64,000 bases of DNA, taken from positions 92,231-156,230 of the forward strand of contig CANQSV010000002.1 in assembly GCA_947626605.1 (NCBI GenBank), in the 5' to 3' direction. This document shows positions 1 through 64,000 of this stretch, piece after piece (within the stretch, counting starts at the first letter, position 1; every line of letters begins with the position of its first letter). Under the pieces are notes generated by a model, which saw only the letters and a program-made list of their open reading frames with translations, was not told the origin of the DNA and did not search any database. This DNA is from an uncultured Clostridia bacterium. Lineage in GTDB: Bacteria > Bacillota > Clostridia > TANB77 > CAG-508. The position numbers were made by a program, and so were the translations under genes.

Positions 1-1
1 A

Positions 2-1813
2 AATATATCAAATGATATTCATATATTAAAAAATATGAATAATTGTTTACAAAAACGTGGTCCTGACGAAGAAGGTTTTTATGTGCAGGAACATATTGGC
101 TTTGGTCATAGGCGACTTATAATTATTGACGCTGAAAATGGAAAACAACCAATGAAAGCTTCTTACTTTAATAATAATTATACTATAGTATATAATGGTC
201 AATTATATAATTCTAAAGAATTAAGAGATGAGTTAATTGAAAAAGGTTTTGAATTTACAGGTTATTGTGATACAGAAGTTTTACTAAAAAGTTTTATTTG
301 TTATGGTACTGAAGTTCTACATAGATTAAATGGTATATTTAGTTTTGCTATATGGAATGAGGAAAAGCAAGAACTATGTTTAGTTCGTGATCATTTTGGA
401 ATAAAACCTTTATACTATACTATTGTAGATAATACTTTAATTTTTGCTTCTGAAGCAAAAGCATTATTTAAGCATCCTAAAGTAAAAATATCACTAGATT
501 CCTCTAGTATTTGTGAATTGTTTGGTCTTGGTCCTTCTCATACTCCTGGAAATGGTATTTTTAAGAATATTTATGAATTAAAACCAGCACATTTTCTTTT
601 ATTTAATAAATATGGTATTCATACAGAACAGTATTGGAAACTTGAAAGCAAACCTCATACTGATGACTTTAATACTACTTGTAATACTGTTCAATATCTA
701 TTGGAAGATAGCATAAAAAAACAATTAGTATCTGATGTTCCTCTATGCTCAATGTTGTCTGGTGGGTTAGATTCAAGTATTATAACAGCATATGCAAGTA
801 ATTATTATTCTTCTAAAGGATTACCACCATTAGAAACTTATTCAGTTGATTATATAGATAATGATAAAAATTTTGTTAAAAGTGATTTTCAACCAAATTC
901 AGATAATTATTATATTGATATAATGAAAAATGAATTTAATACAAATCATCACAAAATTGTTATTGATACTCCAGAACTAGCAGAATATTTGGAAGCTTCA
1001 ATGATTGCTAGAGATTATCCTGGTATGGCAGATATTGATTCATCTATGCTATTATTTTGTAAAAACATAAGAAAAGGAGCTACTGTTGCTTTATCCGGAG
1101 AATGTTCTGATGAGATTTTTGCAGGCTACCCCTGGTTTTTCCGCGAAGATGCTTTAACTAGTAATACTTTTCCATGGTCCATTGCCATCTCTGAAAGGCA
1201 AAATTTACTTAATCCTGAAATTGCAAAAAAAATCAATTTAAAAGAATATATTGACTATCAATATGAGAAAAGCCTCTCAAATGTTGTTATATTAGATTCA
1301 GATTCCCCTGATACTGCAGAAAAGAGGAAAATTTCATATTTGACAATTAATTGGTTTATGCAAACTCTTTTAGATCGTTCAGATAGAATGTCTATGTATA
1401 ATGGTTTAGAATTGAGAGTTCCTTTCTGTGACTATAGATTAGTTCAGTATATGTGGAATATTCCGTGGGATATAAAAGCATTAAATGGTCGTGAAAAAGG
1501 GTTGCTTCGTTATATTGTAAAAGATCTATTGCCTCAAGAAATTGTTGAAAGGAAAAAAAGCCCTTACCCTAAAACACATAATCCGACTTACTTAAGGGCT
1601 GTAAAATACAAACTTCATAAAATTATAGAAAATCCAAATGCACCTATTTATGATTTGCTTAATAAAAACTATATAAAAGAAATTTTAGAAACTGAAGGTA
1701 AAGCATTTGCTAGACCATGGTTTGGTCAACTAATGACTGGACCTCAACTTATGGCTTACCTTTGCCAAGTAAATATGTGGATTGAAAAATATCAGCCTAA
1801 AATTGAGCTATAG
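2..1813 (+). CDS. asnB: Asparagine synthase (glutamine-hydrolysing), 5'-truncated by the window edge
   Basis: The frame stays open from nt 2 up to the listed Met at 35. The obligatory N-terminal Cys2 of the Ntn glutaminase domain is missing, so the gene starts upstream of the window. PP-loop SGGLDSS and an AsnB-like synthetase C-domain are present. Confidence 0.9.
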   Translation, partial: NISNDIHILKNMNNCLQKRGPDEEGFYVQEHIGFGHRRLIIIDAENGKQPMKASYFNNNYTIVYNGQLYNSKELRDELIEKGFEFTGYCDTEVLLKSFICYGTEVLHRLNGIFSFAIWNEEKQELCLVRDHFGIKPLYYTIVDNTLIFASEAKALFKHPKVKISLDSSSICELFGLGPSHTPGNGIFKNIYELKPAHFLLFNKYGIHTEQYWKLESKPHTDDFNTTCNTVQYLLEDSIKKQLVSDVPLCSMLSGGLDSSIITAYASNYYSSKGLPPLETYSVDYIDNDKNFVKSDFQPNSDNYYIDIMKNEFNTNHHKIVIDTPELAEYLEASMIARDYPGMADIDSSMLLFCKNIRKGATVALSGECSDEIFAGYPWFFREDALTSNTFPWSIAISERQNLLNPEIAKKINLKEYIDYQYEKSLSNVVILDSDSPDTAEKRKISYLTINWFMQTLLDRSDRMSMYNGLELRVPFCDYRLVQYMWNIPWDIKALNGREKGLLRYIVKDLLPQEIVERKKSPYPKTHNPTYLRAVKYKLHKIIENPNAPIYDLLNKNYIKEILETEGKAFARPWFGQLMTGPQLMAYLCQVNMWIEKYQPKIEL

Positions 1814-1833
1814 ATTCGTATAATACCAATATA

Positions 1834-1865
1834 AAAGATGTGCATTATTTTAAATGCACATCTTT
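1834..1865. terminator. Bidirectional intrinsic terminator between convergent asnB and the CAP-domain gene
   Basis: Perfect 12-bp stem aaagatgtgcat / atgcacatcttt with A-run and T-run flanks. Confidence 0.8.
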
Positions 1866-1884
1866 ATAATTATTTATTTTATTT

Positions 1885-3135
1885 TTAATCTGTAAATAGT
1901 TGAACCCAATAATATTTTCCATTATATTTGAAAGCTCCTACTCCGATCTTTTTAAAATTTGTGGAAATCATATTTTGATAATGTCCTGATGAATTTCTCC
2001 ACCATTCTGTTGCAGCTTTAGCACTTGCTTGTCCCATTGCTATATTTTCACCTACATACCCATAATTTGCTCCTACTTCACTTAAAACAGTAAAGCAGTT
2101 ACCTTTTCCATCTGGTCTTGTATGTGAAAAATTACCTGAATATGCCATTTCCACAGCTCTCATACAAGCTGCTGTAGATAAAGTTTCGTCTAATTTTAAT
2201 TTTTCAACTCCAGCTTTTTCTCTGTATTTATTAGTATAACTAAAGACTGCATTTATCTGTGTTCTATAACTACTTTTCGCACTTTTCCCTGCTGCAATTA
2301 ATTCTGATGTTGTAAATGTTTTCTTGGTTTGTTCTTTATTTTTCGTTGTGTTAGTTTTTGTGTTTTTGTTTGTATTTGTTGTTTTGTTTGTTGCTGTCGT
2401 ATTTGTTGTTTTATTAGCAGTTTCAGTTTTCTTCTTTTCTTTTACTGTAACAGTAAAAGTTTCTTCTTGCTTATTGCCACTTTTATCAGTTGCAATTACT
2501 TTTATATCATACTTACCTGCTTTTTTATTATCAACTTCGCCTTCAATGGTTACATCTAGTTTTCCATCCACACTATCTTCTGCTGTAATTCCAGCCTTTA
2601 AATCAATTTTATCACCAACAGTAATTGTTTTATCTGAAATTCCAGATATAACTGGTTTTTCACTATCTGCCATTATATTAATCTCAGAATTTTTCTCATT
2701 TATGATTACCGATTCTTCATTTTTATATTCTAATTTAACATCAATTTTATATTTACCTATTTCATTAAATACATATTTTTCACCCTCTTTTATCTCTTTA
2801 TCATTAATTTTGAGAGTTATCTTGGTGTTTTCTTTTATTTCATTAGTATTTACTAATTTAGTAATTAACTCATTATATGACATTTCTTTGCCAACATTAA
2901 AATTTTCTTTGAATGTTAATAAAGCTTTTTCTTGTGATTGCTTGATTTCGTTTTCATAATTATTGTTTTTCTGTTCTACAGTTTTGTTATTGTCACATAT
3001 TAGGATTGTACTAAATATAATAATAGCCAAAATCAATATCAAAACCACTACTATCATCAAATTTTTTTTATTATTACTATTTGCTACCTTCTCTTCTTCT
3101 ACTTTTTCTTCTTTTACATTTTCTTCTTTAGCCAT
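1885..3135 (-). CDS. Membrane-anchored extracellular protein with an Ig-like (DUF5011/HYR-like) domain and a C-terminal CAP/SCP (YkwD-like) domain
   Basis: N-terminal TM segment. Ig-like repeat PVISGISDKTITVGD..DGKLDVTIEG..GKYDIKVIATDKSGN. Thr/Asn/Lys-rich linker. CAP motifs GENIA and SGHYQNM. AGGAGG RBS. Confidence 0.75.
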   Translation of the reverse strand: MAKEENVKEEKVEEEKVANSNNKKNLMIVVVLILILAIIIFSTILICDNNKTVEQKNNNYENEIKQSQEKALLTFKENFNVGKEMSYNELITKLVNTNEIKENTKITLKINDKEIKEGEKYVFNEIGKYKIDVKLEYKNEESVIINEKNSEINIMADSEKPVISGISDKTITVGDKIDLKAGITAEDSVDGKLDVTIEGEVDNKKAGKYDIKVIATDKSGNKQEETFTVTVKEKKKTETANKTTNTTATNKTTNTNKNTKTNTTKNKEQTKKTFTTSELIAAGKSAKSSYRTQINAVFSYTNKYREKAGVEKLKLDETLSTAACMRAVEMAYSGNFSHTRPDGKGNCFTVLSEVGANYGYVGENIAMGQASAKAATEWWRNSSGHYQNMISTNFKKIGVGAFKYNGKYYWVQLFTD

Positions 3136-3270
3136 TTTTACCTCCTAAAATTCTTTTTTGTAACTTTTATAATTATATTAGTCACTAATTTATGTTTTTA
3201 TTCATTTATTATAATTTACTTGCATATTCATTTTATCATAAGTATCTATAATGTCAAATATTTCATTTTC

Positions 3271-3285
3271 CTACAATATAAAAAA
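3271..3285 (-). repeat. Terminator-associated motif copy 1 (read on minus strand: TTTTTT-ATATTGTAG)
   Basis: ctacaatataaaaaa lies directly next to the long hairpin at 3286-3338. Confidence 0.6.
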
Positions 3286-3338
3286 GCGGAACTAAGATTT
3301 TCTAACAAATGCAAATTCTAAGAAAATCTAAGTTCCGC
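3286..3338 (-). terminator. Long hairpin, a second terminator-like module downstream of glgP
   Basis: 17-bp stem gcggaactaagattttc / gaaaatctaagttccgc with 1 mismatch and a 19-nt loop. It is followed on the minus strand by T6 and then ATATTGTAGG. Confidence 0.6.
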
Positions 3339-3350
3339 TATAATTATCTT

Positions 3351-3399
3351 GTACAGAAAATTCTCCTACTAGGAGAATTTTCCTACAATATAAAAAAAA
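3351..3399 (-). repeat. 49-bp intergenic repeat, copy A (hairpin module + TACAATATAAAAAA)
   Basis: About 90% identical to 24136-24183. Contains the palindrome aaaattctcct-act-aggagaatttt. Confidence 0.75.
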
Positions 3400-3415
3400 G
3401 CGGAATAATTCCCGC
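3400..3415 (-). terminator. glgP intrinsic terminator
   Basis: Hairpin gcggaataattcccgc immediately after the glgP stop, followed on the minus strand by T8. Confidence 0.75.
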
Positions 3416-3421
3416 TTTTTT

Positions 3422-5995
3422 CTATTGTGTTATCCATTTTATTAAATTCAAATTAGATGATTCTAGTAGCATATCATGTTTTGGCATTACTCTAAATGTA
3501 TATCCGTAATTTCCACCTGTTGTTAATTCAACATCTGCTTTATATTTATATTTTCTGTTTTCTTTATCACTGGCATTGATATCTAATTCCATTGGAATTG
3601 TTTTTTCTAGTCTTACTACACCATTATCTAATATTTTTCCATAATAAACTTGTGCTTCTATATTTTTTACATCTATATTTGGCAATTCAATTTCGCAAGA
3701 AACTCCTATTTTGTTTCCCGCATCTAAAGTTATATTTTCTAAATTGTCACCTTGTTCAATTTTTATCTTATCCCATGAAAGTCCTAATTCTTTTTTCCAA
3801 TGATTAAATTCCATGACATTTTCTAAATCCGAATAGTATTTTTTACTTAGATTACATAGTGGCATATATAAATCTTTAACATAATCTACAACCATCCTAG
3901 CAGTACTAAATCTTCCTCCTGTAGATTTAATAGAATTTTTCATTCTTTTAATCCATTTTATTGGCAAACCTTTTTTGTCTCTATCATAATAATCTGGTAT
4001 TATTTTGTGTTCTAATGTTGTATAAATACTTTCACTATCTGCAATATCTTGTAATTCATAAGAATCATACTCAGCATTAGTTCCTATAGTCCAACCATTT
4101 TCTTGATTATAACCTTCTGCCCACCATCCATCTAGTATACTAAAGTTTATAACACCATTTACAGATGCTTTTTGTCCACTTGTTCCTGAAGCTTCCATTG
4201 GTCTTCTTGGTGTATTTAGCCAAACATCTACTCCACTCACAAGATATCTAGCTATTGCTATATTATAATTTTCTAGTATGAAAATTTTGCCTTTAAATTG
4301 TGGCATATTTGATATTTCATTAATGTATTTTATTAGATTTTGTCCTTCAACATCAGCTGGATGTGCTTTCCCTGCAAATATTAATTGAACTGGTCTATCT
4401 TGATTATTTAATATTTGCATTATTCTTTCTAAGTCTCTAAATATAAGGGTTGCTCGTTTGTATGTTGCAAATCTTCTAGCAAATCCTATTGTTAAAGCAT
4501 TTGGATTTAATTTAGAAGTTATTTCATTAATTTCATCATATCCTACTCCAGAATTTCTTAGTCTTGTTGTTACATTTTCTTTTACTACAGCCATAAGTTT
4601 TTGTTTCCTCTTGTTGTGTTCTTCCCATAATTCTTGATCAGGAATTGTATCTATTTTCTCCCATGTTGAATCTAAGTGAATGCTATCTTGCCAATATGGA
4701 TTTAAATATTTATTATATAGTTCCTTCATATTTGTTGGTAGCCATGAACAAGTGTGTATACCATTTGTTACATATGTTATTGGGGATTCATCTGCTGCTA
4801 TATTTGGCCACACATCTCCAAATAACTCTCTTGAAACAGCACCATGTAGTCTACTAACTCCATTTTTCTTTCCCGCAACCTTTAAGGCAAGGATTCCCAT
4901 ATTGAAACCATTTTCTAGCCCCTTTGTACTTTTCATTCCAAGTCTTAAAAATTCATCTCTATCTATTCCCAATTTTGGCCAATAATCTTTAAAATATCTT
5001 TCTACTAAGTCAATTGGGAAAATATCATTACCTGCTGGAACTGGAGTATGAGTTGTAAATACAGTTTTAGATGATACTATATCTCTAGCTATATCAAAAG
5101 AAACTTTTTTATCAGCAATAATATCTTTAATAGCTTCTAAAATTAGGAAAGAAGAATGTCCTTCATTCATATGATATAAAGAAACGTTTAAACCTAAAAC
5201 TTTTAGAAGTCGTGCACCAGCCATTCCAAGTACAATTTCCTGTCTTATTCTCATATCTTGGTCTCCACCATAAAGTTTTAATGTTGTTTCTCTATACTCT
5301 TGTTCTATATTTTCTGGTATATCTGAGTCTAACAAATATAGTTTTATTCTTCCTACATTTATTTGCCAAACTTTTAAGAATAGTCTTCTTTTTGGTAATT
5401 TTATATGAATTATTAAATCTGCACCTGTTCTATCCTTAACAGGTAAAATTGGTAAGTTATCCAAATCTATATTTTTATATTCAGTATACTGTTCTCCATT
5501 GCTATTTATTCTCTGGTTAAAATATCCATGCTTATATAATAAACCCACCGCTACAAAAGGAAGTCCTAAGTCACTAGCAGATTTTAAATGATCTCCTGAT
5601 AAAATACCTAATCCTCCAGAATAAATCGGAATAATCTCATCTAGACCATATTCAGCTGAAAAATATGCAATTAAATCATTTTTATTATTAGGATAATTTT
5701 TAGAAAACCAAGTATTTTTACTATTCATATAGTCATCAAAGTTTTTTACAATATTTTCATATTCTCTAATAAAATCGGCATTCTGTGCTGCTTCTTCTAA
5801 TTTATCTTGTGAAACAGATTTTAAAAACTTAACTGGATTTTTATCAGTAGTTTCCCATAAATCTACATCAATTTTTTTAAATAATTTTAAGAAATCAGAA
5901 TTCCAAGACCACCAAACATTATTAGAAATTTCTGTGAGACGATTAATTTTTTTAGGTAATTGTGGATTAACAGTTATTTTATTAAAAACGTACAT
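3422..5995 (-). CDS. glgP: Alpha-glucan (glycogen/maltodextrin) phosphorylase, GT35 'alpha-glucan family' type
   Basis: 857 aa. Motifs GGLGILSGDHLKSASDLG and the PLP-lysine region EASGTSGQKA. AGGAGG RBS. Confidence 0.9.
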   Translation of the reverse strand: MYVFNKITVNPQLPKKINRLTEISNNVWWSWNSDFLKLFKKIDVDLWETTDKNPVKFLKSVSQDKLEEAAQNADFIREYENIVKNFDDYMNSKNTWFSKNYPNNKNDLIAYFSAEYGLDEIIPIYSGGLGILSGDHLKSASDLGLPFVAVGLLYKHGYFNQRINSNGEQYTEYKNIDLDNLPILPVKDRTGADLIIHIKLPKRRLFLKVWQINVGRIKLYLLDSDIPENIEQEYRETTLKLYGGDQDMRIRQEIVLGMAGARLLKVLGLNVSLYHMNEGHSSFLILEAIKDIIADKKVSFDIARDIVSSKTVFTTHTPVPAGNDIFPIDLVERYFKDYWPKLGIDRDEFLRLGMKSTKGLENGFNMGILALKVAGKKNGVSRLHGAVSRELFGDVWPNIAADESPITYVTNGIHTCSWLPTNMKELYNKYLNPYWQDSIHLDSTWEKIDTIPDQELWEEHNKRKQKLMAVVKENVTTRLRNSGVGYDEINEITSKLNPNALTIGFARRFATYKRATLIFRDLERIMQILNNQDRPVQLIFAGKAHPADVEGQNLIKYINEISNMPQFKGKIFILENYNIAIARYLVSGVDVWLNTPRRPMEASGTSGQKASVNGVINFSILDGWWAEGYNQENGWTIGTNAEYDSYELQDIADSESIYTTLEHKIIPDYYDRDKKGLPIKWIKRMKNSIKSTGGRFSTARMVVDYVKDLYMPLCNLSKKYYSDLENVMEFNHWKKELGLSWDKIKIEQGDNLENITLDAGNKIGVSCEIELPNIDVKNIEAQVYYGKILDNGVVRLEKTIPMELDINASDKENRKYKYKADVELTTGGNYGYTFRVMPKHDMLLESSNLNLIKWITQ

Positions 5996-6134
5996 ATATA
6001 TTTCCTCCTATGTAACTCAAAAATTTTATCTTCACGTATATTTTTTCACTACTTTATTATCTATTAAAAGTATGAAAAAGTCAAATATTTTCAGTACGAT
6101 TTTATAAAATTTTATATGCTTTTTTCAATAACTA

Positions 6135-8282
6135 TTATATTCCTGTTTTAGGCAATTTATTCTTTTGAGGAGTTTCTTTATTATATACAACTGTTTTCCA
6201 TTTATCATGTTCTTCAATTTTTTCATCAAAATATGTTGCAGTTAAATATGTATTGTTTGTAAATTCATACCCACTTTCCAAATCTTTTAATACCTGACAA
6301 TAAATTTTAGGATTAATTTCTTCTTTGAATCCCGGATTAACTGTTCCAAATCTTAATTCATATTCTGTAATATACTCATTTTTTGATAATTTTATTTCAT
6401 TCATATTAAAATTATAATTATTCTTTGAATTTAATTTATCTTTATAAAGAACATATTTATTATTTAGATTTGTTTTATACCAAATTGAATATTCGACTTC
6501 ATCTTTCCATGTTCCTGTTGAAATCTCATTAATTCTAACAGCATCAGTTGGAAGTACATCTCTCCATGTAAAATTATCAACTGCAACATTTGATTTATTT
6601 TCTAAGTTATCAAACTCATACTCTATCATTTTTCCTGATTCAGTCTCTTTTGTTCCTGATTTTTCAATTTTTAGTTCAACTTCAGATGATTCATTTTCAA
6701 AAATAACTGTATATTTTTTCTGATTTTCATTTATAAATATTGTTTGAGGCTCAGTATTAAGATTATAGAATTTTGGACTTTCTATTTCATATATTTTGTA
6801 TTCTCCATATGGTAAATCTTTGGATAATATCAAGCCTTCTGAATTTGTAGTATATGTTCCTATTAGCTTTCCATTTGCATCCTCTATTTTATACTTTGCA
6901 CCTTCTAAAGGCTTTCCATCTTCTATGTTTAAAAACTTATTATATCCTTTTGATTTTTTTAATATTTCAATTTTTCCTTTTATCAAATCATTTTCTATAT
7001 TTATTTTTATATCTTTTGGTTCAATACCTACATCAACCGAAAACTCGTATGTTTTATCTGATAGAACATACCCTGTTGGAGCTGTATTTTCTATAGCTAA
7101 ATAATCTCCTGCTTTTTCTATATTTAGAGATATTTCTCCTTTTGAATTACTCTTTTCAGTTGTTAATATATATGTGTCTTCATTTAAAATATATTTACCA
7201 TTACTATCTTTTTGTTTACTATATATTTTAAAGTCTACTCCTTCTAATGGAACTTTTGTATTAGAATCTAATTTATGTATTTTAATTTTATTGTTTACTG
7301 TTGTAAAACCAGTTGTCTTTACTTTTGTTACCTGTTGGGTTTTATCCGTAAATATTACATAATTTTGCTTATTTCCTTTGTTACTATTGGCATACACTGC
7401 AGTTGGTAATTTTGCTGTAGCAGATTCTATTTTTATTTTGCCTTTTATTGTTTTAGGAGTTGAAATCTCACTTTTTTCAATAGAAACTTTAAATTCCTTA
7501 TTTGTAACTTTTGATTTTTCTTTGATATTATTATTTTTCATATCAAATATCTTAGCAGTATTCCATAATTCTGAAACATCTATTTTATAATAATCTAATT
7601 TTACATTTGATTCTACTTCATATTTTTTAGAATAATATGCTTTTCCATTTATTTTTTCTTCTATCCAATCGCTTTTTTCTTTTAAATCAATTGATAAATA
7701 ATCTTGTTTATATTCTTTTTTTATTGCTGAATTATATAAACTTTCTGCTGTGTTTAAAACAGCTTTTCCTCTTGATTTTATTTCTTCTAAAGTTTTTGGC
7801 GTATATCCTTTCAAAACCCTATCTCCCACTTGATATTTCTTTTTTGGACTTACCTTCTCAGAATAGCAATGCATTGCTGTTTGAACTGCTAGATAGTAAT
7901 CTTTTTCGTTTTTCAAGTTCCATGATGTATATTTCTTATTATTGAAAATATATAATATTGTGTATATACCATTATCATTGCACACATCTATAGTCGTATC
8001 ATAACTTCCTAGTTCGCCCACTCCATCCTTAGATGGTTCTACACAAATTGCTGGGACTTTCTTTCCAGTATCTTCATCTGAGTAGTATATATAGTATCCC
8101 ACTTTATAACTCCAGTCTGATATTGATTCTTTATAAAATTGCAATAAACAGTCTAGCATACCATTACTTTTTAATTTAATTTTCTCATTTTTTTCTAGTC
8201 CTGCAAAAGAACATATATTAATTTGAATGATATTAACTAATATCATTAATATTATTAGTATTTTTTTTAGTTTAACTTTCAT
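6135..8282 (-). CDS. Secreted adhesin with an N-terminal thioester-like domain and SpaA/Cna-B-type fold repeats; ends in LPKTGI with no membrane-spanning tail
   Basis: Signal peptide. ICVEP and VQTAMH resemble the Cys/Gln thioester-domain motifs. Two prealbumin-like repeats (PLEGVDFKIY.., PLEGAKYKIED..). C-terminus is ...NKLPKTGI followed by two stop codons. Confidence 0.7.
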   Translation of the reverse strand: MKVKLKKILIILMILVNIIQINICSFAGLEKNEKIKLKSNGMLDCLLQFYKESISDWSYKVGYYIYYSDEDTGKKVPAICVEPSKDGVGELGSYDTTIDVCNDNGIYTILYIFNNKKYTSWNLKNEKDYYLAVQTAMHCYSEKVSPKKKYQVGDRVLKGYTPKTLEEIKSRGKAVLNTAESLYNSAIKKEYKQDYLSIDLKEKSDWIEEKINGKAYYSKKYEVESNVKLDYYKIDVSELWNTAKIFDMKNNNIKEKSKVTNKEFKVSIEKSEISTPKTIKGKIKIESATAKLPTAVYANSNKGNKQNYVIFTDKTQQVTKVKTTGFTTVNNKIKIHKLDSNTKVPLEGVDFKIYSKQKDSNGKYILNEDTYILTTEKSNSKGEISLNIEKAGDYLAIENTAPTGYVLSDKTYEFSVDVGIEPKDIKINIENDLIKGKIEILKKSKGYNKFLNIEDGKPLEGAKYKIEDANGKLIGTYTTNSEGLILSKDLPYGEYKIYEIESPKFYNLNTEPQTIFINENQKKYTVIFENESSEVELKIEKSGTKETESGKMIEYEFDNLENKSNVAVDNFTWRDVLPTDAVRINEISTGTWKDEVEYSIWYKTNLNNKYVLYKDKLNSKNNYNFNMNEIKLSKNEYITEYELRFGTVNPGFKEEINPKIYCQVLKDLESGYEFTNNTYLTATYFDEKIEEHDKWKTVVYNKETPQKNKLPKTGI

Positions 8283-8356
8283 TTTTACATCTCCTATTTA
8301 TATTTTATACTGTTTTTTACTAACAATTATTGTTAGTATCCCTTTTCATTTGTTCT

Positions 8357-8971
8357 TTATATTTTTTCTTTTCCTTGGACACATAATCTGCTATTTGGTT
8401 TTCCAGATATGCATGTTAGTAAAGTAATTCTATTATCCTTAGTTTCTGACAAATATGACCAATCTTCATCTGAAATCTCTTTAATTATTTCGACTGAATA
8501 AGTTTTAGAATCGTATTTTGTTTTGTAATATATTTCACTTCCAACTTTTATATTTTTTAAATTTTTAAACTCATCACCCTTCTCACCAGAATTATGGCTA
8601 GCTAAACCCACATTTCCATTGCAAATGCTTGTATTAGTAAAATGTCCTATTCCTATATTTAAAATATCCAATTCTGTTCCTTCATATATATTTTTTTCGT
8701 TTATTTCAATATCTGGAATAGATAATGTACCAATAACTTTTGCTACAGATCTTTTTGTTTCTTTTGGTTTATTCGTATTATTGTTCTTTTGAGTATTATT
8801 ATTTTTCTTAGTATTAATATTATTTTGTATAAATGTATTTTCATTATTTTTTGTTTTTTCATTTTTATCTTTGCTATTAATATTTTCTATTAAATTACTT
8901 CCCTGAGAATTTTTAATTCCAGATATAATTTTTGTATATGAAACATTTTGAACAATAAGTATACTCGCCAA
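8357..8971 (-). CDS. Sortase (TLLTC active site); the listed start is a TTG inside the signal-anchor segment and the probable true ATG at 9066 is out of frame
   Basis: Catalytic motif ITLLTC plus a conserved His region (IGHFTNT). The upstream in-frame peptide ..KITLIIIIWVL has no canonical start. See finding. Confidence 0.75.
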   Translation of the reverse strand: MASILIVQNVSYTKIISGIKNSQGSNLIENINSKDKNEKTKNNENTFIQNNINTKKNNNTQKNNNTNKPKETKRSVAKVIGTLSIPDIEINEKNIYEGTELDILNIGIGHFTNTSICNGNVGLASHNSGEKGDEFKNLKNIKVGSEIYYKTKYDSKTYSVEIIKEISDEDWSYLSETKDNRITLLTCISGKPNSRLCVQGKEKI

Positions 8972-9249
8972 AACCCAAATTATAATTATTAAGGTTATTT
9001 TTACAAGATTATCTTTTGCTTCATTTTTTGATTTATCTTTAGTTTGTTCTTCTACTTTTTTAGCATAATTATCTCACCACTCTTCTTTTCTTGTTTAATT
9101 AATTATTGGAAATTGTTTTTTGAAATTAATTTTTTAGAATTAAATTTATTTCGAAATAAAAAATAGTATAAAAAATTTTATGTATTACTTTATATATTGA
9201 TTTTAATAATTTGTCAAGAAAAATCATATGCCAAAATTCGACAAAAAAA

Positions 9250-9272
9250 CTCCCAGCATTGCTTGCTGGGAG
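9250..9272 (-). terminator. rny intrinsic terminator
   Basis: Stem ctcccagc / gctgggag, followed on the minus strand by T7. Confidence 0.8.
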
Positions 9273-9281
9273 TTTAATTTT

Positions 9282-10823
9282 TTATTTTGCATATTCTACA
9301 GTTCTAGACTCTCTAATAATATTAACTTTTATTTGACCTGGATATTCCATCTCAGCTTCGATTCTTTTTGCAATATCTCTAGCCATTATAGTCATTTGTG
9401 CATCAGACACTTTTTCTGGTTTTACAATTATACGAACTTCTCTACCTGCTTGAATTGCATATGATTTGTCCACTCCATCAAAAGAATCAGCTATTTCTTC
9501 TAATTGTTCTAGTCTTTTAATATAAGTTTCCAATGTTTCACGTCTTGCACCTGGTCTTGATGCTGATATTGCATCTGCTGCTTGAATTAAAACAGCTTCT
9601 AAAGTTTGTGGTTCAACATCTCCATGGTGAGCTTCAACTGCATTAATCACTAAAGGATTTTCTTTATATTTTTTTAATATGTCAACACCAATTTCAACAT
9701 GTGTTCCTTCCATATCATGGTCTAAAGCCTTTCCAATATCATGTAACAAGCCCGCTCTTCTTGCTCTTTTGGAATCTAATCCTAGTTCATCAGCCATTAT
9801 TCTAGCTAAATTAGAAACCTCTATAGAATGATTTAATACATTTTGACCATAACTTGTTCTATATTTTAGTTTTCCTATAAGCTTAACTAAATCTGGATTT
9901 AATCCTATAACACCTGTTTCTAAAACTGCTCTTTCACCTTCTGATTTGATAATTTCTTCTACCTCTTCTTTGGCTTTTTCAACCATTTCTTCAATTTTAG
10001 CTGGATGAATTCTTCCATCTTCAATTAATTTCTCTAAAGCTATTTTAGCTACTTCTCTTCTTAGAGGATCAAAACCAGATAAGATTACAGCTTCTGGAGT
10101 GTCATCTATAATTAAATCTATACCTGTTAATGTTTCTAAAGCCTTAATATTTCTACCTTCTCTACCTATAATTCTTCCTTTCATATCATCATTAGGAAGA
10201 GAAACTATTGATACCGTTGTTTCAGAAGTATGATCTGCTGCACATTTTTGAATTGCATATGTTAACAGCTCTTTTGCATTTTTGTTTGCCTCTTCTTTAT
10301 TCTTATTTTCTAATTCTCTTATTAAAGCTGCTTTTTCTGCTACAATTTCTTTTTCAATTTCGCCTAATAAGTATTTTTTTGCTTCTTCTTGAGTCAATCC
10401 AGATATTCTTTGTAATTCTTCAAATTGTTGATCTTTTATTTTTTCGATTTCAATTTCTTTTTGGTCTAATTCTTCTTGTTTTTTAATAACTTCATTTTCT
10501 TTTTGTAAAAAGTTTTCTGAACGTTTATCTAAATTTTCTTCTTTTTGAATTAACCTGTCTTCTTGTTTTTTTAGTTCGCCTCTTCTTTCTCTAATCTCTT
10601 GATCTAGCTCATTTCTAGATTGCATAATTTCTTCTTTTGCTTTAAAAATCTCTTCTTTCTTTTTATTTTCAGCATCTTTTTGGGCAAGTTCAATTAGTCT
10701 TTTTGCTTCATTTTCTGCACTTTCTATTTTGGATTCAGCGATTTTTTTTCTAAGAAATACACCAATTGGTATAAAAATCACTGCTGAGATTAGAAATGTG
10801 GCGATAATAACAACTGTGTCCAT
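9282..10823 (-). CDS. rny: Ribonuclease Y
   Basis: N-terminal TM segment, long coiled-coil, KH domain, HD domain (LLHDIGKA). 513 aa. Confidence 0.95.
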
Positions 10824-10909
10824 TATTAATCTACCTCTTTTCTATTTAATTTTCAATGTTCGATAATATATATAACTAACTTTTAGAATATATTTTAACT
10901 TACCATATC

Positions 10910-10938
10910 ATTTTATATTGATTACTGTAAACTGTCAA
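10910..10938 (-). promoter_or_regulatory. Sigma-A-type promoter for rny
   Basis: On the minus strand: TTGACA, 17 nt, TAAAAT. Confidence 0.55.
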
Positions 10939-10995
10939 GTACTTTTTATTTCAAATTTTTGTATATTAGTCAGTAATGTGAAACAAATTAATATT

Positions 10996-12354
10996 TTATT
11001 CATGCAACTTACTACTTGCATAGCCTTCTTCTATAGCTTTGTTGCAATCATCTTCTATTAGTTTAGCAATTTCTTCTGGTGTTTTTTCTCCTGCTAATAA
11101 TTGTTTTATGTCTTTATAGAATACTGCTCTTACCTTTCTCCACTCAGGTGTATTTCCTGTAAAATTCCAGCCTTGCTCACTATTATCAATATATTTCTGT
11201 TCTTCCTCTAATTCTTTAGCAAATCTTGTAGCTACCGCTTTACTACATGGTATTGCACCAGCAGAGTAATCTAATAAATCATCTGTTTCGTAAATATATT
11301 TTATAAAATCTTTTGCTATTTTTAATTTTTCTTCGTTTCCATTATCAAATACTTCAAATCCTGTAAGGAAATTAGTATTAAACCCTTTTCCGTCTACAGA
11401 TGGAAAATTTACATTTCCATAATTCACACCACTTTTTTCAAGTGTATCATTTAATACTGAATTATTTATATATATTGCCAACTGACCATTCATAAACAAA
11501 TCATAACAGTCATTTATTTCTATATTTGTTGCATTTGCAGGGAAATAACCTTTTTCATTACAATCCATAAGCCATTTTACTGCTGCTATTCCTTCTGGTG
11601 TTGTTATTTTAACTCTTCCATTTTCATCAAAGAATGTGCTTCCTCTACTACGAAGAAGAGTAATAACATGTGTATCTCCCATTTCGTTTTTAGCATACAT
11701 TAACATTGGATATATATTTTCTGGTAATTTTTTTTGCAAAGTTGATAAGATTATATCCCAATCTTCTAGTGACCAATTTTGAACAACATCTTCATCTGTT
11801 ACATATTTTTCTAATCCCACTTCTTTAAATAGATCTTTATTATAGCATAATGTATTTTGCATACCTAAGTATGGCATCATATATGTTTTTTCGTTTAATT
11901 TACTAACATCCCAATAATTATTATCGATATCATTTCTTATATCTTCTGTAATGATATCATCTAAAGGAACAACTTTTCCTGTATGCACATAAGTTGACAT
12001 ATTAAAATATTCTTCGTATAAAACATCTGCTGCTTCATTAGTATCAAAACATCCTATTATTTGATTATCTTCTTCATCTTTCTCAAATTCTATTACATCT
12101 ACCTTAACATTTGCGTCTTTATACTGTTCTTCAAAATTATCTGCCAATTTTTTTACCAAATCATATGCTGATTTTACATTACTATCTTTATAAGATGATG
12201 TTTGTAATACAGGTACTTTAATCGTTAATTTGATTTCTTCTTTCTGATCTTCGCTGTTTTGATTATTTTTCTTTCCTAAAAAATTTACTCCTATTCCTAC
12301 TATTACTATTAATAATACTGCTACCATTAAAATAATACTCTTTTTTTTCTTCAT
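10996..12354 (-). CDS. Extracellular solute-binding protein (ABC family-1, sugar-type), TM-anchored, with no cognate permease or ATPase genes nearby
   Basis: 452 aa with an N-terminal hydrophobic anchor and no lipobox Cys. Composition and length are typical of a sugar SBP. AGGAGG RBS. Confidence 0.7.
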   Translation of the reverse strand: MKKKKSIILMVAVLLIVIVGIGVNFLGKKNNQNSEDQKEEIKLTIKVPVLQTSSYKDSNVKSAYDLVKKLADNFEEQYKDANVKVDVIEFEKDEEDNQIIGCFDTNEAADVLYEEYFNMSTYVHTGKVVPLDDIITEDIRNDIDNNYWDVSKLNEKTYMMPYLGMQNTLCYNKDLFKEVGLEKYVTDEDVVQNWSLEDWDIILSTLQKKLPENIYPMLMYAKNEMGDTHVITLLRSRGSTFFDENGRVKITTPEGIAAVKWLMDCNEKGYFPANATNIEINDCYDLFMNGQLAIYINNSVLNDTLEKSGVNYGNVNFPSVDGKGFNTNFLTGFEVFDNGNEEKLKIAKDFIKYIYETDDLLDYSAGAIPCSKAVATRFAKELEEEQKYIDNSEQGWNFTGNTPEWRKVRAVFYKDIKQLLAGEKTPEEIAKLIEDDCNKAIEEGYASSKLHE

Positions 12355-12429
12355 ATTATCCTCCTCATAAATTTATAAACTTGCTTAAAAATTTACATTA
12401 TGTATTAGTATATTTATAGTTATATAATT

Positions 12430-15057
12430 TTAATTTAAAATATCTTTTAGTGCTTGTATTAATTTTGGAATATCAATTGGTTTTGCTAAATGTCCATCCA
12501 TACCTGCTTCCTTAGCAGCTTTTTTGTCTTCTTCAAAAGCATTTGCTGTCATGGCTAAAATAGGAATATTAGCAATTTGCTTATTTTTAAAGTTACGAAT
12601 AGTTTTTGCTGCTTCATATCCATTCATAATTGGCATTTGAATATCCATTAAAACTAAATCAAAATATCCTGGTTCAGCCTTTTCTAGAATATCACAAGCT
12701 TCTTTTCCATTTTCTGCATTTTCTACTTTAAAGCCAAAATCTTGTAAATACTCTGTAGCAATTTCTCTATTCATCATATTATCTTCTACTAGTAAAATCC
12801 TTTTTCCACTAAAATCAACTTTTTCTTCTTCCTTTTTTTGCTTCTCAACTCCTACAGCTTTTAATAGGATTCTCCTTAAGTCTGAAGGGAATAATGGTTT
12901 ATTAACAAATTCTGTAACTCCTGCTTCTCTTGCTTCTTTCTCAATTTCTCCCCAATCATATGCTGAAAGCAAAATTATTATTGCATCTTTTCCTACAACC
13001 TTTCGAATTTGCCTTGTAGTTTCAATACCATTCATATCAGGCATTAGCCAATCCACTATATATATATGATATTGTTCTTGAATTTGCTTTGCTTCCTTTA
13101 CACGTGCTATTGCTTCTTTTCCGTGCATTGTCCATTCAGGCTTTAATCCTAATTGTCTTAACATATGTGCAATACTTTGACAAGAATTCATATCATCATC
13201 AATAACTAAAGCATTCACACCTTTTAGAATTTCTATCTCTTCTATTTTTTTATGCTCTTCTTGTAGTTTAAATTGTAGAGTAACAATAAACTCAGTTCCT
13301 TTTCCGACTTCGCTTTCTACTTCAATTGTTCCTCCCATCATATCTACAATGTTTTTAGTAATAGCCATTCCTAAGCCTGTTCCTTGAATACCACTTACTG
13401 TTGAAGTACGTTCTCTAGCAAATGGCTCAAAAATTTCTTTCATAAATTCTTTACTAATTCCAATTCCTGTATCCCTTATTCTAAATTCATAAGTTCCATA
13501 GCCTTTTTTCTTTACAGGTTTTTCTGTTATGCGCACAGCTATTTGTCCACCTGGTTCAGTAAATTTAATCGAATTTGATAGAAGATTAATTAATATTTGA
13601 TTTAATCTCAATTTATCACAGTAAATGTTCTCATCTATTACATCTACTGTATCAATAATAAATTCTAGCTGATTTGCATTTATATCTGCTTGTATAATAT
13701 TTCTAATACTATGAAGTATATCTGCAAGGTTTTCTTCTTTTTCATTTATACTTACCTTACCTGATTCAATTCTACTCATATCTAATACATCATTTATTAA
13801 TGATAGCAAATGATTTGATGATTGTGTTATTTTCTCTAAATATCCCTCTACACTTGATTTGTTATCTATATGCATTTTGGCTAATGATGTGAAACCTATA
13901 ATAGCATTCATGGGTGTACGAATATCATGTGACATGTTATTTAAGAATGTTGTTTTTGCTCGGTTTGCCTGTTCTGCCATAGCTAATGCTGATTCTAATT
14001 CGCCTTTATGTTTAGCTTCAAATTTCATTATATTTTTTTGTGAACTATTTTTATAAACTAATATATAAACTATTCCTATAGTTATTAATACTACAAAGAT
14101 TAAGATTGTTAATATCGTTAACATTTCTCTACTTTGTCCTATATATATAGAAATTGGTAGAGTCATTACACAATACCAGTCTACATCTGTCATTGGTGTA
14201 CAAACCATTATTCTATCTTGTCCATCTAATTTATATTTTAAAGAGAAACTTTCCCTATTCTCCATTTTCTTTTTTACATCATCTACATTAACTGGTTCTT
14301 CACATTCTTCTCTGCTTATTACCTCAAAAAAATTATCCTTGTCAGATACCTGATTAGTTTTATATACAGATATTATGTAAAAGCCGTCTATGTCTACAAC
14401 ACTACTATATCCTTGTCCATTATAACTTTGAATTTTTAGTTCGTCTGTTAAATCTCCAATATTGTAATTTGCTATTGCATATACAATATTGTCTTTTCCT
14501 ATTTTTATTGGATCAATCTTTATACCAATTTGCAACACTTCTCTACGTGCATCTACAGCAATATTGTCACTAGTATCTTTCCTTCTTGCAAATTTATCCT
14601 TTGAATTTTTTAATATTTCTAACAGTTCTGGATCATCTTTTATAGTATATGTACTGCTAAATGTTTTTCCTTTATCAGTTACTAATAATAATTCTTTACA
14701 TTCTTCTATTTCTGCTTCAATATTCAATTCTTCTAACATTTCTTGAACATCTTTAGCCTTATTTTTTCTTATCCTATTTGCTATTCCATCTAAGTTTTTC
14801 CATCTATGCTCTAATCCAGATACAATTGATTTTTCATCATGTTTTGATAATTCTGTCATATTTTTGATTGATCTTGCACTAATTTCATCTGTAATAAGAG
14901 ATGAAAATAGACGATAAGCATAATAAATGGTAATTACCATAATTATGATTACTATAAATATCATAAAATCATTTCTTTTTACTTTTTTTGACTTATCCTT
15001 TATGGATTTATCCATTTGTGCTATTCTACTATTTTTTTCTTTACCATTTATTTTCAA
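12430..15057 (-). CDS. Hybrid sensor histidine kinase (two TM segments flanking a Cache-like extracellular domain, HisKA, HATPase_c, two receiver domains)
   Basis: H-box SHDIRTPMNAIIGF, G-box GTGLGMAI. REC1 (VIDDD..DWLMPDMNG) and REC2 (LLVEDN..LMDIQMPIMNG..K). TTG start with a GGGGAA RBS. Confidence 0.85.
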   Translation of the reverse strand: MKINGKEKNSRIAQMDKSIKDKSKKVKRNDFMIFIVIIIMVITIYYAYRLFSSLITDEISARSIKNMTELSKHDEKSIVSGLEHRWKNLDGIANRIRKNKAKDVQEMLEELNIEAEIEECKELLLVTDKGKTFSSTYTIKDDPELLEILKNSKDKFARRKDTSDNIAVDARREVLQIGIKIDPIKIGKDNIVYAIANYNIGDLTDELKIQSYNGQGYSSVVDIDGFYIISVYKTNQVSDKDNFFEVISREECEEPVNVDDVKKKMENRESFSLKYKLDGQDRIMVCTPMTDVDWYCVMTLPISIYIGQSREMLTILTILIFVVLITIGIVYILVYKNSSQKNIMKFEAKHKGELESALAMAEQANRAKTTFLNNMSHDIRTPMNAIIGFTSLAKMHIDNKSSVEGYLEKITQSSNHLLSLINDVLDMSRIESGKVSINEKEENLADILHSIRNIIQADINANQLEFIIDTVDVIDENIYCDKLRLNQILINLLSNSIKFTEPGGQIAVRITEKPVKKKGYGTYEFRIRDTGIGISKEFMKEIFEPFARERTSTVSGIQGTGLGMAITKNIVDMMGGTIEVESEVGKGTEFIVTLQFKLQEEHKKIEEIEILKGVNALVIDDDMNSCQSIAHMLRQLGLKPEWTMHGKEAIARVKEAKQIQEQYHIYIVDWLMPDMNGIETTRQIRKVVGKDAIIILLSAYDWGEIEKEAREAGVTEFVNKPLFPSDLRRILLKAVGVEKQKKEEEKVDFSGKRILLVEDNMMNREIATEYLQDFGFKVENAENGKEACDILEKAEPGYFDLVLMDIQMPIMNGYEAAKTIRNFKNKQIANIPILAMTANAFEEDKKAAKEAGMDGHLAKPIDIPKLIQALKDILN

Positions 15058-15287
15058 TCTTAATTTCCCCTTTTTTACTTTTGTAGTATTTTACTTATTG
15101 TTTTTATAATATCACAACATATATTTCATTGTAAATATAAAAGCAAATAAAAAGAATTAATATTATGTATAAGTGTCAATGATGTGAAACAATATACAAG
15201 TACTTTTTATTTTAAGTTTTTCTTTTATTTTGTTGCACAAACATTGAAAGCAATAAAATATTAATTAATATCTTATTGCTTTTATTT

Positions 15288-16592
15288 TTACTTTTTAATT
15301 TTTGCTATTAAATCATAACCTTTACTATCTATAATTCTCACAGTTACAAACTTATCTAAACAATTTTCTCTATCTTTTTCAATATATATAACTCCATCTA
15401 TATCTGGTACTTCATTCATACTTCTTCCAATGTAAAATTTTCCATCAAAACTTTCATTTTCAATTAATACTTCTAGTTCTTTTCCTATTTGTTTCTCTGC
15501 ATTTGCTTCTGAAATTTCTTGTTGCAATTTCATTATTTTATTATATCTTTTCTTTTTAGTCATATGATGTATTTGATTATTTAATTTTTCTGCTGGAGTT
15601 CCATCCTCTTTTGAATATGCAAATGCACCTAACCTATCAAATTTAGTTTCTTCCACAAATTTATATAACTTTTCAAAGTCATCTTCTGTTTCACCTGGAA
15701 AACCTACCATTACAGTTGTTCTTATGATCACTTCTGGTATTTCTTTTCTAATCTTGGCTATTATATTTTTTATGTCTTGTCCTTTACTTTTTCTATTCAT
15801 TCTTTTTAAAACTGAATCTGAAATATGTTGAATTGGTATATCAAAGTATTTACATATATTGTCATTTTCTTTAACCACTCTAATTAGTTCATCTGTAATA
15901 GATTCTGGGTATGTATATAAAAATCTAATCCATTTAAATTCTTTTATTTTTGCTAATTTTTCCAACAATTCTGCTAATTTAGATTCTCCATATAAATCTA
16001 TTCCGTATTTACTTGTATCTTGTGCTATTAATATTAATTCCTTATATCCTTTTTTAGCTAGTTTTTCTGCTTCTTCTATTATACCTTCTATCTTTCTACT
16101 AACAAAATTCCCTCTTATATATGGAATTGCACAATATGTACATCTGTTACTACATCCCTCTGCAATTCTTAAATATGCAAAATTTTTTCCTGTAGTAATT
16201 GTTCTATCTTCAAACTTTAATTTAGTATCATTTTCCTTATTTTTTCCTATTAACTCTTCTATTTGCTCCCAAATCGTATCATATTCTTTATATTTTATAA
16301 ATAAGTCTACTTCTGGTAATAGTTCTTGTAATTCCTCTTTATACCTTTGCACTAAACATCCCATAGCAATTAAATATTTGCATCTTTTTTTCTTGTATTC
16401 TGCCATTTCTAAAATTGTATCTATTGCTTCTTGTTTTGCTGACTCTATAAAACCACATGTATTTATAATAATTATATCCGCTTCATTTGGATTATTAACT
16501 ACATTATAATTATTCTTTTTGAATAACCCAATAGTCATTTCAGTGTCTACTAAATTTTTACTACAACCTAATGATATAAATCCTACATTCAT
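15288..16592 (-). CDS. rimO: Ribosomal protein S12 methylthiotransferase
   Basis: N-terminus MNVGFISLGCSKNLVDTE, radical-SAM CSNRCTYC, C-terminal TRAM domain. I prefer the ATG at 16592 (AGAGG RBS 8 nt upstream) over the listed TTG at 16610. Confidence 0.85.
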   Translation of the reverse strand: MNVGFISLGCSKNLVDTEMTIGLFKKNNYNVVNNPNEADIIIINTCGFIESAKQEAIDTILEMAEYKKKRCKYLIAMGCLVQRYKEELQELLPEVDLFIKYKEYDTIWEQIEELIGKNKENDTKLKFEDRTITTGKNFAYLRIAEGCSNRCTYCAIPYIRGNFVSRKIEGIIEEAEKLAKKGYKELILIAQDTSKYGIDLYGESKLAELLEKLAKIKEFKWIRFLYTYPESITDELIRVVKENDNICKYFDIPIQHISDSVLKRMNRKSKGQDIKNIIAKIRKEIPEVIIRTTVMVGFPGETEDDFEKLYKFVEETKFDRLGAFAYSKEDGTPAEKLNNQIHHMTKKKRYNKIMKLQQEISEANAEKQIGKELEVLIENESFDGKFYIGRSMNEVPDIDGVIYIEKDRENCLDKFVTVRIIDSKGYDLIAKIKK

Positions 16593-16710
16593 TTTTTCAA
16601 CCTCTTTCAATTTATAACCTATTATTTATATCATATTTTTTACTTTTTGTAAAGTAAAAGGTCGAATAACAAGTATTCGACCTTTATTTATAAAATTTGG
16701 ATGTCAATAT

Positions 16711-17409
16711 CTATCTCTTTTTATTTTTAGCTTCAGCTTTATCAATCTCTTTTTTTTCATTTTTCCTCATTTCATCTTTTTTCACTTCTCGTGCTCTCAT
16801 TCTATCCATTAAGTCTGCTGTCCACATATATCCTGTTAATCTATGATATAACATTACTCTTGATAAATCTCCCCAATTAAATCCATACATATATCGACCA
16901 TCAATATCATGTTCTACACCCTTTTTGTATATTTTTTCTCCTTCTTGTTCTGCATATAATCTTAAATATCTATCTATAACAGCTGAAGTAAGTTGCTCAC
17001 TAATACCAAATTGAGTTGCAATTTCTTTCCTCATTCTTAGAAATTCTTTTTGTATATTTGATATTTTTTTACCTACTCTATCTAAATATCCAGGAATTTC
17101 ATTCCAAAACTGTTTACCTAAATTTTTTATAAATTCTTCTGGTAATTCAGCTGCTTTTTTTACCATGCTTGGAGTAATATCTGGCTTTTTGGAATATTTA
17201 CATACTCCAGTTTCTTCGTCTCTTTCTATTCTTGTTTGAGAAAATAAATTTAACACTTGCTCTATTGCTTTTTTATATGCATCTATCAATATTCTTTCCT
17301 TTTCACTATATGTTTTTCTTTCTTCTATCTTTTTCGGCTTTTTTTCTTCTTCTTTTCTTCTTTGCTCTTTTCTCTCTTCAAACACATCCATATAAAAACA
17401 CATCTCCAT
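16711..17409 (-). CDS. Hypothetical protein with Lys/Glu-rich termini
   Basis: 232-aa ORF between dnaJ and rimO. No motif recognised and the start is uncertain. Confidence 0.5.
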   Translation of the reverse strand: MEMCFYMDVFEERKEQRRKEEEKKPKKIEERKTYSEKERILIDAYKKAIEQVLNLFSQTRIERDEETGVCKYSKKPDITPSMVKKAAELPEEFIKNLGKQFWNEIPGYLDRVGKKISNIQKEFLRMRKEIATQFGISEQLTSAVIDRYLRLYAEQEGEKIYKKGVEHDIDGRYMYGFNWGDLSRVMLYHRLTGYMWTADLMDRMRAREVKKDEMRKNEKKEIDKAEAKNKKR

Positions 17410-17494
17410 ATAATTTATACATCTTAGTTTGAATTATACTATATTTTAAGTATATAATCAAATACAGCCTTAATAAGGCTGTATTAATTATTGT

Positions 17495-18628
17495 TTATCC
17501 AAATATTCCTCTCTTTTTAACTGGTGGTTGTTCATTCATTGTTTTCGCTAATTCAACTAACAAATCTCTTTGTTCTTTTGTTAATTTTTTAGGAGTTTGA
17601 ACTACAACAGAGAATATTAAATCTCCTTGATAGTTAGAATTTATTGCTTTGAAACCTTTTCCTCTCACTCTAAATTTAGTTCCAGTTTGAGTTCCTTCTG
17701 GTATTTTAAATTTTTCTTTTTTTCCGTCTACCATTGGTACTTCTATATCTGCTCCTAAAGTTGCCTGTGTGAAACTTACAGGTATTTCACAAAATACATT
17801 ATTATCTTGTCTTTCATATAAATGATGTCTTTTTATATGTGCATTTATATATAGGTCTCCTTTTGGTCCACCATTAGAGCCTGCAGCACCTTCTCCTCTT
17901 AGTACTACTGTTTGCCCATCTGCAATACCTGCTGGTATATTAACTTTTACTTTCACATGCTTTTTTTCTTTTCCTTTTCCATTACAAGCATCACATGGTT
18001 CTTTTATTATTTTACCTTCGCCATGGCAAGCAGTACATGTTCTATATGTAGTAAAGAAACCTCCTTGAGTTTGCTTTATTTTTCCTGTTCCACCACAAGT
18101 TTTACAAGTTTCTACACTAGTTCCTGCTTTAGCTCCTGTTCCACCACATTTTCCACAATTTTCTAATCTTGATATAGAAATTTCTTTTTCAACACCCATA
18201 AATGATTCTTCAAAAGTTAACTCCATATCATACCTTAGGTCAGCACCTTTTATTGGTCCATTATTAGCTCTTGCTGATCTAGCACCAAATCCACTAAAAC
18301 CTCCTCCAAAGAAAGAGGAAAATATATCTCCTAAATCACCCATATCAAAATCACTTGTTGTGTATGAATAATATCCGTTTTGTCCTCCTCCGAAGCCTGA
18401 TGGTCCATCATGTCCAAATTGATCATACATTCTTCTCTTTTGTGGATCCGATAAGTTTTCATATGCTTCATTTACTTCTTTAAATTTTGCTTCTGCTTCT
18501 TTCTTATTGTCTGGATTAGCATCTGGATGATACTTTTTAGCTAATTTTCTATATGCTTTTTTTAGTTCTTCATCTGTTGCATTTTTATTTACACCTAACA
18601 CTTCATAGTAATCTCTTTTATCTGACAT
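17495..18628 (-). CDS. dnaJ: Molecular chaperone DnaJ
   Basis: J-domain with HPD, G/F-rich linker, four CxxCxGxG zinc motifs. ATG at 18628 follows GGAGG; the listed GVG... correction: the listed GTG at 18640 lies inside that RBS. Confidence 0.95.
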
Positions 18629-18765
18629 TTTTTCCTCCACAGATTTTATTTGCTATAAAGCTATCTATTTCATATACACATTTATAAAATAGATTTACTT
18701 GTATGCAAAAAAATGTTATACGGGCGATTAATAATCGCCCTTACAATTTTTATTTTTCTATATTT

Positions 18766-20628
<1,863 letters not shown>

Positions 20629-20703
20629 CTATATATTTAAATTTTTATTTATTCTCTTTTGTAAAATAATTTATATTAAATTAATTTTGAATTAATTTAC
20701 TTA

Positions 20704-21234
20704 TTAGTTTGCTACTACTACCATTGCATGTCTTAAAATTCTATCTTTATATTTATATCCAGCTCTATATTCTTGTGTTATTTCTTGTTCTCCCAAGTTT
20801 TCATCTTGTACAGAACTAACGGCTTCATGATATTCTGGATTAAATGTTTTTCCTACTGTTTCTATTTTTTCAACACCTAGAGAAGTTAACACATCATTAA
20901 ATTGCTTTCCAACCATTAAAACTCCTTGTTTATAATTTTCATCAGCTGTTTCTACATTCATTGCTTTTTCTAAGTTATCAATAACTGGCAAAAATGAAGT
21001 AACTATATCTCCTACTAAAGAACTATATAGCATTTCTCTTTCTTTATTACTTCTTTTTTTGAAATTATCAAATTCTGCCATTAACCTTTTTAACCTATCA
21101 GTTGTTTCCTCAAGTTCTTTTTTTGTTTCTGTAGAAGAATCCTCTACTTTTAAACTTTCTTTGAATTCCTTTTTTTCTTCTTTTTCCTCAACTTGCACTT
21201 CTTCATTGTTTTCTACTTTTTCTTTTTCTTTCAT
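20704..21234 (-). CDS. grpE: Nucleotide exchange factor GrpE
   Basis: Operon position and the motif RLMAEFDNFKKR. Confidence 0.9.
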   Translation of the reverse strand: MKEKEKVENNEEVQVEEKEEKKEFKESLKVEDSSTETKKELEETTDRLKRLMAEFDNFKKRSNKEREMLYSSLVGDIVTSFLPVIDNLEKAMNVETADENYKQGVLMVGKQFNDVLTSLGVEKIETVGKTFNPEYHEAVSSVQDENLGEQEITQEYRAGYKYKDRILRHAMVVVAN

Positions 21235-21401
21235 ATATCATCTTCCTTTTATTTTATATTTCTTTATTTTTAATAGTTTAGAAAAGAATTTGTATTTTGG
21301 CTAGGAAACTTTTATAAAAAAGGCAAGGGCGCATACTCTTTGTATGTAACCGCGTTTTTTATGAAAGTTGACAACGCCAAAATTAAATTATTTTCTAAAC
21401 A

Positions 21402-22406
21402 CTATAATTCTTTCATTTTTTTATTAATATACTTCATCACTGAAATTACTTTAGAATAATCCATTCTTTTAGGGCCTATTATTCCTATCGTTCCAAGTTT
21501 TTTATTTCCAATTTTATGATTAAAAGTAATAACACTAAAGTCTTTTAAGCCTTCATATTCATTTTCATCACCAATATAAACATTAATATCTTCAGCCATT
21601 CCTGTATTTAACATTTCCATCATTACAGCTTTTTCGTCTAAAATGTTTATAAAATTTTTAGCAATTTCTAAGCTTTTAAATTCTGGTAAATCAAAGGACT
21701 TATTGGCTCCTTCTAAATATAATTCTTCACCATTTCCTATTGCTTTGTTAAATTGTTCTATTACAGGTTTTATTACATTTAAACTTTGATTCATTTCTGA
21801 AAAAATATAATCTTCCATTGGCTTATCTATTTTTGTTAGTGGTTTTCCCTTCAATTTGCTATTGAATATCAAATTTAAAGTTTGTACTTGTGATTCCATT
21901 ATATCTTCATCAAATTTTATAATCGTTTCTTTTATTATTCCTGTTTCGGTTAATACTATTGCCATTAACATTCTATTGCCTAGCAAAACAAATTTTATTT
22001 CCTCAATAATTTGCTCTTCTGAACTTGGTCCTATACTAACTGTTGTGTAATGTGTTATCTCTGATAAAGTATTAGTAGCAATTTTAGTTAAATCTTCTAT
22101 TTGTGTTACTTTTGTTTCTAATTTTGACTGTATATATTTAATTTCGTCTAAACTTATATTGTCTTCTTTTAGCAATTCATCTACATAGAATCTATACCCT
22201 TTAGCAGAAGGTACTCTTCCAGCTGAAGTATGCGGTTTTTCTAAATATCCTAGATGTTCTAATTCTGACATTTCATTTCTAACTGTTGCACTACTAAAAT
22301 TAAATCCATATTTAGTTACTATTGTCCCTGAACTAACTGGCTCAGCTGTATTAATATATTCTTCAATAATTGCTTGTAATATCTGTTTTTTCCTTTCATC
22401 TAGCAT
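21402..22406 (-). CDS. hrcA: Heat-inducible transcription repressor HrcA
   Basis: Winged-helix N-terminus with ELEHLGYLEKPHTSAGRVP. It is the first gene of the dnaK operon. Confidence 0.93.
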   Translation of the reverse strand: MLDERKKQILQAIIEEYINTAEPVSSGTIVTKYGFNFSSATVRNEMSELEHLGYLEKPHTSAGRVPSAKGYRFYVDELLKEDNISLDEIKYIQSKLETKVTQIEDLTKIATNTLSEITHYTTVSIGPSSEEQIIEEIKFVLLGNRMLMAIVLTETGIIKETIIKFDEDIMESQVQTLNLIFNSKLKGKPLTKIDKPMEDYIFSEMNQSLNVIKPVIEQFNKAIGNGEELYLEGANKSFDLPEFKSLEIAKNFINILDEKAVMMEMLNTGMAEDINVYIGDENEYEGLKDFSVITFNHKIGNKKLGTIGIIGPKRMDYSKVISVMKYINKKMKEL

Positions 22407-22423
22407 ATTTTATCACTCCATTT

Positions 22424-22450
22424 TTAGCACTCTTAATGTTCGTCTGCTAA
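22424..22450 (-). promoter_or_regulatory. CIRCE operator (HrcA binding site) between the -10 and the hrcA RBS
   Basis: TTAGCACTC-N9-GTCTGCTAA, to compare with consensus TTAGCACTC-N9-GAGTGCTAA. One half-site is perfect and the other has 2 mismatches. Confidence 0.8.
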
Positions 22451-22475
22451 TTCTTTGTATATATTATACTCTTTT

Positions 22476-22502
22476 TTAGCAATTGTCAACCCAGATTGCT
22501 AA
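22476..22502 (-). promoter_or_regulatory. Second CIRCE-like inverted repeat overlapping the hrcA -35
   Basis: TTAGCAATT-N9-GATTGCTAA. The TTGACA -35 lies within the spacer. Confidence 0.5.
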
Positions 22503-22671
22503 TTTTTTTATAATTATTTTTTACATCACTATATATTATTTAAAAATAAGAATATTTTAATTCTTACTCCTATAAAAAAAATATTTTAATAAAGGGTTGT
22601 TTTTTTTATATGTTTGTGTTAAACTAATAGTTAGTCAATTTATTTACTTATTTTAGGAGGTGCAATTTATT

Positions 22672-22869
22672 ATGGCAAAATGTGCAATTTGTGGTAAGTC
22701 TGTAAGTTATGGTAACAAACTTAGCATTACTCGTTCACATATTAGTAAAAGATCAACTAGAACATGGAAGCCAAATTTAAGAAGTGTTAAAGCTGTTATA
22801 GATGGAGAATCAAAAAGAATTAAAGTATGTGCTAAATGTTTGCGTTCAGGAAAAGTTGTAAAAGCTTAA
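22672..22869 (+). CDS. rpmB: 50S ribosomal protein L28
   Basis: MAKCAICGKSVSYGNKLS..SH..TWKPNL. ATG at 22672 follows AGGAGG; the listed GTG at 22660 overlaps that RBS. Confidence 0.9.
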   Translation: MAKCAICGKSVSYGNKLSITRSHISKRSTRTWKPNLRSVKAVIDGESKRIKVCAKCLRSGKVVKA

Positions 22870-22888
22870 TCACATATTATATATAAAT

Positions 22889-22910
22889 AACCGGCAACTA
22901 GTTGCCGGTT
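22889..22910 (+). terminator. rpmB terminator hairpin
   Basis: Perfect palindrome aaccggcaac-ta-gttgccggtt. Confidence 0.7.
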
Positions 22911-23042
22911 CATTTATTATTTAGAAAGACATATGTACTGACACATACTCTATTCTTTTATACCAAATATTAATTTTACAAAACCCCTTAAAAATTTAGG
23001 TACTTTTTTCACAACTATCGTCAATTTGAACACCCCCTGATT

Positions 23043-23192
23043 TTAACAAAATAACCATATAAGCCCAACTAAAGCCATAACTATTCCAAAAAGAAATAAC
23101 CAACCTGTAATTGGAAGTAATAGTACTAATAAAACTCCTATACCCATTCCTACAAAACATACTCCTATTGTCTTTTTAAAAAGTCTAAACAT
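23043..23192 (-). CDS. Small (49 aa) two-TM-like membrane protein, below the ORF-track cutoff
   Basis: AGGAGG lies 9 nt upstream of the ATG. Translation: MFRLFKKTIGVCFVGMGIGVLLVLLLPITGWLFLFGIVMALVGLIWLFC. Confidence 0.5.
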   Translation of the reverse strand: MFRLFKKTIGVCFVGMGIGVLLVLLLPITGWLFLFGIVMALVGLIWLFC

Positions 23193-23296
23193 AATCTATT
23201 ACCTCCTCACTTTACTATATTATATTATTTTATGTAAAAAAGGTGACTGTTTTTTACTTGAATAAACATTAATAAGAATAATAAGGAGATTAAAAT

Positions 23297-23935
23297 ATGA
23301 ATGATAACAAAATACATGATTTTATGATAACTTTAAAATCGACCTATCCTGATGCAAAATGTAGTCTTGATTTTACTACACCTTTTGAATTATTAATTGC
23401 TGTAATTTTATCAGCTCAATGTACTGATGAACGTGTTAATAAAACAACTCCTAACATTTTCTCTATTTATTCTTCTCCAAAAGATTTTGCAAATATAGAC
23501 TTATCCGAATTAGAAGATTTAATTCATCCTTGCGGGTTTTATAGGAATAAAGCAAAGAACATTAAAGCTTGTTCAAGAATATTAGTTGAAAAGTACAATT
23601 CTGAAGTTCCTAATACAATGGAAGATTTAATTTCATTACCAGGTGTTGGTAGAAAAACTGCCAATGTTGTACTTCTTAATGCTTTCGGAATTGCTGAAGG
23701 TATTGCTATAGATACACATGCAAAAAGAATTTCTAATAGACTTGGTTTCTCTTCTGAAAGTGATCCTGAAAAAGTTGAACGCGATTTGCTAAAAATATTT
23801 CCAAAAGAATATTTAAAAGATATTAATCACTTATTTGTATATCATGGCAGAAATTTTTGTACTGCAAGAAATCCTAAATGTGCAGAATGCCCTTTGCAGG
23901 AATTTTGTAAAAGTTTTAAAGAAAAAACTTTCTAA
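23297..23935 (+). CDS. nth: Endonuclease III
   Basis: HhH-GPD motif LPGVGRKTANVVL. Fe-S cluster C-x6-C-x2-C-x5-C at the C-terminus. Confidence 0.93.
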   Translation: MNDNKIHDFMITLKSTYPDAKCSLDFTTPFELLIAVILSAQCTDERVNKTTPNIFSIYSSPKDFANIDLSELEDLIHPCGFYRNKAKNIKACSRILVEKYNSEVPNTMEDLISLPGVGRKTANVVLLNAFGIAEGIAIDTHAKRISNRLGFSSESDPEKVERDLLKIFPKEYLKDINHLFVYHGRNFCTARNPKCAECPLQEFCKSFKEKTF

Positions 23936-23990
23936 ACAACTGAATATTTTTTATAGCCTTTGTAATACTAACTTTAAGAGGTGATTTATT

Positions 23991-24116
23991 TTGACAAATA
24001 TTAATTGTTCAGCTAATTGCCAATTTCAAGAAGATGGTAAATGCTGTTTAGAAAATATCAATTTTCAAAATATTACACCTGATTCCTCTTGTGCATATTT
24101 CGAATCAAAAAAATAA
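23991..24116 (+). CDS. Small (41 aa) Cys-rich protein with a TTG start, below the ORF-track cutoff
   Basis: AGAGGTG RBS 7 nt upstream. Translation: MTNINCSANCQFQEDGKCCLENINFQNITPDSSCAYFESKK (5 Cys). Confidence 0.4.
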   Translation: MTNINCSANCQFQEDGKCCLENINFQNITPDSSCAYFESKK

Positions 24117-24135
24117 AAAAGCACAGCTAAGAAAT

Positions 24136-24183
24136 GTACAGAAAGTTCTCCTACTAGGAGAACTTTGGTACAATATAAAAAAA
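24136..24183 (-). repeat. 48-bp intergenic repeat, copy B (hairpin module + TACAATATAAAAAAA)
   Basis: gtacagaaagttctcctactaggagaactttggtacaatataaaaaaa. Compare 3351-3399. Confidence 0.75.
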
Positions 24184-24184
24184 C

Positions 24185-24203
24185 AGGCGAGTTAAGCTCA
24201 CCT
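24185..24203 (-). terminator. Terminator of the PP-loop/MurD-paralogue operon
   Basis: Stem aggcgag / ctcacct (one G-U pair in the minus-strand RNA), followed on the minus strand by T7. Confidence 0.65.
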
Positions 24204-24242
24204 ATATATAATCTTATCTCCAAAATGAACATATTATTTAAA

Positions 24243-25628
24243 CTATTGATTCTTTACTAATCTTTTAAATTTTTCTCCTCTTTCTTTGAAGTTTTTAAAA
24301 AATCCATAACTAGATGCTGCTGGAGATAATAAACAATTATTTCCTTTTTTAGTAACCTTTTTAGCTATATTAACTGCATCTTCCATTGTTTCTACTTTAT
24401 ATATTCTCATAGTGTTATTTGTAATTTTATCTGCTATATTATGTCCCGTGGTTGGAAGACAAATTAAATTTCCTATATCGCTATTATTTAAGAACTCTAT
24501 AAATTCTTGGTAATTTATTCCTCTATCCATTCCTCCAATTATCAATGTATTAATATTTTTTATCGCTTCTATAGAATTCATTGCTGATTCTGGCACTGTT
24601 GCTATAGAATCATTATAATAAGTTATTTCGTCAAATGTTCCCACTAATTCCATTCTATGTGGAAGTGGATTAAAAATATTTATCGTTTCTACAGTTTTTT
24701 TCAAATCTAATTTTAAAATCTCACTAACTGCCAATACAAACATAATATTATTAAGATTGTGATTTCCAAGTAATTTTCTTTCATCAGACGAATTATATAA
24801 TTTTACATTCTCATAATTTTTTATAATTCCATTTTCATATATAATTTTATTTTTATCGTAATATTCCCTGTTTTCAAAACTTATTGGATATATGTTATTA
24901 TAGCATTCTCCCATTTCTTTTTTATGCTTTTCAACTACATCTCTAACATATTTATTATCTGCATTGTACAAAAAATAATCTTCTTTTTTCTTATATTTAA
25001 AAATGTTTGCTTTCGCTTCTATATATTCATTAATTGATTTGTAATGATCTAAATGTTCTTCATATAAGTTAAGAAAAATTGAAATGTTTGGCGATTTTTT
25101 TACATATTCAAGTTGATGAGATGATATTTCTAATACCACTATCATATCTTTTTTTATTACATCTATATAATCAAAAATTGGAATACCAATATTACCAAGA
25201 AGTAATGTGTTTTTTCCTTGTTTGCTTATCATTTCATATATTAATGAACTCGTTGTACTTTTGCCTTTTGTTCCAGTTACACCAATTGTATAAACATCAA
25301 AAAATTCTAGTAATAATTCTAATTGAGATGTTATTTTTTGTTTAAATGCTGATATGTCTATGTCCTTAAGCGAAATTCCTGGTGATTTAATTATAATATC
25401 GTAATCGTCTAAATTATCTAAATACTCTTTACCACTAAGGTACTTAGCATTAACATCATCTGTAAGCATTTCATATTTTTCATTAAAATTCTTTTCTTTA
25501 TCTGCGATATATAATAATTGGTTCTTTAAGTATTTTCTTATTATTTTATATGTTGACTGTCCCTCTACTCCAAATCCTAAAATTAATATTTTTTTATCGG
25601 TTAAAAAATTAATTAAATTATCTATCAT
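24243..25628 (-). CDS. MurD-family Mur ligase paralogue (candidate UDP-MurNAc-L-Ala--L-Glu ligase, MurD2-like)
   Basis: Rossmann N-terminus ILILGFGVEG, P-loop GVTGTKGKSTT, motifs NLNN, PHRMELV, NDSIATVP, SPAASSYGFFKNFKERG. Its ATG overlaps the upstream gene stop by 11 nt. Confidence 0.7.
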   Translation of the reverse strand: MIDNLINFLTDKKILILGFGVEGQSTYKIIRKYLKNQLLYIADKEKNFNEKYEMLTDDVNAKYLSGKEYLDNLDDYDIIIKSPGISLKDIDISAFKQKITSQLELLLEFFDVYTIGVTGTKGKSTTSSLIYEMISKQGKNTLLLGNIGIPIFDYIDVIKKDMIVVLEISSHQLEYVKKSPNISIFLNLYEEHLDHYKSINEYIEAKANIFKYKKKEDYFLYNADNKYVRDVVEKHKKEMGECYNNIYPISFENREYYDKNKIIYENGIIKNYENVKLYNSSDERKLLGNHNLNNIMFVLAVSEILKLDLKKTVETINIFNPLPHRMELVGTFDEITYYNDSIATVPESAMNSIEAIKNINTLIIGGMDRGINYQEFIEFLNNSDIGNLICLPTTGHNIADKITNNTMRIYKVETMEDAVNIAKKVTKKGNNCLLSPAASSYGFFKNFKERGEKFKRLVKNQ

Positions 25629-27009
25629 ATATAGCTCCCTTTATTATTTTCTCTTGTTCTTCTGATAAATTATTTTCTTTATTATATCTTTTTAACAATT
25701 CTTCAGAAATATCTTTTACTTCATAATTTTTCTTATAGAATGCTAGTAGGTATGGTAATTTTTCTCCATTTTTTTCTATATTCTTTATAGTCCTACTGAT
25801 TGCACAATTCACTTCTTCATATGTTCCAACACATTCAAAAGGTTTATTTCTACCCTTACCTATTAGTTCTATGAAAGTTTCTTTCATACTTTCGTCATCA
25901 AACATATCTTTTCCAAATATATTGACTATTTTTTCTTTATATAAAAAAGTACTAAGCATTATGTAAGCAAATAAACATTTAGGACATTCACAGCACCATT
26001 TCCATACTTCTCCTTTGCTTCCGACATTACAACTCTTAAATACTTTATGATATTTTTCATATCTTGAGAATATCATTGCTATTTGTAATTCATTTAATGG
26101 TCTTAAAAAACTAAAATATTTTATAGGTAATTTCAAATATTTCTTTGAATATTCTTCAAAATCTTTTTCAAATTCATAGCTTTTTGAATACTGATGATTT
26201 ATCTTTTCTCCATCTACATTTGATTCATTTGCACTTGATTCATTTGATAACGCAATATATTCCCTACCTGTTAGGAAAGCAACAAAATAGGATATAAAAG
26301 CTAGTAAAGATGAAAAAGGTGTATGTCCATTTATATATCCTTTAGAGTTTAAATCTAGTAATTCTTTATCTATTACTCTTCGCACTTCAATAATATTATC
26401 ATCTTTTATCTCAGCAATTTTAGCACACTCTAAAGTTACTGGCTTTGGATTTATTATTAGTCCTAAATTGTCTTCTTTATTTTTTAGTAACTCTAACGTT
26501 ACAACAGAATCTTTTCCTCCTCCAATAGGAATTATATAATTCTTGAAGCTAAAATTGTTATTATTTACTTCCACATTAGAATAATCTTTTTCTCCTTCAC
26601 AAATTATATTCATAAATTCATTTATGTTTGTTTTTATATTGTTTGTGAAAAACAATTCTCCTAACCCATAAAAATATAGTTTTTTAAACCAGGCAATTTG
26701 TTCACTATTTATTCGACCACATTTTATTATTACATTTGGAGAACATACGCATTTCCAATAGCTTATTAGCTCAATTAACCCTATATGGAAAACTATATTA
26801 TTTATATATTCTTTATTATTATCTATTTTATTTACAATTAATCCTTTTTTTAGAATTTTTATTTTTGGCATAAAAACTTTTAAATTTGGTATTTCAAATT
26901 TATATTCAATATTTATACTTTCACTGTCTTCAGAAATTTTATAACTATCATATATAAACTCTTTATGCTTATCCCTTAGCTTGAAAAATTTTATGTTGTT
27001 ATCTACCAT
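25618..27009 (-). CDS. PP-loop (adenine-nucleotide alpha-hydrolase-like) ATP-utilising protein with a C-terminal Cys cluster; candidate MurL-type epimerase
   Basis: PP-loop-like PIGGGKDSVV. Cys cluster C-x10-CCECPKC. Translationally coupled to the MurD paralogue. ATG at 27009 follows GGAGGG; the listed GTG at 27021 lies inside the RBS. Confidence 0.45.
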   Translation of the reverse strand: MVDNNIKFFKLRDKHKEFIYDSYKISEDSESINIEYKFEIPNLKVFMPKIKILKKGLIVNKIDNNKEYINNIVFHIGLIELISYWKCVCSPNVIIKCGRINSEQIAWFKKLYFYGLGELFFTNNIKTNINEFMNIICEGEKDYSNVEVNNNNFSFKNYIIPIGGGKDSVVTLELLKNKEDNLGLIINPKPVTLECAKIAEIKDDNIIEVRRVIDKELLDLNSKGYINGHTPFSSLLAFISYFVAFLTGREYIALSNESSANESNVDGEKINHQYSKSYEFEKDFEEYSKKYLKLPIKYFSFLRPLNELQIAMIFSRYEKYHKVFKSCNVGSKGEVWKWCCECPKCLFAYIMLSTFLYKEKIVNIFGKDMFDDESMKETFIELIGKGRNKPFECVGTYEEVNCAISRTIKNIEKNGEKLPYLLAFYKKNYEVKDISEELLKRYNKENNLSEEQEKIIKGAIYDR

Positions 27010-27206
27010 AAATCCCTCCACTATATAAATATATTATCTAAGTTATATATTATTTTATAATATTTGTAAAGTATTAATTAAATTCATTAAAATTGGTATA
27101 GAAAAACTGTTTTTTGCAGATTATATATATAGTTAATGTTTACCTATAAGTTTCTTCTTATCTCTACCTATGAGTGCTATATTTACTAATTAAAGGAGGG
27201 ACAAAT

Positions 27207-27530
27207 ATGGCTTTAGACTATATAATTATTGGCGAAAGATTGAGAAAAGCAAGATTAGCAAAAGGATTAACTCAAGAAAAACTAGCAGAACAACTTGATT
27301 TATCCGTTGCCTTTCTAAGTAGAGTCGAACGTGGTAATGCTCATATTAATCTAACAAGACTTAGTGAAGTATGTTCCATCCTTGGATTATCTGAAGGTGA
27401 AATTCTTAATGGATCTTCTTCTAATGCCTCTGATTATATGCAAAGAGATTTTAGTTCTTTATTAAAGAAATGTTCACCTGAAAAACAAAAATTAATTTAT
27501 AATATAGCAAAAGTAATTGCTGAAAGTTAA
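27207..27530 (+). CDS. XRE-family helix-turn-helix transcriptional regulator
   Basis: HTH_3 signature LRKARLAKGLTQEKLAEQLDLSVAFLSRVERG. AAAGGAGGG RBS before the ATG at 27207. Confidence 0.85.
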   Translation: MALDYIIIGERLRKARLAKGLTQEKLAEQLDLSVAFLSRVERGNAHINLTRLSEVCSILGLSEGEILNGSSSNASDYMQRDFSSLLKKCSPEKQKLIYNIAKVIAES

Positions 27531-27550
27531 AAAAGCAAACCTAAGATTGT

Positions 27551-27565
27551 CTACAATATAAAAAA
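27551..27565 (-). repeat. Terminator-associated motif copy 4
   Basis: ctacaatataaaaaa lies next to the hairpin at 27566-27587. Confidence 0.6.
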
Positions 27566-27587
27566 GAAAGAAATTAATACTTCTTTC
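27566..27587. terminator. Bidirectional terminator between the XRE gene and the P-loop-like gene
   Basis: Stem gaaagaa / ttctttc with A6 and T7 flanks. Confidence 0.7.
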
Positions 27588-27604
27588 TTTTTTTATTATA
27601 TATC

Positions 27605-28339
27605 TTATTTATAATTTTCATCAACTTCTACAGAATTTTCCTTTTCTCCTGTTGAAACTTCATTATGAATATTTATAATATCTACCACTTGACTTTCATA
27701 CTCATTATTAATCATTTCATATTTTGCTAACTCATCTTCTAATCCATCTTGCACCTCTTTAAACTTTAAATAAGCTTTTACCAAATTATTTTCGTTTATT
27801 CTTACAGCATTTGGATTATTCATTTTTTGTATTTTCTTTAAACACTCCTGATATGTAACTTTATAATTCATTATAAAAACGGTCTTTTCAGCTTCTTTGG
27901 TAGCTCTGTATATTGCTTTTCTAAATTTCATATCTAAAAAAGGAGCATCAATAACAACTTTCTCATCACTTTTTTCTAATATTGCTTGTTGTACATTTTT
28001 AATATAATCTTCTCTTTCTGTTTTTATAAAAGAATATATTTCTTTTTGCTTAAATAAATTTGTTAAAAGATTAGTTCTTCCAGATTTAGGAAGTCCCATT
28101 GAAATTATAACAGCATTTTCTGGATATTCTCCTGCATTAGTAACTTTCTTTTTTGCTGTTGGTATTGTATCAACCTTTATGGAATCCACAAAAGCTTGTT
28201 TTTTATTATCTTTTCTTTCTACTGGTGTTGGCTCAATTTCTATTTGTTTTTTGGAGTTAGTTACTCCAAATTCTTCTGGATTTATATAAAACTGATCTTT
28301 CCATCCAGCATTTCCAATTCTATGATTTTTTCTTCCCAT
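27605..28339 (-). CDS. Hypothetical protein with a degenerate Walker-A-like motif (kinase/zeta-like P-loop fold?)
   Basis: GLPKSGRT sits where GxxxxGK[ST] is expected. 244 aa, downstream of mltG on the same strand. Confidence 0.4.
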   Translation of the reverse strand: MGRKNHRIGNAGWKDQFYINPEEFGVTNSKKQIEIEPTPVERKDNKKQAFVDSIKVDTIPTAKKKVTNAGEYPENAVIISMGLPKSGRTNLLTNLFKQKEIYSFIKTEREDYIKNVQQAILEKSDEKVVIDAPFLDMKFRKAIYRATKEAEKTVFIMNYKVTYQECLKKIQKMNNPNAVRINENNLVKAYLKFKEVQDGLEDELAKYEMINNEYESQVVDIINIHNEVSTGEKENSVEVDENYK

Positions 28340-28433
28340 AATTCACCTCTCACTTTTATGTTGATTATTCTATCACTTTTTGTGATTTATGTCAACAAAA
28401 TAGGCATATTATATTAACATGCCTATTTTTTAA

Positions 28434-29513
28434 TTAATATTCATACCATAGCCCTTGAGTTTTTAATGCAGATACCATTTCTTCATGTTCAGCATTTGTT
28501 TTTGTAAAATATACTTTTCCATTTTTGTCTGCAACAAAATAAAAATTGTCTGTTTGCTCTGGCTTTAAAACCGCTTCTATTGATGCTTTGCTTACCGATG
28601 CAATTGGTCCTACTGGAAGTTTTCCTTCCATATTAGGTCCTCTAGTATTATATGCATTGTAAGTATTAAGTTCTTGATATGTTAAATCTCTTTCTCCCAT
28701 ATCAATTTTCCATGCATAATAAGTAGTAACATCACTTCCTAAAGCCATATTTTCCTTTAATCTGTTATAAAATACACTTGCTATTCCTGTTCTATCTTCA
28801 TCATGTACTCCTTCTAATTCTACCATAGAAGCCATTGTTAGTATTTGATGAACTGTAAGATTACTATTTTCAATATCATTTTTATATTCATTTAAAACTT
28901 TTTCCATTTGATCTAGCATAATTGATAAAATATCTTCAACTGGTACATCTGCATTTTCTATTATATATGTATCTGGAAAAAGATATCCTTCTATAGCATA
29001 GTAGATATTTTCATTTTTTATTTCGTCTGTTATAAACCAATATTTATCTATGATTTTATTTATATATTCTTCATTATCTAATAAATTGTATACATCTTCT
29101 GCTTTATTATTTGTAGTTTCTTCAATTTTATTTGCAAGCCATCTAACATTTTTGCCTTCGATGTATGTTAATTTTATTTCATCACCTTTGTATACTTCTC
29201 CTTTTTCAAGAATTCTTGTAATTTCATCAAAGCTCATACTAGGACTAAAACAGTATTTACCAGCTATTAAATTATTTTTATCATTCAATTTTATATATAT
29301 TCTAAAAGCCATAGTATTTTTTATTATTCCTTTTTCTGCTAATAAATTACCTACAAAATTTAAGTTTGCTCCTTCACCTATTTCTACTATAATTTGTTCA
29401 GAATTATTTTTATTTCCTGATATAGAATTATTATACCATATAATTGTTCCTGCTGCTAAAAATACTATTAAAGCTAAAATTATTATAAGAATTATCATTA
29501 GTTTTTTCTTCAT
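28434..29513 (-). CDS. mltG: Endolytic murein transglycosylase (YceG family)
   Basis: N-terminal TM segment, YLFPDTY, ASMVELEG, typical length. Confidence 0.88.
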   Translation of the reverse strand: MKKKLMIILIIILALIVFLAAGTIIWYNNSISGNKNNSEQIIVEIGEGANLNFVGNLLAEKGIIKNTMAFRIYIKLNDKNNLIAGKYCFSPSMSFDEITRILEKGEVYKGDEIKLTYIEGKNVRWLANKIEETTNNKAEDVYNLLDNEEYINKIIDKYWFITDEIKNENIYYAIEGYLFPDTYIIENADVPVEDILSIMLDQMEKVLNEYKNDIENSNLTVHQILTMASMVELEGVHDEDRTGIASVFYNRLKENMALGSDVTTYYAWKIDMGERDLTYQELNTYNAYNTRGPNMEGKLPVGPIASVSKASIEAVLKPEQTDNFYFVADKNGKVYFTKTNAEHEEMVSALKTQGLWYEY

Positions 29514-29673
29514 ATTTTCTCTCCCTTATTAATACTATTTTGAATATATCATAAATAAAAAATTATTGGAATAGGAAATTGAAAATTTTTGACTTATTTT
29601 GTCTAAAGCCCTTTAAAATTAAGAACTTTTATAGTATAATATATATGTATGAAATTTAAGGAGGAATTCTAAT

Positions 29674-30093
29674 ATGTGGAAAATTTGGGTTATATTCTCT
29701 GGACTTTTCGTAATACTTGAAATAATGACTATTGGTTTCCTTGTATTTTGGTTTGCAGTTGGCTCTATCTTTGCAATGATTACTAGCTTTTTTACAAATA
29801 GTATAGTTATACAAACTACTGTATTTCTTCTATCATCAACAGCACTTATTATTTTAACTAGACCATTAGTAGAAAAACTTACTAAAAAAGATACTGTTGT
29901 AAAAACAAATGCATATTCCATTATTGGTAAAAAAGCTATTGTAACACAAGATATTGATACCTTACATGGATCTGGTCAAATTAAAGTTAACGGTGAAACT
30001 TGGTCTGCTATAAGTGAAGAAGGAAATAAATATGAAAAAGGTTCAGAAGTAGAAATAATTTCAATTGACGGCGTAAAAGCTGTTATAAAATAG
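29674..30093 (+). CDS. NfeD-family membrane protein
   Basis: Three TM segments plus a C-terminal OB-like domain (GQIKVNGETWSA). Lies upstream of an SPFH gene. Confidence 0.8.
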   Translation: MWKIWVIFSGLFVILEIMTIGFLVFWFAVGSIFAMITSFFTNSIVIQTTVFLLSSTALIILTRPLVEKLTKKDTVVKTNAYSIIGKKAIVTQDIDTLHGSGQIKVNGETWSAISEEGNKYEKGSEVEIISIDGVKAVIK

Positions 30094-30130
30094 TTCATAA
30101 ATATAAAAAAATATTTTAGGAGGTTTTATT

Positions 30131-31078
30131 ATGACTTTTTTAATAGTTTTATTCATAATTATACTTATTATTGCCGCTTATTCAATTAAAGTTGTTAAGC
30201 AATCTGAAGTATATATTATAGAAAGACTTGGAAAATTTAGTAAAATAGCTGAAGCTGGTCTTACAATTATAATTCCATTTTTAGATCAGGTTCGTTCAGT
30301 TGTAAGTTTAAAGCAACAAACAATGGATATTCCACCACAAGGAGTTATTACAAAGGATAACGTTACAATTACTATAGATACTGTTGTGTTCTATAAAATT
30401 ACAGATCCTGCAAAAGCAGTTTATGAAATTCAATCTTTAAAGAAAGGTATTGAATACTTAGCAATAACTACTATCCGTGATATTGTCGGTAAGATGGATT
30501 TGGATCAAACATTTAGTTCAAGAGATTCTATTAATGATGAGTTAAGATCAAAATTAGATGATGCTACAGATCAATGGGGATGTAAAGTTGATAGAGTCGA
30601 AATTAAAGATATTACTCCACCAGCTGATATTCGTGATGCAATGGAAAAACAAATGAATGCAGAAAGAAATAAGAGAGCTCTTATTCTTCAAGCTGAAGGA
30701 GAGAAACAATCAGCAATTACAATTGCTGAAGGTAGAAAAGAAGCCGCTATTCTTCAAGCTGAAGCTGATAAAGAAACTAAAATCAGAATTGCAGCCGGTG
30801 AAGCAGCCGCAATTAAGCATGTTGCTGAAGCTAAGGCTAAAGAAATCGAAATGGTTTATTCTGCAATTAGTAACGCAAATCCAGATGACAAATTAGTTCA
30901 ATTAAAATCTTTAGAAGCTCTTGAAAAAGTTGCAAATGGTGAAGCTAACAAAGTATTTATTCCTTTTGAAGCAACAGCTGCTCTAGGAAGTTTAGGTGCA
31001 ATCAAAGATGTAATGAAAGATGATACTAGAAAAAGAAAAATGCAAAAAGAAATAAAAAAAGATGACAATAATGAATAA
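30131..31078 (+). CDS. SPFH/band-7 (stomatin-like) protein
   Basis: N-terminal TM segment, SPFH core (YIIERLGKF.., VDRVEIKDITPP), Ala/Glu-rich coiled-coil. Confidence 0.88.
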   Translation: MTFLIVLFIIILIIAAYSIKVVKQSEVYIIERLGKFSKIAEAGLTIIIPFLDQVRSVVSLKQQTMDIPPQGVITKDNVTITIDTVVFYKITDPAKAVYEIQSLKKGIEYLAITTIRDIVGKMDLDQTFSSRDSINDELRSKLDDATDQWGCKVDRVEIKDITPPADIRDAMEKQMNAERNKRALILQAEGEKQSAITIAEGRKEAAILQAEADKETKIRIAAGEAAAIKHVAEAKAKEIEMVYSAISNANPDDKLVQLKSLEALEKVANGEANKVFIPFEATAALGSLGAIKDVMKDDTRKRKMQKEIKKDDNNE

Positions 31079-31097
31079 TAAATAAACATACACAAAA

Positions 31098-31121
31098 CAG
31101 CCATTAAAAATTTAATGGCTG
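31098..31121 (+). terminator. Terminator of the nfeD-SPFH operon
   Basis: Stem cagccatta / taatggctg followed by T7. Confidence 0.8.
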
Positions 31122-31138
31122 TTTTTTTATATTGTAGG
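31122..31138 (+). repeat. Terminator-associated motif copy 5 (plus orientation: TTTTTTT-ATATTGTAGG)
   Basis: Directly follows the hairpin. Then comes ggaaatcttagtttcc, which shares AATCTTAG with the regions at 3286 and 27541. Confidence 0.6.
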
Positions 31139-31157
31139 AAATCTTAGTTTCCTTTTT

Positions 31158-32255
31158 TTATTTTCTGTCTAAAATAGTTTTTACTACTCCCTGCTCTAGC
31201 AAAGTCCCATATATATTATTAAGTATTATAAGTAATATTGGTCCTATAAACATTCCCAATACTCCCATAAATTTAAAGCCCGTGTACATTGCAATAAGAG
31301 TAAATATTGGATGTATTCCTATATGCTTTCCTACTATCTTTGGTTCTAATAATTGTCTTACAATTACTATTATTACATACAATACTAACAAAGCTATTGC
31401 CAATTTACTATCATTGTTTAAAAAAGATATAATAATCCATGGTATCATAACTGTACCAGTTCCTAAAATAGGAAGCGCATCTACAAATCCAATTCCTATT
31501 GCAGCTAATAATGGATATTCTATATTATACCCCATTATTTGCAAAATAAATAAACCTATTAGAACTATAAAAAAAGAAATCATTATCAGAATTATTTGAG
31601 CTTTTAAATAACCACCAAGAACTGCCAAAATTTCACGTAAATGTACATATATATTATTTACCCATTTTCTTGGCAAGTGATGCTCCATTTGGTCTATTAT
31701 ATAAACTTTGTCAGTTGTTATAAAATATAATGATAGCAAAGTAATTACTGAATATATTAATATTGTTGGTATTGATGTGAGAATACTTAACATTTTGTTT
31801 AGCACATTTTTTATAGCATTAGAACCTTTTCCTAAGAAATTCATAAAAGTTTCTTCTACTGTTTTCTTTACCTCATCAGAAATTTTTATTCTGCTAAAAT
31901 CTATTTTTTGTATAAATTCTGTCCACATATTATATGCTTGTTCTACATATTCATTCAATCCATTTAATAAATTATTAGATTCTGCAACAACCTGCGTAAT
32001 TCCCCATGTACATATCCCAATTATCAAGCCAAAAAATATTATCAAAACAATAATTGAACTAGTTTTTCTATTTAATGGTGTATTTCTCATGAAGAATTTA
32101 ATTATTGGCTCTAATATTAATGCAATTATTAATGCAATTAAAAAAGGCATATAAAATATAGATAATTTTATTGCAACAAAAATTCCAACTACAGATAATA
32201 ATAAAGCTAATACTCTTTTTAAAACCTTTGCCCAATATGCTAAATTAATTACCAT
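31158..32255 (-). CDS. AI-2E (PerM/YtvI-like) family integral membrane protein
   Basis: 365 aa with about 8 TM segments and an architecture typical of YtvI/PerM. Confidence 0.65.
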   Translation of the reverse strand: MVINLAYWAKVLKRVLALLLSVVGIFVAIKLSIFYMPFLIALIIALILEPIIKFFMRNTPLNRKTSSIIVLIIFFGLIIGICTWGITQVVAESNNLLNGLNEYVEQAYNMWTEFIQKIDFSRIKISDEVKKTVEETFMNFLGKGSNAIKNVLNKMLSILTSIPTILIYSVITLLSLYFITTDKVYIIDQMEHHLPRKWVNNIYVHLREILAVLGGYLKAQIILIMISFFIVLIGLFILQIMGYNIEYPLLAAIGIGFVDALPILGTGTVMIPWIIISFLNNDSKLAIALLVLYVIIVIVRQLLEPKIVGKHIGIHPIFTLIAMYTGFKFMGVLGMFIGPILLIILNNIYGTLLEQGVVKTILDRK

Positions 32256-32283
32256 ATTTTATACACCTCTTTTTACTTATTTA

Positions 32284-32727
32284 TTATTCTGCATTTTTTG
32301 CGTCACAACCACAATCGCAAATACATCCCATTGTTTTTTCTACTTCTTTTCCATTAACTCCTTCATCATTTGTAATATCTCCTAAAGTTAAAATACCTAC
32401 TATTTTATTGTTTTCTACAACTGGAATTCTTCGTATCTGCCAATCAGACATTAATTGTGTTGCTTCTGATACATCTTTATTACAATCACAACAACACACA
32501 TCACAAGTCATTATATCGCTTATAGGTGTAGTTTTTGCATCTTTATCACATGCAACACTTCTTAAAATAATGTCCCTATCAGTAACTAACCCAACAATTT
32601 CTTTTGAATCATTACATACTGGCACACATCCAATATGATTATCTTTCATCAATTTAGCTACATCACTGATTTTAGTACTTGGTGTACAAAAACATACTTT
32701 TGTATTCATACAATCTTTAATATTCAT
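32284..32727 (-). CDS. CBS-pair domain protein with Cys-rich insert and tail
   Basis: Two CBS motifs (GCVPV.., RRIPVVENNKIVGILT), plus CDVCCCDC and CICDCGCD clusters. Confidence 0.7.
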   Translation of the reverse strand: MNIKDCMNTKVCFCTPSTKISDVAKLMKDNHIGCVPVCNDSKEIVGLVTDRDIILRSVACDKDAKTTPISDIMTCDVCCCDCNKDVSEATQLMSDWQIRRIPVVENNKIVGILTLGDITNDEGVNGKEVEKTMGCICDCGCDAKNAE

Positions 32728-32813
32728 AAAAAAACCTGCCTTTCAACATACATTATTTACATTTTTTAGTATTTTATACTATAAATAATAATACATTGTG
32801 GCAGTTTCTGTTT

Positions 32814-33413
32814 CTAATAATATATATCTTGATATATGTTTCTTGGCATCATAGGTGGAATATTCCCTCCTGGCATTCCTGGACCATATGGTGGTCTTGG
32901 TCTTATTGGATTTCTGCCAGGATTTCCTAATAATTCTCTTAATATTAATATTTTTATTAGATCTCTTAATGATTGGTTTGGTCTTCTATTTCTATCTTCT
33001 CTTTCTTCTGTTGCTACTGGTTTTGCATTTGGATTTCTTACATCTCCTTTTTTCAATTCTGTTTCTCTTGTATCATTTTCAAAATAATCTTCCGATTCTA
33101 TATTATTATATATTGTATCTGTCATTTCATTAACTAAATCTTCACATATAGGTCTTGTATTTGCATTACATATTTTTGCAACCATAGGATAAACTATTTT
33201 GTAAATTTCTGGATATAGATTTTCATTATTCTGATTTCTCATTTGCCCATTACTCATATAATTATAATTTCTATTATATCCATTCATCATATAATCGTTT
33301 CTACTAAAGTAATCTGGATAATAATAATTATCCACTCCGTATGTATTATTAAACATATCTGGTGGATAATTTAATGAATTTTGAAAATATTCATCATAAT
33401 TTTGATTGTACAT
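32814..33413 (-). CDS. Hypothetical Asn/Tyr-rich, Pro-rich low-complexity protein
   Basis: AGGAGG RBS. N/Y-rich N-terminus, conserved-looking core LYPEIYKIVYPMV..C, Pro/Gly/Arg-rich C-terminus. Confidence 0.5.
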   Translation of the reverse strand: MYNQNYDEYFQNSLNYPPDMFNNTYGVDNYYYPDYFSRNDYMMNGYNRNYNYMSNGQMRNQNNENLYPEIYKIVYPMVAKICNANTRPICEDLVNEMTDTIYNNIESEDYFENDTRETELKKGDVRNPNAKPVATEEREDRNRRPNQSLRDLIKILILRELLGNPGRNPIRPRPPYGPGMPGGNIPPMMPRNIYQDIYY

Positions 33414-33571
33414 ATTTCTACCTCCTTAATACTCTATTATAGTATGTAAGGATAGAAAATATGCTATAAAATATTTTTTTAGTTTTTGCTTGTACTTCTT
33501 TCATAGTATTATCTCAATAATAAGATAACCGTTTTCATATTGAGCTGTTATACTTCCCCCAGCATTATTTT

Positions 33572-34978
33572 TTATTCTAATCCGTTTACAAGTTCTTTAA
33601 ATTTGTTTCCTCTCTCCTCAAAGTTTTTAAACATATCAAAGCTTGCACTTGCTGGTGAAAATAATACAATTTGACCAGGCTTTGCGATATTCTTTGCTAG
33701 TTTAACGCATTGCTCTAAAGTTTTACATTTATAAATATCTACTGTTTTATTTCTTATTTTTGATTCATTTTCTATTGCTTCTATAATCTTATCCGCTGTC
33801 TGTCCTAAAAGTATTACCCCTTTTGTTTTATTTAAAATTGGTCTTCCTATTGGTGTATAGTCTAAATTCTTGTCATATCCTCCTGCTATTAATATTATCT
33901 CCTCTTGAAAAGCATTTAATCCTGCAATTGTTCTTACTGGAGATGTACCTATTGAATCATTATACCATCTAACACCATTTAATCTTCTTACTAATTCTAA
34001 TCTATGAGGAACTCCAGGAAAATTCTTTACTGTTTCTACTGCAGATTCTATATCTACAAAGCTTCTAGTTGCTAATAATGCAGCACATATATTTTCATAA
34101 TTATGTTCCCCTTTAAGCATTGTTGATTTAGTATTTAATATATGTCTTCTTATTTTGTCTTCACATATTTTTATTATACCTTCATCTACAATGAATCCAT
34201 TATCTAATTTATTTTTTCTACTAAAAAATTCAACTTTTCCTTTTGCTTCTAATCCACATTCACGGGTAATTTCATTATCATAATTTAATATTAAAATATC
34301 GTTTTCATTTTGGTATTTATATATATTCTTTTTAGCATCTATGTATTCTTCATATGAACTATGAATATTTAAATGATTTGGAGTTATATTAGTTATGATA
34401 GCAATATTAGGACTAACACCCATTCCCATTAATTGAAAACTACTTAATTCCAAAACCACTATATCTTCAGGTCTCATTTCTTCTATTCTTGTAAATAATG
34501 GGATTCCTATATTTCCGCCTATATAACAATTATATCCTTTTTGTTTTAATATTTCGTATATAAGTGATGTAGTTGTTGTTTTTCCATCACTTCCTGTTAC
34601 TCCTATTATTGTTCCTGGACATAATTTCATAAACATTTCAACTTCGGTTGTTATAATAGCTCCTCTTTTTTCTTCCTCAACCAATTCTCTTGTTGTTGGC
34701 AAACAGCTTGGAGATCTAAATATGATATCAAATCCTGATAAATTATTTAAATTACCTGGACCAAATGCTTTATCTATATTACAAGTTGATAATATTTGTA
34801 GTATTTCTTCTGGCATATTTTCTACTGGTCTATTATCAAATACAGTAATAATCGCACCTAAATCATATAAGAATTTTATTAAAGGAACATTGCTTACTCC
34901 TAAACCTATTATTGCTACTTTTCTATTATAAATATATGATTTAAACTCCTCTACTTTTTTGTTTACAAATTCTTCCAC
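33572..34978 (-). CDS. murD: UDP-N-acetylmuramoyl-L-alanine--glutamate ligase (MurD family)
   Basis: Motifs AIIGLGVSN, GVTGSDGKTTTT, ELSSFQL, NITPNHL, GEHNYEN, PHRLELV, SPASASFDMFKNFEERG. It carries NDSIGTSP instead of NDSKATN. Confidence 0.85.
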   Translation of the reverse strand: MEEFVNKKVEEFKSYIYNRKVAIIGLGVSNVPLIKFLYDLGAIITVFDNRPVENMPEEILQILSTCNIDKAFGPGNLNNLSGFDIIFRSPSCLPTTRELVEEEKRGAIITTEVEMFMKLCPGTIIGVTGSDGKTTTTSLIYEILKQKGYNCYIGGNIGIPLFTRIEEMRPEDIVVLELSSFQLMGMGVSPNIAIITNITPNHLNIHSSYEEYIDAKKNIYKYQNENDILILNYDNEITRECGLEAKGKVEFFSRKNKLDNGFIVDEGIIKICEDKIRRHILNTKSTMLKGEHNYENICAALLATRSFVDIESAVETVKNFPGVPHRLELVRRLNGVRWYNDSIGTSPVRTIAGLNAFQEEIILIAGGYDKNLDYTPIGRPILNKTKGVILLGQTADKIIEAIENESKIRNKTVDIYKCKTLEQCVKLAKNIAKPGQIVLFSPASASFDMFKNFEERGNKFKELVNGLE

Positions 34979-35014
34979 AGTTTTCCCCCCATTATGAAAA
35001 ACTCTTTTACTAAT

Positions 35015-35695
35015 TTAAACTATGTATTTTAAAATTCTATTGGCTCCTTCTTCTACAGTTTTACAATCAGTTGTATCTATTACAATAGTTTTATCATATG
35101 TTTTATAAAAACCTGCTTTCTCTTGTAAATCATCTCTTTTCATTATATGCTGTTTTAATTCTTTTTTGCTTACTCTACCTTCATATTGTATATTTTTTCT
35201 TTCTACTCTTGCATCTATATCTGCAGTTATAAAGAAATGATATTTTGTATTAGGGTATATTTTTAGTATATCTCTTCCTGAAAAAATTACATTACTTTGC
35301 TTTCTAAATTCTTCAATTAATTTTTCTCCAAATAAATATAAACCAGAATTTTTAGCCATACCAGCTACTTCTGAAACAGCTATTGAAGATTCTTCTGATT
35401 GCAAAGTATCTTGTTCCACTTTATTACCATTTATATAAATCTCTGTTTCTCTATTTTCTAGCCTTATTTTAATTTTTAATTTATCCATTACTTCTTTAAT
35501 ATCAATCTGATTGGCATTTTTTAATAACTCTTCTTTATTTATACCAGACTTCATTATAGCATATACAATTGCCCTATATAAATTTCCACCATTTACTAAA
35601 ATTGAATTTGGTATTTTATTCAACAATTGTTTACATATAGAAGTTTTTCCAGCTCCTACTAAACCTTCTATTCCTATAACAATATTGTTATTCAT
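35015..35695 (-). CDS. Cytidylate kinase-like nucleoside monophosphate kinase
   Basis: P-loop GIEGLVGAGKTS and cmk-like blocks (GGNLYRA.., SGRDI.., FITADIDARVERK). Confidence 0.65.
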   Translation of the reverse strand: MNNNIVIGIEGLVGAGKTSICKQLLNKIPNSILVNGGNLYRAIVYAIMKSGINKEELLKNANQIDIKEVMDKLKIKIRLENRETEIYINGNKVEQDTLQSEESSIAVSEVAGMAKNSGLYLFGEKLIEEFRKQSNVIFSGRDILKIYPNTKYHFFITADIDARVERKNIQYEGRVSKKELKQHIMKRDDLQEKAGFYKTYDKTIVIDTTDCKTVEEGANRILKYIV

Positions 35696-35830
35696 ACTTT
35701 CTCCTTTTAAGATATTATGTTATTTATTATATCCTAAATTGGCAAAATAAACAATCCCCTATTTTGAAATTTTTTTGAATATATAATTGAATTTTAGTAA
35801 ATAATATTAAAAGAAATGGAGGTGCTTTTC

Positions 35831-35953
35831 ATGAATAATAAGAACAACAACAAAGAAAATAGAAACAACAATAACAATAATAATAACAATAACAATAATA
35901 ACAATAATAATAACAATAATAGAAATAATCAAAGTCAAAACGACTGTAAATAA
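35831..35953 (+). CDS. 40-codon poly-asparagine small ORF (not in the ORF track)
   Basis: GGAGG lies 8 nt upstream of the ATG. Translation: MNNKNNNKENRNNNNNNNNNNNNNNNNNNNRNNQSQNDCK. Its own terminator is at 35990-36016. Confidence 0.45.
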   Translation: MNNKNNNKENRNNNNNNNNNNNNNNNNNNNRNNQSQNDCK

Positions 35954-35989
35954 GACTTTGTATGGATTAAAATTTCTTCGATATAGAAA

Positions 35990-36016
35990 AGTCTAGAGTA
36001 TGTAGTACTTTAGGCT
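35990..36016 (+). terminator. Intrinsic terminator after the poly-Asn ORF
   Basis: 11-bp stem agtctagagta / tactttaggct (2 G-U pairs) followed by T8. Confidence 0.65.
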
Positions 36017-36092
36017 TTTTTTTAAAATTTTTAACAAATATACTATTGCTTATTTTTTATTTTTGTGTTAATATAATATAGTATTTTAATTT

Positions 36093-36166
36093 AGGGGAAT
36101 AGTACATCGGTAGTATAAGAGTCTCCAAAACTCCTGAGCTAGGTTCGACTCCTAGTTCCCCTGCCA
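36093..36166 (+). tRNA. trnW: tRNA-Trp (anticodon CCA)
   Basis: Manual cloverleaf: acceptor aggggaa/ttcccct, anticodon loop cuCCAaa, T-loop ttcgact, discriminator G, encoded CCA. 74 nt. Confidence 0.9.
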
Positions 36167-36171
36167 AAAAA

Positions 36172-36195
36172 ACTTGAAGACTCTAATCTTCAAGT
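36172..36195 (+). terminator. tRNA-Trp terminator
   Basis: Stem acttgaaga / tcttcaagt followed by T5. Confidence 0.8.
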
Positions 36196-36243
36196 TTTTA
36201 AATTTAAGTTTTATTATTTTACACATGAGCTATAAAACTGATT

Positions 36244-36873
36244 TTATTTTGTTCCAAAAATTCTATCTCCTGCATCTCCAAGACCTGGCATGATATATCC
36301 ATTTTCATTTAATTTTTCATCTAATGTTGCACAATATATTTGTACATCTGGATGCTCTGTTTGAATTCTTTTTATTCCTTCTGGTGCTGCTATAATACAT
36401 AAAAATTTAATGTTTTTTGCACCATCTTCTTTTAACATTTTTATTGCATCTGAACCAGAACCTCCTGTTGCAAGCATTGGATCTAATACTATAACTTCTC
36501 TTTTATCTAAATTTTTTGGAACTTTATAATAATATTTTACTGGTTTTAAAGTTTCCTCATTTCTATACAAACCAATATGTCCTATTTTCGCATTTGGAAT
36601 AGCTTTTATTAAACCATCTAGCATACCTGTTCCTGCTCTTAATATTGGAATAAAAGCATAATTGTCTTCATTTAATTTTTTACCTTGTGTTTTTTGTATA
36701 GGTGTTTCTACTTCTACCTCTTCTAATTTAGCGTCTTTTGTTGCTTCATAGCAAAGAAATGTTGAAATTTCGCTAATCAATTCTCTAAACTCTTTTGTTC
36801 CTGTTTTTTTATCTCTTAAAATTGATATTTTATGTTGTATCAATGGATGATTCAAAATAACTGGTTCTTTCAT
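36244..36873 (-). CDS. upp: Uracil phosphoribosyltransferase
   Basis: C-terminal [20 protein letters not shown] at 36873 follows AAGGAG and gives the usual 209 aa; the listed start at 36918 adds 15 aa and has no RBS. Confidence 0.93.
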
Positions 36874-36946
36874 TATATATCGCTCCTTTTTATAAATTAT
36901 TATACTAAAAATTTTCAATTTTAAATTCTAACTTTTGGGAGGTCAC

Positions 36947-37546
36947 ATGTTTCAAAAAATAATTTTCCCTCGCTATATAATTATTTTATTAGCTTTATTT
37001 TTCTTTATATATATTTATTCTTTCTTTCACTTATATTATTCTGATTATACTATTCAGGATGATACTCAATTATTGAATAATAATTATACTTCTACGATAA
37101 ACTCCAATGGTTTTGTTTGGCCAGTTCCTGGGTGTAAAACTATCACTTCCTATTTTGGATATAGGCAAGGGTCTTCTGTTGTATCTTCATATCACTCTGG
37201 ATTAGATATTGGTGCTCCAACAGGAACTTATTTTGTTGCAATAACTGATGGTACAATTGTAAATACTGGTTGGACTGGTTCAGGAGGATTTACTATAACT
37301 TTAGTAAATCAAAATCTTAGAATATCGTATTGTCATTCTTCACCTAATTTTATTGTTCATAATGGGCAAAAAGTATCTAAAGGTGAAGTTATTGGACAAG
37401 TTGGTCCTAAGAATGTATATAATATACCTAATAATCCATATAAAGATAGTAATGGTAATCCCACTAATGGTGCAATGACCGGACCTCATCTTCATTTAAC
37501 TATTAGAAAAGACGGCGTAGCCGTCGATCCTTTAAATTATTTGTAA
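36947..37546 (+). CDS. M23-family (LytM-like) peptidoglycan endopeptidase
   Basis: N-terminal TM segment, HSGLDIGAP, GPHLHLTI. Confidence 0.85.
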   Translation: MFQKIIFPRYIIILLALFFFIYIYSFFHLYYSDYTIQDDTQLLNNNYTSTINSNGFVWPVPGCKTITSYFGYRQGSSVVSSYHSGLDIGAPTGTYFVAITDGTIVNTGWTGSGGFTITLVNQNLRISYCHSSPNFIVHNGQKVSKGEVIGQVGPKNVYNIPNNPYKDSNGNPTNGAMTGPHLHLTIRKDGVAVDPLNYL

Positions 37547-37547
37547 T

Positions 37548-38054
37548 TTACATATCTTCATTATCATCATTGTTGTCTTTATTATTGTCCTCATTACATC
37601 CACTACACCCATCCTCTGAATGTCCTTCACATCCACAACATCCACAATTGTGTTCTTCTTTATTCCAGTCTAATTCTATAACATTATTACATTCTGGGCA
37701 AATAATTTCGTCTTTAAGTTCTTCAGAAAAGTCTGCAATAAATTCATTATTACAATAAGGGCATACTATTTCTAAATCAAACTCTCCGTCCTCATCCTCT
37801 TGCATATAAATATCTTTCTCTATATTCTTAACTGTATCTTCTATATCTTCTACTCTATCATTAATTTCTCTATATTTATCAGCTAAATCTTCCATTTTTT
37901 TTACGTTTATTTCTGATACTCTATCAATTTCATCTAAGAAAATTAATGATAAATTATAAATTTGTGTTTTTACAAATTCCAAAGTGTCTTTGTTTTCTAT
38001 CTTATTTTCAATTTCTTCTATAACACTTTTTAATCTCTCTTGTAAATCTGCCAT
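37548..38054 (-). CDS. Coiled-coil plus zinc-ribbon protein with an acidic Cys-rich tail
   Basis: CPYC..CPEC ribbon followed by CGCCGCEGHSEDGCSGC. Sits directly downstream of efp. Confidence 0.6.
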   Translation of the reverse strand: MADLQERLKSVIEEIENKIENKDTLEFVKTQIYNLSLIFLDEIDRVSEINVKKMEDLADKYREINDRVEDIEDTVKNIEKDIYMQEDEDGEFDLEIVCPYCNNEFIADFSEELKDEIICPECNNVIELDWNKEEHNCGCCGCEGHSEDGCSGCNEDNNKDNNDDNEDM

Positions 38055-38083
38055 ATTATGTCATTACACCTCTCTATTTAAAA

Positions 38084-38650
38084 TTATACTCTTTCCATAT
38101 ATTCGCCAGTTCTTGTATCTATTTTTATAACATCTCCTATATTTATAAATAGTGGAACTGATATTTCATATCCATTCTCTAATGTTGCTGGCTTACCAGA
38201 AGTTGTTGTTGTGTTTCCACTAAATCCTGGTTCTGTGTATGTTACTTCTAATTCAACAAACATTGGTGGTTCGATTGAAAAAACATTACCTTTAAAAGAT
38301 AAAATCTTAACTGACATATTTTCTTTTATATATTTTAAGCTGTCACCTAATTGTTCTTTATTTAAAGGCATTTGCTCATAAGTTTCATTATCCATGAAAT
38401 AATATAAGTCTCCATCATTATACAAATATTGCATTTCTCTTTTTTCTATTTCTGCTCCTTGTAATTTTTCAGATGGATTAAATGTTTTTTCTAAAACTGC
38501 CCCTGTTATTACATTTTTTAGCTTTGTCCTTACAAATGCTGCTCCTTTTCCTGGTTTTACATGTTGGAACTCAACAACTTTAAATACTGAATTATCCATT
38601 TCAAATGTAGTTCCATTTCTTAAATCTCCTGCCATATATACTTCTGCCAT
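38084..38650 (-). CDS. efp: Elongation factor P
   Basis: Motifs AGDLRNG..F and [15 protein letters not shown]. 188 aa. Confidence 0.95.
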
Positions 38651-38718
38651 TATTATCTCTCCTTTTATTTATAAAATATAAAAATTCCTCTGTATTATAA
38701 CACAGATTGCTTTTATAA

Positions 38719-39786
38719 TCAAGCTTTTATTATTATATAATTTTTATCTGATTTTGTAAGACTTGTGCAACCATATTTATTAACTAATACAGTATCTTCT
38801 ATTCTAACTCCAAATTTTCCTGGAATGTATATTCCAGGTTCATTAGTAACAACCATATTTTCTTTTAATAGCATTTCTGAATGCTCTCCTAAACTTGGAC
38901 TTTCATGAATATCTAGTCCCACACCATGGCCAAGTCCATGGATTAAAGAAAAACCATTTACTTTGAAATCACTATTAACCATTCTAAATAAATTTTTTGT
39001 GTTAGCCCCTTCTTTTATTTCCTTAAACATGTTGCGTTGATTCTTTAATACTAAATCATATACATCTTTTATATAATCTTGAACAAAATCCACGAAAACA
39101 GTCCTTGTCATATCAGAGCAATATCCTTTATATATACATCCAAAATCTATAGTAATTATATCTCCGGATTGTATTTTTCTATCTGTAGGAACTGCATGTG
39201 GCATTGATGAATTTATACCAGAAGCTACTATTGGAGCAAATGAATTTCCTTCTGCTCCATTTTCTTTAAAAAATCTCTCTATTTCTGTTGCAATTTCTTT
39301 TTCGGTTTTTCCCTTTTTTATAAAAGTTAATAAATGCTCAAAACATTTATCTGTAATTTTACATGCTTCAGCTATGTTTGCTATTTCTTCTTTATCTTTA
39401 ATCATTCTATGCTTTTCTATAATATATTCTGTTTCTACAAAATTATTAATTTTATATTGGTGCATATATTGTTTGTATTTTGCATATGTTACATAATTTT
39501 CTTCAAATCCGACATTTTCACAGAACAAAAAGAAGTTCTCATAATCATAGCTAGATACGTCTTTTATATCTGAAACAATTATTTCATCATCTATTGTTAA
39601 AATTGAATTTACCGCTTCTGTATATCTACCATCAGTTATATATACATTTTCTTTTCTTGTTATCAACAAAGTTCCTTCAGCCTCTATTCCTATTAAATAC
39701 TTAATATTTACAGGATTAGATACTATCATGCCATCCAAATTGAGACTTCTCAAACTGTCTCTTAACCAGCGAACTCTAACATTCAT
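38719..39786 (-). CDS. pepP: Xaa-Pro aminopeptidase / M24B peptidase
   Basis: Metal ligands DFG..D, HGLGHGVGLDIHE, and E..E. Confidence 0.88.
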   Translation of the reverse strand: MNVRVRWLRDSLRSLNLDGMIVSNPVNIKYLIGIEAEGTLLITRKENVYITDGRYTEAVNSILTIDDEIIVSDIKDVSSYDYENFFLFCENVGFEENYVTYAKYKQYMHQYKINNFVETEYIIEKHRMIKDKEEIANIAEACKITDKCFEHLLTFIKKGKTEKEIATEIERFFKENGAEGNSFAPIVASGINSSMPHAVPTDRKIQSGDIITIDFGCIYKGYCSDMTRTVFVDFVQDYIKDVYDLVLKNQRNMFKEIKEGANTKNLFRMVNSDFKVNGFSLIHGLGHGVGLDIHESPSLGEHSEMLLKENMVVTNEPGIYIPGKFGVRIEDTVLVNKYGCTSLTKSDKNYIIIKA

Positions 39787-39819
39787 TATAGTAGTTCTCC
39801 TTTCTCTTATTATTTAATC

Positions 39820-40560
39820 TTACTGTCTTCCCAAAGTAAGTATTTTTACTAACATATTCATTATAACATTATTTGGTATAAGCATTGTTGAAAAACAAGC
39901 AAGTACTATAAAAGGTCCAAAAGGAATATATTCTTTTACTTTTCTAAACATTAATAATACTATACTAATTATTGCACCTATAAAGAATGATAATACCATA
40001 ACTATAGTAATATTAGTAACTCCTAATAGAAGTCCTAAAACTCCCATCAGTTTAACATCTCCCCATCCCATAGAATCTTTTTTGGTAGCTAAGCCACCTA
40101 TTATAGTAATTAGCATAAACGCTCCCGCACCTATAAGCATACCTAAAATCATATTTATTGCTATGTTTATGTTTATTATTCCTTGGATAAATAAAAATAC
40201 TAATCCAATTTCAAAAAGTACTAAATTAATTCTGTTTGGTATTATTTTATAGTTATAATCTATTTTAAATATGGATAATAGAAAAGGTGTAATTATTAAA
40301 TATTTTAATAATGTTATATTCTCTAATATATCTTTTTTTATTCCTAAAATATATACTAAAGCAATATATATTAAAACATTAAATACTATAATTAAATAAT
40401 TAGGTTTTACATTGTCTTTTAATTGATTATATCTTTCTTTTGAAAGTGTTTTTTTATATTCTGGTAATTTTGTATTAAGCCAATTTGTTAAGATTCCTAC
40501 TACAAAACCTATGACACCAAAAATTGTATAATATAGTATATGAGTATCATTTATATACAT
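39820..40560 (-). CDS. Prepilin (type IV leader) peptidase, A24 family
   Basis: Polytopic membrane protein with GWGDVKLMG and PFGPF motifs. No N-terminal methyltransferase Cys box. Confidence 0.8.
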   Translation of the reverse strand: MYINDTHILYYTIFGVIGFVVGILTNWLNTKLPEYKKTLSKERYNQLKDNVKPNYLIIVFNVLIYIALVYILGIKKDILENITLLKYLIITPFLLSIFKIDYNYKIIPNRINLVLFEIGLVFLFIQGIININIAINMILGMLIGAGAFMLITIIGGLATKKDSMGWGDVKLMGVLGLLLGVTNITIVMVLSFFIGAIISIVLLMFRKVKEYIPFGPFIVLACFSTMLIPNNVIMNMLVKILTLGRQ

Positions 40561-40600
40561 CTAAAAGCCTCTCTTTCTTCATCTTTTGTATTGTTTTTAG

Positions 40601-41104
40601 CTACTTAATAATTTTTTGTTTTTTTAGATATCTGTTTAGCATTATCCTTTCTATTGGTCTTTTAATTGCTGTTAATATCATTTCTTTTTTTTCAACTGGT
40701 TCAACTAATATAGAAATCATATTACAATTATTGCCCCCTAGCACATCTGTTAATAATTGATCACCAACAGTTGCTATATTTTCAGGGTTCACTTTCATAA
40801 TTTTAGAAGCTGTTATGAAGCCTTTTTTAAATGGTTTTTTAGCAAAATTAATATATGGTATTTTTAGTTTTTCTGCTACTCTTCTTACCTTTTCTTTTTT
40901 ATGACTATTAGAAACTATACAAAATTCAATTCCTCTATTTTTTAGTTTCTCACACCAAGTATCTGCACCATCTACCATCTGTTCATAGTAATTTATTAGT
41001 GTATTATCTACATCTAGTATAAGCCCTTTTATGTTCTTGTTTTGTAACATTTCATAAGTAATATCCAATACGCTCTTTACATATATATCTGGATATATGT
41101 TCAT
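40601..41104 (-). CDS. yqeG: YqeG-family HAD-IIIA phosphatase
   Basis: Motifs LDVDNTL and GDQLLTDVLGG. 167 aa. Confidence 0.8.
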   Translation of the reverse strand: MNIYPDIYVKSVLDITYEMLQNKNIKGLILDVDNTLINYYEQMVDGADTWCEKLKNRGIEFCIVSNSHKKEKVRRVAEKLKIPYINFAKKPFKKGFITASKIMKVNPENIATVGDQLLTDVLGGNNCNMISILVEPVEKKEMILTAIKRPIERIMLNRYLKKQKIIK

Positions 41105-41268
41105 TATTTCCTCCTAAAATTAATACTCTAACAATTTATTTCCACTATTATATTATCAATATGTAATACTTTTGTCAAATTAATTTTATCTTGTTTTCAT
41201 TGTATAAATATTTGTATTACTATATAATTTTGTATATAATTAAATTTATGCAAGAGAGGTAAAAACAT

Positions 41269-42666
41269 ATGGAGAATAATCACTCGGATAATAATTTAAA
41301 TACTGAAAGTACTAAATTTTCTTATGAAACAAACACAGAAACCAATTTAGATAAAAAATATTTTTATGCAAAGAAATATAATCGAAGAATATATCCTATT
41401 TATAAAATGTTCTCTTGGGATTTATTATTTTACTATTCTATTATTTTTTTATTTTTAACAACAGAAAAAGGCTTATCTGCTTCTCAAGTACTTTTAGTAG
41501 ATTCCTTTTATCCATTGTTTAAAGGATTTACTAATCTTCCTTGTTTGGCTCTAACTGATAAGATTGGTAGAAGAAAATCCATTATTGCTGGTAATCTTCT
41601 GGTAACAATTTCTGTATTGGTCGTTATTCTATCTGGAAGACTTAGACATTTAATACTAGCAAATTTTTTATGTGCTTTTGGTTATTCTTTAAAAAATCTA
41701 TCTGAAAGTACTCTGCTTCATGAATGTATAGAGCCAGGAAAAACTGCAAATAGTCAATTCTCAAAAATAAACGGTCAGGGGTCTGCTCATTACTATGTTT
41801 TTGATGCTATTTCTACTGCTTTAACAGGTTTTTTATACATATACAATGCTTATCTTCCACTTTTTTTATGTATGATTTCCTGCATTATTGCTACTATGAT
41901 TTCTTATACTTTTGAGGACTATTCAGACCCAAAAGAAAAAACTTTTAAAGTTTCTTCCAAGAACTCTTCGTACAATTATTTAGCTGAACTAATTGCGTCT
42001 TTTAAATTTATTTTTAATTCAAAAAGATTAAGAGCTTTATTAGTTTTTACAGGTTTATTTTCTGGGTTGTTGCAAATTCGTTCTAGCATGTCGAGTAGTT
42101 TACTAAAGGATATTGGCTTGCCAAATCAATATTTTGGAATTGCCTTTGCAATACTTCAAATAGCCGCTTGTATTGCTTCTATAAGGCAAAACTATTACCA
42201 TAAAAAATATAGAAATAAATTATTAGCGAATTTCTCTTTAAAATATACTCTTTCTATGATTCTTTTAGGAATAGTAGTAATTTTAAAAATACCTTATATA
42301 CCTACTCTTATATTGTTTTTTGTTTTTCAAATTATACAACATACTGTAAAGGGTCCATACTATGTCTTAATTCAAAGGTATTTAAATAGTTTTACAACAC
42401 CTGAAATCTCTACTAAAATATATACTGTAAGTAGTATATTAGAAGCATTTGTTGGATCTATATTAGCCTTTTTAGCCTCTATGCTTCTAGCAAGAACAAC
42501 CACTGCATATGCAACATTAATTATTGGTTTATCAATGTTTATAATCTTTTTGTTGGTATTAGACTATATGAGACCAAGATTCGGTTTAAAACCTGAAGAA
42601 TATGATAAAAAAGATATTGAATATGTTTCACCAAACAAGCTATTAGAAAGCAAAAGAGAGGTTTAA
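41269..42666 (+). CDS. MFS transporter
   Basis: About 12 TM segments and a DKIGRRK loop 2-3 motif. Confidence 0.8.
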   Translation: MENNHSDNNLNTESTKFSYETNTETNLDKKYFYAKKYNRRIYPIYKMFSWDLLFYYSIIFLFLTTEKGLSASQVLLVDSFYPLFKGFTNLPCLALTDKIGRRKSIIAGNLLVTISVLVVILSGRLRHLILANFLCAFGYSLKNLSESTLLHECIEPGKTANSQFSKINGQGSAHYYVFDAISTALTGFLYIYNAYLPLFLCMISCIIATMISYTFEDYSDPKEKTFKVSSKNSSYNYLAELIASFKFIFNSKRLRALLVFTGLFSGLLQIRSSMSSSLLKDIGLPNQYFGIAFAILQIAACIASIRQNYYHKKYRNKLLANFSLKYTLSMILLGIVVILKIPYIPTLILFFVFQIIQHTVKGPYYVLIQRYLNSFTTPEISTKIYTVSSILEAFVGSILAFLASMLLARTTTAYATLIIGLSMFIIFLLVLDYMRPRFGLKPEEYDKKDIEYVSPNKLLESKREV

Positions 42667-43329
42667 ATATCCTCTCTTTTATTCTTTGCAATTAAAGCTT
42701 TAATTTTTATTCCATCATCAGAAAACATTTTCTCATGTTCTGTAATTATATTGTTTTCCCATATTGGTTCTTTATGTAAATCGTAAGTTTTATTTAGTAT
42801 TTCAAAACCTGACTCTTCAAAATATTTGATGCTATCATCAAACAATCCATCATCATCTGTTTTAAAATATACTTCTGCTCCATCACTTAAAAATACTTTA
42901 TATTTTTCTAATTGTTTCGTATGTGTTAATCTCTTTTTCTTATGCTTCGGTCTTGGCCATGGATTACAAAAATTGATATAAATTCTATCTATAACATCTT
43001 TTTCGTTCATTATATCTAGTATTTGTTCTATATTTTGTGCTACTATTAATAAGTTTTCAATCGTTTTTCCTTCATATTCTTGTTCTACTTTTCTTCTTAC
43101 ATATCCGAAGCATATCACATTTTATATCCATTGCAATATAATTAATATTTTGATTTCTACTTGCTAATTTAGATATAAAATCACCTTTGCCACATCCAAG
43201 TTCCAAGTGAATTGGTTGAACTTTTTTAAATTGCTCTTTCCATTTGCCTTTGTTTTGAATTGGATTTTCTAAGTAATAATCACATTTCTCCAATTCCGGT
43301 CTTGCCCATTTTTTTCTTCTTATCCTCAA
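42663..43329 (-). pseudogene. trmB: tRNA (guanine46-N7)-methyltransferase, split by a +1 frameshift near 43105-43110
   Basis: The N-terminal part (43072-43329) carries the SAM motif ELGCGKGDF. The C-terminal part (42663-43118) carries NFCNPWPRPKHKKKRL. The two frames overlap and removing one nt in atgcttCggatat joins them as ..CDMLGYVRRK.. Confidence 0.7.
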
Positions 43330-43499
43330 ATTATATTACCCCCGAATATGTAAATCTTCTTTTTGCAATGAATATTTTTATTAATAATAAATAATGAATA
43401 ACTTTTGAAGAAAAATGCTCTTACATTTTTCTTCTTATATTATTCATTCTTCATTATTCATTATTCACTATTAATTGTGATATGAAATATCTCTTAAGA

Positions 43500-44903
43500 T
43501 TATTTTCTCCAAAATGCTTCATATGTTCTGAAAGCTGAATATACATCATATTTACTTGTAACCTCATATGGTGCATGCATTGATAAAACTGGTACACCAC
43601 AATCTATTACTTCCATACCTTTATTTGCCAATATATATGCGATAGTTCCTCCACCGCCAACATCAACCTTTCCAAGTTCTGTTATTTGATATTTAATATT
43701 ATTTTCTTCTAGTAACCCTCTAACTTCTGCTACAAACTCAGCATTTGCATCTGAACCTCCAGCTTTACCTCTGGAACCTGTGTATTTATCAAAAGAAACT
43801 CCTTTTCCAAGCATTGCTGCATTGTATCTATCTGAAACATGTGAATATGTTGGATCCATAGCAGCACCTACATCTGCTGATAACATTTTTGAATTGCAAA
43901 ATACTTTATCAAGTAAATTTGGTCTATTCTCACCAGTTTTATTTAGTAACTCTGATACAAATGTATCAAACACATGAGATTCCATACCTGTATTTCCCAT
44001 ACTTCCAACTTCTTCTTTGTCTGATAAAATACATACTGCTGTTGTTTTTGGTCTGTCTAGATTTAACATTGCTGTTAATGATGTATATGCACATACTCTG
44101 TCATCTTGACCATATCCAGCTACCATACTCCAATCGAAACCTAAAGTTCTTGCATTAAAAGCTGGAACTAATTCTAATTCTGAGCTTAAGAAATCACTCT
44201 CTGTTATTCCATATTTTTCATTTAATATGTTTAATGTATTTAATTTTATTCTTTCTGAAACCTCTTTATCATTATATGGTATACTTCCTATTAAAAGATT
44301 TAAGTTTTCTCCATCAATAGCTGATCTTAGTTTTTTATCCATTTGTTCTATTGCCAAATGAGGAAGTAAATCTGTTATTGTAAATATAGGATCTCTAGGA
44401 TCTTCTCCTATATTTACTGTTATTTTCTCTCCATTTGCTTTTACTATAACACCATGTATAGCTAAAGGAATTGCAGTCCATTGATATTTTTTTATTCCTC
44501 CATAATAATGTGTTTTAAATAAAGCTAGTTCTCCATCTTCATATAATGGATTTGGTTTTAAATCCAATCTTGGTGAATCAATATGTGCTCCTATAACATT
44601 TAACCCTTGTTCTAATTTCTCTTCACCTATTACAGCTAAATATATGCTTTTTCCTCTATTACTATAGAAAACTTTATCTCCTGGTTTTAATTTATCATAT
44701 TCACAAATACATTTGAAACCTTTAGCTATAGCCATTCCTTTTACTACATCTACAGCTTCTCTTTCTGTTTTTGCTTTATTTAAAAAATCTATATATCCAT
44801 CAGCATATCTAAATATTTCGTCCATTTCACTTTTTTCAACATTATTCCAACCGCATTCTTTTTTAGCAAATAACTTTTCTTTTAACTCTTTTCCTTCTCC
44901 CAT
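43500..44903 (-). CDS. M18-family aminopeptidase
   Basis: Motifs GAHIDSP, DDRVCAYT, SDKEEVGS, and MHAP near the C-terminus. ATG at 44903 follows AAAGGAAG and gives about 467 aa. Confidence 0.85.
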   Translation of the reverse strand: MGEGKELKEKLFAKKECGWNNVEKSEMDEIFRYADGYIDFLNKAKTEREAVDVVKGMAIAKGFKCICEYDKLKPGDKVFYSNRGKSIYLAVIGEEKLEQGLNVIGAHIDSPRLDLKPNPLYEDGELALFKTHYYGGIKKYQWTAIPLAIHGVIVKANGEKITVNIGEDPRDPIFTITDLLPHLAIEQMDKKLRSAIDGENLNLLIGSIPYNDKEVSERIKLNTLNILNEKYGITESDFLSSELELVPAFNARTLGFDWSMVAGYGQDDRVCAYTSLTAMLNLDRPKTTAVCILSDKEEVGSMGNTGMESHVFDTFVSELLNKTGENRPNLLDKVFCNSKMLSADVGAAMDPTYSHVSDRYNAAMLGKGVSFDKYTGSRGKAGGSDANAEFVAEVRGLLEENNIKYQITELGKVDVGGGGTIAYILANKGMEVIDCGVPVLSMHAPYEVTSKYDVYSAFRTYEAFWRK

Positions 44904-44989
44904 TTTTTTTCTTCCTTTCTCTTTTGAATTTATTTTAAGATTATAAAAATTTATATAATACTTAAATCTTTTATAATACAAATTAATAA

Positions 44990-46081
44990 CTAAACATTAA
45001 ATCTAAATAGAACTATATCACCATCTTGCATTATGTAATCTTTTCCTTCTGAACGCAACAATCCTTTTTCTTTTACTGCTAGCATTGAACCTTCTCTCAT
45101 TAAATCATCATATGACACAACTTCTGCTCTTATAAATCCTCTTTGAATATCTGAATGAATTTTTCCTGCAGCTTCTGGTGCTTTTGTTCCTTTTTTTATT
45201 GTCCAAGCTCTCACTTCTGGTTCTCCAGCTGTTAAGAAAGACATTAATCCTAATAAATCATAACTTGCCTTTACTACTTTATCTAATCCAGATTCTTCTA
45301 GTCCTAATGCTTCTAACATTTCTTTTTTATCTTCTGGTTCTAATGAAGATAGTTCCTCTTCTATTTTCACACATAAAGGAATAACTTCTGCCCCTTCTGC
45401 TTTTGCATATTCTTTAACCTTTAATACATTGCTGTCTGTATCTGCATTTGATAGCTGTTCTTCAGAAACATTTGCAATATATAATATTGGTTTTAATGTT
45501 AATAAAAAGGTTTCTTTTAAAAGTTCTTTTTCTTCATCATTAAAATCAATAGTTCTAGCTGATTTACCTTCTTCTAATACTTTCTTTATTTTTTCTAACA
45601 AGTCAATTTCTGCTTGATATTTTTTTTCTGCTTTTAACATTTTTTTAGCTTTTTCTAATCTTTTATCTACAGTTTCAATATCTGCAAATATTAACTCTAA
45701 ATTTATAGTTTCAATATCTCTTATAGGATTAATACTACCATCTACATGTACTACATTTGGATCTTCAAAGCATCTAACAACTTCTACTATACTATCTACT
45801 TCTCTTATATGTGAAAGGAATTTATTTCCTAATCCTTCTCCCTTGCTTGCCCCTTTAACTAGACCAGCAATGTCAACAAACTCTATAATAGCATGTGTCT
45901 TTTTCTCTGGTTTATACATTTTTTCTAATTCGTCTAGTCTTTCGTCTGGAACAGGTACTACACCTATATTAGGTTCTATTGTACAAAAAGGATAATTTGC
46001 ACATTCTGCTCCTGCATTTGTTATTGCATTAAACATTGTACTTTTTCCTACATTAGGAAGTCCAACTATACCTATTTTCAT
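44990..46081 (-). CDS. ychF: Ribosome-binding ATPase YchF
   Basis: G1 motif GLPNVGKST, 363 aa, TGS-like C-terminus. Confidence 0.95.
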   Translation of the reverse strand: MKIGIVGLPNVGKSTMFNAITNAGAECANYPFCTIEPNIGVVPVPDERLDELEKMYKPEKKTHAIIEFVDIAGLVKGASKGEGLGNKFLSHIREVDSIVEVVRCFEDPNVVHVDGSINPIRDIETINLELIFADIETVDKRLEKAKKMLKAEKKYQAEIDLLEKIKKVLEEGKSARTIDFNDEEKELLKETFLLTLKPILYIANVSEEQLSNADTDSNVLKVKEYAKAEGAEVIPLCVKIEEELSSLEPEDKKEMLEALGLEESGLDKVVKASYDLLGLMSFLTAGEPEVRAWTIKKGTKAPEAAGKIHSDIQRGFIRAEVVSYDDLMREGSMLAVKEKGLLRSEGKDYIMQDGDIVLFRFNV

Positions 46082-46195
46082 CTTTTTGCTCCTATCTTTT
46101 TTGATATATTTTTTTAATAAAATATCTTATAATCTTATAGTTTAAGATGTATTTATTATAAAACAATCCTTGTTAAAAGTAAATAAAAAACATAG

Positions 46196-46372
46196 AAAAA
46201 TCCCCAATTCCATACATGGAATCGGGGAAAAATCAGATAAAAACAGTAGAGATAAAAGAACAATGAAATAAGTCATGCCCGGAAGCATGTTAAAACCATT
46301 AAATTCTTTAATGACTTGGACACACTTCCCCTTCTCTACTCTTTTTTCAACCACGCCCTAGTGGGTGTTTGT
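46196..46372 (-). ncRNA. Candidate structured RNA (sRNA or cis-leader) between tRNA-Thr and ychF
   Basis: Promoter TTTACT-17-TATAAT (46380-46408). Nested helices. Strong terminator CCCCGAUUCCA-UGUA-UGGAAUUGGGG + U5 (46202-46227), which is fully paired only in the minus-strand RNA. Confidence 0.45.
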
Positions 46373-46449
46373 GATAATAATTATATAACAAGTTATAAAT
46401 AAAGTAAATGTTTTTTGTCTATTTTAGTAACACAAATTTGAAAAAGCAG

Positions 46450-46525
46450 TGGAGCTTCCAGCCGGAATCGAACCGGCGACCCCAGCCTTACCATGGCTGT
46501 GCTCTACCTACTGAGCTATAGAAGC
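46450..46525 (-). tRNA. trnT: tRNA-Thr (anticodon GGU)
   Basis: Manual cloverleaf: acceptor gcttcta/tggaagc, anticodon loop auGGUaa, T-loop ttcgatt, encoded CCA. 76 nt. Confidence 0.9.
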
Positions 46526-46537
46526 ATTTCCCCCAAT

Positions 46538-47182
46538 TTACATGTTGTCAATTATATTTTTTGATGCTTTTTTTCTAATTCTTTGTATTGCATTATCTAT
46601 AGATTTTACTGGAGTATTTAATTTTTCTGCAATCGAAACATAGCTTTCTCCTTGTATATATCTTTTTAAAACTTGCTTTTCAAAGTCACTTAGAGATTTA
46701 TCTATTGCATCTTCTATTGTTTTATAATATTCCTTTTTAGTAATTGTATCTAATGGATCTTCTATAAATTTAGAATTTAATGTTTCCATTAATGGCATTC
46801 CTTCATCTTCTTCATATGCAGAATTGTTTAATGATAAATATGAATTTAATGGCATATGCTTTTGTCTGTTTGATGTTTTTATTGCAGTAATTAATTGTCT
46901 TTCAATACATAAATTTGCAAATGTTTTGAAAGAATTTTGTTTTTCTTCATCAAAATCCCTTATTGCTTTATATAATCCAATCATGCCTTCTTGCACACTA
47001 TCTTCTCTTTCTGCTCCTAGAATAAAATACTTTCCAACCTTTATATTTACAAGGTCTTTATATTTATTCAATAAGAAATTTAACGCATGTTTATTTCCAG
47101 ATTTAACTAGAGAAATCAAATCTGAATCTGTCATGTTGTTAAAATTATTTTCTGTTTCAAAAAATATACGCGCTTCTTCCAT
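46538..47182 (-). CDS. sigH: RNA polymerase sigma factor SigH (sporulation/stationary-phase sigma-70 family)
   Basis: Region 2 motif EDSVQEGMIGLYKAIRDFD and a region 4 HTH. 214 aa. Followed by tRNA-Thr. Confidence 0.8.
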   Translation of the reverse strand: MEEARIFFETENNFNNMTDSDLISLVKSGNKHALNFLLNKYKDLVNIKVGKYFILGAEREDSVQEGMIGLYKAIRDFDEEKQNSFKTFANLCIERQLITAIKTSNRQKHMPLNSYLSLNNSAYEEDEGMPLMETLNSKFIEDPLDTITKKEYYKTIEDAIDKSLSDFEKQVLKRYIQGESYVSIAEKLNTPVKSIDNAIQRIRKKASKNIIDNM

Positions 47183-47280
47183 TAAACTTTGTCCTCCTGA
47201 GGTTGGTTCTCTTATTTAATTTGTATTATAATTCAGCAAAACCTTTAAAGTCAATAGAAAAAGCATAAAATATTTTATTT

Positions 47281-47922
47281 CTAATCATTCGATTGGATCA
47301 TTATCAATATTCCATCAGATATGCTAATTGTCCCTATATTATCCAATAGCTCATTACTTACTCCTATACTATGACCAATAGTTAATGTATCATTAGTTAA
47401 AGGATACTTAAATCCATGTAATGTAATGCCTTTTACACTTGTTGTTAATGGAAATAATGATATGTATTTGTATTTTGATTTATGTACAATTTCTGTTCCT
47501 TTGGTTATTAGCTTAATTATATTATTTGTATCTATAATTTTACATTCTATATTATTTTCTAATGCTTCTCTTAAAATATGTATATTGGCAATAGTATGGT
47601 CCATTCTTTTTCCTAATGCTCCCAATATATATATTTCTGTGCTTTTCATTTCTATAGCTTCTTTTAGTGCCATATGTGTATCGGAAAAATCTTTTTCTGG
47701 ATTTAATTTGATAATTTTAATATCTTGTCTATTATATTTTTCTAAAATTCCATTTTTTATGGAATCAAAATCTCCTAATATGCAATTGGGAAATATATTT
47801 ATGCTGTCTAAAATTTCTAAACCTTTGTCTACAGCTATAATATAATCCATTTCATTATTTGATATAAATGCTTGTAAGAAATCTTTATTTAATTCTCCTC
47901 CAGATACAATTAAAGTTTTCAT
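47281..47922 (-). CDS. thiN: Thiamine pyrophosphokinase
   Basis: Motifs GDFDS and LGALGKRMDHT. 213 aa. Confidence 0.85.
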   Translation of the reverse strand: MKTLIVSGGELNKDFLQAFISNNEMDYIIAVDKGLEILDSINIFPNCILGDFDSIKNGILEKYNRQDIKIIKLNPEKDFSDTHMALKEAIEMKSTEIYILGALGKRMDHTIANIHILREALENNIECKIIDTNNIIKLITKGTEIVHKSKYKYISLFPLTTSVKGITLHGFKYPLTNDTLTIGHSIGVSNELLDNIGTISISDGILIMIQSND

Positions 47923-48071
47923 ATTTATACTCCTTCGTTTTTATGTTTATAGCATACTACATAAAAATTACGAACCCAAAACAATACCTATCAAAATTAT
48001 AAGTGAATAATATATAAGTGTTCTAAATGACATCTTATAATTATTCACTATTAATTATTAAATATTATTTA

Positions 48072-48424
48072 TGGTGGAGATGAGGAGAGTCGAACTCCTG
48101 TCCAACAACCTTTCCATATAAACCTCTCCGAGTGCAGTTTGTTATTAACATTCCCTCAACAATGAGTTAACAAACAAACTCATTGTTTCAGTAGCTTATA
48201 AATACCCCTTATTTCCTAAGCAAGAAATAACTTCGTTTCCTACTAATTCGTCGCCTTATCTTTAAGCGTAGGCACAAAAAGTAAGACGTCGCTGCAATTA
48301 GGCAGCGTATGCTAATTCTCTATTATCAGCGTTTATATTTATTTTTCAGGGTTTTAAGTGGCCACCTGAAACCACTACTCGCTATTTATACTTCTGGATT
48401 GCTGTCAAAACCAAATACATCCCC
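48072..48424 (-). ncRNA. ssrA: tmRNA (SsrA)
   Basis: 5' end GGGGAUGUAUUUGGUUUUGACAGC. 3' tRNA-like end GGACAGGAGUUCGACUCUCCUCAUCUCCACCA. Tag frame GCU GAU AAU AGA GAA UUA GCA UAC GCU GCC UAA encodes ADNRELAYAA. Upstream promoter TTGAAT-17-TATAAT. Confidence 0.93.
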
Positions 48425-48513
48425 ATATGATATATATTATAATATTTTTGTTTAAAATATTCAAGTAAAATGACTAGATTGCTAATTGTAAATAATAGTA
48501 TAAAAGTCGTGTT

Positions 48514-48771
48514 TTAAGCACGACTTTTCTCATATGCTTCTCTTACAGCTCTTGCTAATTGATCTGCGCAAGATGTACCTTTAAATCCACACTTTATTCC
48601 TTTACACTTTTCTTCTATTTCCTCTACAGTTAGACCTTCTACTAATTTGCTAACTGCTTGCAAATTACCATTACATCCTCCATAAAAGCTTACATTATGA
48701 ACCTTATTTCCATCAAGTTCAAATTGTATTTGTGTAGAACATGTGCCTTCTGTTTGATAAGTATATTTCAT
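48514..48771 (-). CDS. TSCPD-domain small protein
   Basis: 85 aa. Sequence CSTQIQFELDGNKV.NVSF.GGCNGNLQA...L..G..V.E is typical of the stand-alone TSCPD family. Confidence 0.75.
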   Translation of the reverse strand: MKYTYQTEGTCSTQIQFELDGNKVHNVSFYGGCNGNLQAVSKLVEGLTVEEIEEKCKGIKCGFKGTSCADQLARAVREAYEKSRA

Positions 48772-48786
48772 ATAAATCTCTCCTTT

Positions 48787-49563
48787 CTATCTTTCATCTG
48801 TTTGCATCGCACTAGGATTTTTATTTATGCCACTTGACGCACCACTTGACGCACCTTTTGACATTGTTATCTTTGCTCTTAGTTCTTCCACTGTTTGTTC
48901 TTCTGCTTTTTGTTCTTCTGTGAAATTGTTTTTAGTTAGTTCAATGTTAAAATTCATGTTTCTTTTTATTTTTATTGAATCTCTTAATATTTCATGGTAT
49001 GCTTTTTCTCCAGCTATAGCATTAAATTCATTTAATATTTTTTGTATTTCTTCTTTACTTAGACTTTTTGGTACTTTCGATACAGAAAAAAGTTTATTCA
49101 AGATTCTTGGTAAACCTTTCTTCTTACTATTTTGTTCGGCTTCTTCTATATCCATTGCTTTGTCCAATATTTCCGAATATGGTTCTTGATCACATAGTTT
49201 TTGTTTTTCATCTGTAACAGCTTCTAAATCAGTCATTATTCCTTCGTTATTGAGCATAATACCTATTTGTAAAGGTATACTATCTTTAGCTTTTGCTTTT
49301 GCTTCTGCCTTTAATATTTCTTGAATTATAACTAAATTTTTTCCATCATTTGCTAAAGCAACATAATCCTCAAGCATTTTACCATCTTCATGTTCTATGG
49401 TTATTTTAAATTCCACTATTGCACTTTTACTCAATTTATCTATATCTTCATCATCTATTCTTCTCAGTGTAATCTCGATAAACTTCATTAATTCCCTTGC
49501 ACCTTCGTCTCCATATAATTGTGCTAGTTTGCTTATTGCAGCTATATAATTTTCTTTATTCAT
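48787..49563 (-). CDS. Hypothetical acidic protein
   Basis: 258-aa ORF downstream of uvrA. No motif recognised. Confidence 0.5.
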   Translation of the reverse strand: MNKENYIAAISKLAQLYGDEGARELMKFIEITLRRIDDEDIDKLSKSAIVEFKITIEHEDGKMLEDYVALANDGKNLVIIQEILKAEAKAKAKDSIPLQIGIMLNNEGIMTDLEAVTDEKQKLCDQEPYSEILDKAMDIEEAEQNSKKKGLPRILNKLFSVSKVPKSLSKEEIQKILNEFNAIAGEKAYHEILRDSIKIKRNMNFNIELTKNNFTEEQKAEEQTVEELRAKITMSKGASSGASSGINKNPSAMQTDER

Positions 49564-49593
49564 TATTTTTATTATTTCCTCCTATTTTCATCT

Positions 49594-52446
49594 CTATTCT
49601 AAATATTTTTTCAAAAATTTTCCTGTGTACGATTTGTCATTTTTGCATATTTGTTCTGGTGTTCCAACAGCTACTATTTCTCCACCTTTTTCTCCACCTT
49701 CTGGTCCTAAATCAATTATATGATCTGCTGTTTTTATTAAATCCAAATTATGTTCAATAACTACTATTGAATTTCCTGTATCTACCAATCGTTGTAAAAT
49801 ATTTATTAATTTATGCACATCTGCTATATGTAATCCTGTTGTTGGTTCATCTAATATATATAAAGTTCTTCCTGTTGGTTTTTTAGATAATTCTGTAGCT
49901 AACTTTACTCTCTGAGCTTCTCCTCCTGATAAAGTTGTTGAAGATTGTCCTAGCTTAATATATCCTAATCCAACATCAAATAAAGTTTGTAATTTTTGCT
50001 TAATTCGTGGCAAATTTTCAAAAAATTTTAAAGATTCTTCTACTGTCATATCTAATACTTCTGCTATATTTTTTCCTTTATATTTAACTTCTAAAGTTTC
50101 CTTATTGTATCTAGCACCTTTACATACTTCGCAAGGGACATAAATATCTGGCAAGAAATGCATTTCAATTTTCTTTATTCCATCTCCACTACATGCTTCG
50201 CATCTTCCTCCAGAAACATTAAAGCTAAATCTACCCTTTTCGTATCCTCTCATTTTTGCTTCGTTAGTATTTGCAAACACATCTCTAATTATATCAAAAG
50301 TACCTGTGTATGTAGCAGGATTAGAGCGTGGTGTTCTTCCAATTGGTGATTGGTCTATATTAATTATTTTGTCTATATTTTCTATTCCTTTTATATTTTT
50401 ACATTTTCCAGCTTTTTCATTTGAACCATTTAACTCTTTTGCTATATTTTTATATAATACTTCGTTTATAAGAGAACTTTTTCCTGAGCCAGATACTCCT
50501 GTAACACATGTAAATACTCCTAATGGGATTTTTACATTTACATTTTTCAAATTATTTTGTGTTGCCTCTATAATTTCTATAGATTGCTTCTTAGGTTTTC
50601 TTCTAACTTTTGGGACTTGAATTTTCTTTCTTCCGCTTAAATATTGACCTGTTATTGAATTTGGATTTTGCTTAATTTCTTCTGCTGTTCCTTGAGCTAT
50701 TACATTTCCTCCATGAACTCCTGGTCCAGGACCTATATCAATAATTTGATCTGCAGCATACATTGTATCTTCATCATGCTCTACTACTAATACAGTATTT
50801 CCTAAGTCCCTTAATTTTTTCAAAGTTTCAATTAGCTTATCATTATCCCTTTGATGCAATCCTATACTTGGTTCATCTAGTATATATAATACACCTGTTA
50901 AGCTAGAACCAATTTGAGTTGCTAATCTTATACGTTGAGCTTCTCCTCCTGATAAAGTTCCTGCTGATCTAGACAAAGTTAAATATTCTAATCCAACATC
51001 TAATAAAAATTGAAGTCTTTTATTAAGTTCTTTTAAAATTTGATCAGTTATTAATTTTTCTTGCTTACTAAATTCTATTGAATTTAAGAATTCTTTAATT
51101 TTTCCAATAGACATATCTGTTAACTCATTTATATTCTTGTTACCTACTGTTACAGATAAGCTTTCTTTTTTTAATCTTGCTCCACCACAAGTTGGACATG
51201 GAGAATTTCTCATATATAATTCATAAAAAGTTCTCATTCCCTGTGATTTTGTTTCTGAATGTCTTCTTTCTAAAGTTGGTAAAACTCCCTCAAAAGGAGC
51301 AGAAAATTTTCTTGTTCCTGCTATAGTTGTGTATTCAAAATCTATAACTTCGTTTCCTGTTCCATATAAAATTTTTTCTAAAAAGTCTCTTGGTAATTTT
51401 TTTATTGGCTGTTTAATATCAACCCCATAGTGCCTTCCAATGCTCTCAAAATACATTTTTGCCATAGTATCGCCTTTTTTCATCGTACTAGCACCAAAAG
51501 CTTTTACCCCATCATATAATGTTTTATTCTTATCTGGTATTATTAAATCTTCATCCATTCTCATTAAATATCCAATACCTGTACAGCTTGGACATGCACC
51601 AAAAGGATTGTTAAAAGAAAACATCCTTGGAGATAATTCTTCTATACTAATTCCACAATCTGGACAAGCATAATTACCACTAAATAATTTTTCTTCCTTA
51701 CCGTGTATATCTATTAGAACAAGATTATTGGCATACTTTAATGCTACTTCTATAGATTCTGCCAACCTATTTCTTATTTCTTCTTTTATTACTAATCTAT
51801 CTATAACTAATTCTATATTATGCTTTTTCTTTCTATCTAAATCCAAATCATCTGTTAGTTCAACTGTTGTTCCATCTACTCTAGCTCTTACAAAACCTTC
51901 TTTAACATAACCTTGTAATTGTTTAACAAATTCTCCTTTTTTTCCTCTAATTATTGGTGCTAAGACTTGTATCTTAGTTCCTTCTTCTAATTCCATTACA
52001 TTATCTACTATTTGGTCTAAAGTTTGTTTTTCAATCTTTTTTCCACAATTTGGGCAATGTGGAATTCCCACTCTTGCATATAGTAAACGTATATAATCAT
52101 AAATTTCAGTTACTGTTCCTACTGTTGAACGAGGATTTTTAGAAGTTGTTTTTTGGTCAATAGATATAGCTGGTGAAAGTCCTTGTATTGACTCTACATC
52201 TGGTTTTTCCATTAAGCCTAAAAATTGACGTGCATATGCAGATAAGCTTTCAACATATCTTCTTTGCCCTTCTGCATATAATGTATCAAATGCAAGAGAT
52301 GATTTTCCAGAACCTGAAAGTCCTGTAATTACTACTAATTTATCTCTTGGTATTTCTAAATTTATATTCTTTAAATTATGTTCTTTTGCTCCTTTTATGA
52401 TAATCTTATCATTAATATTGTCTCCCATTTTTATTATTGCTCCCAC
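49594..52446 (-). CDS. uvrA: Excinuclease ABC subunit A
   Basis: Two ABC modules ([18 protein letters not shown]) and zinc-finger Cys pairs. 950 aa. The start could instead be the ATG at 52428. Confidence 0.97.
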
Positions 52447-52576
52447 TTAATAAATTCTTCTAAAACATTTATATATTACCACAATTTTTTATTTTTTTCA
52501 ATATGTATTAGTACATTTGTTCTGTTTTTTAATATTAGTAAAGCTATCAGTAGATCTCTGATAGCTTTTTATTAAT

Positions 52577-53053
52577 TTATTTTGTTATAGATAAAATTTT
52601 ATATTTTACAATTCCTCCTGGAGTATTAGCTTCTACAATTTGATTTTTCTTTGCACCTAGTAAAGCCTGGCCAATTGGTGATTCATTAGATATTCTATTT
52701 AAACTTAAGTCTACTTCTGTTGAACCTACGATTGTATATTTTTCTACTTCATTATATTCTAAATCTTCTATTTCAACAGTATTTCCTACTTGAACTGTTT
52801 TTGTGTCTATTTCAGATTCGTCTATAATTTTTGCATATCTTAATTTATTTTCTAAATTTGCTATTTTCACTTCATTTTGTGCTTGTGCATTTTTTGCTTC
52901 ATCATATTCTGAATTTTCTGATAAATCTCCAAAACCTAAAGCAACTTTTATACGTTCTGCTATTTCTGTTCTTTTCTCTGTTTTTAAATATTCTAATTCC
53001 TTTTCTAGATTATCATATCCTTCTTGTGTTAATAAGACTTCTTTTCCTTCCAT
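52577..53053 (-). CDS. greA: Transcription elongation factor GreA
   Basis: Motif GDLSENSEYDEAK. 158 aa. Confidence 0.95.
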   Translation of the reverse strand: MEGKEVLLTQEGYDNLEKELEYLKTEKRTEIAERIKVALGFGDLSENSEYDEAKNAQAQNEVKIANLENKLRYAKIIDESEIDTKTVQVGNTVEIEDLEYNEVEKYTIVGSTEVDLSLNRISNESPIGQALLGAKKNQIVEANTPGGIVKYKILSITK

Positions 53054-53141
53054 TTTAATAGCCTCCTATGTTTGTGATTGAGACATATTTTTTTATATGT
53101 CTTAAGTATTGCTAATATATTATGACAATAAATTTTTTTTG

Positions 53142-54119
53142 TCAAGATAAATATTCCATTTCGTTAATTTTTCCTTTTGTTCCTATCAAATATTCTATCT
53201 TGACATTATCTTCATAAATAGATTTTTTTAATTTATCAAATTTTTCCCTTGAATATATTAAACTCTCATATAATGTATTTATATCAAATTGATTATATAA
53301 ATTATATTCTTTTAATAAATCTATAATTTGATTATCTACTTTTATTTTATACCCATTAATATTAATTCCGCTAAATCCTTTTAAATTTATGTTTATATTG
53401 TCATTTACATTAATGATTATACTCTTTCTATTTATATTATATTGATTTATTTCTTTTTCAGAAAAATCTATATTAATTATTATATCACTATTTAATAGAC
53501 TTTTTTTTCTGTTGTTTACAATTAAAATAGGTATTCCCATCTCATTATAGAGTTGATTTTCAACTCTTTTGAAATACTTGCTATTTGTAGTAACAATCTT
53601 TAATAATTTTATTTCTTTTGCTAAACTTTTTATACTTGCTAGTATTATATCATTTGGTCTATTAATTAGAATTGTAATGATTTGGTTTTTTAACTCTTTT
53701 TTCTGGCACTCTACTATATATTTTGTAGTATCTTGCAATAATATAGCAAATAGCCATCTACCATCTAAAACCTTTAGCCTATTTTTATAAACAATTTCTA
53801 GAATACGTTCATCTTCATTTATTGCATCAGATAATACTACTAAATTATCATTGGTTACCTTTGAACTAATCTTTTTATATAATTTTGAAATTTTCCTATT
53901 TCCTATTTTTTTATTTTTTTCTTTTTTCCAAGGCAATATATAAATTTGTTTATTTCCAAAATTTCTTATCGTAACTATATTAAATAAGTATTTATATATT
54001 AAAATTATTTTATTTAATACTCTATTATTTTGCCAGTGAATAAAATCATAAAAAATATTTTTTTTACTATCTTTTTTTATAATTTCATTTATACTTTCCA
54101 TATTTTTTATGTATATCAT
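53142..54119 (-). CDS. Hypothetical protein (Lys/Asn/Ile-rich, no TM segment)
   Basis: 325-aa ORF between aspS and greA. No motif recognised. Confidence 0.5.
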   Translation of the reverse strand: MIYIKNMESINEIIKKDSKKNIFYDFIHWQNNRVLNKIILIYKYLFNIVTIRNFGNKQIYILPWKKEKNKKIGNRKISKLYKKISSKVTNDNLVVLSDAINEDERILEIVYKNRLKVLDGRWLFAILLQDTTKYIVECQKKELKNQIITILINRPNDIILASIKSLAKEIKLLKIVTTNSKYFKRVENQLYNEMGIPILIVNNRKKSLLNSDIIINIDFSEKEINQYNINRKSIIINVNDNININLKGFSGININGYKIKVDNQIIDLLKEYNLYNQFDINTLYESLIYSREKFDKLKKSIYEDNVKIEYLIGTKGKINEMEYLS

Positions 54120-54176
54120 AATAAAACATCACCAATAAATATTTATGGTGATGCTTGTATTTTTATTCTTATTTTA

Positions 54177-55946
54177 TTATTCTTTTTCTTTTTTTACATC
54201 TAATTTTATATGAACATCTCTTAATTGTTTATCTGTTACATATCCAGGTGCTCCCATTAATAAATCTTGTGCTTTGCTGTTCATTGGGAACGCAATAACC
54301 TCTCTTAAATTTGGTTCATCTGTTAGAAGCATAATCATTCTATCTACTCCTGGTGCAACACCTGCATGTGGTGGTGCTCCAAAATGGAAAGCATTAAACA
54401 TAGCTGGGAATTTTTCTTCAATTACACTCTTATCATATCCAGCTATTGAGAAAGCTTTTACCATTATTTCTGGATCATGATTTCTTACAGCTCCTGAAGA
54501 TAATTCAATTCCATTACATACTATATCATATTGATATGCAAGTATATCTAATGGTTTCATATTATTTAAAGCATCTATTCCACCTTGTGGCATAGAAAAT
54601 GGATTATGACTAAATTCTATAGTACCTTCATCTGATAATTCGTACATTGGGAAATCAACAATCCAACAGAATTTAAATTCATTCTCATCAATTAAACCAA
54701 GTCTTCTACCTAATTCTTGTCTAATTTGTCCAGATAAAGTTTCTACAATAGGACTTTTCTCTGCTACAAAGAATATTGCATCTCCTGCATTTGTATTTGT
54801 TTGTGTTAATAATTTTTCTGTTGATTCTGCATCAATAAATTTAGCAATAGGACCTTGTAAAGTTCTATCTTCATTTACTCTTACCCATGCTAGCCCCTTT
54901 GCACCACATTCACTTATTGCATAATCTGTCATTTCGTCGAAAAATCTACGTGGTTGTTCTTTTACATTAGGAGTTGAAATTATTCTTACTGTTTTTCCTT
55001 TAAAAGCATTAAATTCGGTATTTTGGAAAATCTCTGTTACATCTTGTATAATAAGTGGATTTCTTAAATCAGGTTTATCTGAACCATATTTTAACATTGC
55101 TTCTCTATATGGAATTCTTGGGAAAGGATATTCTGTAACCTTTTTATTTGAGAAAGTTGTAAAAGTATTATACATTACTTCTTCCATTATTTTAAAAACA
55201 TCTTCTTGTGTTGCAAAAGCCATTTCCATATCTAATTGATAGAACTCTCCTGGTGCTCTATCTGCTCTTGCATCTTCATCTCTAAAACAAGGAGCTATTT
55301 GAAAATATTTATCTATTCCTGATACCATTAACAATTGTTTAAATTGTTGAGGTGCTTGTGGAAGTGCATAGAACTTTCCTGGATTTAATCTACTTGGAAC
55401 TAAATAATCTCTAGCTCCCTCTGGTGAAGAACTTGTTAATATCGGTGTTTGAACCTCTGTAAATCCTCTTTCTATCATTTGACTTCTTAAAAATTGCAAT
55501 ATTTTTGCTCTTAATAATATGTTATTTTTTAGTTTTTCATTTCTTAAATCTAAATATCTATATTGAAGTCTTAAGTCTTCTTTCACATCTTTATCAGAAT
55601 TAACTTCAAAAGGAAGATTTTTTAATCTTTTTCCTAGTATTTTTATATCTTCTATAACAAGCTCAACTTCTCCTGTTTGCATATTTTCATTTATTGTATC
55701 TTCAGATCTTAATCTAACTGTTCCTTCTATTGATACAGTTGATTCATTTGGTATTCTAGATATATCTCTTACTTGTTCTGTTTCTCCTGAAATAACAGCT
55801 TGTGTTATTCCATATTGATCTCTAATATCTAAGAAAACTACACCTCCTAAATCACGAGTATTTTGTATCCAACCTGCAATTTTAATTTTTTGTCCTACAT
55901 GTTCTTTCCTAATTTCACCACAATTATGCGTTCTGTACTCATTCAT
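54177..55946 (-). CDS. aspS: Aspartyl-tRNA synthetase, bacterial type
   Basis: OB N-domain, class II motif 2 FRDEDARADRAPGEFYQLDME, GAD insertion, motif 3 G.APGVDR. 589 aa. Confidence 0.95.
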   Translation of the reverse strand: MNEYRTHNCGEIRKEHVGQKIKIAGWIQNTRDLGGVVFLDIRDQYGITQAVISGETEQVRDISRIPNESTVSIEGTVRLRSEDTINENMQTGEVELVIEDIKILGKRLKNLPFEVNSDKDVKEDLRLQYRYLDLRNEKLKNNILLRAKILQFLRSQMIERGFTEVQTPILTSSSPEGARDYLVPSRLNPGKFYALPQAPQQFKQLLMVSGIDKYFQIAPCFRDEDARADRAPGEFYQLDMEMAFATQEDVFKIMEEVMYNTFTTFSNKKVTEYPFPRIPYREAMLKYGSDKPDLRNPLIIQDVTEIFQNTEFNAFKGKTVRIISTPNVKEQPRRFFDEMTDYAISECGAKGLAWVRVNEDRTLQGPIAKFIDAESTEKLLTQTNTNAGDAIFFVAEKSPIVETLSGQIRQELGRRLGLIDENEFKFCWIVDFPMYELSDEGTIEFSHNPFSMPQGGIDALNNMKPLDILAYQYDIVCNGIELSSGAVRNHDPEIMVKAFSIAGYDKSVIEEKFPAMFNAFHFGAPPHAGVAPGVDRMIMLLTDEPNLREVIAFPMNSKAQDLLMGAPGYVTDKQLRDVHIKLDVKKEKE

Positions 55947-55979
55947 TTCTTATCACCCTTTCTAAAAACTGTTTTTCAA

Positions 55980-56215
55980 ACACAATAAAAGAACCTTACT
56001 GTGCCTATATAAACAGGGACGAAAGGTTCTTTCCGCGGTGCCACCCTAATTGAAAAATACTATTATAAATATTTTTCCACTTTATTTAAATTACTCCAAT
56101 GTGTTCCTCAATTATGTTTATTGAAAATGCTCTCAGCCACGGCATTTACTCTCTTACAACAACCTCTAATTGCTCGTCATTATCATCGTAATAATATTTA
56201 ATTTTATGCATAATA
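55980..56215 (-). promoter_or_regulatory. T-box leader of aspS (specifier apparently AAC)
   Basis: On the minus strand: promoter TTGACT-16-TATAAA (56217-56244), K-turn GAUGA, AGAGAG bulge, T-box AGGGUGGCACCGCG (56034-56047), and terminator AAAGAACCUU..AAGGUUCUUU + U-run (55988-56032). Confidence 0.85.
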
Positions 56216-56324
56216 TTTTATACCATTTAAGTCCAAAAGTCAATATTTTTTCTCTCATCTTATCAGACATTTCATTTATTAAATAATAGTATGGAGCTTT
56301 TTTCTTTCTTTGAAAGAAAAAATT

Positions 56325-56340
56325 CATACAATATAAAAAA
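56325..56340 (-). repeat. Terminator-associated motif copy 6
   Basis: catacaatataaaaaa lies next to the hairpin at 56341-56368. Confidence 0.55.
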
Positions 56341-56368
56341 TGAAGCTAACTTTTTTTCGTTAACTTCA
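56341..56368 (-). terminator. Terminator of the LPXTG surface-protein gene
   Basis: Stem tgaagctaac / gttaacttca (1 G-U pair in the minus-strand RNA), followed by a T-run on the minus strand. Confidence 0.7.
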
Positions 56369-56381
56369 TTATCTTCTAAAT

Positions 56382-57761
56382 TTATTTATTTGCATCTAAT
56401 TTGTTTTTATTTCTTATATATTTTATTCCAAATAATATTGCTAATATTACCATTACACAACCTAAAACTGCCTCTTTACTAATTTTCTTACCTGTTTGTG
56501 GTAATTTACTATTAGATGTTGTATTGTCTTTACTATTATTTGTTGTAGTATTGTTCTTTTTTATTTTATTTTTATCTCTACTTGCTCCTAAAACATCTCC
56601 ATCTTCTGTATTATTTCCTGTTGTATTATTTTTTGGTTTTGTCGTATTATTTTTAGGCTTTGTTGTGTTATTTTTTGGTTTTTCTGTTTTATTTTCTACT
56701 ATATTATTTCCAACTGTATTGTTTCCGACTGTATTATTTCCAACTGTATTATTTCCAACTGTATTATTTCCAACTGTATTGTTTCCAACTGTATTGTTTC
56801 CAACTGTATTATTTCCTTCAGGTTCTTTTGGCTTGTCTTTCTTTGGAATAGTTCCATCATTGTATATGTAATAATGACCTTCTATATGTCCTGATAAACT
56901 TTTTGCAATCATACATCCTGCATAATTTGTATCTGGAGCTGTTATATCAGCATTTGGTGCCACTATATGACCTATAGTAGCATGATCTGACATTGTTATA
57001 TTAGTTGCATTTGGGAAATTCCAAACAATAGCAGTACCATGTACATCTGAACCTTGTGTAGACATTTCGCTTCCATTAACATTTAAAATTGGTAATGTTA
57101 TAGTTCCTGATTCTATTATATTTATTAAAGTTAAGTCTGTACTACTAGCACTTCCTTGGATATTAATTTTTTTAACATCAGCTAGTTTTTCTATTGTAAC
57201 TTCTTCTCCTATTTTTACTGTTAGAGTTCCTTCCTTATCTGGTTTTACTGTTTTACCTGATATTAAATTTCTTGATTGATTTCTTAAACTTCCAAATAAT
57301 TTTTCAAAATCAAGATAACTATCTGTAATTACTACAGGATTATTAGTATACCATTCTCCATTTACTGTAGTTCCACCATGCTCAGTAATTACTACATCCT
57401 TTCCTGTTCCTAAATATAAAGTTGGCGTATTTCCATCAGTTGGGGCAACATTTCCTCCTGCTAATATTTTTCCTTTAATATATGAACTTATATTTCTTGT
57501 TACTTGAGAATGATATAACTTGCTATTTATATTTCCTCCGACTAATATTGGACCTACAATATGCTCTGCTTTTGATACACTATCTAAAGTAACTAAATTA
57601 TAATTTTTTATTAAGTATTCTATTGTATAACTACCCTTAAATTTTTCACTACTTTTATCTTCCGTTGCTTTTATTATCATGATAAATGCCGTTGAAAAAG
57701 TTAAAGCAAGTAATATAACTAGTAGAATTGCAATTTTTATATTTTTACTGCGACCATACAT
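56382..57761 (-). CDS. LPXTG-anchored surface protein with a choice-of-anchor-A-like N-domain and Asn/Thr repeat stalk
   Basis: Signal anchor. VWNFPNATNI..GHIVAPNADITAP block. GNNTV x7 and KPKNNTT x3 repeats. Complete sorting signal: LPQTG + TM + basic tail. Confidence 0.8.
   Translation of the reverse strand: MYGRSKNIKIAILLVILLALTFSTAFIMIIKATEDKSSEKFKGSYTIEYLIKNYNLVTLDSVSKAEHIVGPILVGGNINSKLYHSQVTRNISSYIKGKILAGGNVAPTDGNTPTLYLGTGKDVVITEHGGTTVNGEWYTNNPVVITDSYLDFEKLFGSLRNQSRNLISGKTVKPDKEGTLTVKIGEEVTIEKLADVKKINIQGSASSTDLTLINIIESGTITLPILNVNGSEMSTQGSDVHGTAIVWNFPNATNITMSDHATIGHIVAPNADITAPDTNYAGCMIAKSLSGHIEGHYYIYNDGTIPKKDKPKEPEGNNTVGNNTVGNNTVGNNTVGNNTVGNNTVGNNTVGNNIVENKTEKPKNNTTKPKNNTTKPKNNTTGNNTEDGDVLGASRDKNKIKKNNTTTNNSKDNTTSNSKLPQTGKKISKEAVLGCVMVILAILFGIKYIRNKNKLDANK
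56691..56810 (-). repeat. In-frame 15-bp tandem repeat (about 8 units) encoding GNNTV
   Basis: Units atttccaactgtatt / gtttccaactgtatt. An adjacent 21-bp x3 repeat at 56631-56693 encodes KPKNNTT. Confidence 0.9.
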
Positions 57762-57879
57762 GATTATCTATCCCTTCTTTTGTATATTCTTATTTAATTC
57801 TAGCAATTCTGCATTTATTTGTCAATATTTTTAAATAGTAAAATTTTACTGCCTATGCAAATAATTTACAACATAATTT

Positions 57880-59766
57880 TTATTCCAATTCAAATGCTCC
57901 TGTATATAATTGATAATACTTACCTTTTTGCTTAATTAAATCTTCATGAGTTCCTCTTTCTATTATTCTACCATGCTCTAAAACTATGATTGCTTTTGAG
58001 TTTCTTACCGTTGATAATCTATGTGCTATAGCAAATACGGTTCTTCCTTCCATAAGTTTATCCATTCCGTCTTGAACTATCTTTTCTGTTCTTGTATCTA
58101 TACTAGATGTTGCTTCATCTAAAATCATAACTGGAGGATCACTTATAGCAACTCTTGCAATAGATAATAGTTGTCTTTGACCTTGAGATAAATTTTCCCC
58201 ACTACCATCTATCATTGTATCGTATCCATTAGGTAATTTCACTATAAAATTGTGTGCGTTTGCTAGTTTAGCTGCTTTTATTACTTCTTCATCAGTTGCA
58301 TCTGACTTTCCATATCTTATATTATCTCTAATAGTTCCTGTAAATAAATTGGTATCTTGTAAAACTATTCCTAAAGAACGTCTTAAGTCAGCCTTTTTTA
58401 TTTTATTTATGTTTATTCCATCATATCTAATTTTTCCATCTTCTATATCATAAAATCTGTTTATTAAATTTGTAATCGTTGTTTTGCCTGCTCCTGTTGC
58501 TCCTACAAAAGCTATTTTCTGTCCTGGCTTTGCATATAAACTAATATCATGTAAAACTAATTTATTTTCTTCATAACCAAAGTCTACTTCTTTTAATTCT
58601 ATATGTCCTTCTAATTCTTGATAAGTTAATGTTCCATCTCCATGTGGATGTTTCCATGCCCATTTTCCTGTATGTTCTTTTGTTTCTGTTATCTTTCCAT
58701 TTTCAATCTTTGCATTGACTAATGTAACATATCCTTCATCGTATTCTGGTTCTTCATCCATAAGTTCAAATATTCTTTCTGCTCCAGCTAATGCCATAAT
58801 AATTAAATTTAATTGCTGAGATATTTGATTTATTGGTCTTGAAAAAGTTCTACTTAATTCAAGAAATGCTACTACAGTTCCTACTGTTATGCCTCCTATA
58901 CCATTAATTGCAAGTATTCCTCCCATTACAGCAACAACTGTATATTGTAAATATGATAGATTTCCAAGTATTGGCATTAGAATATTTGCAAAAGTATTAG
59001 CTTTTGTTGCATCTTCACATAAGATATTATTTATATTATCAAAATCCCTTTCTGCTTCTTTTTCATGACAAAATACTTTTACTACCTTTTGTCCCTGAAT
59101 CATTTCTTCTATATATCCATTTACTTGACCTAATGCTTGTTGTTGTTTTATAAAAAACTTACCACTTCTTGCAGTTATTTTCTTTGATACAAAGGCAATT
59201 AATATTACACACACAATTACTGTTAGTGCTAAATATATACTAGATGCTATCATGGCTACTAATACTGCAATCAGTGTCATTACAGATGAAAATAATTGTG
59301 GTATACTTTGTGATATCATTTGTCTAAGAGTATCTGTGTCGTTTGTGTAATGGCTCATGATATCTCCATGAGTATGCGTATCAAAGTATTTTATTGGCAA
59401 TTTCTGCATTTTTTCAAACATTTCATCTCTTATATCTTTTAGTACTCCTTGTGAAATATTTACCATTATCCTATTATATAAATAATTTGCTACTATTCCT
59501 AAAAGATATATACATGCCATAATTAAAATTGCCTTTAATAAACCTGTAAATACTGGATTTTGCATTTGCATTAAAGGTGCTATATAGTCATCTATTAATG
59601 TTTTTATAAATAAAGTTCCACACACCCCTGTTACCGCACTTAATATTATACAAAAACATACAAATATAAATTGTTTTTTATAATCTTTGAAAATATATTT
59701 TATCAATCTACTTGCTGTTTTTCCACTTATTTTTGGAGGTTTTGCTTTTACATTTTCATTACTCAT
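57880..59766 (-). CDS. ABC exporter permease/ATPase fusion, heterodimer subunit with canonical Walker A/B but a degenerate signature
   Basis: Six-TM domain. GATGAGKTT, LSQGQRQL, ILDEATSSID. Its start overlaps the upstream partner's stop. Confidence 0.9.
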   Translation of the reverse strand: MSNENVKAKPPKISGKTASRLIKYIFKDYKKQFIFVCFCIILSAVTGVCGTLFIKTLIDDYIAPLMQMQNPVFTGLLKAILIMACIYLLGIVANYLYNRIMVNISQGVLKDIRDEMFEKMQKLPIKYFDTHTHGDIMSHYTNDTDTLRQMISQSIPQLFSSVMTLIAVLVAMIASSIYLALTVIVCVILIAFVSKKITARSGKFFIKQQQALGQVNGYIEEMIQGQKVVKVFCHEKEAERDFDNINNILCEDATKANTFANILMPILGNLSYLQYTVVAVMGGILAINGIGGITVGTVVAFLELSRTFSRPINQISQQLNLIIMALAGAERIFELMDEEPEYDEGYVTLVNAKIENGKITETKEHTGKWAWKHPHGDGTLTYQELEGHIELKEVDFGYEENKLVLHDISLYAKPGQKIAFVGATGAGKTTITNLINRFYDIEDGKIRYDGININKIKKADLRRSLGIVLQDTNLFTGTIRDNIRYGKSDATDEEVIKAAKLANAHNFIVKLPNGYDTMIDGSGENLSQGQRQLLSIARVAISDPPVMILDEATSSIDTRTEKIVQDGMDKLMEGRTVFAIAHRLSTVRNSKAIIVLEHGRIIERGTHEDLIKQKGKYYQLYTGAFELE

Positions 59767-61492
59767 CACTATCCCCTCCTTTTACTTGTGATGTATATAT
59801 TTCATTGTAAATTTTATTTGTTTTTAATAATTCTTCATGAGTACCTATTCCGTTAATTTCTCCATTTTCTAGAACAATAATTCTATCTGCATCTTCAACT
59901 GAAGATATTCTTTGTGCAATTATAATCTTAGTAGTATTAGGAATTTCTTCTTTAAATGCTTTTCTAATCAAATTATCAGTCTTAGTATCTACTGCACTAG
60001 TAGAATCATCTAATATTAATATTTTTGGTTTTTTTAGCAAAGCTCTTGCTATACAAAGCCTTTGTTTTTGTCCTCCAGATACATTTGTTCCACCTTGCTC
60101 TATGTATGTATTATATCCGTCTGGGAAACCAGAAATAAATTCGTCTGCTTGTGCTAATTTACAAACTCTAACCATTTCTGCATCTGTCGCATTTTCTTTT
60201 CCCCAACGCAAATTTTCTTTTATTGTTCCTGAAAATAGTACATTTTTTTGTAAAACCATAGCTACTTCATTTCTTAGAGTTTCCAAATCGTAATCCTTTA
60301 CATTAATATTTCCTACTTTTACAGTTCCACTCGTTGCATCATAAAGTCTAGGTATTAATTGTACAAATGTTGTTTTCGAACTTCCAGTTTCTCCGATTAT
60401 ACCTATTGTTTCTCCTTCTTTTATGTTTATATTTATATTTTTTAGGCAGATTCTGTTTTCATCATCTACATAACTAAAGTTTACATTTTCAAAAGATATG
60501 CTTCCATCTGTAACTTTTTTTATAGCTTTATCATTATTTTTTATATCACTTTCTTCTTCAAGAATTTCTATTATTCTTTCTGCTGATGCTTTTGATATTA
60601 TTATCATTACAAAAATCATTGATAACATCATAAGGCTCATAAGTATATTCATTGTATATGTTATTAATGTTGATAATTGTCCTGTTGTGATTGTATGTAC
60701 TACTACAAGCTTAGCTCCAAACCATGATAACAAAAGTATTGCACTATATGTTGCAAATTGCATTAGTGGACTATTGAAAGCTAAAATCTTCTCTGCTTTT
60801 GAAAAGTCTTTATAAATTGAGTTTGACGTTTTTTCAAATTTTTCAATTTCTTTATCTTCCGTTACATATGATTTAACAACTCTTATACCTCTTACATTTT
60901 CTTGTACTATATTGTTTAGTTTATCATAAGTTTTAAATACTCTTTCAAAATATGGATGTGCTTTTACTGAAATAACTGTTAATCCAATTGCTAATATTGG
61001 AATAATTCCCACAAATACAAAAGCTAACTTTGTATTTATTCCAAAAGCCATTATTAATGAAATTATTATCATCAGAGGAGCTCTTACAGCCCCTCTGATA
61101 ATCATATGAAAAGCATTTTGAACATTTGTTACATCTGTTGTTAATCTTGTAACAATACTGGCTGTTGAAAATTTATCAATATTTGAAAAAGAGTATTCTT
61201 GCACCTTATAATACATATCTTTTCTTAAATTTTTTGCAAACCCTGCAGAAGCTTCGGCTGCAAATTTACCTGATAAGGCTCCAAAAATTAATGCTAATAT
61301 TACTGCTCCTACTAATAGTATTCCTGCTTTATATATTACACCTACATTGTAACTATTAATTCCTTGATCTATTAAATATGCCATTATTAGAGGAATTACT
61401 ACATCCATAACAACTTCTAGTGATACAAATATTGGTGATAATATTGTTACTTTTTTATATTCTCTAATACTTTTTAATAATTTTCCTATCAT
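59759..61492 (-). CDS. ABC exporter permease/ATPase fusion, heterodimer subunit with a non-catalytic Walker B
   Basis: Six-TM domain. GETGSSKTT, VSGGQKQR, ILILDDSTSAVD (Asp in place of the catalytic Glu). Confidence 0.9.
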   Translation of the reverse strand: MIGKLLKSIREYKKVTILSPIFVSLEVVMDVVIPLIMAYLIDQGINSYNVGVIYKAGILLVGAVILALIFGALSGKFAAEASAGFAKNLRKDMYYKVQEYSFSNIDKFSTASIVTRLTTDVTNVQNAFHMIIRGAVRAPLMIIISLIMAFGINTKLAFVFVGIIPILAIGLTVISVKAHPYFERVFKTYDKLNNIVQENVRGIRVVKSYVTEDKEIEKFEKTSNSIYKDFSKAEKILAFNSPLMQFATYSAILLLSWFGAKLVVVHTITTGQLSTLITYTMNILMSLMMLSMIFVMIIISKASAERIIEILEEESDIKNNDKAIKKVTDGSISFENVNFSYVDDENRICLKNININIKEGETIGIIGETGSSKTTFVQLIPRLYDATSGTVKVGNINVKDYDLETLRNEVAMVLQKNVLFSGTIKENLRWGKENATDAEMVRVCKLAQADEFISGFPDGYNTYIEQGGTNVSGGQKQRLCIARALLKKPKILILDDSTSAVDTKTDNLIRKAFKEEIPNTTKIIIAQRISSVEDADRIIVLENGEINGIGTHEELLKTNKIYNEIYTSQVKGGDSDE

Positions 61493-61585
61493 GTTTCCTC
61501 CTTATGTTATTTCTCTATTTTTAAGACAAATAATGGCGGATATTATATCTGCCATTATTGTATAAAATCTATTATTCAAATACTA

Positions 61586-62233
61586 CTACTCTGCATTCTT
61601 TTTCATTTTTTCTAAATATACTGTTATTACTGTAACAGTTAAGATATATACTAGCAATGATAATGGCATTGTTAGTTTTGATATTGGTATTCTGCAAATT
61701 GCAAAAACGCTAAAATATAACGCTTGCATTATGATAACTGGCGCTAGTGATGTTAATGTAACATTTAATAATCCTAATTTTCTAAATCTTATTAGCATAT
61801 AAACAAATATTATTATTGTTGTTATTACTAAAGGTTTTATATATGGTTTTATAATATCTCTCAATCTAGTATGAGGTTCGCTTACCACTACTACAACATC
61901 TTCAGTCTTTTCATCAATTTTATATTTCTCTCTTATTTTACTATCTAAAGATTTCTTTTGCTCTGCAGTAATATTTTTTACTGTAAATGATACATCTTTA
62001 TTAAAAGTTTCTATATCCTGTTTTAAAACTTTTTCGTTTGGAAGAACTTCTTTTATAATATTATTTAAATCTTCTACAGAATAATCTTTTTCTATATATA
62101 TTTTTATCCTTTTGTGTCCTTCATATATTAAGCCAAAATTAAATCCAATTGTTGCAACAATGATTGCTCCTATCATAATAATTAAAATCAATATTGGAAA
62201 TACGACTTTTTTTACATTTTTTATTTTTTCCAA
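61586..62233 (-). CDS. secF: SecF-like protein-export membrane protein (short, divergent)
   Basis: Position after secD, with TM1, a small extracytoplasmic domain and a C-terminal TM bundle. TTG at 62233 lies 8 nt after AAGGAG. Confidence 0.6.
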   Translation of the reverse strand: MEKIKNVKKVVFPILILIIMIGAIIVATIGFNFGLIYEGHKRIKIYIEKDYSVEDLNNIIKEVLPNEKVLKQDIETFNKDVSFTVKNITAEQKKSLDSKIREKYKIDEKTEDVVVVVSEPHTRLRDIIKPYIKPLVITTIIIFVYMLIRFRKLGLLNVTLTSLAPVIIMQALYFSVFAICRIPISKLTMPLSLLVYILTVTVITVYLEKMKKNAE

Positions 62234-62257
62234 ATTTCTCACTCCTTATTGTTAGAA

Positions 62258-63766
62258 TTATTGTTTATTTACAGCTAAAAACATAGGTCTTGCGAATACT
62301 AATATTGTTAACAGAATACTGATAATTCCCCAGAACATTATCATACCTGCTGCTGCAATATTTTCTCCCAAAGTGAATGTAAATACTATTGCAATTGCTA
62401 ATAAAATTACTAGTATATCTAAAGACTCTAATATTGCATGCCATATAGCAGTTTTCTTATTATCACTGTTTTTCATGCTTTCCAACATTTTTATCATTAT
62501 AATTGTATTAGCTATAATAATTGAAATAACAACTGGTACTGCATTTATTCCAATTACAACATTAGTTAGTCTAACAAAAATTGATAAACAAGCTATCACT
62601 AATATATTCATAATAGTTCCAAGAATACCTAAGCCTTTATATGCAACAATTAGAGCTATTGATATTACAGCAAATAATACAATAAGTATACTTATTGTTA
62701 TATTAATTTGCATTTGTGTTATTTCTGTTCCTAAGATCTCATTTCCATCAATTTTATATTCTATTTTATTTAACCCTGAATTTAATATAGAAGTTACTTG
62801 CATTGCTTGATTATAATAGTCTTGCAGTTTTTCGTTGCTTGTAGCTGTTCCTATACTTAATTGTAATTTTCCATCTTTTATTTCACTATCAAATGCTTGC
62901 GTAGTAACATCTGTGTATTCTATATTTCCTGTATACATGTTTGGCCAATCTAGTCTTAAAATTACTTTTCCACTTTCTTTTGCTGTATTGTTTGTTGTTG
63001 TATTATTGTTTGTTGTGTTATTGTTTGTTGTATTATTGCTTGTTGTATTATTGCTTGTTGTATTATTTGTTGTTGTATTATTTGTTGTTGTATTATTGTC
63101 TTCATCGTTTGTTTCTACATAAGTATTAGTAATTTCTTTTAATTTTTTTGTTCCTTCTTTGTTTAGTTGAACTATTACATATACATTTGTTGCTTGACTG
63201 CCACTTTGAGTTTGTCCATTAGCATATGCAACAGTTGCTTTTTTTAAATCATCATTTGAAAGCAATACTTTTCCACTTGTTTCTGATACCATTTCGAATT
63301 TTCCAGTTGGGGTTAAAGCATTTACAACATCATTAGTGTTATCATTATTTGGTAATTCTACTACTATATCTCCATTTTTCTTTGAACTCTTTATAGCATA
63401 TCCATCTACTTTTATATTTTTTAATCTTTCTTCAATTATCTCTTTTGCTTTTTTATAGTTTTCTTCATTTAAGTTTTCTTTTGGATTGATTTCAACTTCT
63501 TCTTTTTTATATTTTGACTCATCTTCTCCTTCTGGAATACTGCTTACTTCTTTTCCATTCTCATCAAAATAAATAGTTTTCTTTCCTTCATTTACTTTTA
63601 GAGTTATTACTCTTTTCTGTCCAAGTTCCATTCCTAAGTTATAATTTGGTATTAAATTTACATATTGATTTGTTTTTTTAACATAAATCCCTACAAAAGA
63701 GATTAGTGATAATAAAATTACTATTGAAATTATTAATACTATTTTTATTGCATTTCCTTTTTTCAA
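62258..63766 (-). CDS. secD: SecD-like protein-export membrane protein with an Asn/Thr low-complexity insertion
   Basis: Blocks resembling the SecD P1 domain (GDIVVELPN, TGKFEMV) and a C-terminal 5-TM bundle. TTG at 63766 lies 7 nt after AAGGAGG. Confidence 0.65.
   Translation of the reverse strand: MKKGNAIKIVLIISIVILLSLISFVGIYVKKTNQYVNLIPNYNLGMELGQKRVITLKVNEGKKTIYFDENGKEVSSIPEGEDESKYKKEEVEINPKENLNEENYKKAKEIIEERLKNIKVDGYAIKSSKKNGDIVVELPNNDNTNDVVNALTPTGKFEMVSETSGKVLLSNDDLKKATVAYANGQTQSGSQATNVYVIVQLNKEGTKKLKEITNTYVETNDEDNNTTTNNTTTNNTTSNNTTSNNTTNNNTTNNNTTTNNTAKESGKVILRLDWPNMYTGNIEYTDVTTQAFDSEIKDGKLQLSIGTATSNEKLQDYYNQAMQVTSILNSGLNKIEYKIDGNEILGTEITQMQINITISILIVLFAVISIALIVAYKGLGILGTIMNILVIACLSIFVRLTNVVIGINAVPVVISIIIANTIIMIKMLESMKNSDNKKTAIWHAILESLDILVILLAIAIVFTFTLGENIAAAGMIMFWGIISILLTILVFARPMFLAVNKQ
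62981..63100 (-). repeat. In-frame 15-bp tandem repeat (8 units) inside secD encoding (T/S)NNTT
   Basis: Units tgttgtattattg(t/c)t repeated head-to-tail. Confidence 0.9.
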
Positions 63767-64000
63767 TTGTATTCCTCCTTTTATGTACAATGCATATGCA
63801 TTGCAATTAATAATTAATATTGAATAATGAATAATTGTATAGAATTATTCATTGTTCAAATTACTTTCATTGTGATATTTTTATATCACAAATATAAACA
63901 TATCCAATTTTTTACTTCATTTATGTCCTATTTACAGCAATCTTGTATCATTTATTACTAATTCAAACCATACTTTTAAAAATTTAGCTGCATATTTACT

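Follow-up and report, generated by a model that had tools for sequence, protein, structure and literature searches.

A probable MurD2/MurL pair for making stem-peptide D-glutamate in an uncultured Clostridia bacterium

The window, meaning the whole stretch of 64,000 nucleotides that was analysed, comes from an uncultured Clostridia bacterium and contains two full-length MurD-family ligase genes, one of them overlapping the end of an upstream gene for a 463-aa protein. These two overlapping genes are called murL and murD2 here, and they lie together with the following features.

24183..24205, minus strand: terminator-like hairpin and T-run, 38 nt past the murD2 stop (consensus match only)
24243..25628, minus strand: murD2, MurD-family ligase of 461 aa with Mur_ligase_M, Mur_ligase_C and MurD-like_N domains
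25618..25628, minus strand: overlap of the murL stop and the murD2 start, ATGATAGATAA, 11 nt (read from the sequence)
25618..27009, minus strand: murL, 463-aa open reading frame from ATG (read from the sequence)
27010..27206, no strand assigned: AT-rich divergent intergenic region of 197 bp between murL and xre (position only)
27207..27530, plus strand: XRE-family helix-turn-helix gene, 107 aa from ATG (HTH_3, E=4e-13)
33572..34978, minus strand: second MurD-family ligase, housekeeping type, 468 aa (TIGR01087, 382.5 bits against a cut-off of 211.95)

The 11-nt overlap between murL and murD2, already reported in a preliminary description of this DNA, is confirmed at 25618-25628. On reading the sequence, murL ends in ...GCT ATA TAT GAT AGA TAA and the murD2 ATG lies within these codons, a frame overlap predicted to give translational coupling. 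An alternative murL start, a GTG at 27021, would extend the protein to 467 aa. The hairpin at 24183-24205 is the sole terminator-like site within 23900-27700 and is a putative terminator closing the murL-murD2 operon. The intergenic region at 27010-27206 is the presumed site of the promoters of both murL-murD2 and xre; promoter-like matches by murL-murD2 do not exceed the frequency seen in shuffled sequence, and the 197 bp hold no convincing operator repeat, the inverted repeats there being AT-rich noise. A search of Rfam found no riboswitch or leader by the operon, its matches elsewhere being one tmRNA and two tRNAs.

The divergent XRE gene had also been described correctly. Its ATG at 27207, 197 bp from the murL ATG, is the start chosen by gene callers on identical contigs. 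The gene is 94% identical in contig L095 of a sister species. An XRE-like open reading frame is found close to murL in only two of 80 other genomes (neighbourhoods were counted over the closest 80 species-level genome loci among the matches listed). The gene is a lineage-specific neighbour rather than part of a conserved module or a conserved partner of the pair, and a role as general dedicated regulator of murL-murD2 was rejected on the same count.

Several lines of evidence identify the 463-aa protein. It matches the NCBIfam MurL model NF041275 with E=3.5e-68, aligning aa 17-406 to profile positions 9-392 of 447 (85% of the profile); the 230 bits obtained lie under the equivalog cut-off of 700 bits, which is tuned to Xanthomonadales. 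Precomputed annotation of an identical protein assigns Pfam PF26299 (MurL_N) and PF26298 (MurL_epimerase_C), while a scan with a Pfam release older than these MurL families gave no match. Alignment to the RefSeq-annotated MurL of Xanthomonas sacchari gives 32% identity (E=2e-55), and the motifs GGGKDS, NGHxP, NHQxSK, SCN, C-x(n)-CxxCxxC and KPFECVG are all common to the two proteins. A sequence search of the PDB gave no match, among chains that include no MurL structure. As judged by sequence, the 463-aa protein is a MurL homologue. The preliminary description had held it to resemble none of the usual Mur enzymes, which is true for MurA to MurF but overlooks MurL; its fallback proposal, an undescribed system of a ligase plus an adenylating enzyme, is excluded by the same identification.

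In Xanthomonas oryzae, MurL (XOO_1319) and MurD2 (XOO_1320) form an alternative route, and Micromonospora and Salinispora have confirmed orthologues (Feng et al. 2017, via PMC8788868 and PMC5808125). The X. oryzae MurL catalyses an ATP- and Mg2+-dependent one-way L-to-D epimerisation of the terminal Glu with release of AMP (PMC8788868, PMC5808125), and this conversion of ATP to AMP is unidirectional (PMC5808125). Reviews from 2018 and 2021 describe MurL as having no known domains and an unclear mechanism (PMC5808125, PMC8788868). The literature search on MurL and MurD2 returned nothing beyond reviews of the Dairi group.

Conserved residues of the Clostridia protein were mapped by comparison with 38 diverse homologues and with the 80 genome loci, and include the following features.

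26506..26523, minus strand: GGGKDS PP-loop-like motif, residues 163-168, predicted ATP pyrophosphate-binding loop
25975..26031, minus strand: four-cysteine motif C327-x11-C339-x2-C342-x2-C345, predicted QueC-type metal (Zn) site
25831..25833, minus strand: C393 in the KPFECVG motif, candidate catalytic acid/base for Calpha proton exchange

The PIGGGKDS motif pointed out earlier is present at residues 161-168. Within it the 38 homologues show no variation at G164, G165, K166 or D167 and at least 90% conservation of S168, and GGGKDS occurs in 80/80 loci as well as in X. sacchari MurL. The cysteine cluster, previously given as C-x10-CCECPKC, is likewise present (C327, C339, C340, C342, C345), with a spacer of 11 residues and not 10. 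C327, C339, C342 and C345 are invariant or nearly so in the 38 homologues, and C340 is not conserved; the four-cysteine motif recurs in all 80 loci, where the spacer ranges from 9 to 23, and X. sacchari MurL has it as C-x15-CxxCxxC. It is of the QueC kind and probably holds a structural metal. KPFECVG is found in 80/80 loci and in X. sacchari MurL, and its C393 is invariant in 38/38 homologues. Together with H229, H272 and K276, which are also invariant, C393 is a candidate acid/base residue of MurL.

The AlphaFold2 model of MurL (pLDDT 91.1, pTM 0.91) gives further information on the fold. Searched with Foldseek, its only significant PDB matches are QatC (9y02_B, 9y01_B) and QueC (2pg3), with probability 1.0. 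Because the model matches QueC and QatC, MurL is, on the predicted structure, a PP-loop enzyme of QueC-like type that carries a four-cysteine motif, and the earlier idea of a PP-loop protein is thus borne out at the level of the predicted fold, which also fits the published ATP-to-AMP chemistry. The protein is nevertheless not filed in the QueC family, because there is no significant sequence-profile match to it: the Pfam QueC profile gives no match to the 463-aa protein at E<=0.1, and hhalign of the MurL alignment against the single E. coli QueC sequence reaches a non-significant probability of 3.5% (E=0.012), albeit with the motifs in register.

The coupled ligase scores 350.6 bits against the TIGR01087 murD model (cut-off 211.95), so that both ligases counted in the preliminary description are above the threshold. 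It keeps the catalytic K123, H192 and K206, and equivalents of K115, N138, E157, H183 and K198 are all present; T, R, S and F stand at the positions of E. coli MurD T321, K348, S415 and F422, with Y at L416. Its E191 and R369 occupy the positions of E197 and R358 of X. oryzae MurD2 (D182 and K348 in E. coli), which are experimentally defined determinants of L-Glu use whose mutation switches stereospecificity (PMC8788868). X. sacchari MurD2 also has E and R there. Among 70 MurL-adjacent ligases the Arg is present in all, and the first determinant is E in 52 and D in 18; since D replaces E in these 18, the E/R rule is not absolute. The position of E. coli K319 was also tried and rejected as a MurD2 marker: MurD2-type ligases have I or L there, but I, A, V or S is also found in the clade of the second MurD.

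The second MurD differs at these sites, with N201 and K370 in place of the two MurD2 determinants, and N and K are found in all 120 of its closest homologues. The cmk gene lies directly upstream of it, both in the window and in every one of the six contigs of relatives that were inspected. In a crude neighbour-joining tree its clade is separate from the MurL-adjacent ligases in 100/100 bootstraps, and the coupled ligase groups with those ligases in 99/100. A comparison of the two copies with characterised MurD and MurD2 had been proposed at the outset: the copies do fall in separate clades, but X. sacchari MurD2 joins the clade of the coupled ligase, made up of MurL-adjacent ligases of Firmicutes and Bacteroidota, in only 68/200 bootstraps of another crude neighbour-joining tree (and never joins the second MurD). 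The second MurD is probably the ordinary D-Glu ligase of the lineage, a piece of context outside the murL-murD2 operon. No murI or D-amino-acid transaminase (dat) gene is found within the 64-kb window.

The association of the two genes is widely conserved. Co-occurrence, another point raised in the preliminary description, is evident in the MurD-type ligase that lies directly downstream of murL in 75 of the 80 closest species-level loci among the matches listed. Of 71 other loci, 54 have a ligase start that overlaps the murL stop and 64 have it no more than 30 nt away. In X. sacchari, murL precedes murD with a 20-nt overlap. Fusions of MurL and a Mur ligase exist in both orders, and about a quarter of the representative clusters (39/150, at least 780 aa) are of a length compatible with fusion. 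MurL relatives form 2,647 clusters at 50% identity, and species-representative genomes contain at least 593 matched stretches that encode one; the closest 80 loci include gut and rumen Clostridia, Bacilli-type MAGs and Bacteroidales. As a separate observation, a tract of ~5.5 kb covering xre-murL-murD2-nth-rpmB is ~86% identical to the sister-species contig between flanks of 96-98%, which suggests a recombination tract.

Taken together, the evidence makes it very probable that murL-murD2 is a Clostridia version of MurD2/MurL, the alternative route by which the stem peptide obtains its D-Glu. The proposal that the pair is a Firmicute version of this route, made before any database search, is now supported by the MurL family matches, the E/R determinants and the conserved adjacency. 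By sequence this is a new homologue of a known system, whose relatives are far more widespread than the literature found states. The MurD2-type ligase would join L-Glu to the cell-wall precursor, as homology and the determinant residues indicate, and MurL, by homology to the X. oryzae enzyme, would then flip this L-Glu to D-Glu. In the proposed mechanism GGGKDS would bind ATP and the alpha-carboxylate of the terminal Glu would be adenylated; adenylation would acidify the Calpha proton, which could then be removed and returned from the opposite face, with hydrolysis of the adenylate after epimerisation. The epimerised product would enter the ordinary MurE/MurF pathway. The frame overlap, replaced elsewhere by fusion, may keep MurL and the ligase at equal amounts and possibly in physical contact, in which case the L-Glu intermediate would not accumulate.

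Since the second MurD appears to be the ordinary D-Glu ligase, the pair probably provides a route without need of free D-Glu that works beside the canonical one and does not replace it. It is possible, though we put this forward only tentatively, that the pair is a conditional bypass independent of free D-Glu, and that MurL represents an unrecognised QueC-fold branch of PP-loop enzymes, carrying out adenylation-driven, irreversible epimerisation of peptides and common in gut Firmicutes and Bacteroidota. Such a bypass might be called on when D-Glu is limiting, for instance, or at one stage of growth, or be controlled by the adjacent XRE gene as repressor.

Other readings of the locus have to be weighed against the MurD2/MurL route. 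The presence of a canonical-type MurD means that the standard step does not obviously depend on the pair, which might instead edit the stem peptide in some other way, with the ligase adding a residue other than L-Glu or MurL using adenylation for amidation or another transfer, while the canonical MurD supplies D-Glu. Adenylation by QueC-fold enzymes is indeed used to make amides or nitriles and to conjugate proteins, and the protein shares just 32% identity with Xanthomonas MurL. However, the ligase keeps both the MurD T/R/S/F positions and the MurD2-specific E/R pair, every family-conserved motif is common to Xanthomonas MurL, and no amidotransferase or ammonia-donor partner adjoins the pair, so we regard a different edit as unlikely. 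The diverged tract described above could also be taken to mean that recombination brought in the pair as a redundant or decaying duplicate, of no importance in a genome with its own MurD. This is very unlikely: both open reading frames are intact with all catalytic and family-invariant residues, the pair is retained in the sister species and in hundreds of species, and the tract also spans rpmB and nth, so that its divergence is not specific to murL-murD2.

The top structural matches, QatC and QueC, raise the further prospect that the MurL-like gene serves 7-deazaguanine metabolism or anti-phage defence and has a MurD paralogue beside it by chance, and the neighbouring XRE gene does match generic helix-turn-helix models in PADLOC. 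Yet PADLOC returns no defence-system match for MurL or the coupled ligase, the Pfam QueC profile is likewise silent, and QatA, QatB, QatD, queD and queE are all absent from the vicinity of murL. The MurL family matches, the conserved adjacency to a ligase and the fusions point to cell-wall precursor chemistry, which makes a QueC- or QatC-type role extremely improbable.

Because its occurrence seemed confined to Xanthomonas, Stenotrophomonas and a few further genera, the MurD2/MurL pathway has been put forward as a target for narrow-spectrum antibiotics (PMC8788868). The spread of the genes argues against this idea; because MurL relatives are widespread, including in gut Clostridia and Bacteroidales, inhibitors would probably reach many commensals. 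The QueC-like PP-loop fold, the four-cysteine motif and the invariant residues offer concrete mutants for work on the mechanism of MurL, and, given a canonical-type MurD beside the pair, one may ask when each route serves.

Compared with known systems, MurL resembles QueC (PF06508) in its fold, with a Foldseek TM of 0.62 normalised to 2pg3, and in carboxylate adenylation yielding AMP. The hallmarks of QueC are an SGGxDS loop and a C(x)8CxxCxxC zinc motif (PMC13329287), and MurL has the [SG]GGxDS phosphate-binding loop and C-x(n)-CxxCxxC in the same order and register: QueC SGGQDS aligns with GGGKDS, and the MurL variant C(x)11CxxCxxC, whose zinc site is a prediction, is in register with C(x)8CxxCxxC. 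MurL differs in its additional N-terminal domain (~150 aa) and helical C-terminal extension, in acting on a UDP-muramyl dipeptide instead of a deazapurine, and in an outcome of epimerisation as against amide or nitrile formation. QatC, from the QatABCD anti-phage defence system, is the best structural match, covering almost the whole length (~420 aligned columns, TM 0.41-0.44), and, like the QueC-like enzyme of type IV CBASS, combines a QueC core and added domains with a peptide or protein terminus as target, whereas its identity to MurL is 13% and its role in biology is different. MurI, of unrelated fold, racemises free Glu reversibly and without ATP, whereas MurL epimerises after ligation, requires ATP and works in one direction only.

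The closest comparison is with the Xanthomonas pair. The order of murL then murD2 and the overlapping frames are shared (as in X. sacchari), as are the MurL family with every conserved motif, the E/R determinants of the ligase and the I at the E. coli K319 position. However, identity is just 32% for MurL and 24% for the ligase, and P433 and F435 of Xanthomonas MurD2 are replaced by S439 and Y441 in the coupled ligase. An uncultured gut Clostridia host is not among the groups named in the published distribution. The published hosts lack glutamate racemase and dat and have MurD2 as their sole MurD, whereas a second, canonical-type MurD is present here; a lone MurD2 and the missing racemase and dat are traits of those hosts and not of the enzyme.

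The locus is real, and the main interpretation of the preliminary description, a MurD2/MurL-type pair, is right. MurL family matches, the E/R specificity determinants of the ligase and the conserved pairing of the two genes all bear it out. The locus is a new member of the known MurD2/MurL kind, in a taxon beyond its published distribution. The alternative of an undescribed ligase and adenylating-enzyme system falls away, since the 463-aa protein is a MurL homologue. The MurD2/MurL system was already described by Feng et al. 2017 (reviewed in PMC8788868, PMC5808125), and both Pfam and NCBIfam have models of it. Sequence reading of 24100-27900 and of the second ligase gave the following features.

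27207 (ATG), forward strand: divergent XRE-type HTH gene, 197 bp from the murL ATG
27009 (ATG) to 25618 (end of stop), reverse strand: 463-aa ORF, murL
25628-24243, reverse strand: 461-aa ligase ORF (copy B, murD2), its start ATG within the final codons of murL
24205-24183, reverse strand: terminator-like hairpin then T-run, the sole such site in the region
33572-34978, reverse strand: second MurD-family ORF (copy A)

The proposed two-gene operon is confirmed, with an 11-nt overlap (ATGATAGATAA), as is the presence of two MurD-family ligases, each exceeding the TIGR01087 murD cut-off in an NCBIfam profile scan. Other details needed adjustment: the 197-bp gap to the XRE gene stands, with a protein of 107 aa in gene calls from identical contigs as against 118 aa read from a GTG, and both PIGGGKDS (residues 161-168) and the cysteine cluster of the 463-aa protein are present, the latter with a spacer of 11 rather than 10 (C327-x11-CC-x-C-x2-C).

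The 463-aa protein has one specific NCBIfam match, NF041275 (MurL_Xanthmoales, 'UDP-N-acetyl-alpha-D-muramoyl-L-alanyl-L-glutamate epimerase'; E=3.5e-68), which aligns residues 17-406 with profile positions 9-392 of 447 and scores 230 bits, below the equivalog cut-off of 700 bits. A Pfam scan gave no match with a Pfam copy that predates PF26299 and PF26298; the identical protein P0001 carries precomputed matches to these families, MurL_N and MurL_epimerase_C respectively. Among plasmid records, tblastn identified a murL annotated by RefSeq in Xanthomonas sacchari (NZ_CP010410.1) and, overlapping it downstream, a gene labelled 'murD'. The X. sacchari MurL and the window protein share 32% identity over 330 residues (E=2e-55). 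The enzymes characterised as MurL and MurD2 come from the congener X. oryzae (PMC8788868, PMC5808125). All motifs invariant across 38 diverse homologues are also found in X. sacchari MurL, namely GGKD (inside GGGKDS), NGHxP, NHQxSK, SCN, WCxxCxKC and KPFxCxG.

Near the glutamate site, X. oryzae MurD2 and E. coli MurD differ at E197/D182, R358/K348, P433/A414 and F435/L416, and the MurD2 double mutant E197D/R358K shows a complete switch to D-Glu ligase activity (work of the Dairi group, reviewed in PMC8788868). These positions were compared in an alignment of E. coli and S. agalactiae MurD, copies A and B, X. sacchari MurD2 and 71 locus ligases (70 adjacent to murL and one second copy in locus L060). 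At E. coli D182, K319, K348, A414 and L416, copy B has E191, I342, R369, S439 and Y441, X. sacchari MurD2 has E, I, R, P and F, and copy A has N201, I343, K370, A445 and F447. The K348 position is R in all 70 MurL-adjacent ligases and the D182 position is E in 52 and D in 18, with catalytic K115, N138, E157, H183 and K198 retained by 70/70. Replacement of the K319-position Lys by Thr allows E. coli or S. mutans MurD to accept L-Glu. Every MurL-adjacent ligase, like X. sacchari MurD2, has Ile or Leu at this position (I342 in copy B, 24603-24605), and members of the copy-A clade all have I, A, V or S there (I343 in copy A, 33950-33952). Neighbour-joining groups copy B with the MurL-adjacent ligases (99/100 bootstraps), apart from a second group made up of copy A and the 120 homologues closest to it (100/100). 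In a crude neighbour-joining tree, just 68 of 200 replicates place X. sacchari MurD2 with the MurL-adjacent ligases, and none place it with copy A; its orthology with copy B is therefore argued from determinant residues and gene order, which support it, and not from the tree.

When genomes, one for each species, were searched with an alignment of diverse MurL homologues, at least 600 stretches matched, at least 593 of them encoding a relative. Going by their record titles, the best 80 of these loci belong to Clostridia (37, including Candidatus Merdicola, Candidatus Scatovivens, Lachnospiraceae and Oscillospiraceae), Bacilli, 'Tenericutes' or Erysipelotrichaceae-type MAGs (24), Bacteroidota (15), unspecified Firmicutes (2) and genomes labelled Saccharibacteria (2). 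The co-occurrence of the pair is clear, a MurD-family ORF lying directly downstream of murL on the same strand in 75/80; among the five exceptions, two contigs end at murL, and loci L036, L074 and L084 have no MurD-type ligase within 6 kb of it. Judged by estimated ligase starts, the ligase gene overlaps the end of murL in 54 of 71 loci, and in 64 of the 71 its start is no more than 30 nt from the murL stop. Proteins of at least 780 aa make up 39 of the 150 best cluster representatives, and Mur ligase domains are fused to MurL, in either order, in 9/9 long representatives scanned. The XRE gene does not hold as a module partner: an XRE-like ORF occurs near murL in only 2/80 genomes. The gene is retained in a sister species. 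The closest species-representative genomes among the matches listed are uncultured gut Clostridia (MurL identity up to 64%), and the family comprises 2,647 representatives at 50% identity (E<=1e-3).

Several variants were also seen. The MurL ORF of L074 has an extra ~80 aa at its N-terminus, the MurL-adjacent ligase of locus L023 (3122-5329) is a 736-aa ORF with a ~280-aa C-terminal extension, and three family proteins carry, respectively, an additional C-terminal Peptidase_M20 domain on a MurL-Mur ligase fusion (P0141), a DUF559 (endonuclease-like) insert splitting MurL (P0130) and a weak DUF6395 match (P0225). Three Pseudonocardia plasmids (L099, H3, H4) encode MurL-like 'hypothetical proteins' (27-30% identity). 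On one, P. alni pPaSha1 (L099 5764-7164), the gene has no adjoining Mur ligase and lies near genes for an HTH protein and a WD40-repeat protein; the fold may therefore be put to other uses.

The AlphaFold2 model of MurL is confident (mean pLDDT 91.1, pTM 0.91; 51 homologues). Its only three probability-1.0 Foldseek matches in the PDB are QatC of the QatBC complex (9y02_B, 9y01_B; E=2e-4, ~420 aligned columns, TM 0.41-0.44) and QueC (2pg3; E=1.5e-3, TM 0.62 normalised to QueC). The hallmarks of QueC are a phosphate loop, SGGxDS, and a zinc motif, C(x)8CxxCxxC, and the enzyme uses ATP to activate a carboxylate (PMC13329287). MurL matches its motif order, with GGGKDS preceding C(x)9-23CxxCxxC; hhalign lines both MurL motifs up with those of E. 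coli QueC at a non-significant score. X. oryzae MurL consumes ATP, releases AMP and acts only in the L to D direction (PMC5808125), which fits the modelled QueC-like fold. Reviews of 2018 and 2021 describe MurL as lacking known domains (PMC5808125, PMC8788868), and a 2026 QueC-family survey is silent on it (PMC13329287). The predicted fold and the published AMP release support an adenylation step. MurL may also have a metal site, and its reaction may include a hydrolysis step, with invariant C393, H229, H272 and K276 as candidate proton-transfer residues.

The window is ordinary chromosome, with asnB, a sortase and pilin pair, rny, hrcA-grpE-dnaK-dnaJ, mltG, efp, uvrA, greA and aspS, in addition to the following.

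6135-8971, reverse strand: SpaA-type (prealbumin-fold) surface protein and adjoining sortase
56382-57761, reverse strand: putative adhesin (pAdhesive_15)
48072-48424, reverse strand: tmRNA gene (Rfam, 168.5 bits)
46453-46525, reverse strand, and 36093-36163, forward strand: tRNA genes (Rfam)

The genes for the SpaA-type protein, sortase and adhesin belong to the surface-attachment equipment of a Gram-positive bacterium of the gut. No murI homologue, Aminotran_4 protein or other dcw gene occurs within these 64 kb, one part of the genome. Compared with the sister-species contig L095, the flanks of 22300-27960 (hrcA-dnaK, mltG, AI-2E) are 96-98% identical in nucleotides and a ~5.5-kb tract (3' end of unk244, xre, murL, murD2, nth, rpmB) just 78-91%; protein identities are 99.4% for DnaK, 87.4% for MurL, 83.4% for MurD2 and 87.7% for L28. 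The ~5.5-kb stretch has the look of a recombination tract; a shorter stretch of divergence, the second in this comparison, spans nfeD (about 29450-30650). Between mltG and xre lies a conserved 244-aa protein (27605-28339, reverse strand) with no Pfam or PADLOC match, whose sister-species orthologue has a faint AAA_33 kinase-like match.

Copy A is of the housekeeping type. All 120 of its closest homologues have N and K at the D182 and K348 positions, and the gene immediately upstream of copy A is cmk, as it is for the copy-A homologue in 6/6 relatives' contigs examined. In more distant Clostridia (loci L088-L093) cmk-murD is a conserved, often overlapping pair. Both genes (33572-35695) are missing at the syntenic position of L095 (1-3600), where a two-component system and an ABC transporter are found instead. 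Locus L060 also pairs a canonical-type MurD with a MurL-ligase pair. What these results add to the known system is a far wider distribution, a QueC-like fold for MurL and coexistence with a second MurD: published MurD2/MurL hosts reportedly lack any D-Glu-forming gene, whereas here a canonical-type MurD lies beside the pair.

Follow-up and report, generated by a model that had tools for sequence, protein, structure and literature searches.

The aspartyl-tRNA synthetase (AspRS) gene of this uncultured Clostridia bacterium stands behind a T-box leader whose specifier is the asparagine codon AAC and not an aspartate codon. We consider it probable that the leader serves to induce a non-discriminating AspRS, one that also aspartylates tRNA-Asn, in response to uncharged tRNA-Asn. 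The gene, aspS, lies at 54177..55946 on the minus strand of the window (the whole 64,000-nt stretch of DNA that was analysed, to which all coordinates refer unless a contig or locus is named) and encodes a bacterial-type enzyme of 589 amino acids, scoring 796 bits on the NF001750 model against a cut-off of 443. Searches of the assembly found no second AspRS copy.

In a permissive regional scan the Rfam T-box model (RF00230) matches the upstream region at 56195..56012 (minus strand) over model positions 1–219, with 87.8 bits and an E-value of 7.2e-20. The gathering score of the model is 93 bits, and the leader was missed both by a window-wide Rfam scan at the gathering threshold and by a whole-genome T-box scan. 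The score falls below threshold because Stem II and the IIA/B element are cleanly deleted: the 40 model positions 106–145 are absent from the alignment, with 1 nt in their place. Rfam scans of relatives find the same element missing from all leaders of clade A, the AspRS clade described below. Relatives' leaders score 52–89 bits on RF00230; that of a genome of the same genus (G001) scores 88.6 bits and has a Stem I and T-box core identical to those of the window's leader. With such scores below threshold, leaders of this kind are overlooked by routine annotation.

The leader contains a basal K-turn with its GA motif, a codon followed by a purine in the specifier loop, an AG bulge with a distal platform, a T-box sequence with a UGGN bulge and a mutually exclusive downstream terminator. 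From these parts it is predicted to be a T-box riboswitch that attenuates transcription and has the short, glyQS-like build, with Stem I, Stem III and an antiterminator and no Stem II. Most T-boxes have both Stem II and the IIA/B pseudoknot, while glyQS-type T-boxes, such as that of Bacillus subtilis glyQS, are naturally without them. The aspS leader shares with the latter the reduced build of Stem I, short linker, Stem III and antiterminator/terminator, but its specifier is Asn instead of Gly and it regulates another gene; the likeness is one of build.

All parts lie on the minus strand. About 20 nt upstream of the leader there is a promoter-like site, TTGACT-17 nt-TAAAAT (56215..56243), a candidate by consensus match only (10 of 12 positions) in a region where 3.1 such sites are expected by chance. 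Within the T-box leader, which the RF00230 match places at 56012..56195, Stem I (56093..56195) comprises the K-turn (GAUGAU opposite GGA), the specifier loop, the AGAGAG bulge and the distal loop, as given by the model alignments and by the covariation seen in its base helix, K-turn helix and distal helix. A first-pass annotation had folded Stem I by hand, and its base helix, K-turn, AAUG/CAUU helix, 3′ loop side, AGAGAG bulge and distal loop are all reproduced by the model alignment. A short linker leads to the Stem III hairpin (GGAAAAAU...AUUUUUC, 56052..56078, RF00230 alignment). The antiterminator (56015..56047, RF00230 alignment and folding) then pairs the T-box sequence AGGGUGGCACCGCG (56047–56034) with CGUCCCU in two helices with a 7-nt bulge, within which the alignment puts UGGC at 56040..56043 and C56040 opposite the tRNA discriminator base. 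Folding identifies an intrinsic terminator at 55977..56033, consisting of a folded part at 56033–55987 with an 11-bp outer stem (GAAAGAACCUU/AAGGUUCUUUU) and of a U-rich tail; it folds at −18.7 kcal/mol (z = −4.65), a value equalled by 0 of 200 shuffles. The 5′ strand of the terminator and the 3′ half of the antiterminator share sequence, making the two folds mutually exclusive. Downstream of aspS, after 57 nt, comes an ORF of 325 amino acids without an NCBIfam match (53142–54119, minus strand), followed by greA; this ORF may be co-transcribed with aspS under the T-box.

To place the specifier, we collected leaders from the AspRS loci of 30 relatives and from 80 loci of a species-level genome collection, and scanned them with the Rfam model and with our own Stem I covariance model, for which three hand-checked helices served as anchors. 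The latter (R2) contains 12 hand-checked pairs and replaced an earlier version (R1) with the 7 pairs of an RNAalifold consensus. Two inner Stem I helices, which MAFFT misaligned in half of the rows, were excluded from it. A specifier heuristic based on regular expressions and pairing was noisy near the K-turn and was dropped in favour of the covariance model. In G013 (contig C2, L020) the AAC T-box, at about 860–1035, ends some 465 nt before the aspS start at 1501, and in G021 (L038:3620-3688) the aspS T-box has directly upstream of it a hit to a group II intron domain (RF00029) at 44 bits, more than the gathering score of that model.

In the RF00230 alignment the 3′ side of the specifier loop reads G-A-G-G-A-A-C-A, 8 nt, and is followed by the K-turn helix strand CAUU and by GGA. 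The covariance-model alignment that the first-pass annotation had proposed as a check thus puts AAC, and then A, at the specifier position. AAC is the reverse complement of 56103–56105 and the overlapping GAA that of 56104–56106, as had been reported, and GAC is missing from the specifier loop in the sequence and in the alignment alike. The specifier is complementary to the tRNA-Asn anticodon GUU. The purine at its junction with the K-turn helix (56102) is A in 38 of the 39 AAC leaders and G in one. The register is anchored by CAUU (56098..56101), which pairs with AAUG (56178–56181) and shows compensatory GC/AU and UA/CG changes. In all 27 related leaders outside the seed, AAC and then a purine come immediately before the K-turn helix on its 5′ side. 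Of the cells in their three anchoring helices 99.4% are paired, and 6 of the 12 anchoring pairs, including the pair adjoining the purine, show compensatory changes. Sliding the partners by one column in either direction lowers the pairing to about 40%.

The specifier slot of five other T-boxes of the genome holds GUA, AUC, GGA, UUC and UAC; the genes behind them are valS, pheS and tyrS by family search, and ileS and glyQS as judged from their translations. At the thrS T-box (contig C2:50190-50385, minus strand; locus L006), Rfam and our own model both give CUA (Leu) in the slot. The true specifier here is ACU-A, which an additional A separates from the helix, and the models' slot is one base off, since the bulge is UGGA, all three tRNA-Thr have U73 and thrS lies downstream. 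This one-base offset means that the codon slot by itself is no proof of a specifier, and we rejected it as stand-alone evidence. For aspS, the matter is settled by the alternation of AAC and GAC at one column. AAC with a following purine occupies the slot in 39 leaders, the window's included, from related uncultured gut Clostridia, while four aspS leaders from sister lineages (G027, G022, G024 and G028) have GAC plus A in the identical column, one base apart at codon position 1. Model alignment, covariation and this column together confirm the Asn specifier. The GAC leaders, which represent here the canonical Asp T-boxes on aspS of Firmicutes, have the same gene, leader family and specifier column and the same UGGC or UGGU bulge. 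They differ from the AAC leaders by the G-to-A change at specifier position 1, and Stem II/IIA-B, lost in clade A, is kept in G027, G022 and G024. At three clade-A aspS copies the Rfam and Stem I scans detected no T-box, which counts against the preferred reading.

The same comparison bears on the idea that tRNA-Asp is still the effector, through a tolerated A:C mismatch at the first codon position, or that the leader is a decaying relic. The G73 of tRNA-Asp would fit the UGGC bulge, and the Rfam score is under the gathering threshold. Against this, the loss of Stem II, a clean deletion, accounts for the low score, and the functional modules are all intact and covarying, with a strong terminator. 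Moreover, all 39 AAC leaders begin the codon with A, with no mixture, while a perfect GAC is kept in the sister lineages, and we consider this explanation very unlikely.

The first-pass annotation also drew attention to GAA, a Glu codon that overlaps AAC by two nucleotides in GGAACA. The overlap is there in the sequence; its use as a second codon is very unlikely. Of the 39 AAC leaders, 29 have A before the codon, 4 have C, 3 have U and 3 have G, and GAAC is confined to the window's genus (two genomes) and the distant G029. In most relatives the preceding GA is the usual GA(A) motif of the loop, and the GAA overlap is probably incidental.

The acceptor end points the same way. This genome has six other T-boxes for comparison, and in each of them the bulge's variable base matches the cognate discriminator, UGGU going with A73 (Val, Ile, Phe, Tyr) and UGGA with U73 (Gly, Thr); the tRNA-Ile gene is absent from the assembly and its A73 is assumed. 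The genome's tRNA-Asn and tRNA-Asp both have G73 and its tRNA-Glu(CUC) has A73. tRNA-Glu(UUC), which is missing from the assembly, has A73 in the same-genus G001, where the leader likewise has UGGC. Since a UGGC bulge needs a G73 discriminator, tRNA-Asn and tRNA-Asp fit and tRNA-Glu does not. A bulge that paired only with the tRNA-Asp acceptor end had been named as an observation that would speak against an Asn specifier; UGGC fits the G73 of both tRNAs alike. Of the 39 AAC leaders, 22 have C as the variable bulge base and 17 have U; none has A or G. The GAC leaders show the same mix of C and U, so that a bulge U may represent a wobble pair with G73.

These observations weigh on a two-codon T-box in which tRNA-Glu (GAA) and tRNA-Asn (AAC) would both induce aspS, in the style of the Clostridium acetobutylicum NT-box. 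In its favour, besides the overlapping codons, the 8-nt 3′ loop side of the leader belongs to the class reported to permit dual reading, according to PMC4574755, which cites Saad 2013. Against this, the G before AAC is unconserved (3 of 39 leaders), GAA is without the purine-then-helix context, both tRNA-Glu species have A73 while every other T-box of the genome matches its discriminator, and aspS is the only gene under the leader, which heads no gatCAB operon. We therefore regard dual induction as very unlikely and retain AAC as the single specifier.

We next consider the enzyme. In a maximum-likelihood tree of 32 AspRS, the window's enzyme falls into a clade (A, 100/98 support) that holds all AAC-leader AspRS copies of the family; a distant second pair of sister clades repeats the AAC/GAC split. 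In two relatives, G006 (100% complete) and G002, the sole AspRS is the clade-A orthologue, 79% and 77% identical to the window's, and there is no asnS. The aspS of G006 also carries an AAC T-box. With one AspRS each and no asnS, that orthologue must aspartylate tRNA-Asn; judged on gene content, the enzymes of G006 and G002 must be non-discriminating. They have the same L1-loop motif, R-x-E-[ED]-T-I-N, as the window's AspRS, which is most likely non-discriminating too, and these orthologues are the main argument for it.

The residues that relax AspRS specificity were reportedly traced in 2006, by Bernard and by Chuawong and Hendrickson, to His31 and Gly82 in Pseudomonas aeruginosa and to Leu81 and Leu86 in Helicobacter pylori. 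The window's AspRS has none of these, with Leu for His31, Asp for Gly82, Thr for Leu81 and Met for Leu86; Leu at the His31 position and Met at the Leu86 position are as in the discriminating E. coli enzyme. The inspection of the anticodon-binding loop that had been suggested from the first thus finds the marker residues absent. The obligately non-discriminating orthologues of G006 and G002 share the Leu and the Thr and likewise lack the His31 and Gly82 residues. In clade A, then, the published markers fail to predict specificity, and a call based on them is uninformative. The length of the L1 loop was rejected as a marker as well, the obligately non-discriminating genomes having a long loop (G006, G024) or a short one (G019).

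The assembly (1.67 Mb, 28.6% GC, 98% complete) does encode a full-length AsnRS (asnS, contig C12:634-2007, 647 bits), before which the genome T-box scan found no T-box. It also encodes gatB (610 bits) and gatA (679 bits), on a contig other than that of aspS and with no T-box there, while glnS and asnA were not found in the genome. Of the genes that the first-pass annotation had proposed looking for, asnS, gatA and gatB are therefore present and a second aspS is not. In this genome tRNA-Asn has a U1-A72 pair and tRNA-Asp has G1-C72; U1-A72 is the tRNA-Asn feature recognised by GatCAB (PMC4206432). Among 31 related genomes of the order, gatB is present in all 31 and asnS is missing from 10.

Two further arguments from the first-pass annotation carry less weight. 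Two AsnB homologues are encoded in the genome, and the one at the start of the window had been taken as a sign of the Asn pathway. AsnB homologues occur in most relatives, however, asnS-less ones included, so that asnB says little about the route by which tRNA-Asn is charged, and we dropped it as pathway evidence. The genomes that keep AsnB-family genes without AsnRS are G002, G003, G004, G006, G015, G019, G021, G024 and G029. Since free Asn is not directly loadable on tRNA without AsnRS, their AsnB homologues may act in an amidation of some other kind, such as one of the cell wall. The proteome, earlier called conspicuously Asn-rich, is only moderately so (N 6.8% against D 5.9%). As a plausibility argument only, the excess of N over D would put more of the enzyme's work on tRNA-Asn than on tRNA-Asp.

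Taken together, the universal gatB, the asnS-less relatives and the U1-A72 pair of tRNA-Asn speak for the earlier proposal of a non-discriminating AspRS answering to tRNA-Asn charging, while the presence of asnS and the absence of the marker residues speak against it. The AsnRS and the two AsnB homologues count on the other side, as with them the indirect route is not obligatory and the enzyme could have become discriminating. The main rival is accordingly an AspRS specific for tRNA-Asp, with the Asn specifier a form of cross-regulation or an inherited mismatch now that AsnRS is present. It can call on asnS, on the AsnB homologues, and on the missing markers with E. coli-like Leu and Met at two of the four positions. 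It has more difficulty with the strict conservation of AAC in genomes with and without asnS, which argues for ongoing selection, and with the closest orthologues (G006, G002), which are necessarily non-discriminating and share the L1-loop motif. A sole, essential AspRS that sensed only an uncharged tRNA which is not its substrate would also have no feedback. We hold a discriminating enzyme to be unlikely, and prefer a non-discriminating AspRS under tRNA-Asn control.

The architecture of the RNA, the register of AAC and its conservation, the fit to the discriminator and the gene inventory are observations. Beyond them we infer that the leader responds to tRNA-Asn and that the enzyme is of relaxed tRNA specificity, and the following scheme would connect the two. 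Uncharged tRNA-Asn would pair through its anticodon GUU with AAC and through its free GCCA end with the UGGC bulge, and in doing so hold the antiterminator, allowing RNA polymerase to continue into aspS; with charged tRNA-Asn the terminator would form. The AspRS would charge tRNA-Asp and also put Asp on tRNA-Asn, which GatCAB would then amidate to Asn-tRNA-Asn. A shortage of Asn-tRNA would in this way raise the level of AspRS, the first enzyme of the tRNA-dependent Asn route, and the indirect route could rescue the supply of Asn-tRNA when free Asn is too scarce for AsnRS.

A second AspRS paralogue is present in 7 of 18 sampled genera of the family (G003, G004, G005, G008, G013, G015 and G017; loci L041, L042 and L063-L067). 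It has 60–64% identity, an L1 loop two residues shorter and, in the anticodon-binding domain, RNLG(K/G)M versus RDLGGV. No T-box was found within 600 nt upstream of it. One may speculate that clade A is a distinct AspRS paralogue, marked by the GAC-to-AAC switch, its own L1-loop motif and the loss of Stem II, and that it is dedicated to tRNA-Asn where the second paralogue coexists, although we consider this unlikely. Were it true, in genera that lost the second paralogue, the window's among them, all supply of Asp-tRNA would be governed by tRNA-Asn charging, without a feedback of its own. In G013 the genes upstream of the second paralogue are pyrG and an ORF of 181 amino acids. In four single-copy genomes (G007, G011, G012 and G014) a B-like aspS adjoins a divergent asnS. 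G020 has a tandem arrangement of asnS and aspS.

The wiring of aspS to Asn-tRNA is already known in principle from C. acetobutylicum, and nothing is overturned here. According to PMC4574755, PMC11404447 and PMC4206432, the C. acetobutylicum T-box (‘NT-box’, Saad 2012/2013) regulates tRNA-dependent amidation in response to tRNA-Asn and tRNA-Glu. As in the window's genome, an AspRS gene there is under an AAC T-box, in a member of the Clostridia that has AsnRS, GatCAB and AsnB-type genes as well, and the logic proposed here, in which uncharged tRNA-Asn turns up the indirect route, would be the same. On the description in these texts the differences are several. The C. acetobutylicum T-box heads an operon with an extra AspRS (one of three) and an extra GatCAB, whereas here it precedes a single gene, the only AspRS, with gatCAB elsewhere. 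The C. acetobutylicum loop reads two codons, Asn and Glu, whereas here a Glu reading is contradicted by non-conservation and the discriminator mismatch. Stem II is absent here, and the AAC leader is conserved across a family of uncultured gut Clostridia. The window's case thus appears as a single-codon, single-gene relative of the C. acetobutylicum system.

That AsnRS may be kept alongside a non-discriminating AspRS and GatCAB is described for Staphylococcus aureus and Bdellovibrio bacteriovorus in PMC4206432 and its reference 24. These bacteria have the two routes to Asn-tRNA side by side, as we propose here, although the enzymes were assayed there and our case is argued from gene sequence. 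S. aureus has no Asn synthetases, in contrast to the two AsnB homologues of the window's genome. The literature that we found describes no Asn-specific T-box on aspS for S. aureus or B. bacteriovorus.

If the preferred reading is correct, a single base change has, throughout a lineage, redirected the T-box of a synthetase with two tRNA substrates to the second of them. The AAC leader is common to about 40 species of uncultured gut Clostridia, with the GAC sister lineages as natural controls. The same reading would mean that a cell may couple its one AspRS to the demand for Asn-tRNA even when AsnRS is present.

Two minor observations concern other genes. Extra class IIb synthetase-like genes of 435–474 amino acids, with 210–250 bits on the asnS model and so below its cut-off, occur in four relatives (G017:C9, G020:C1, G025:C16 and G030:C17) and may be archaeal-type AspRS or AsnRS-like paralogues; none was found in the window's genome. 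The window also contains two MurD-family genes (24243–27021 and 33572–34978, minus strand), one of which is coupled with the gene for a MurL-like epimerase (NF041275, 230 bits).
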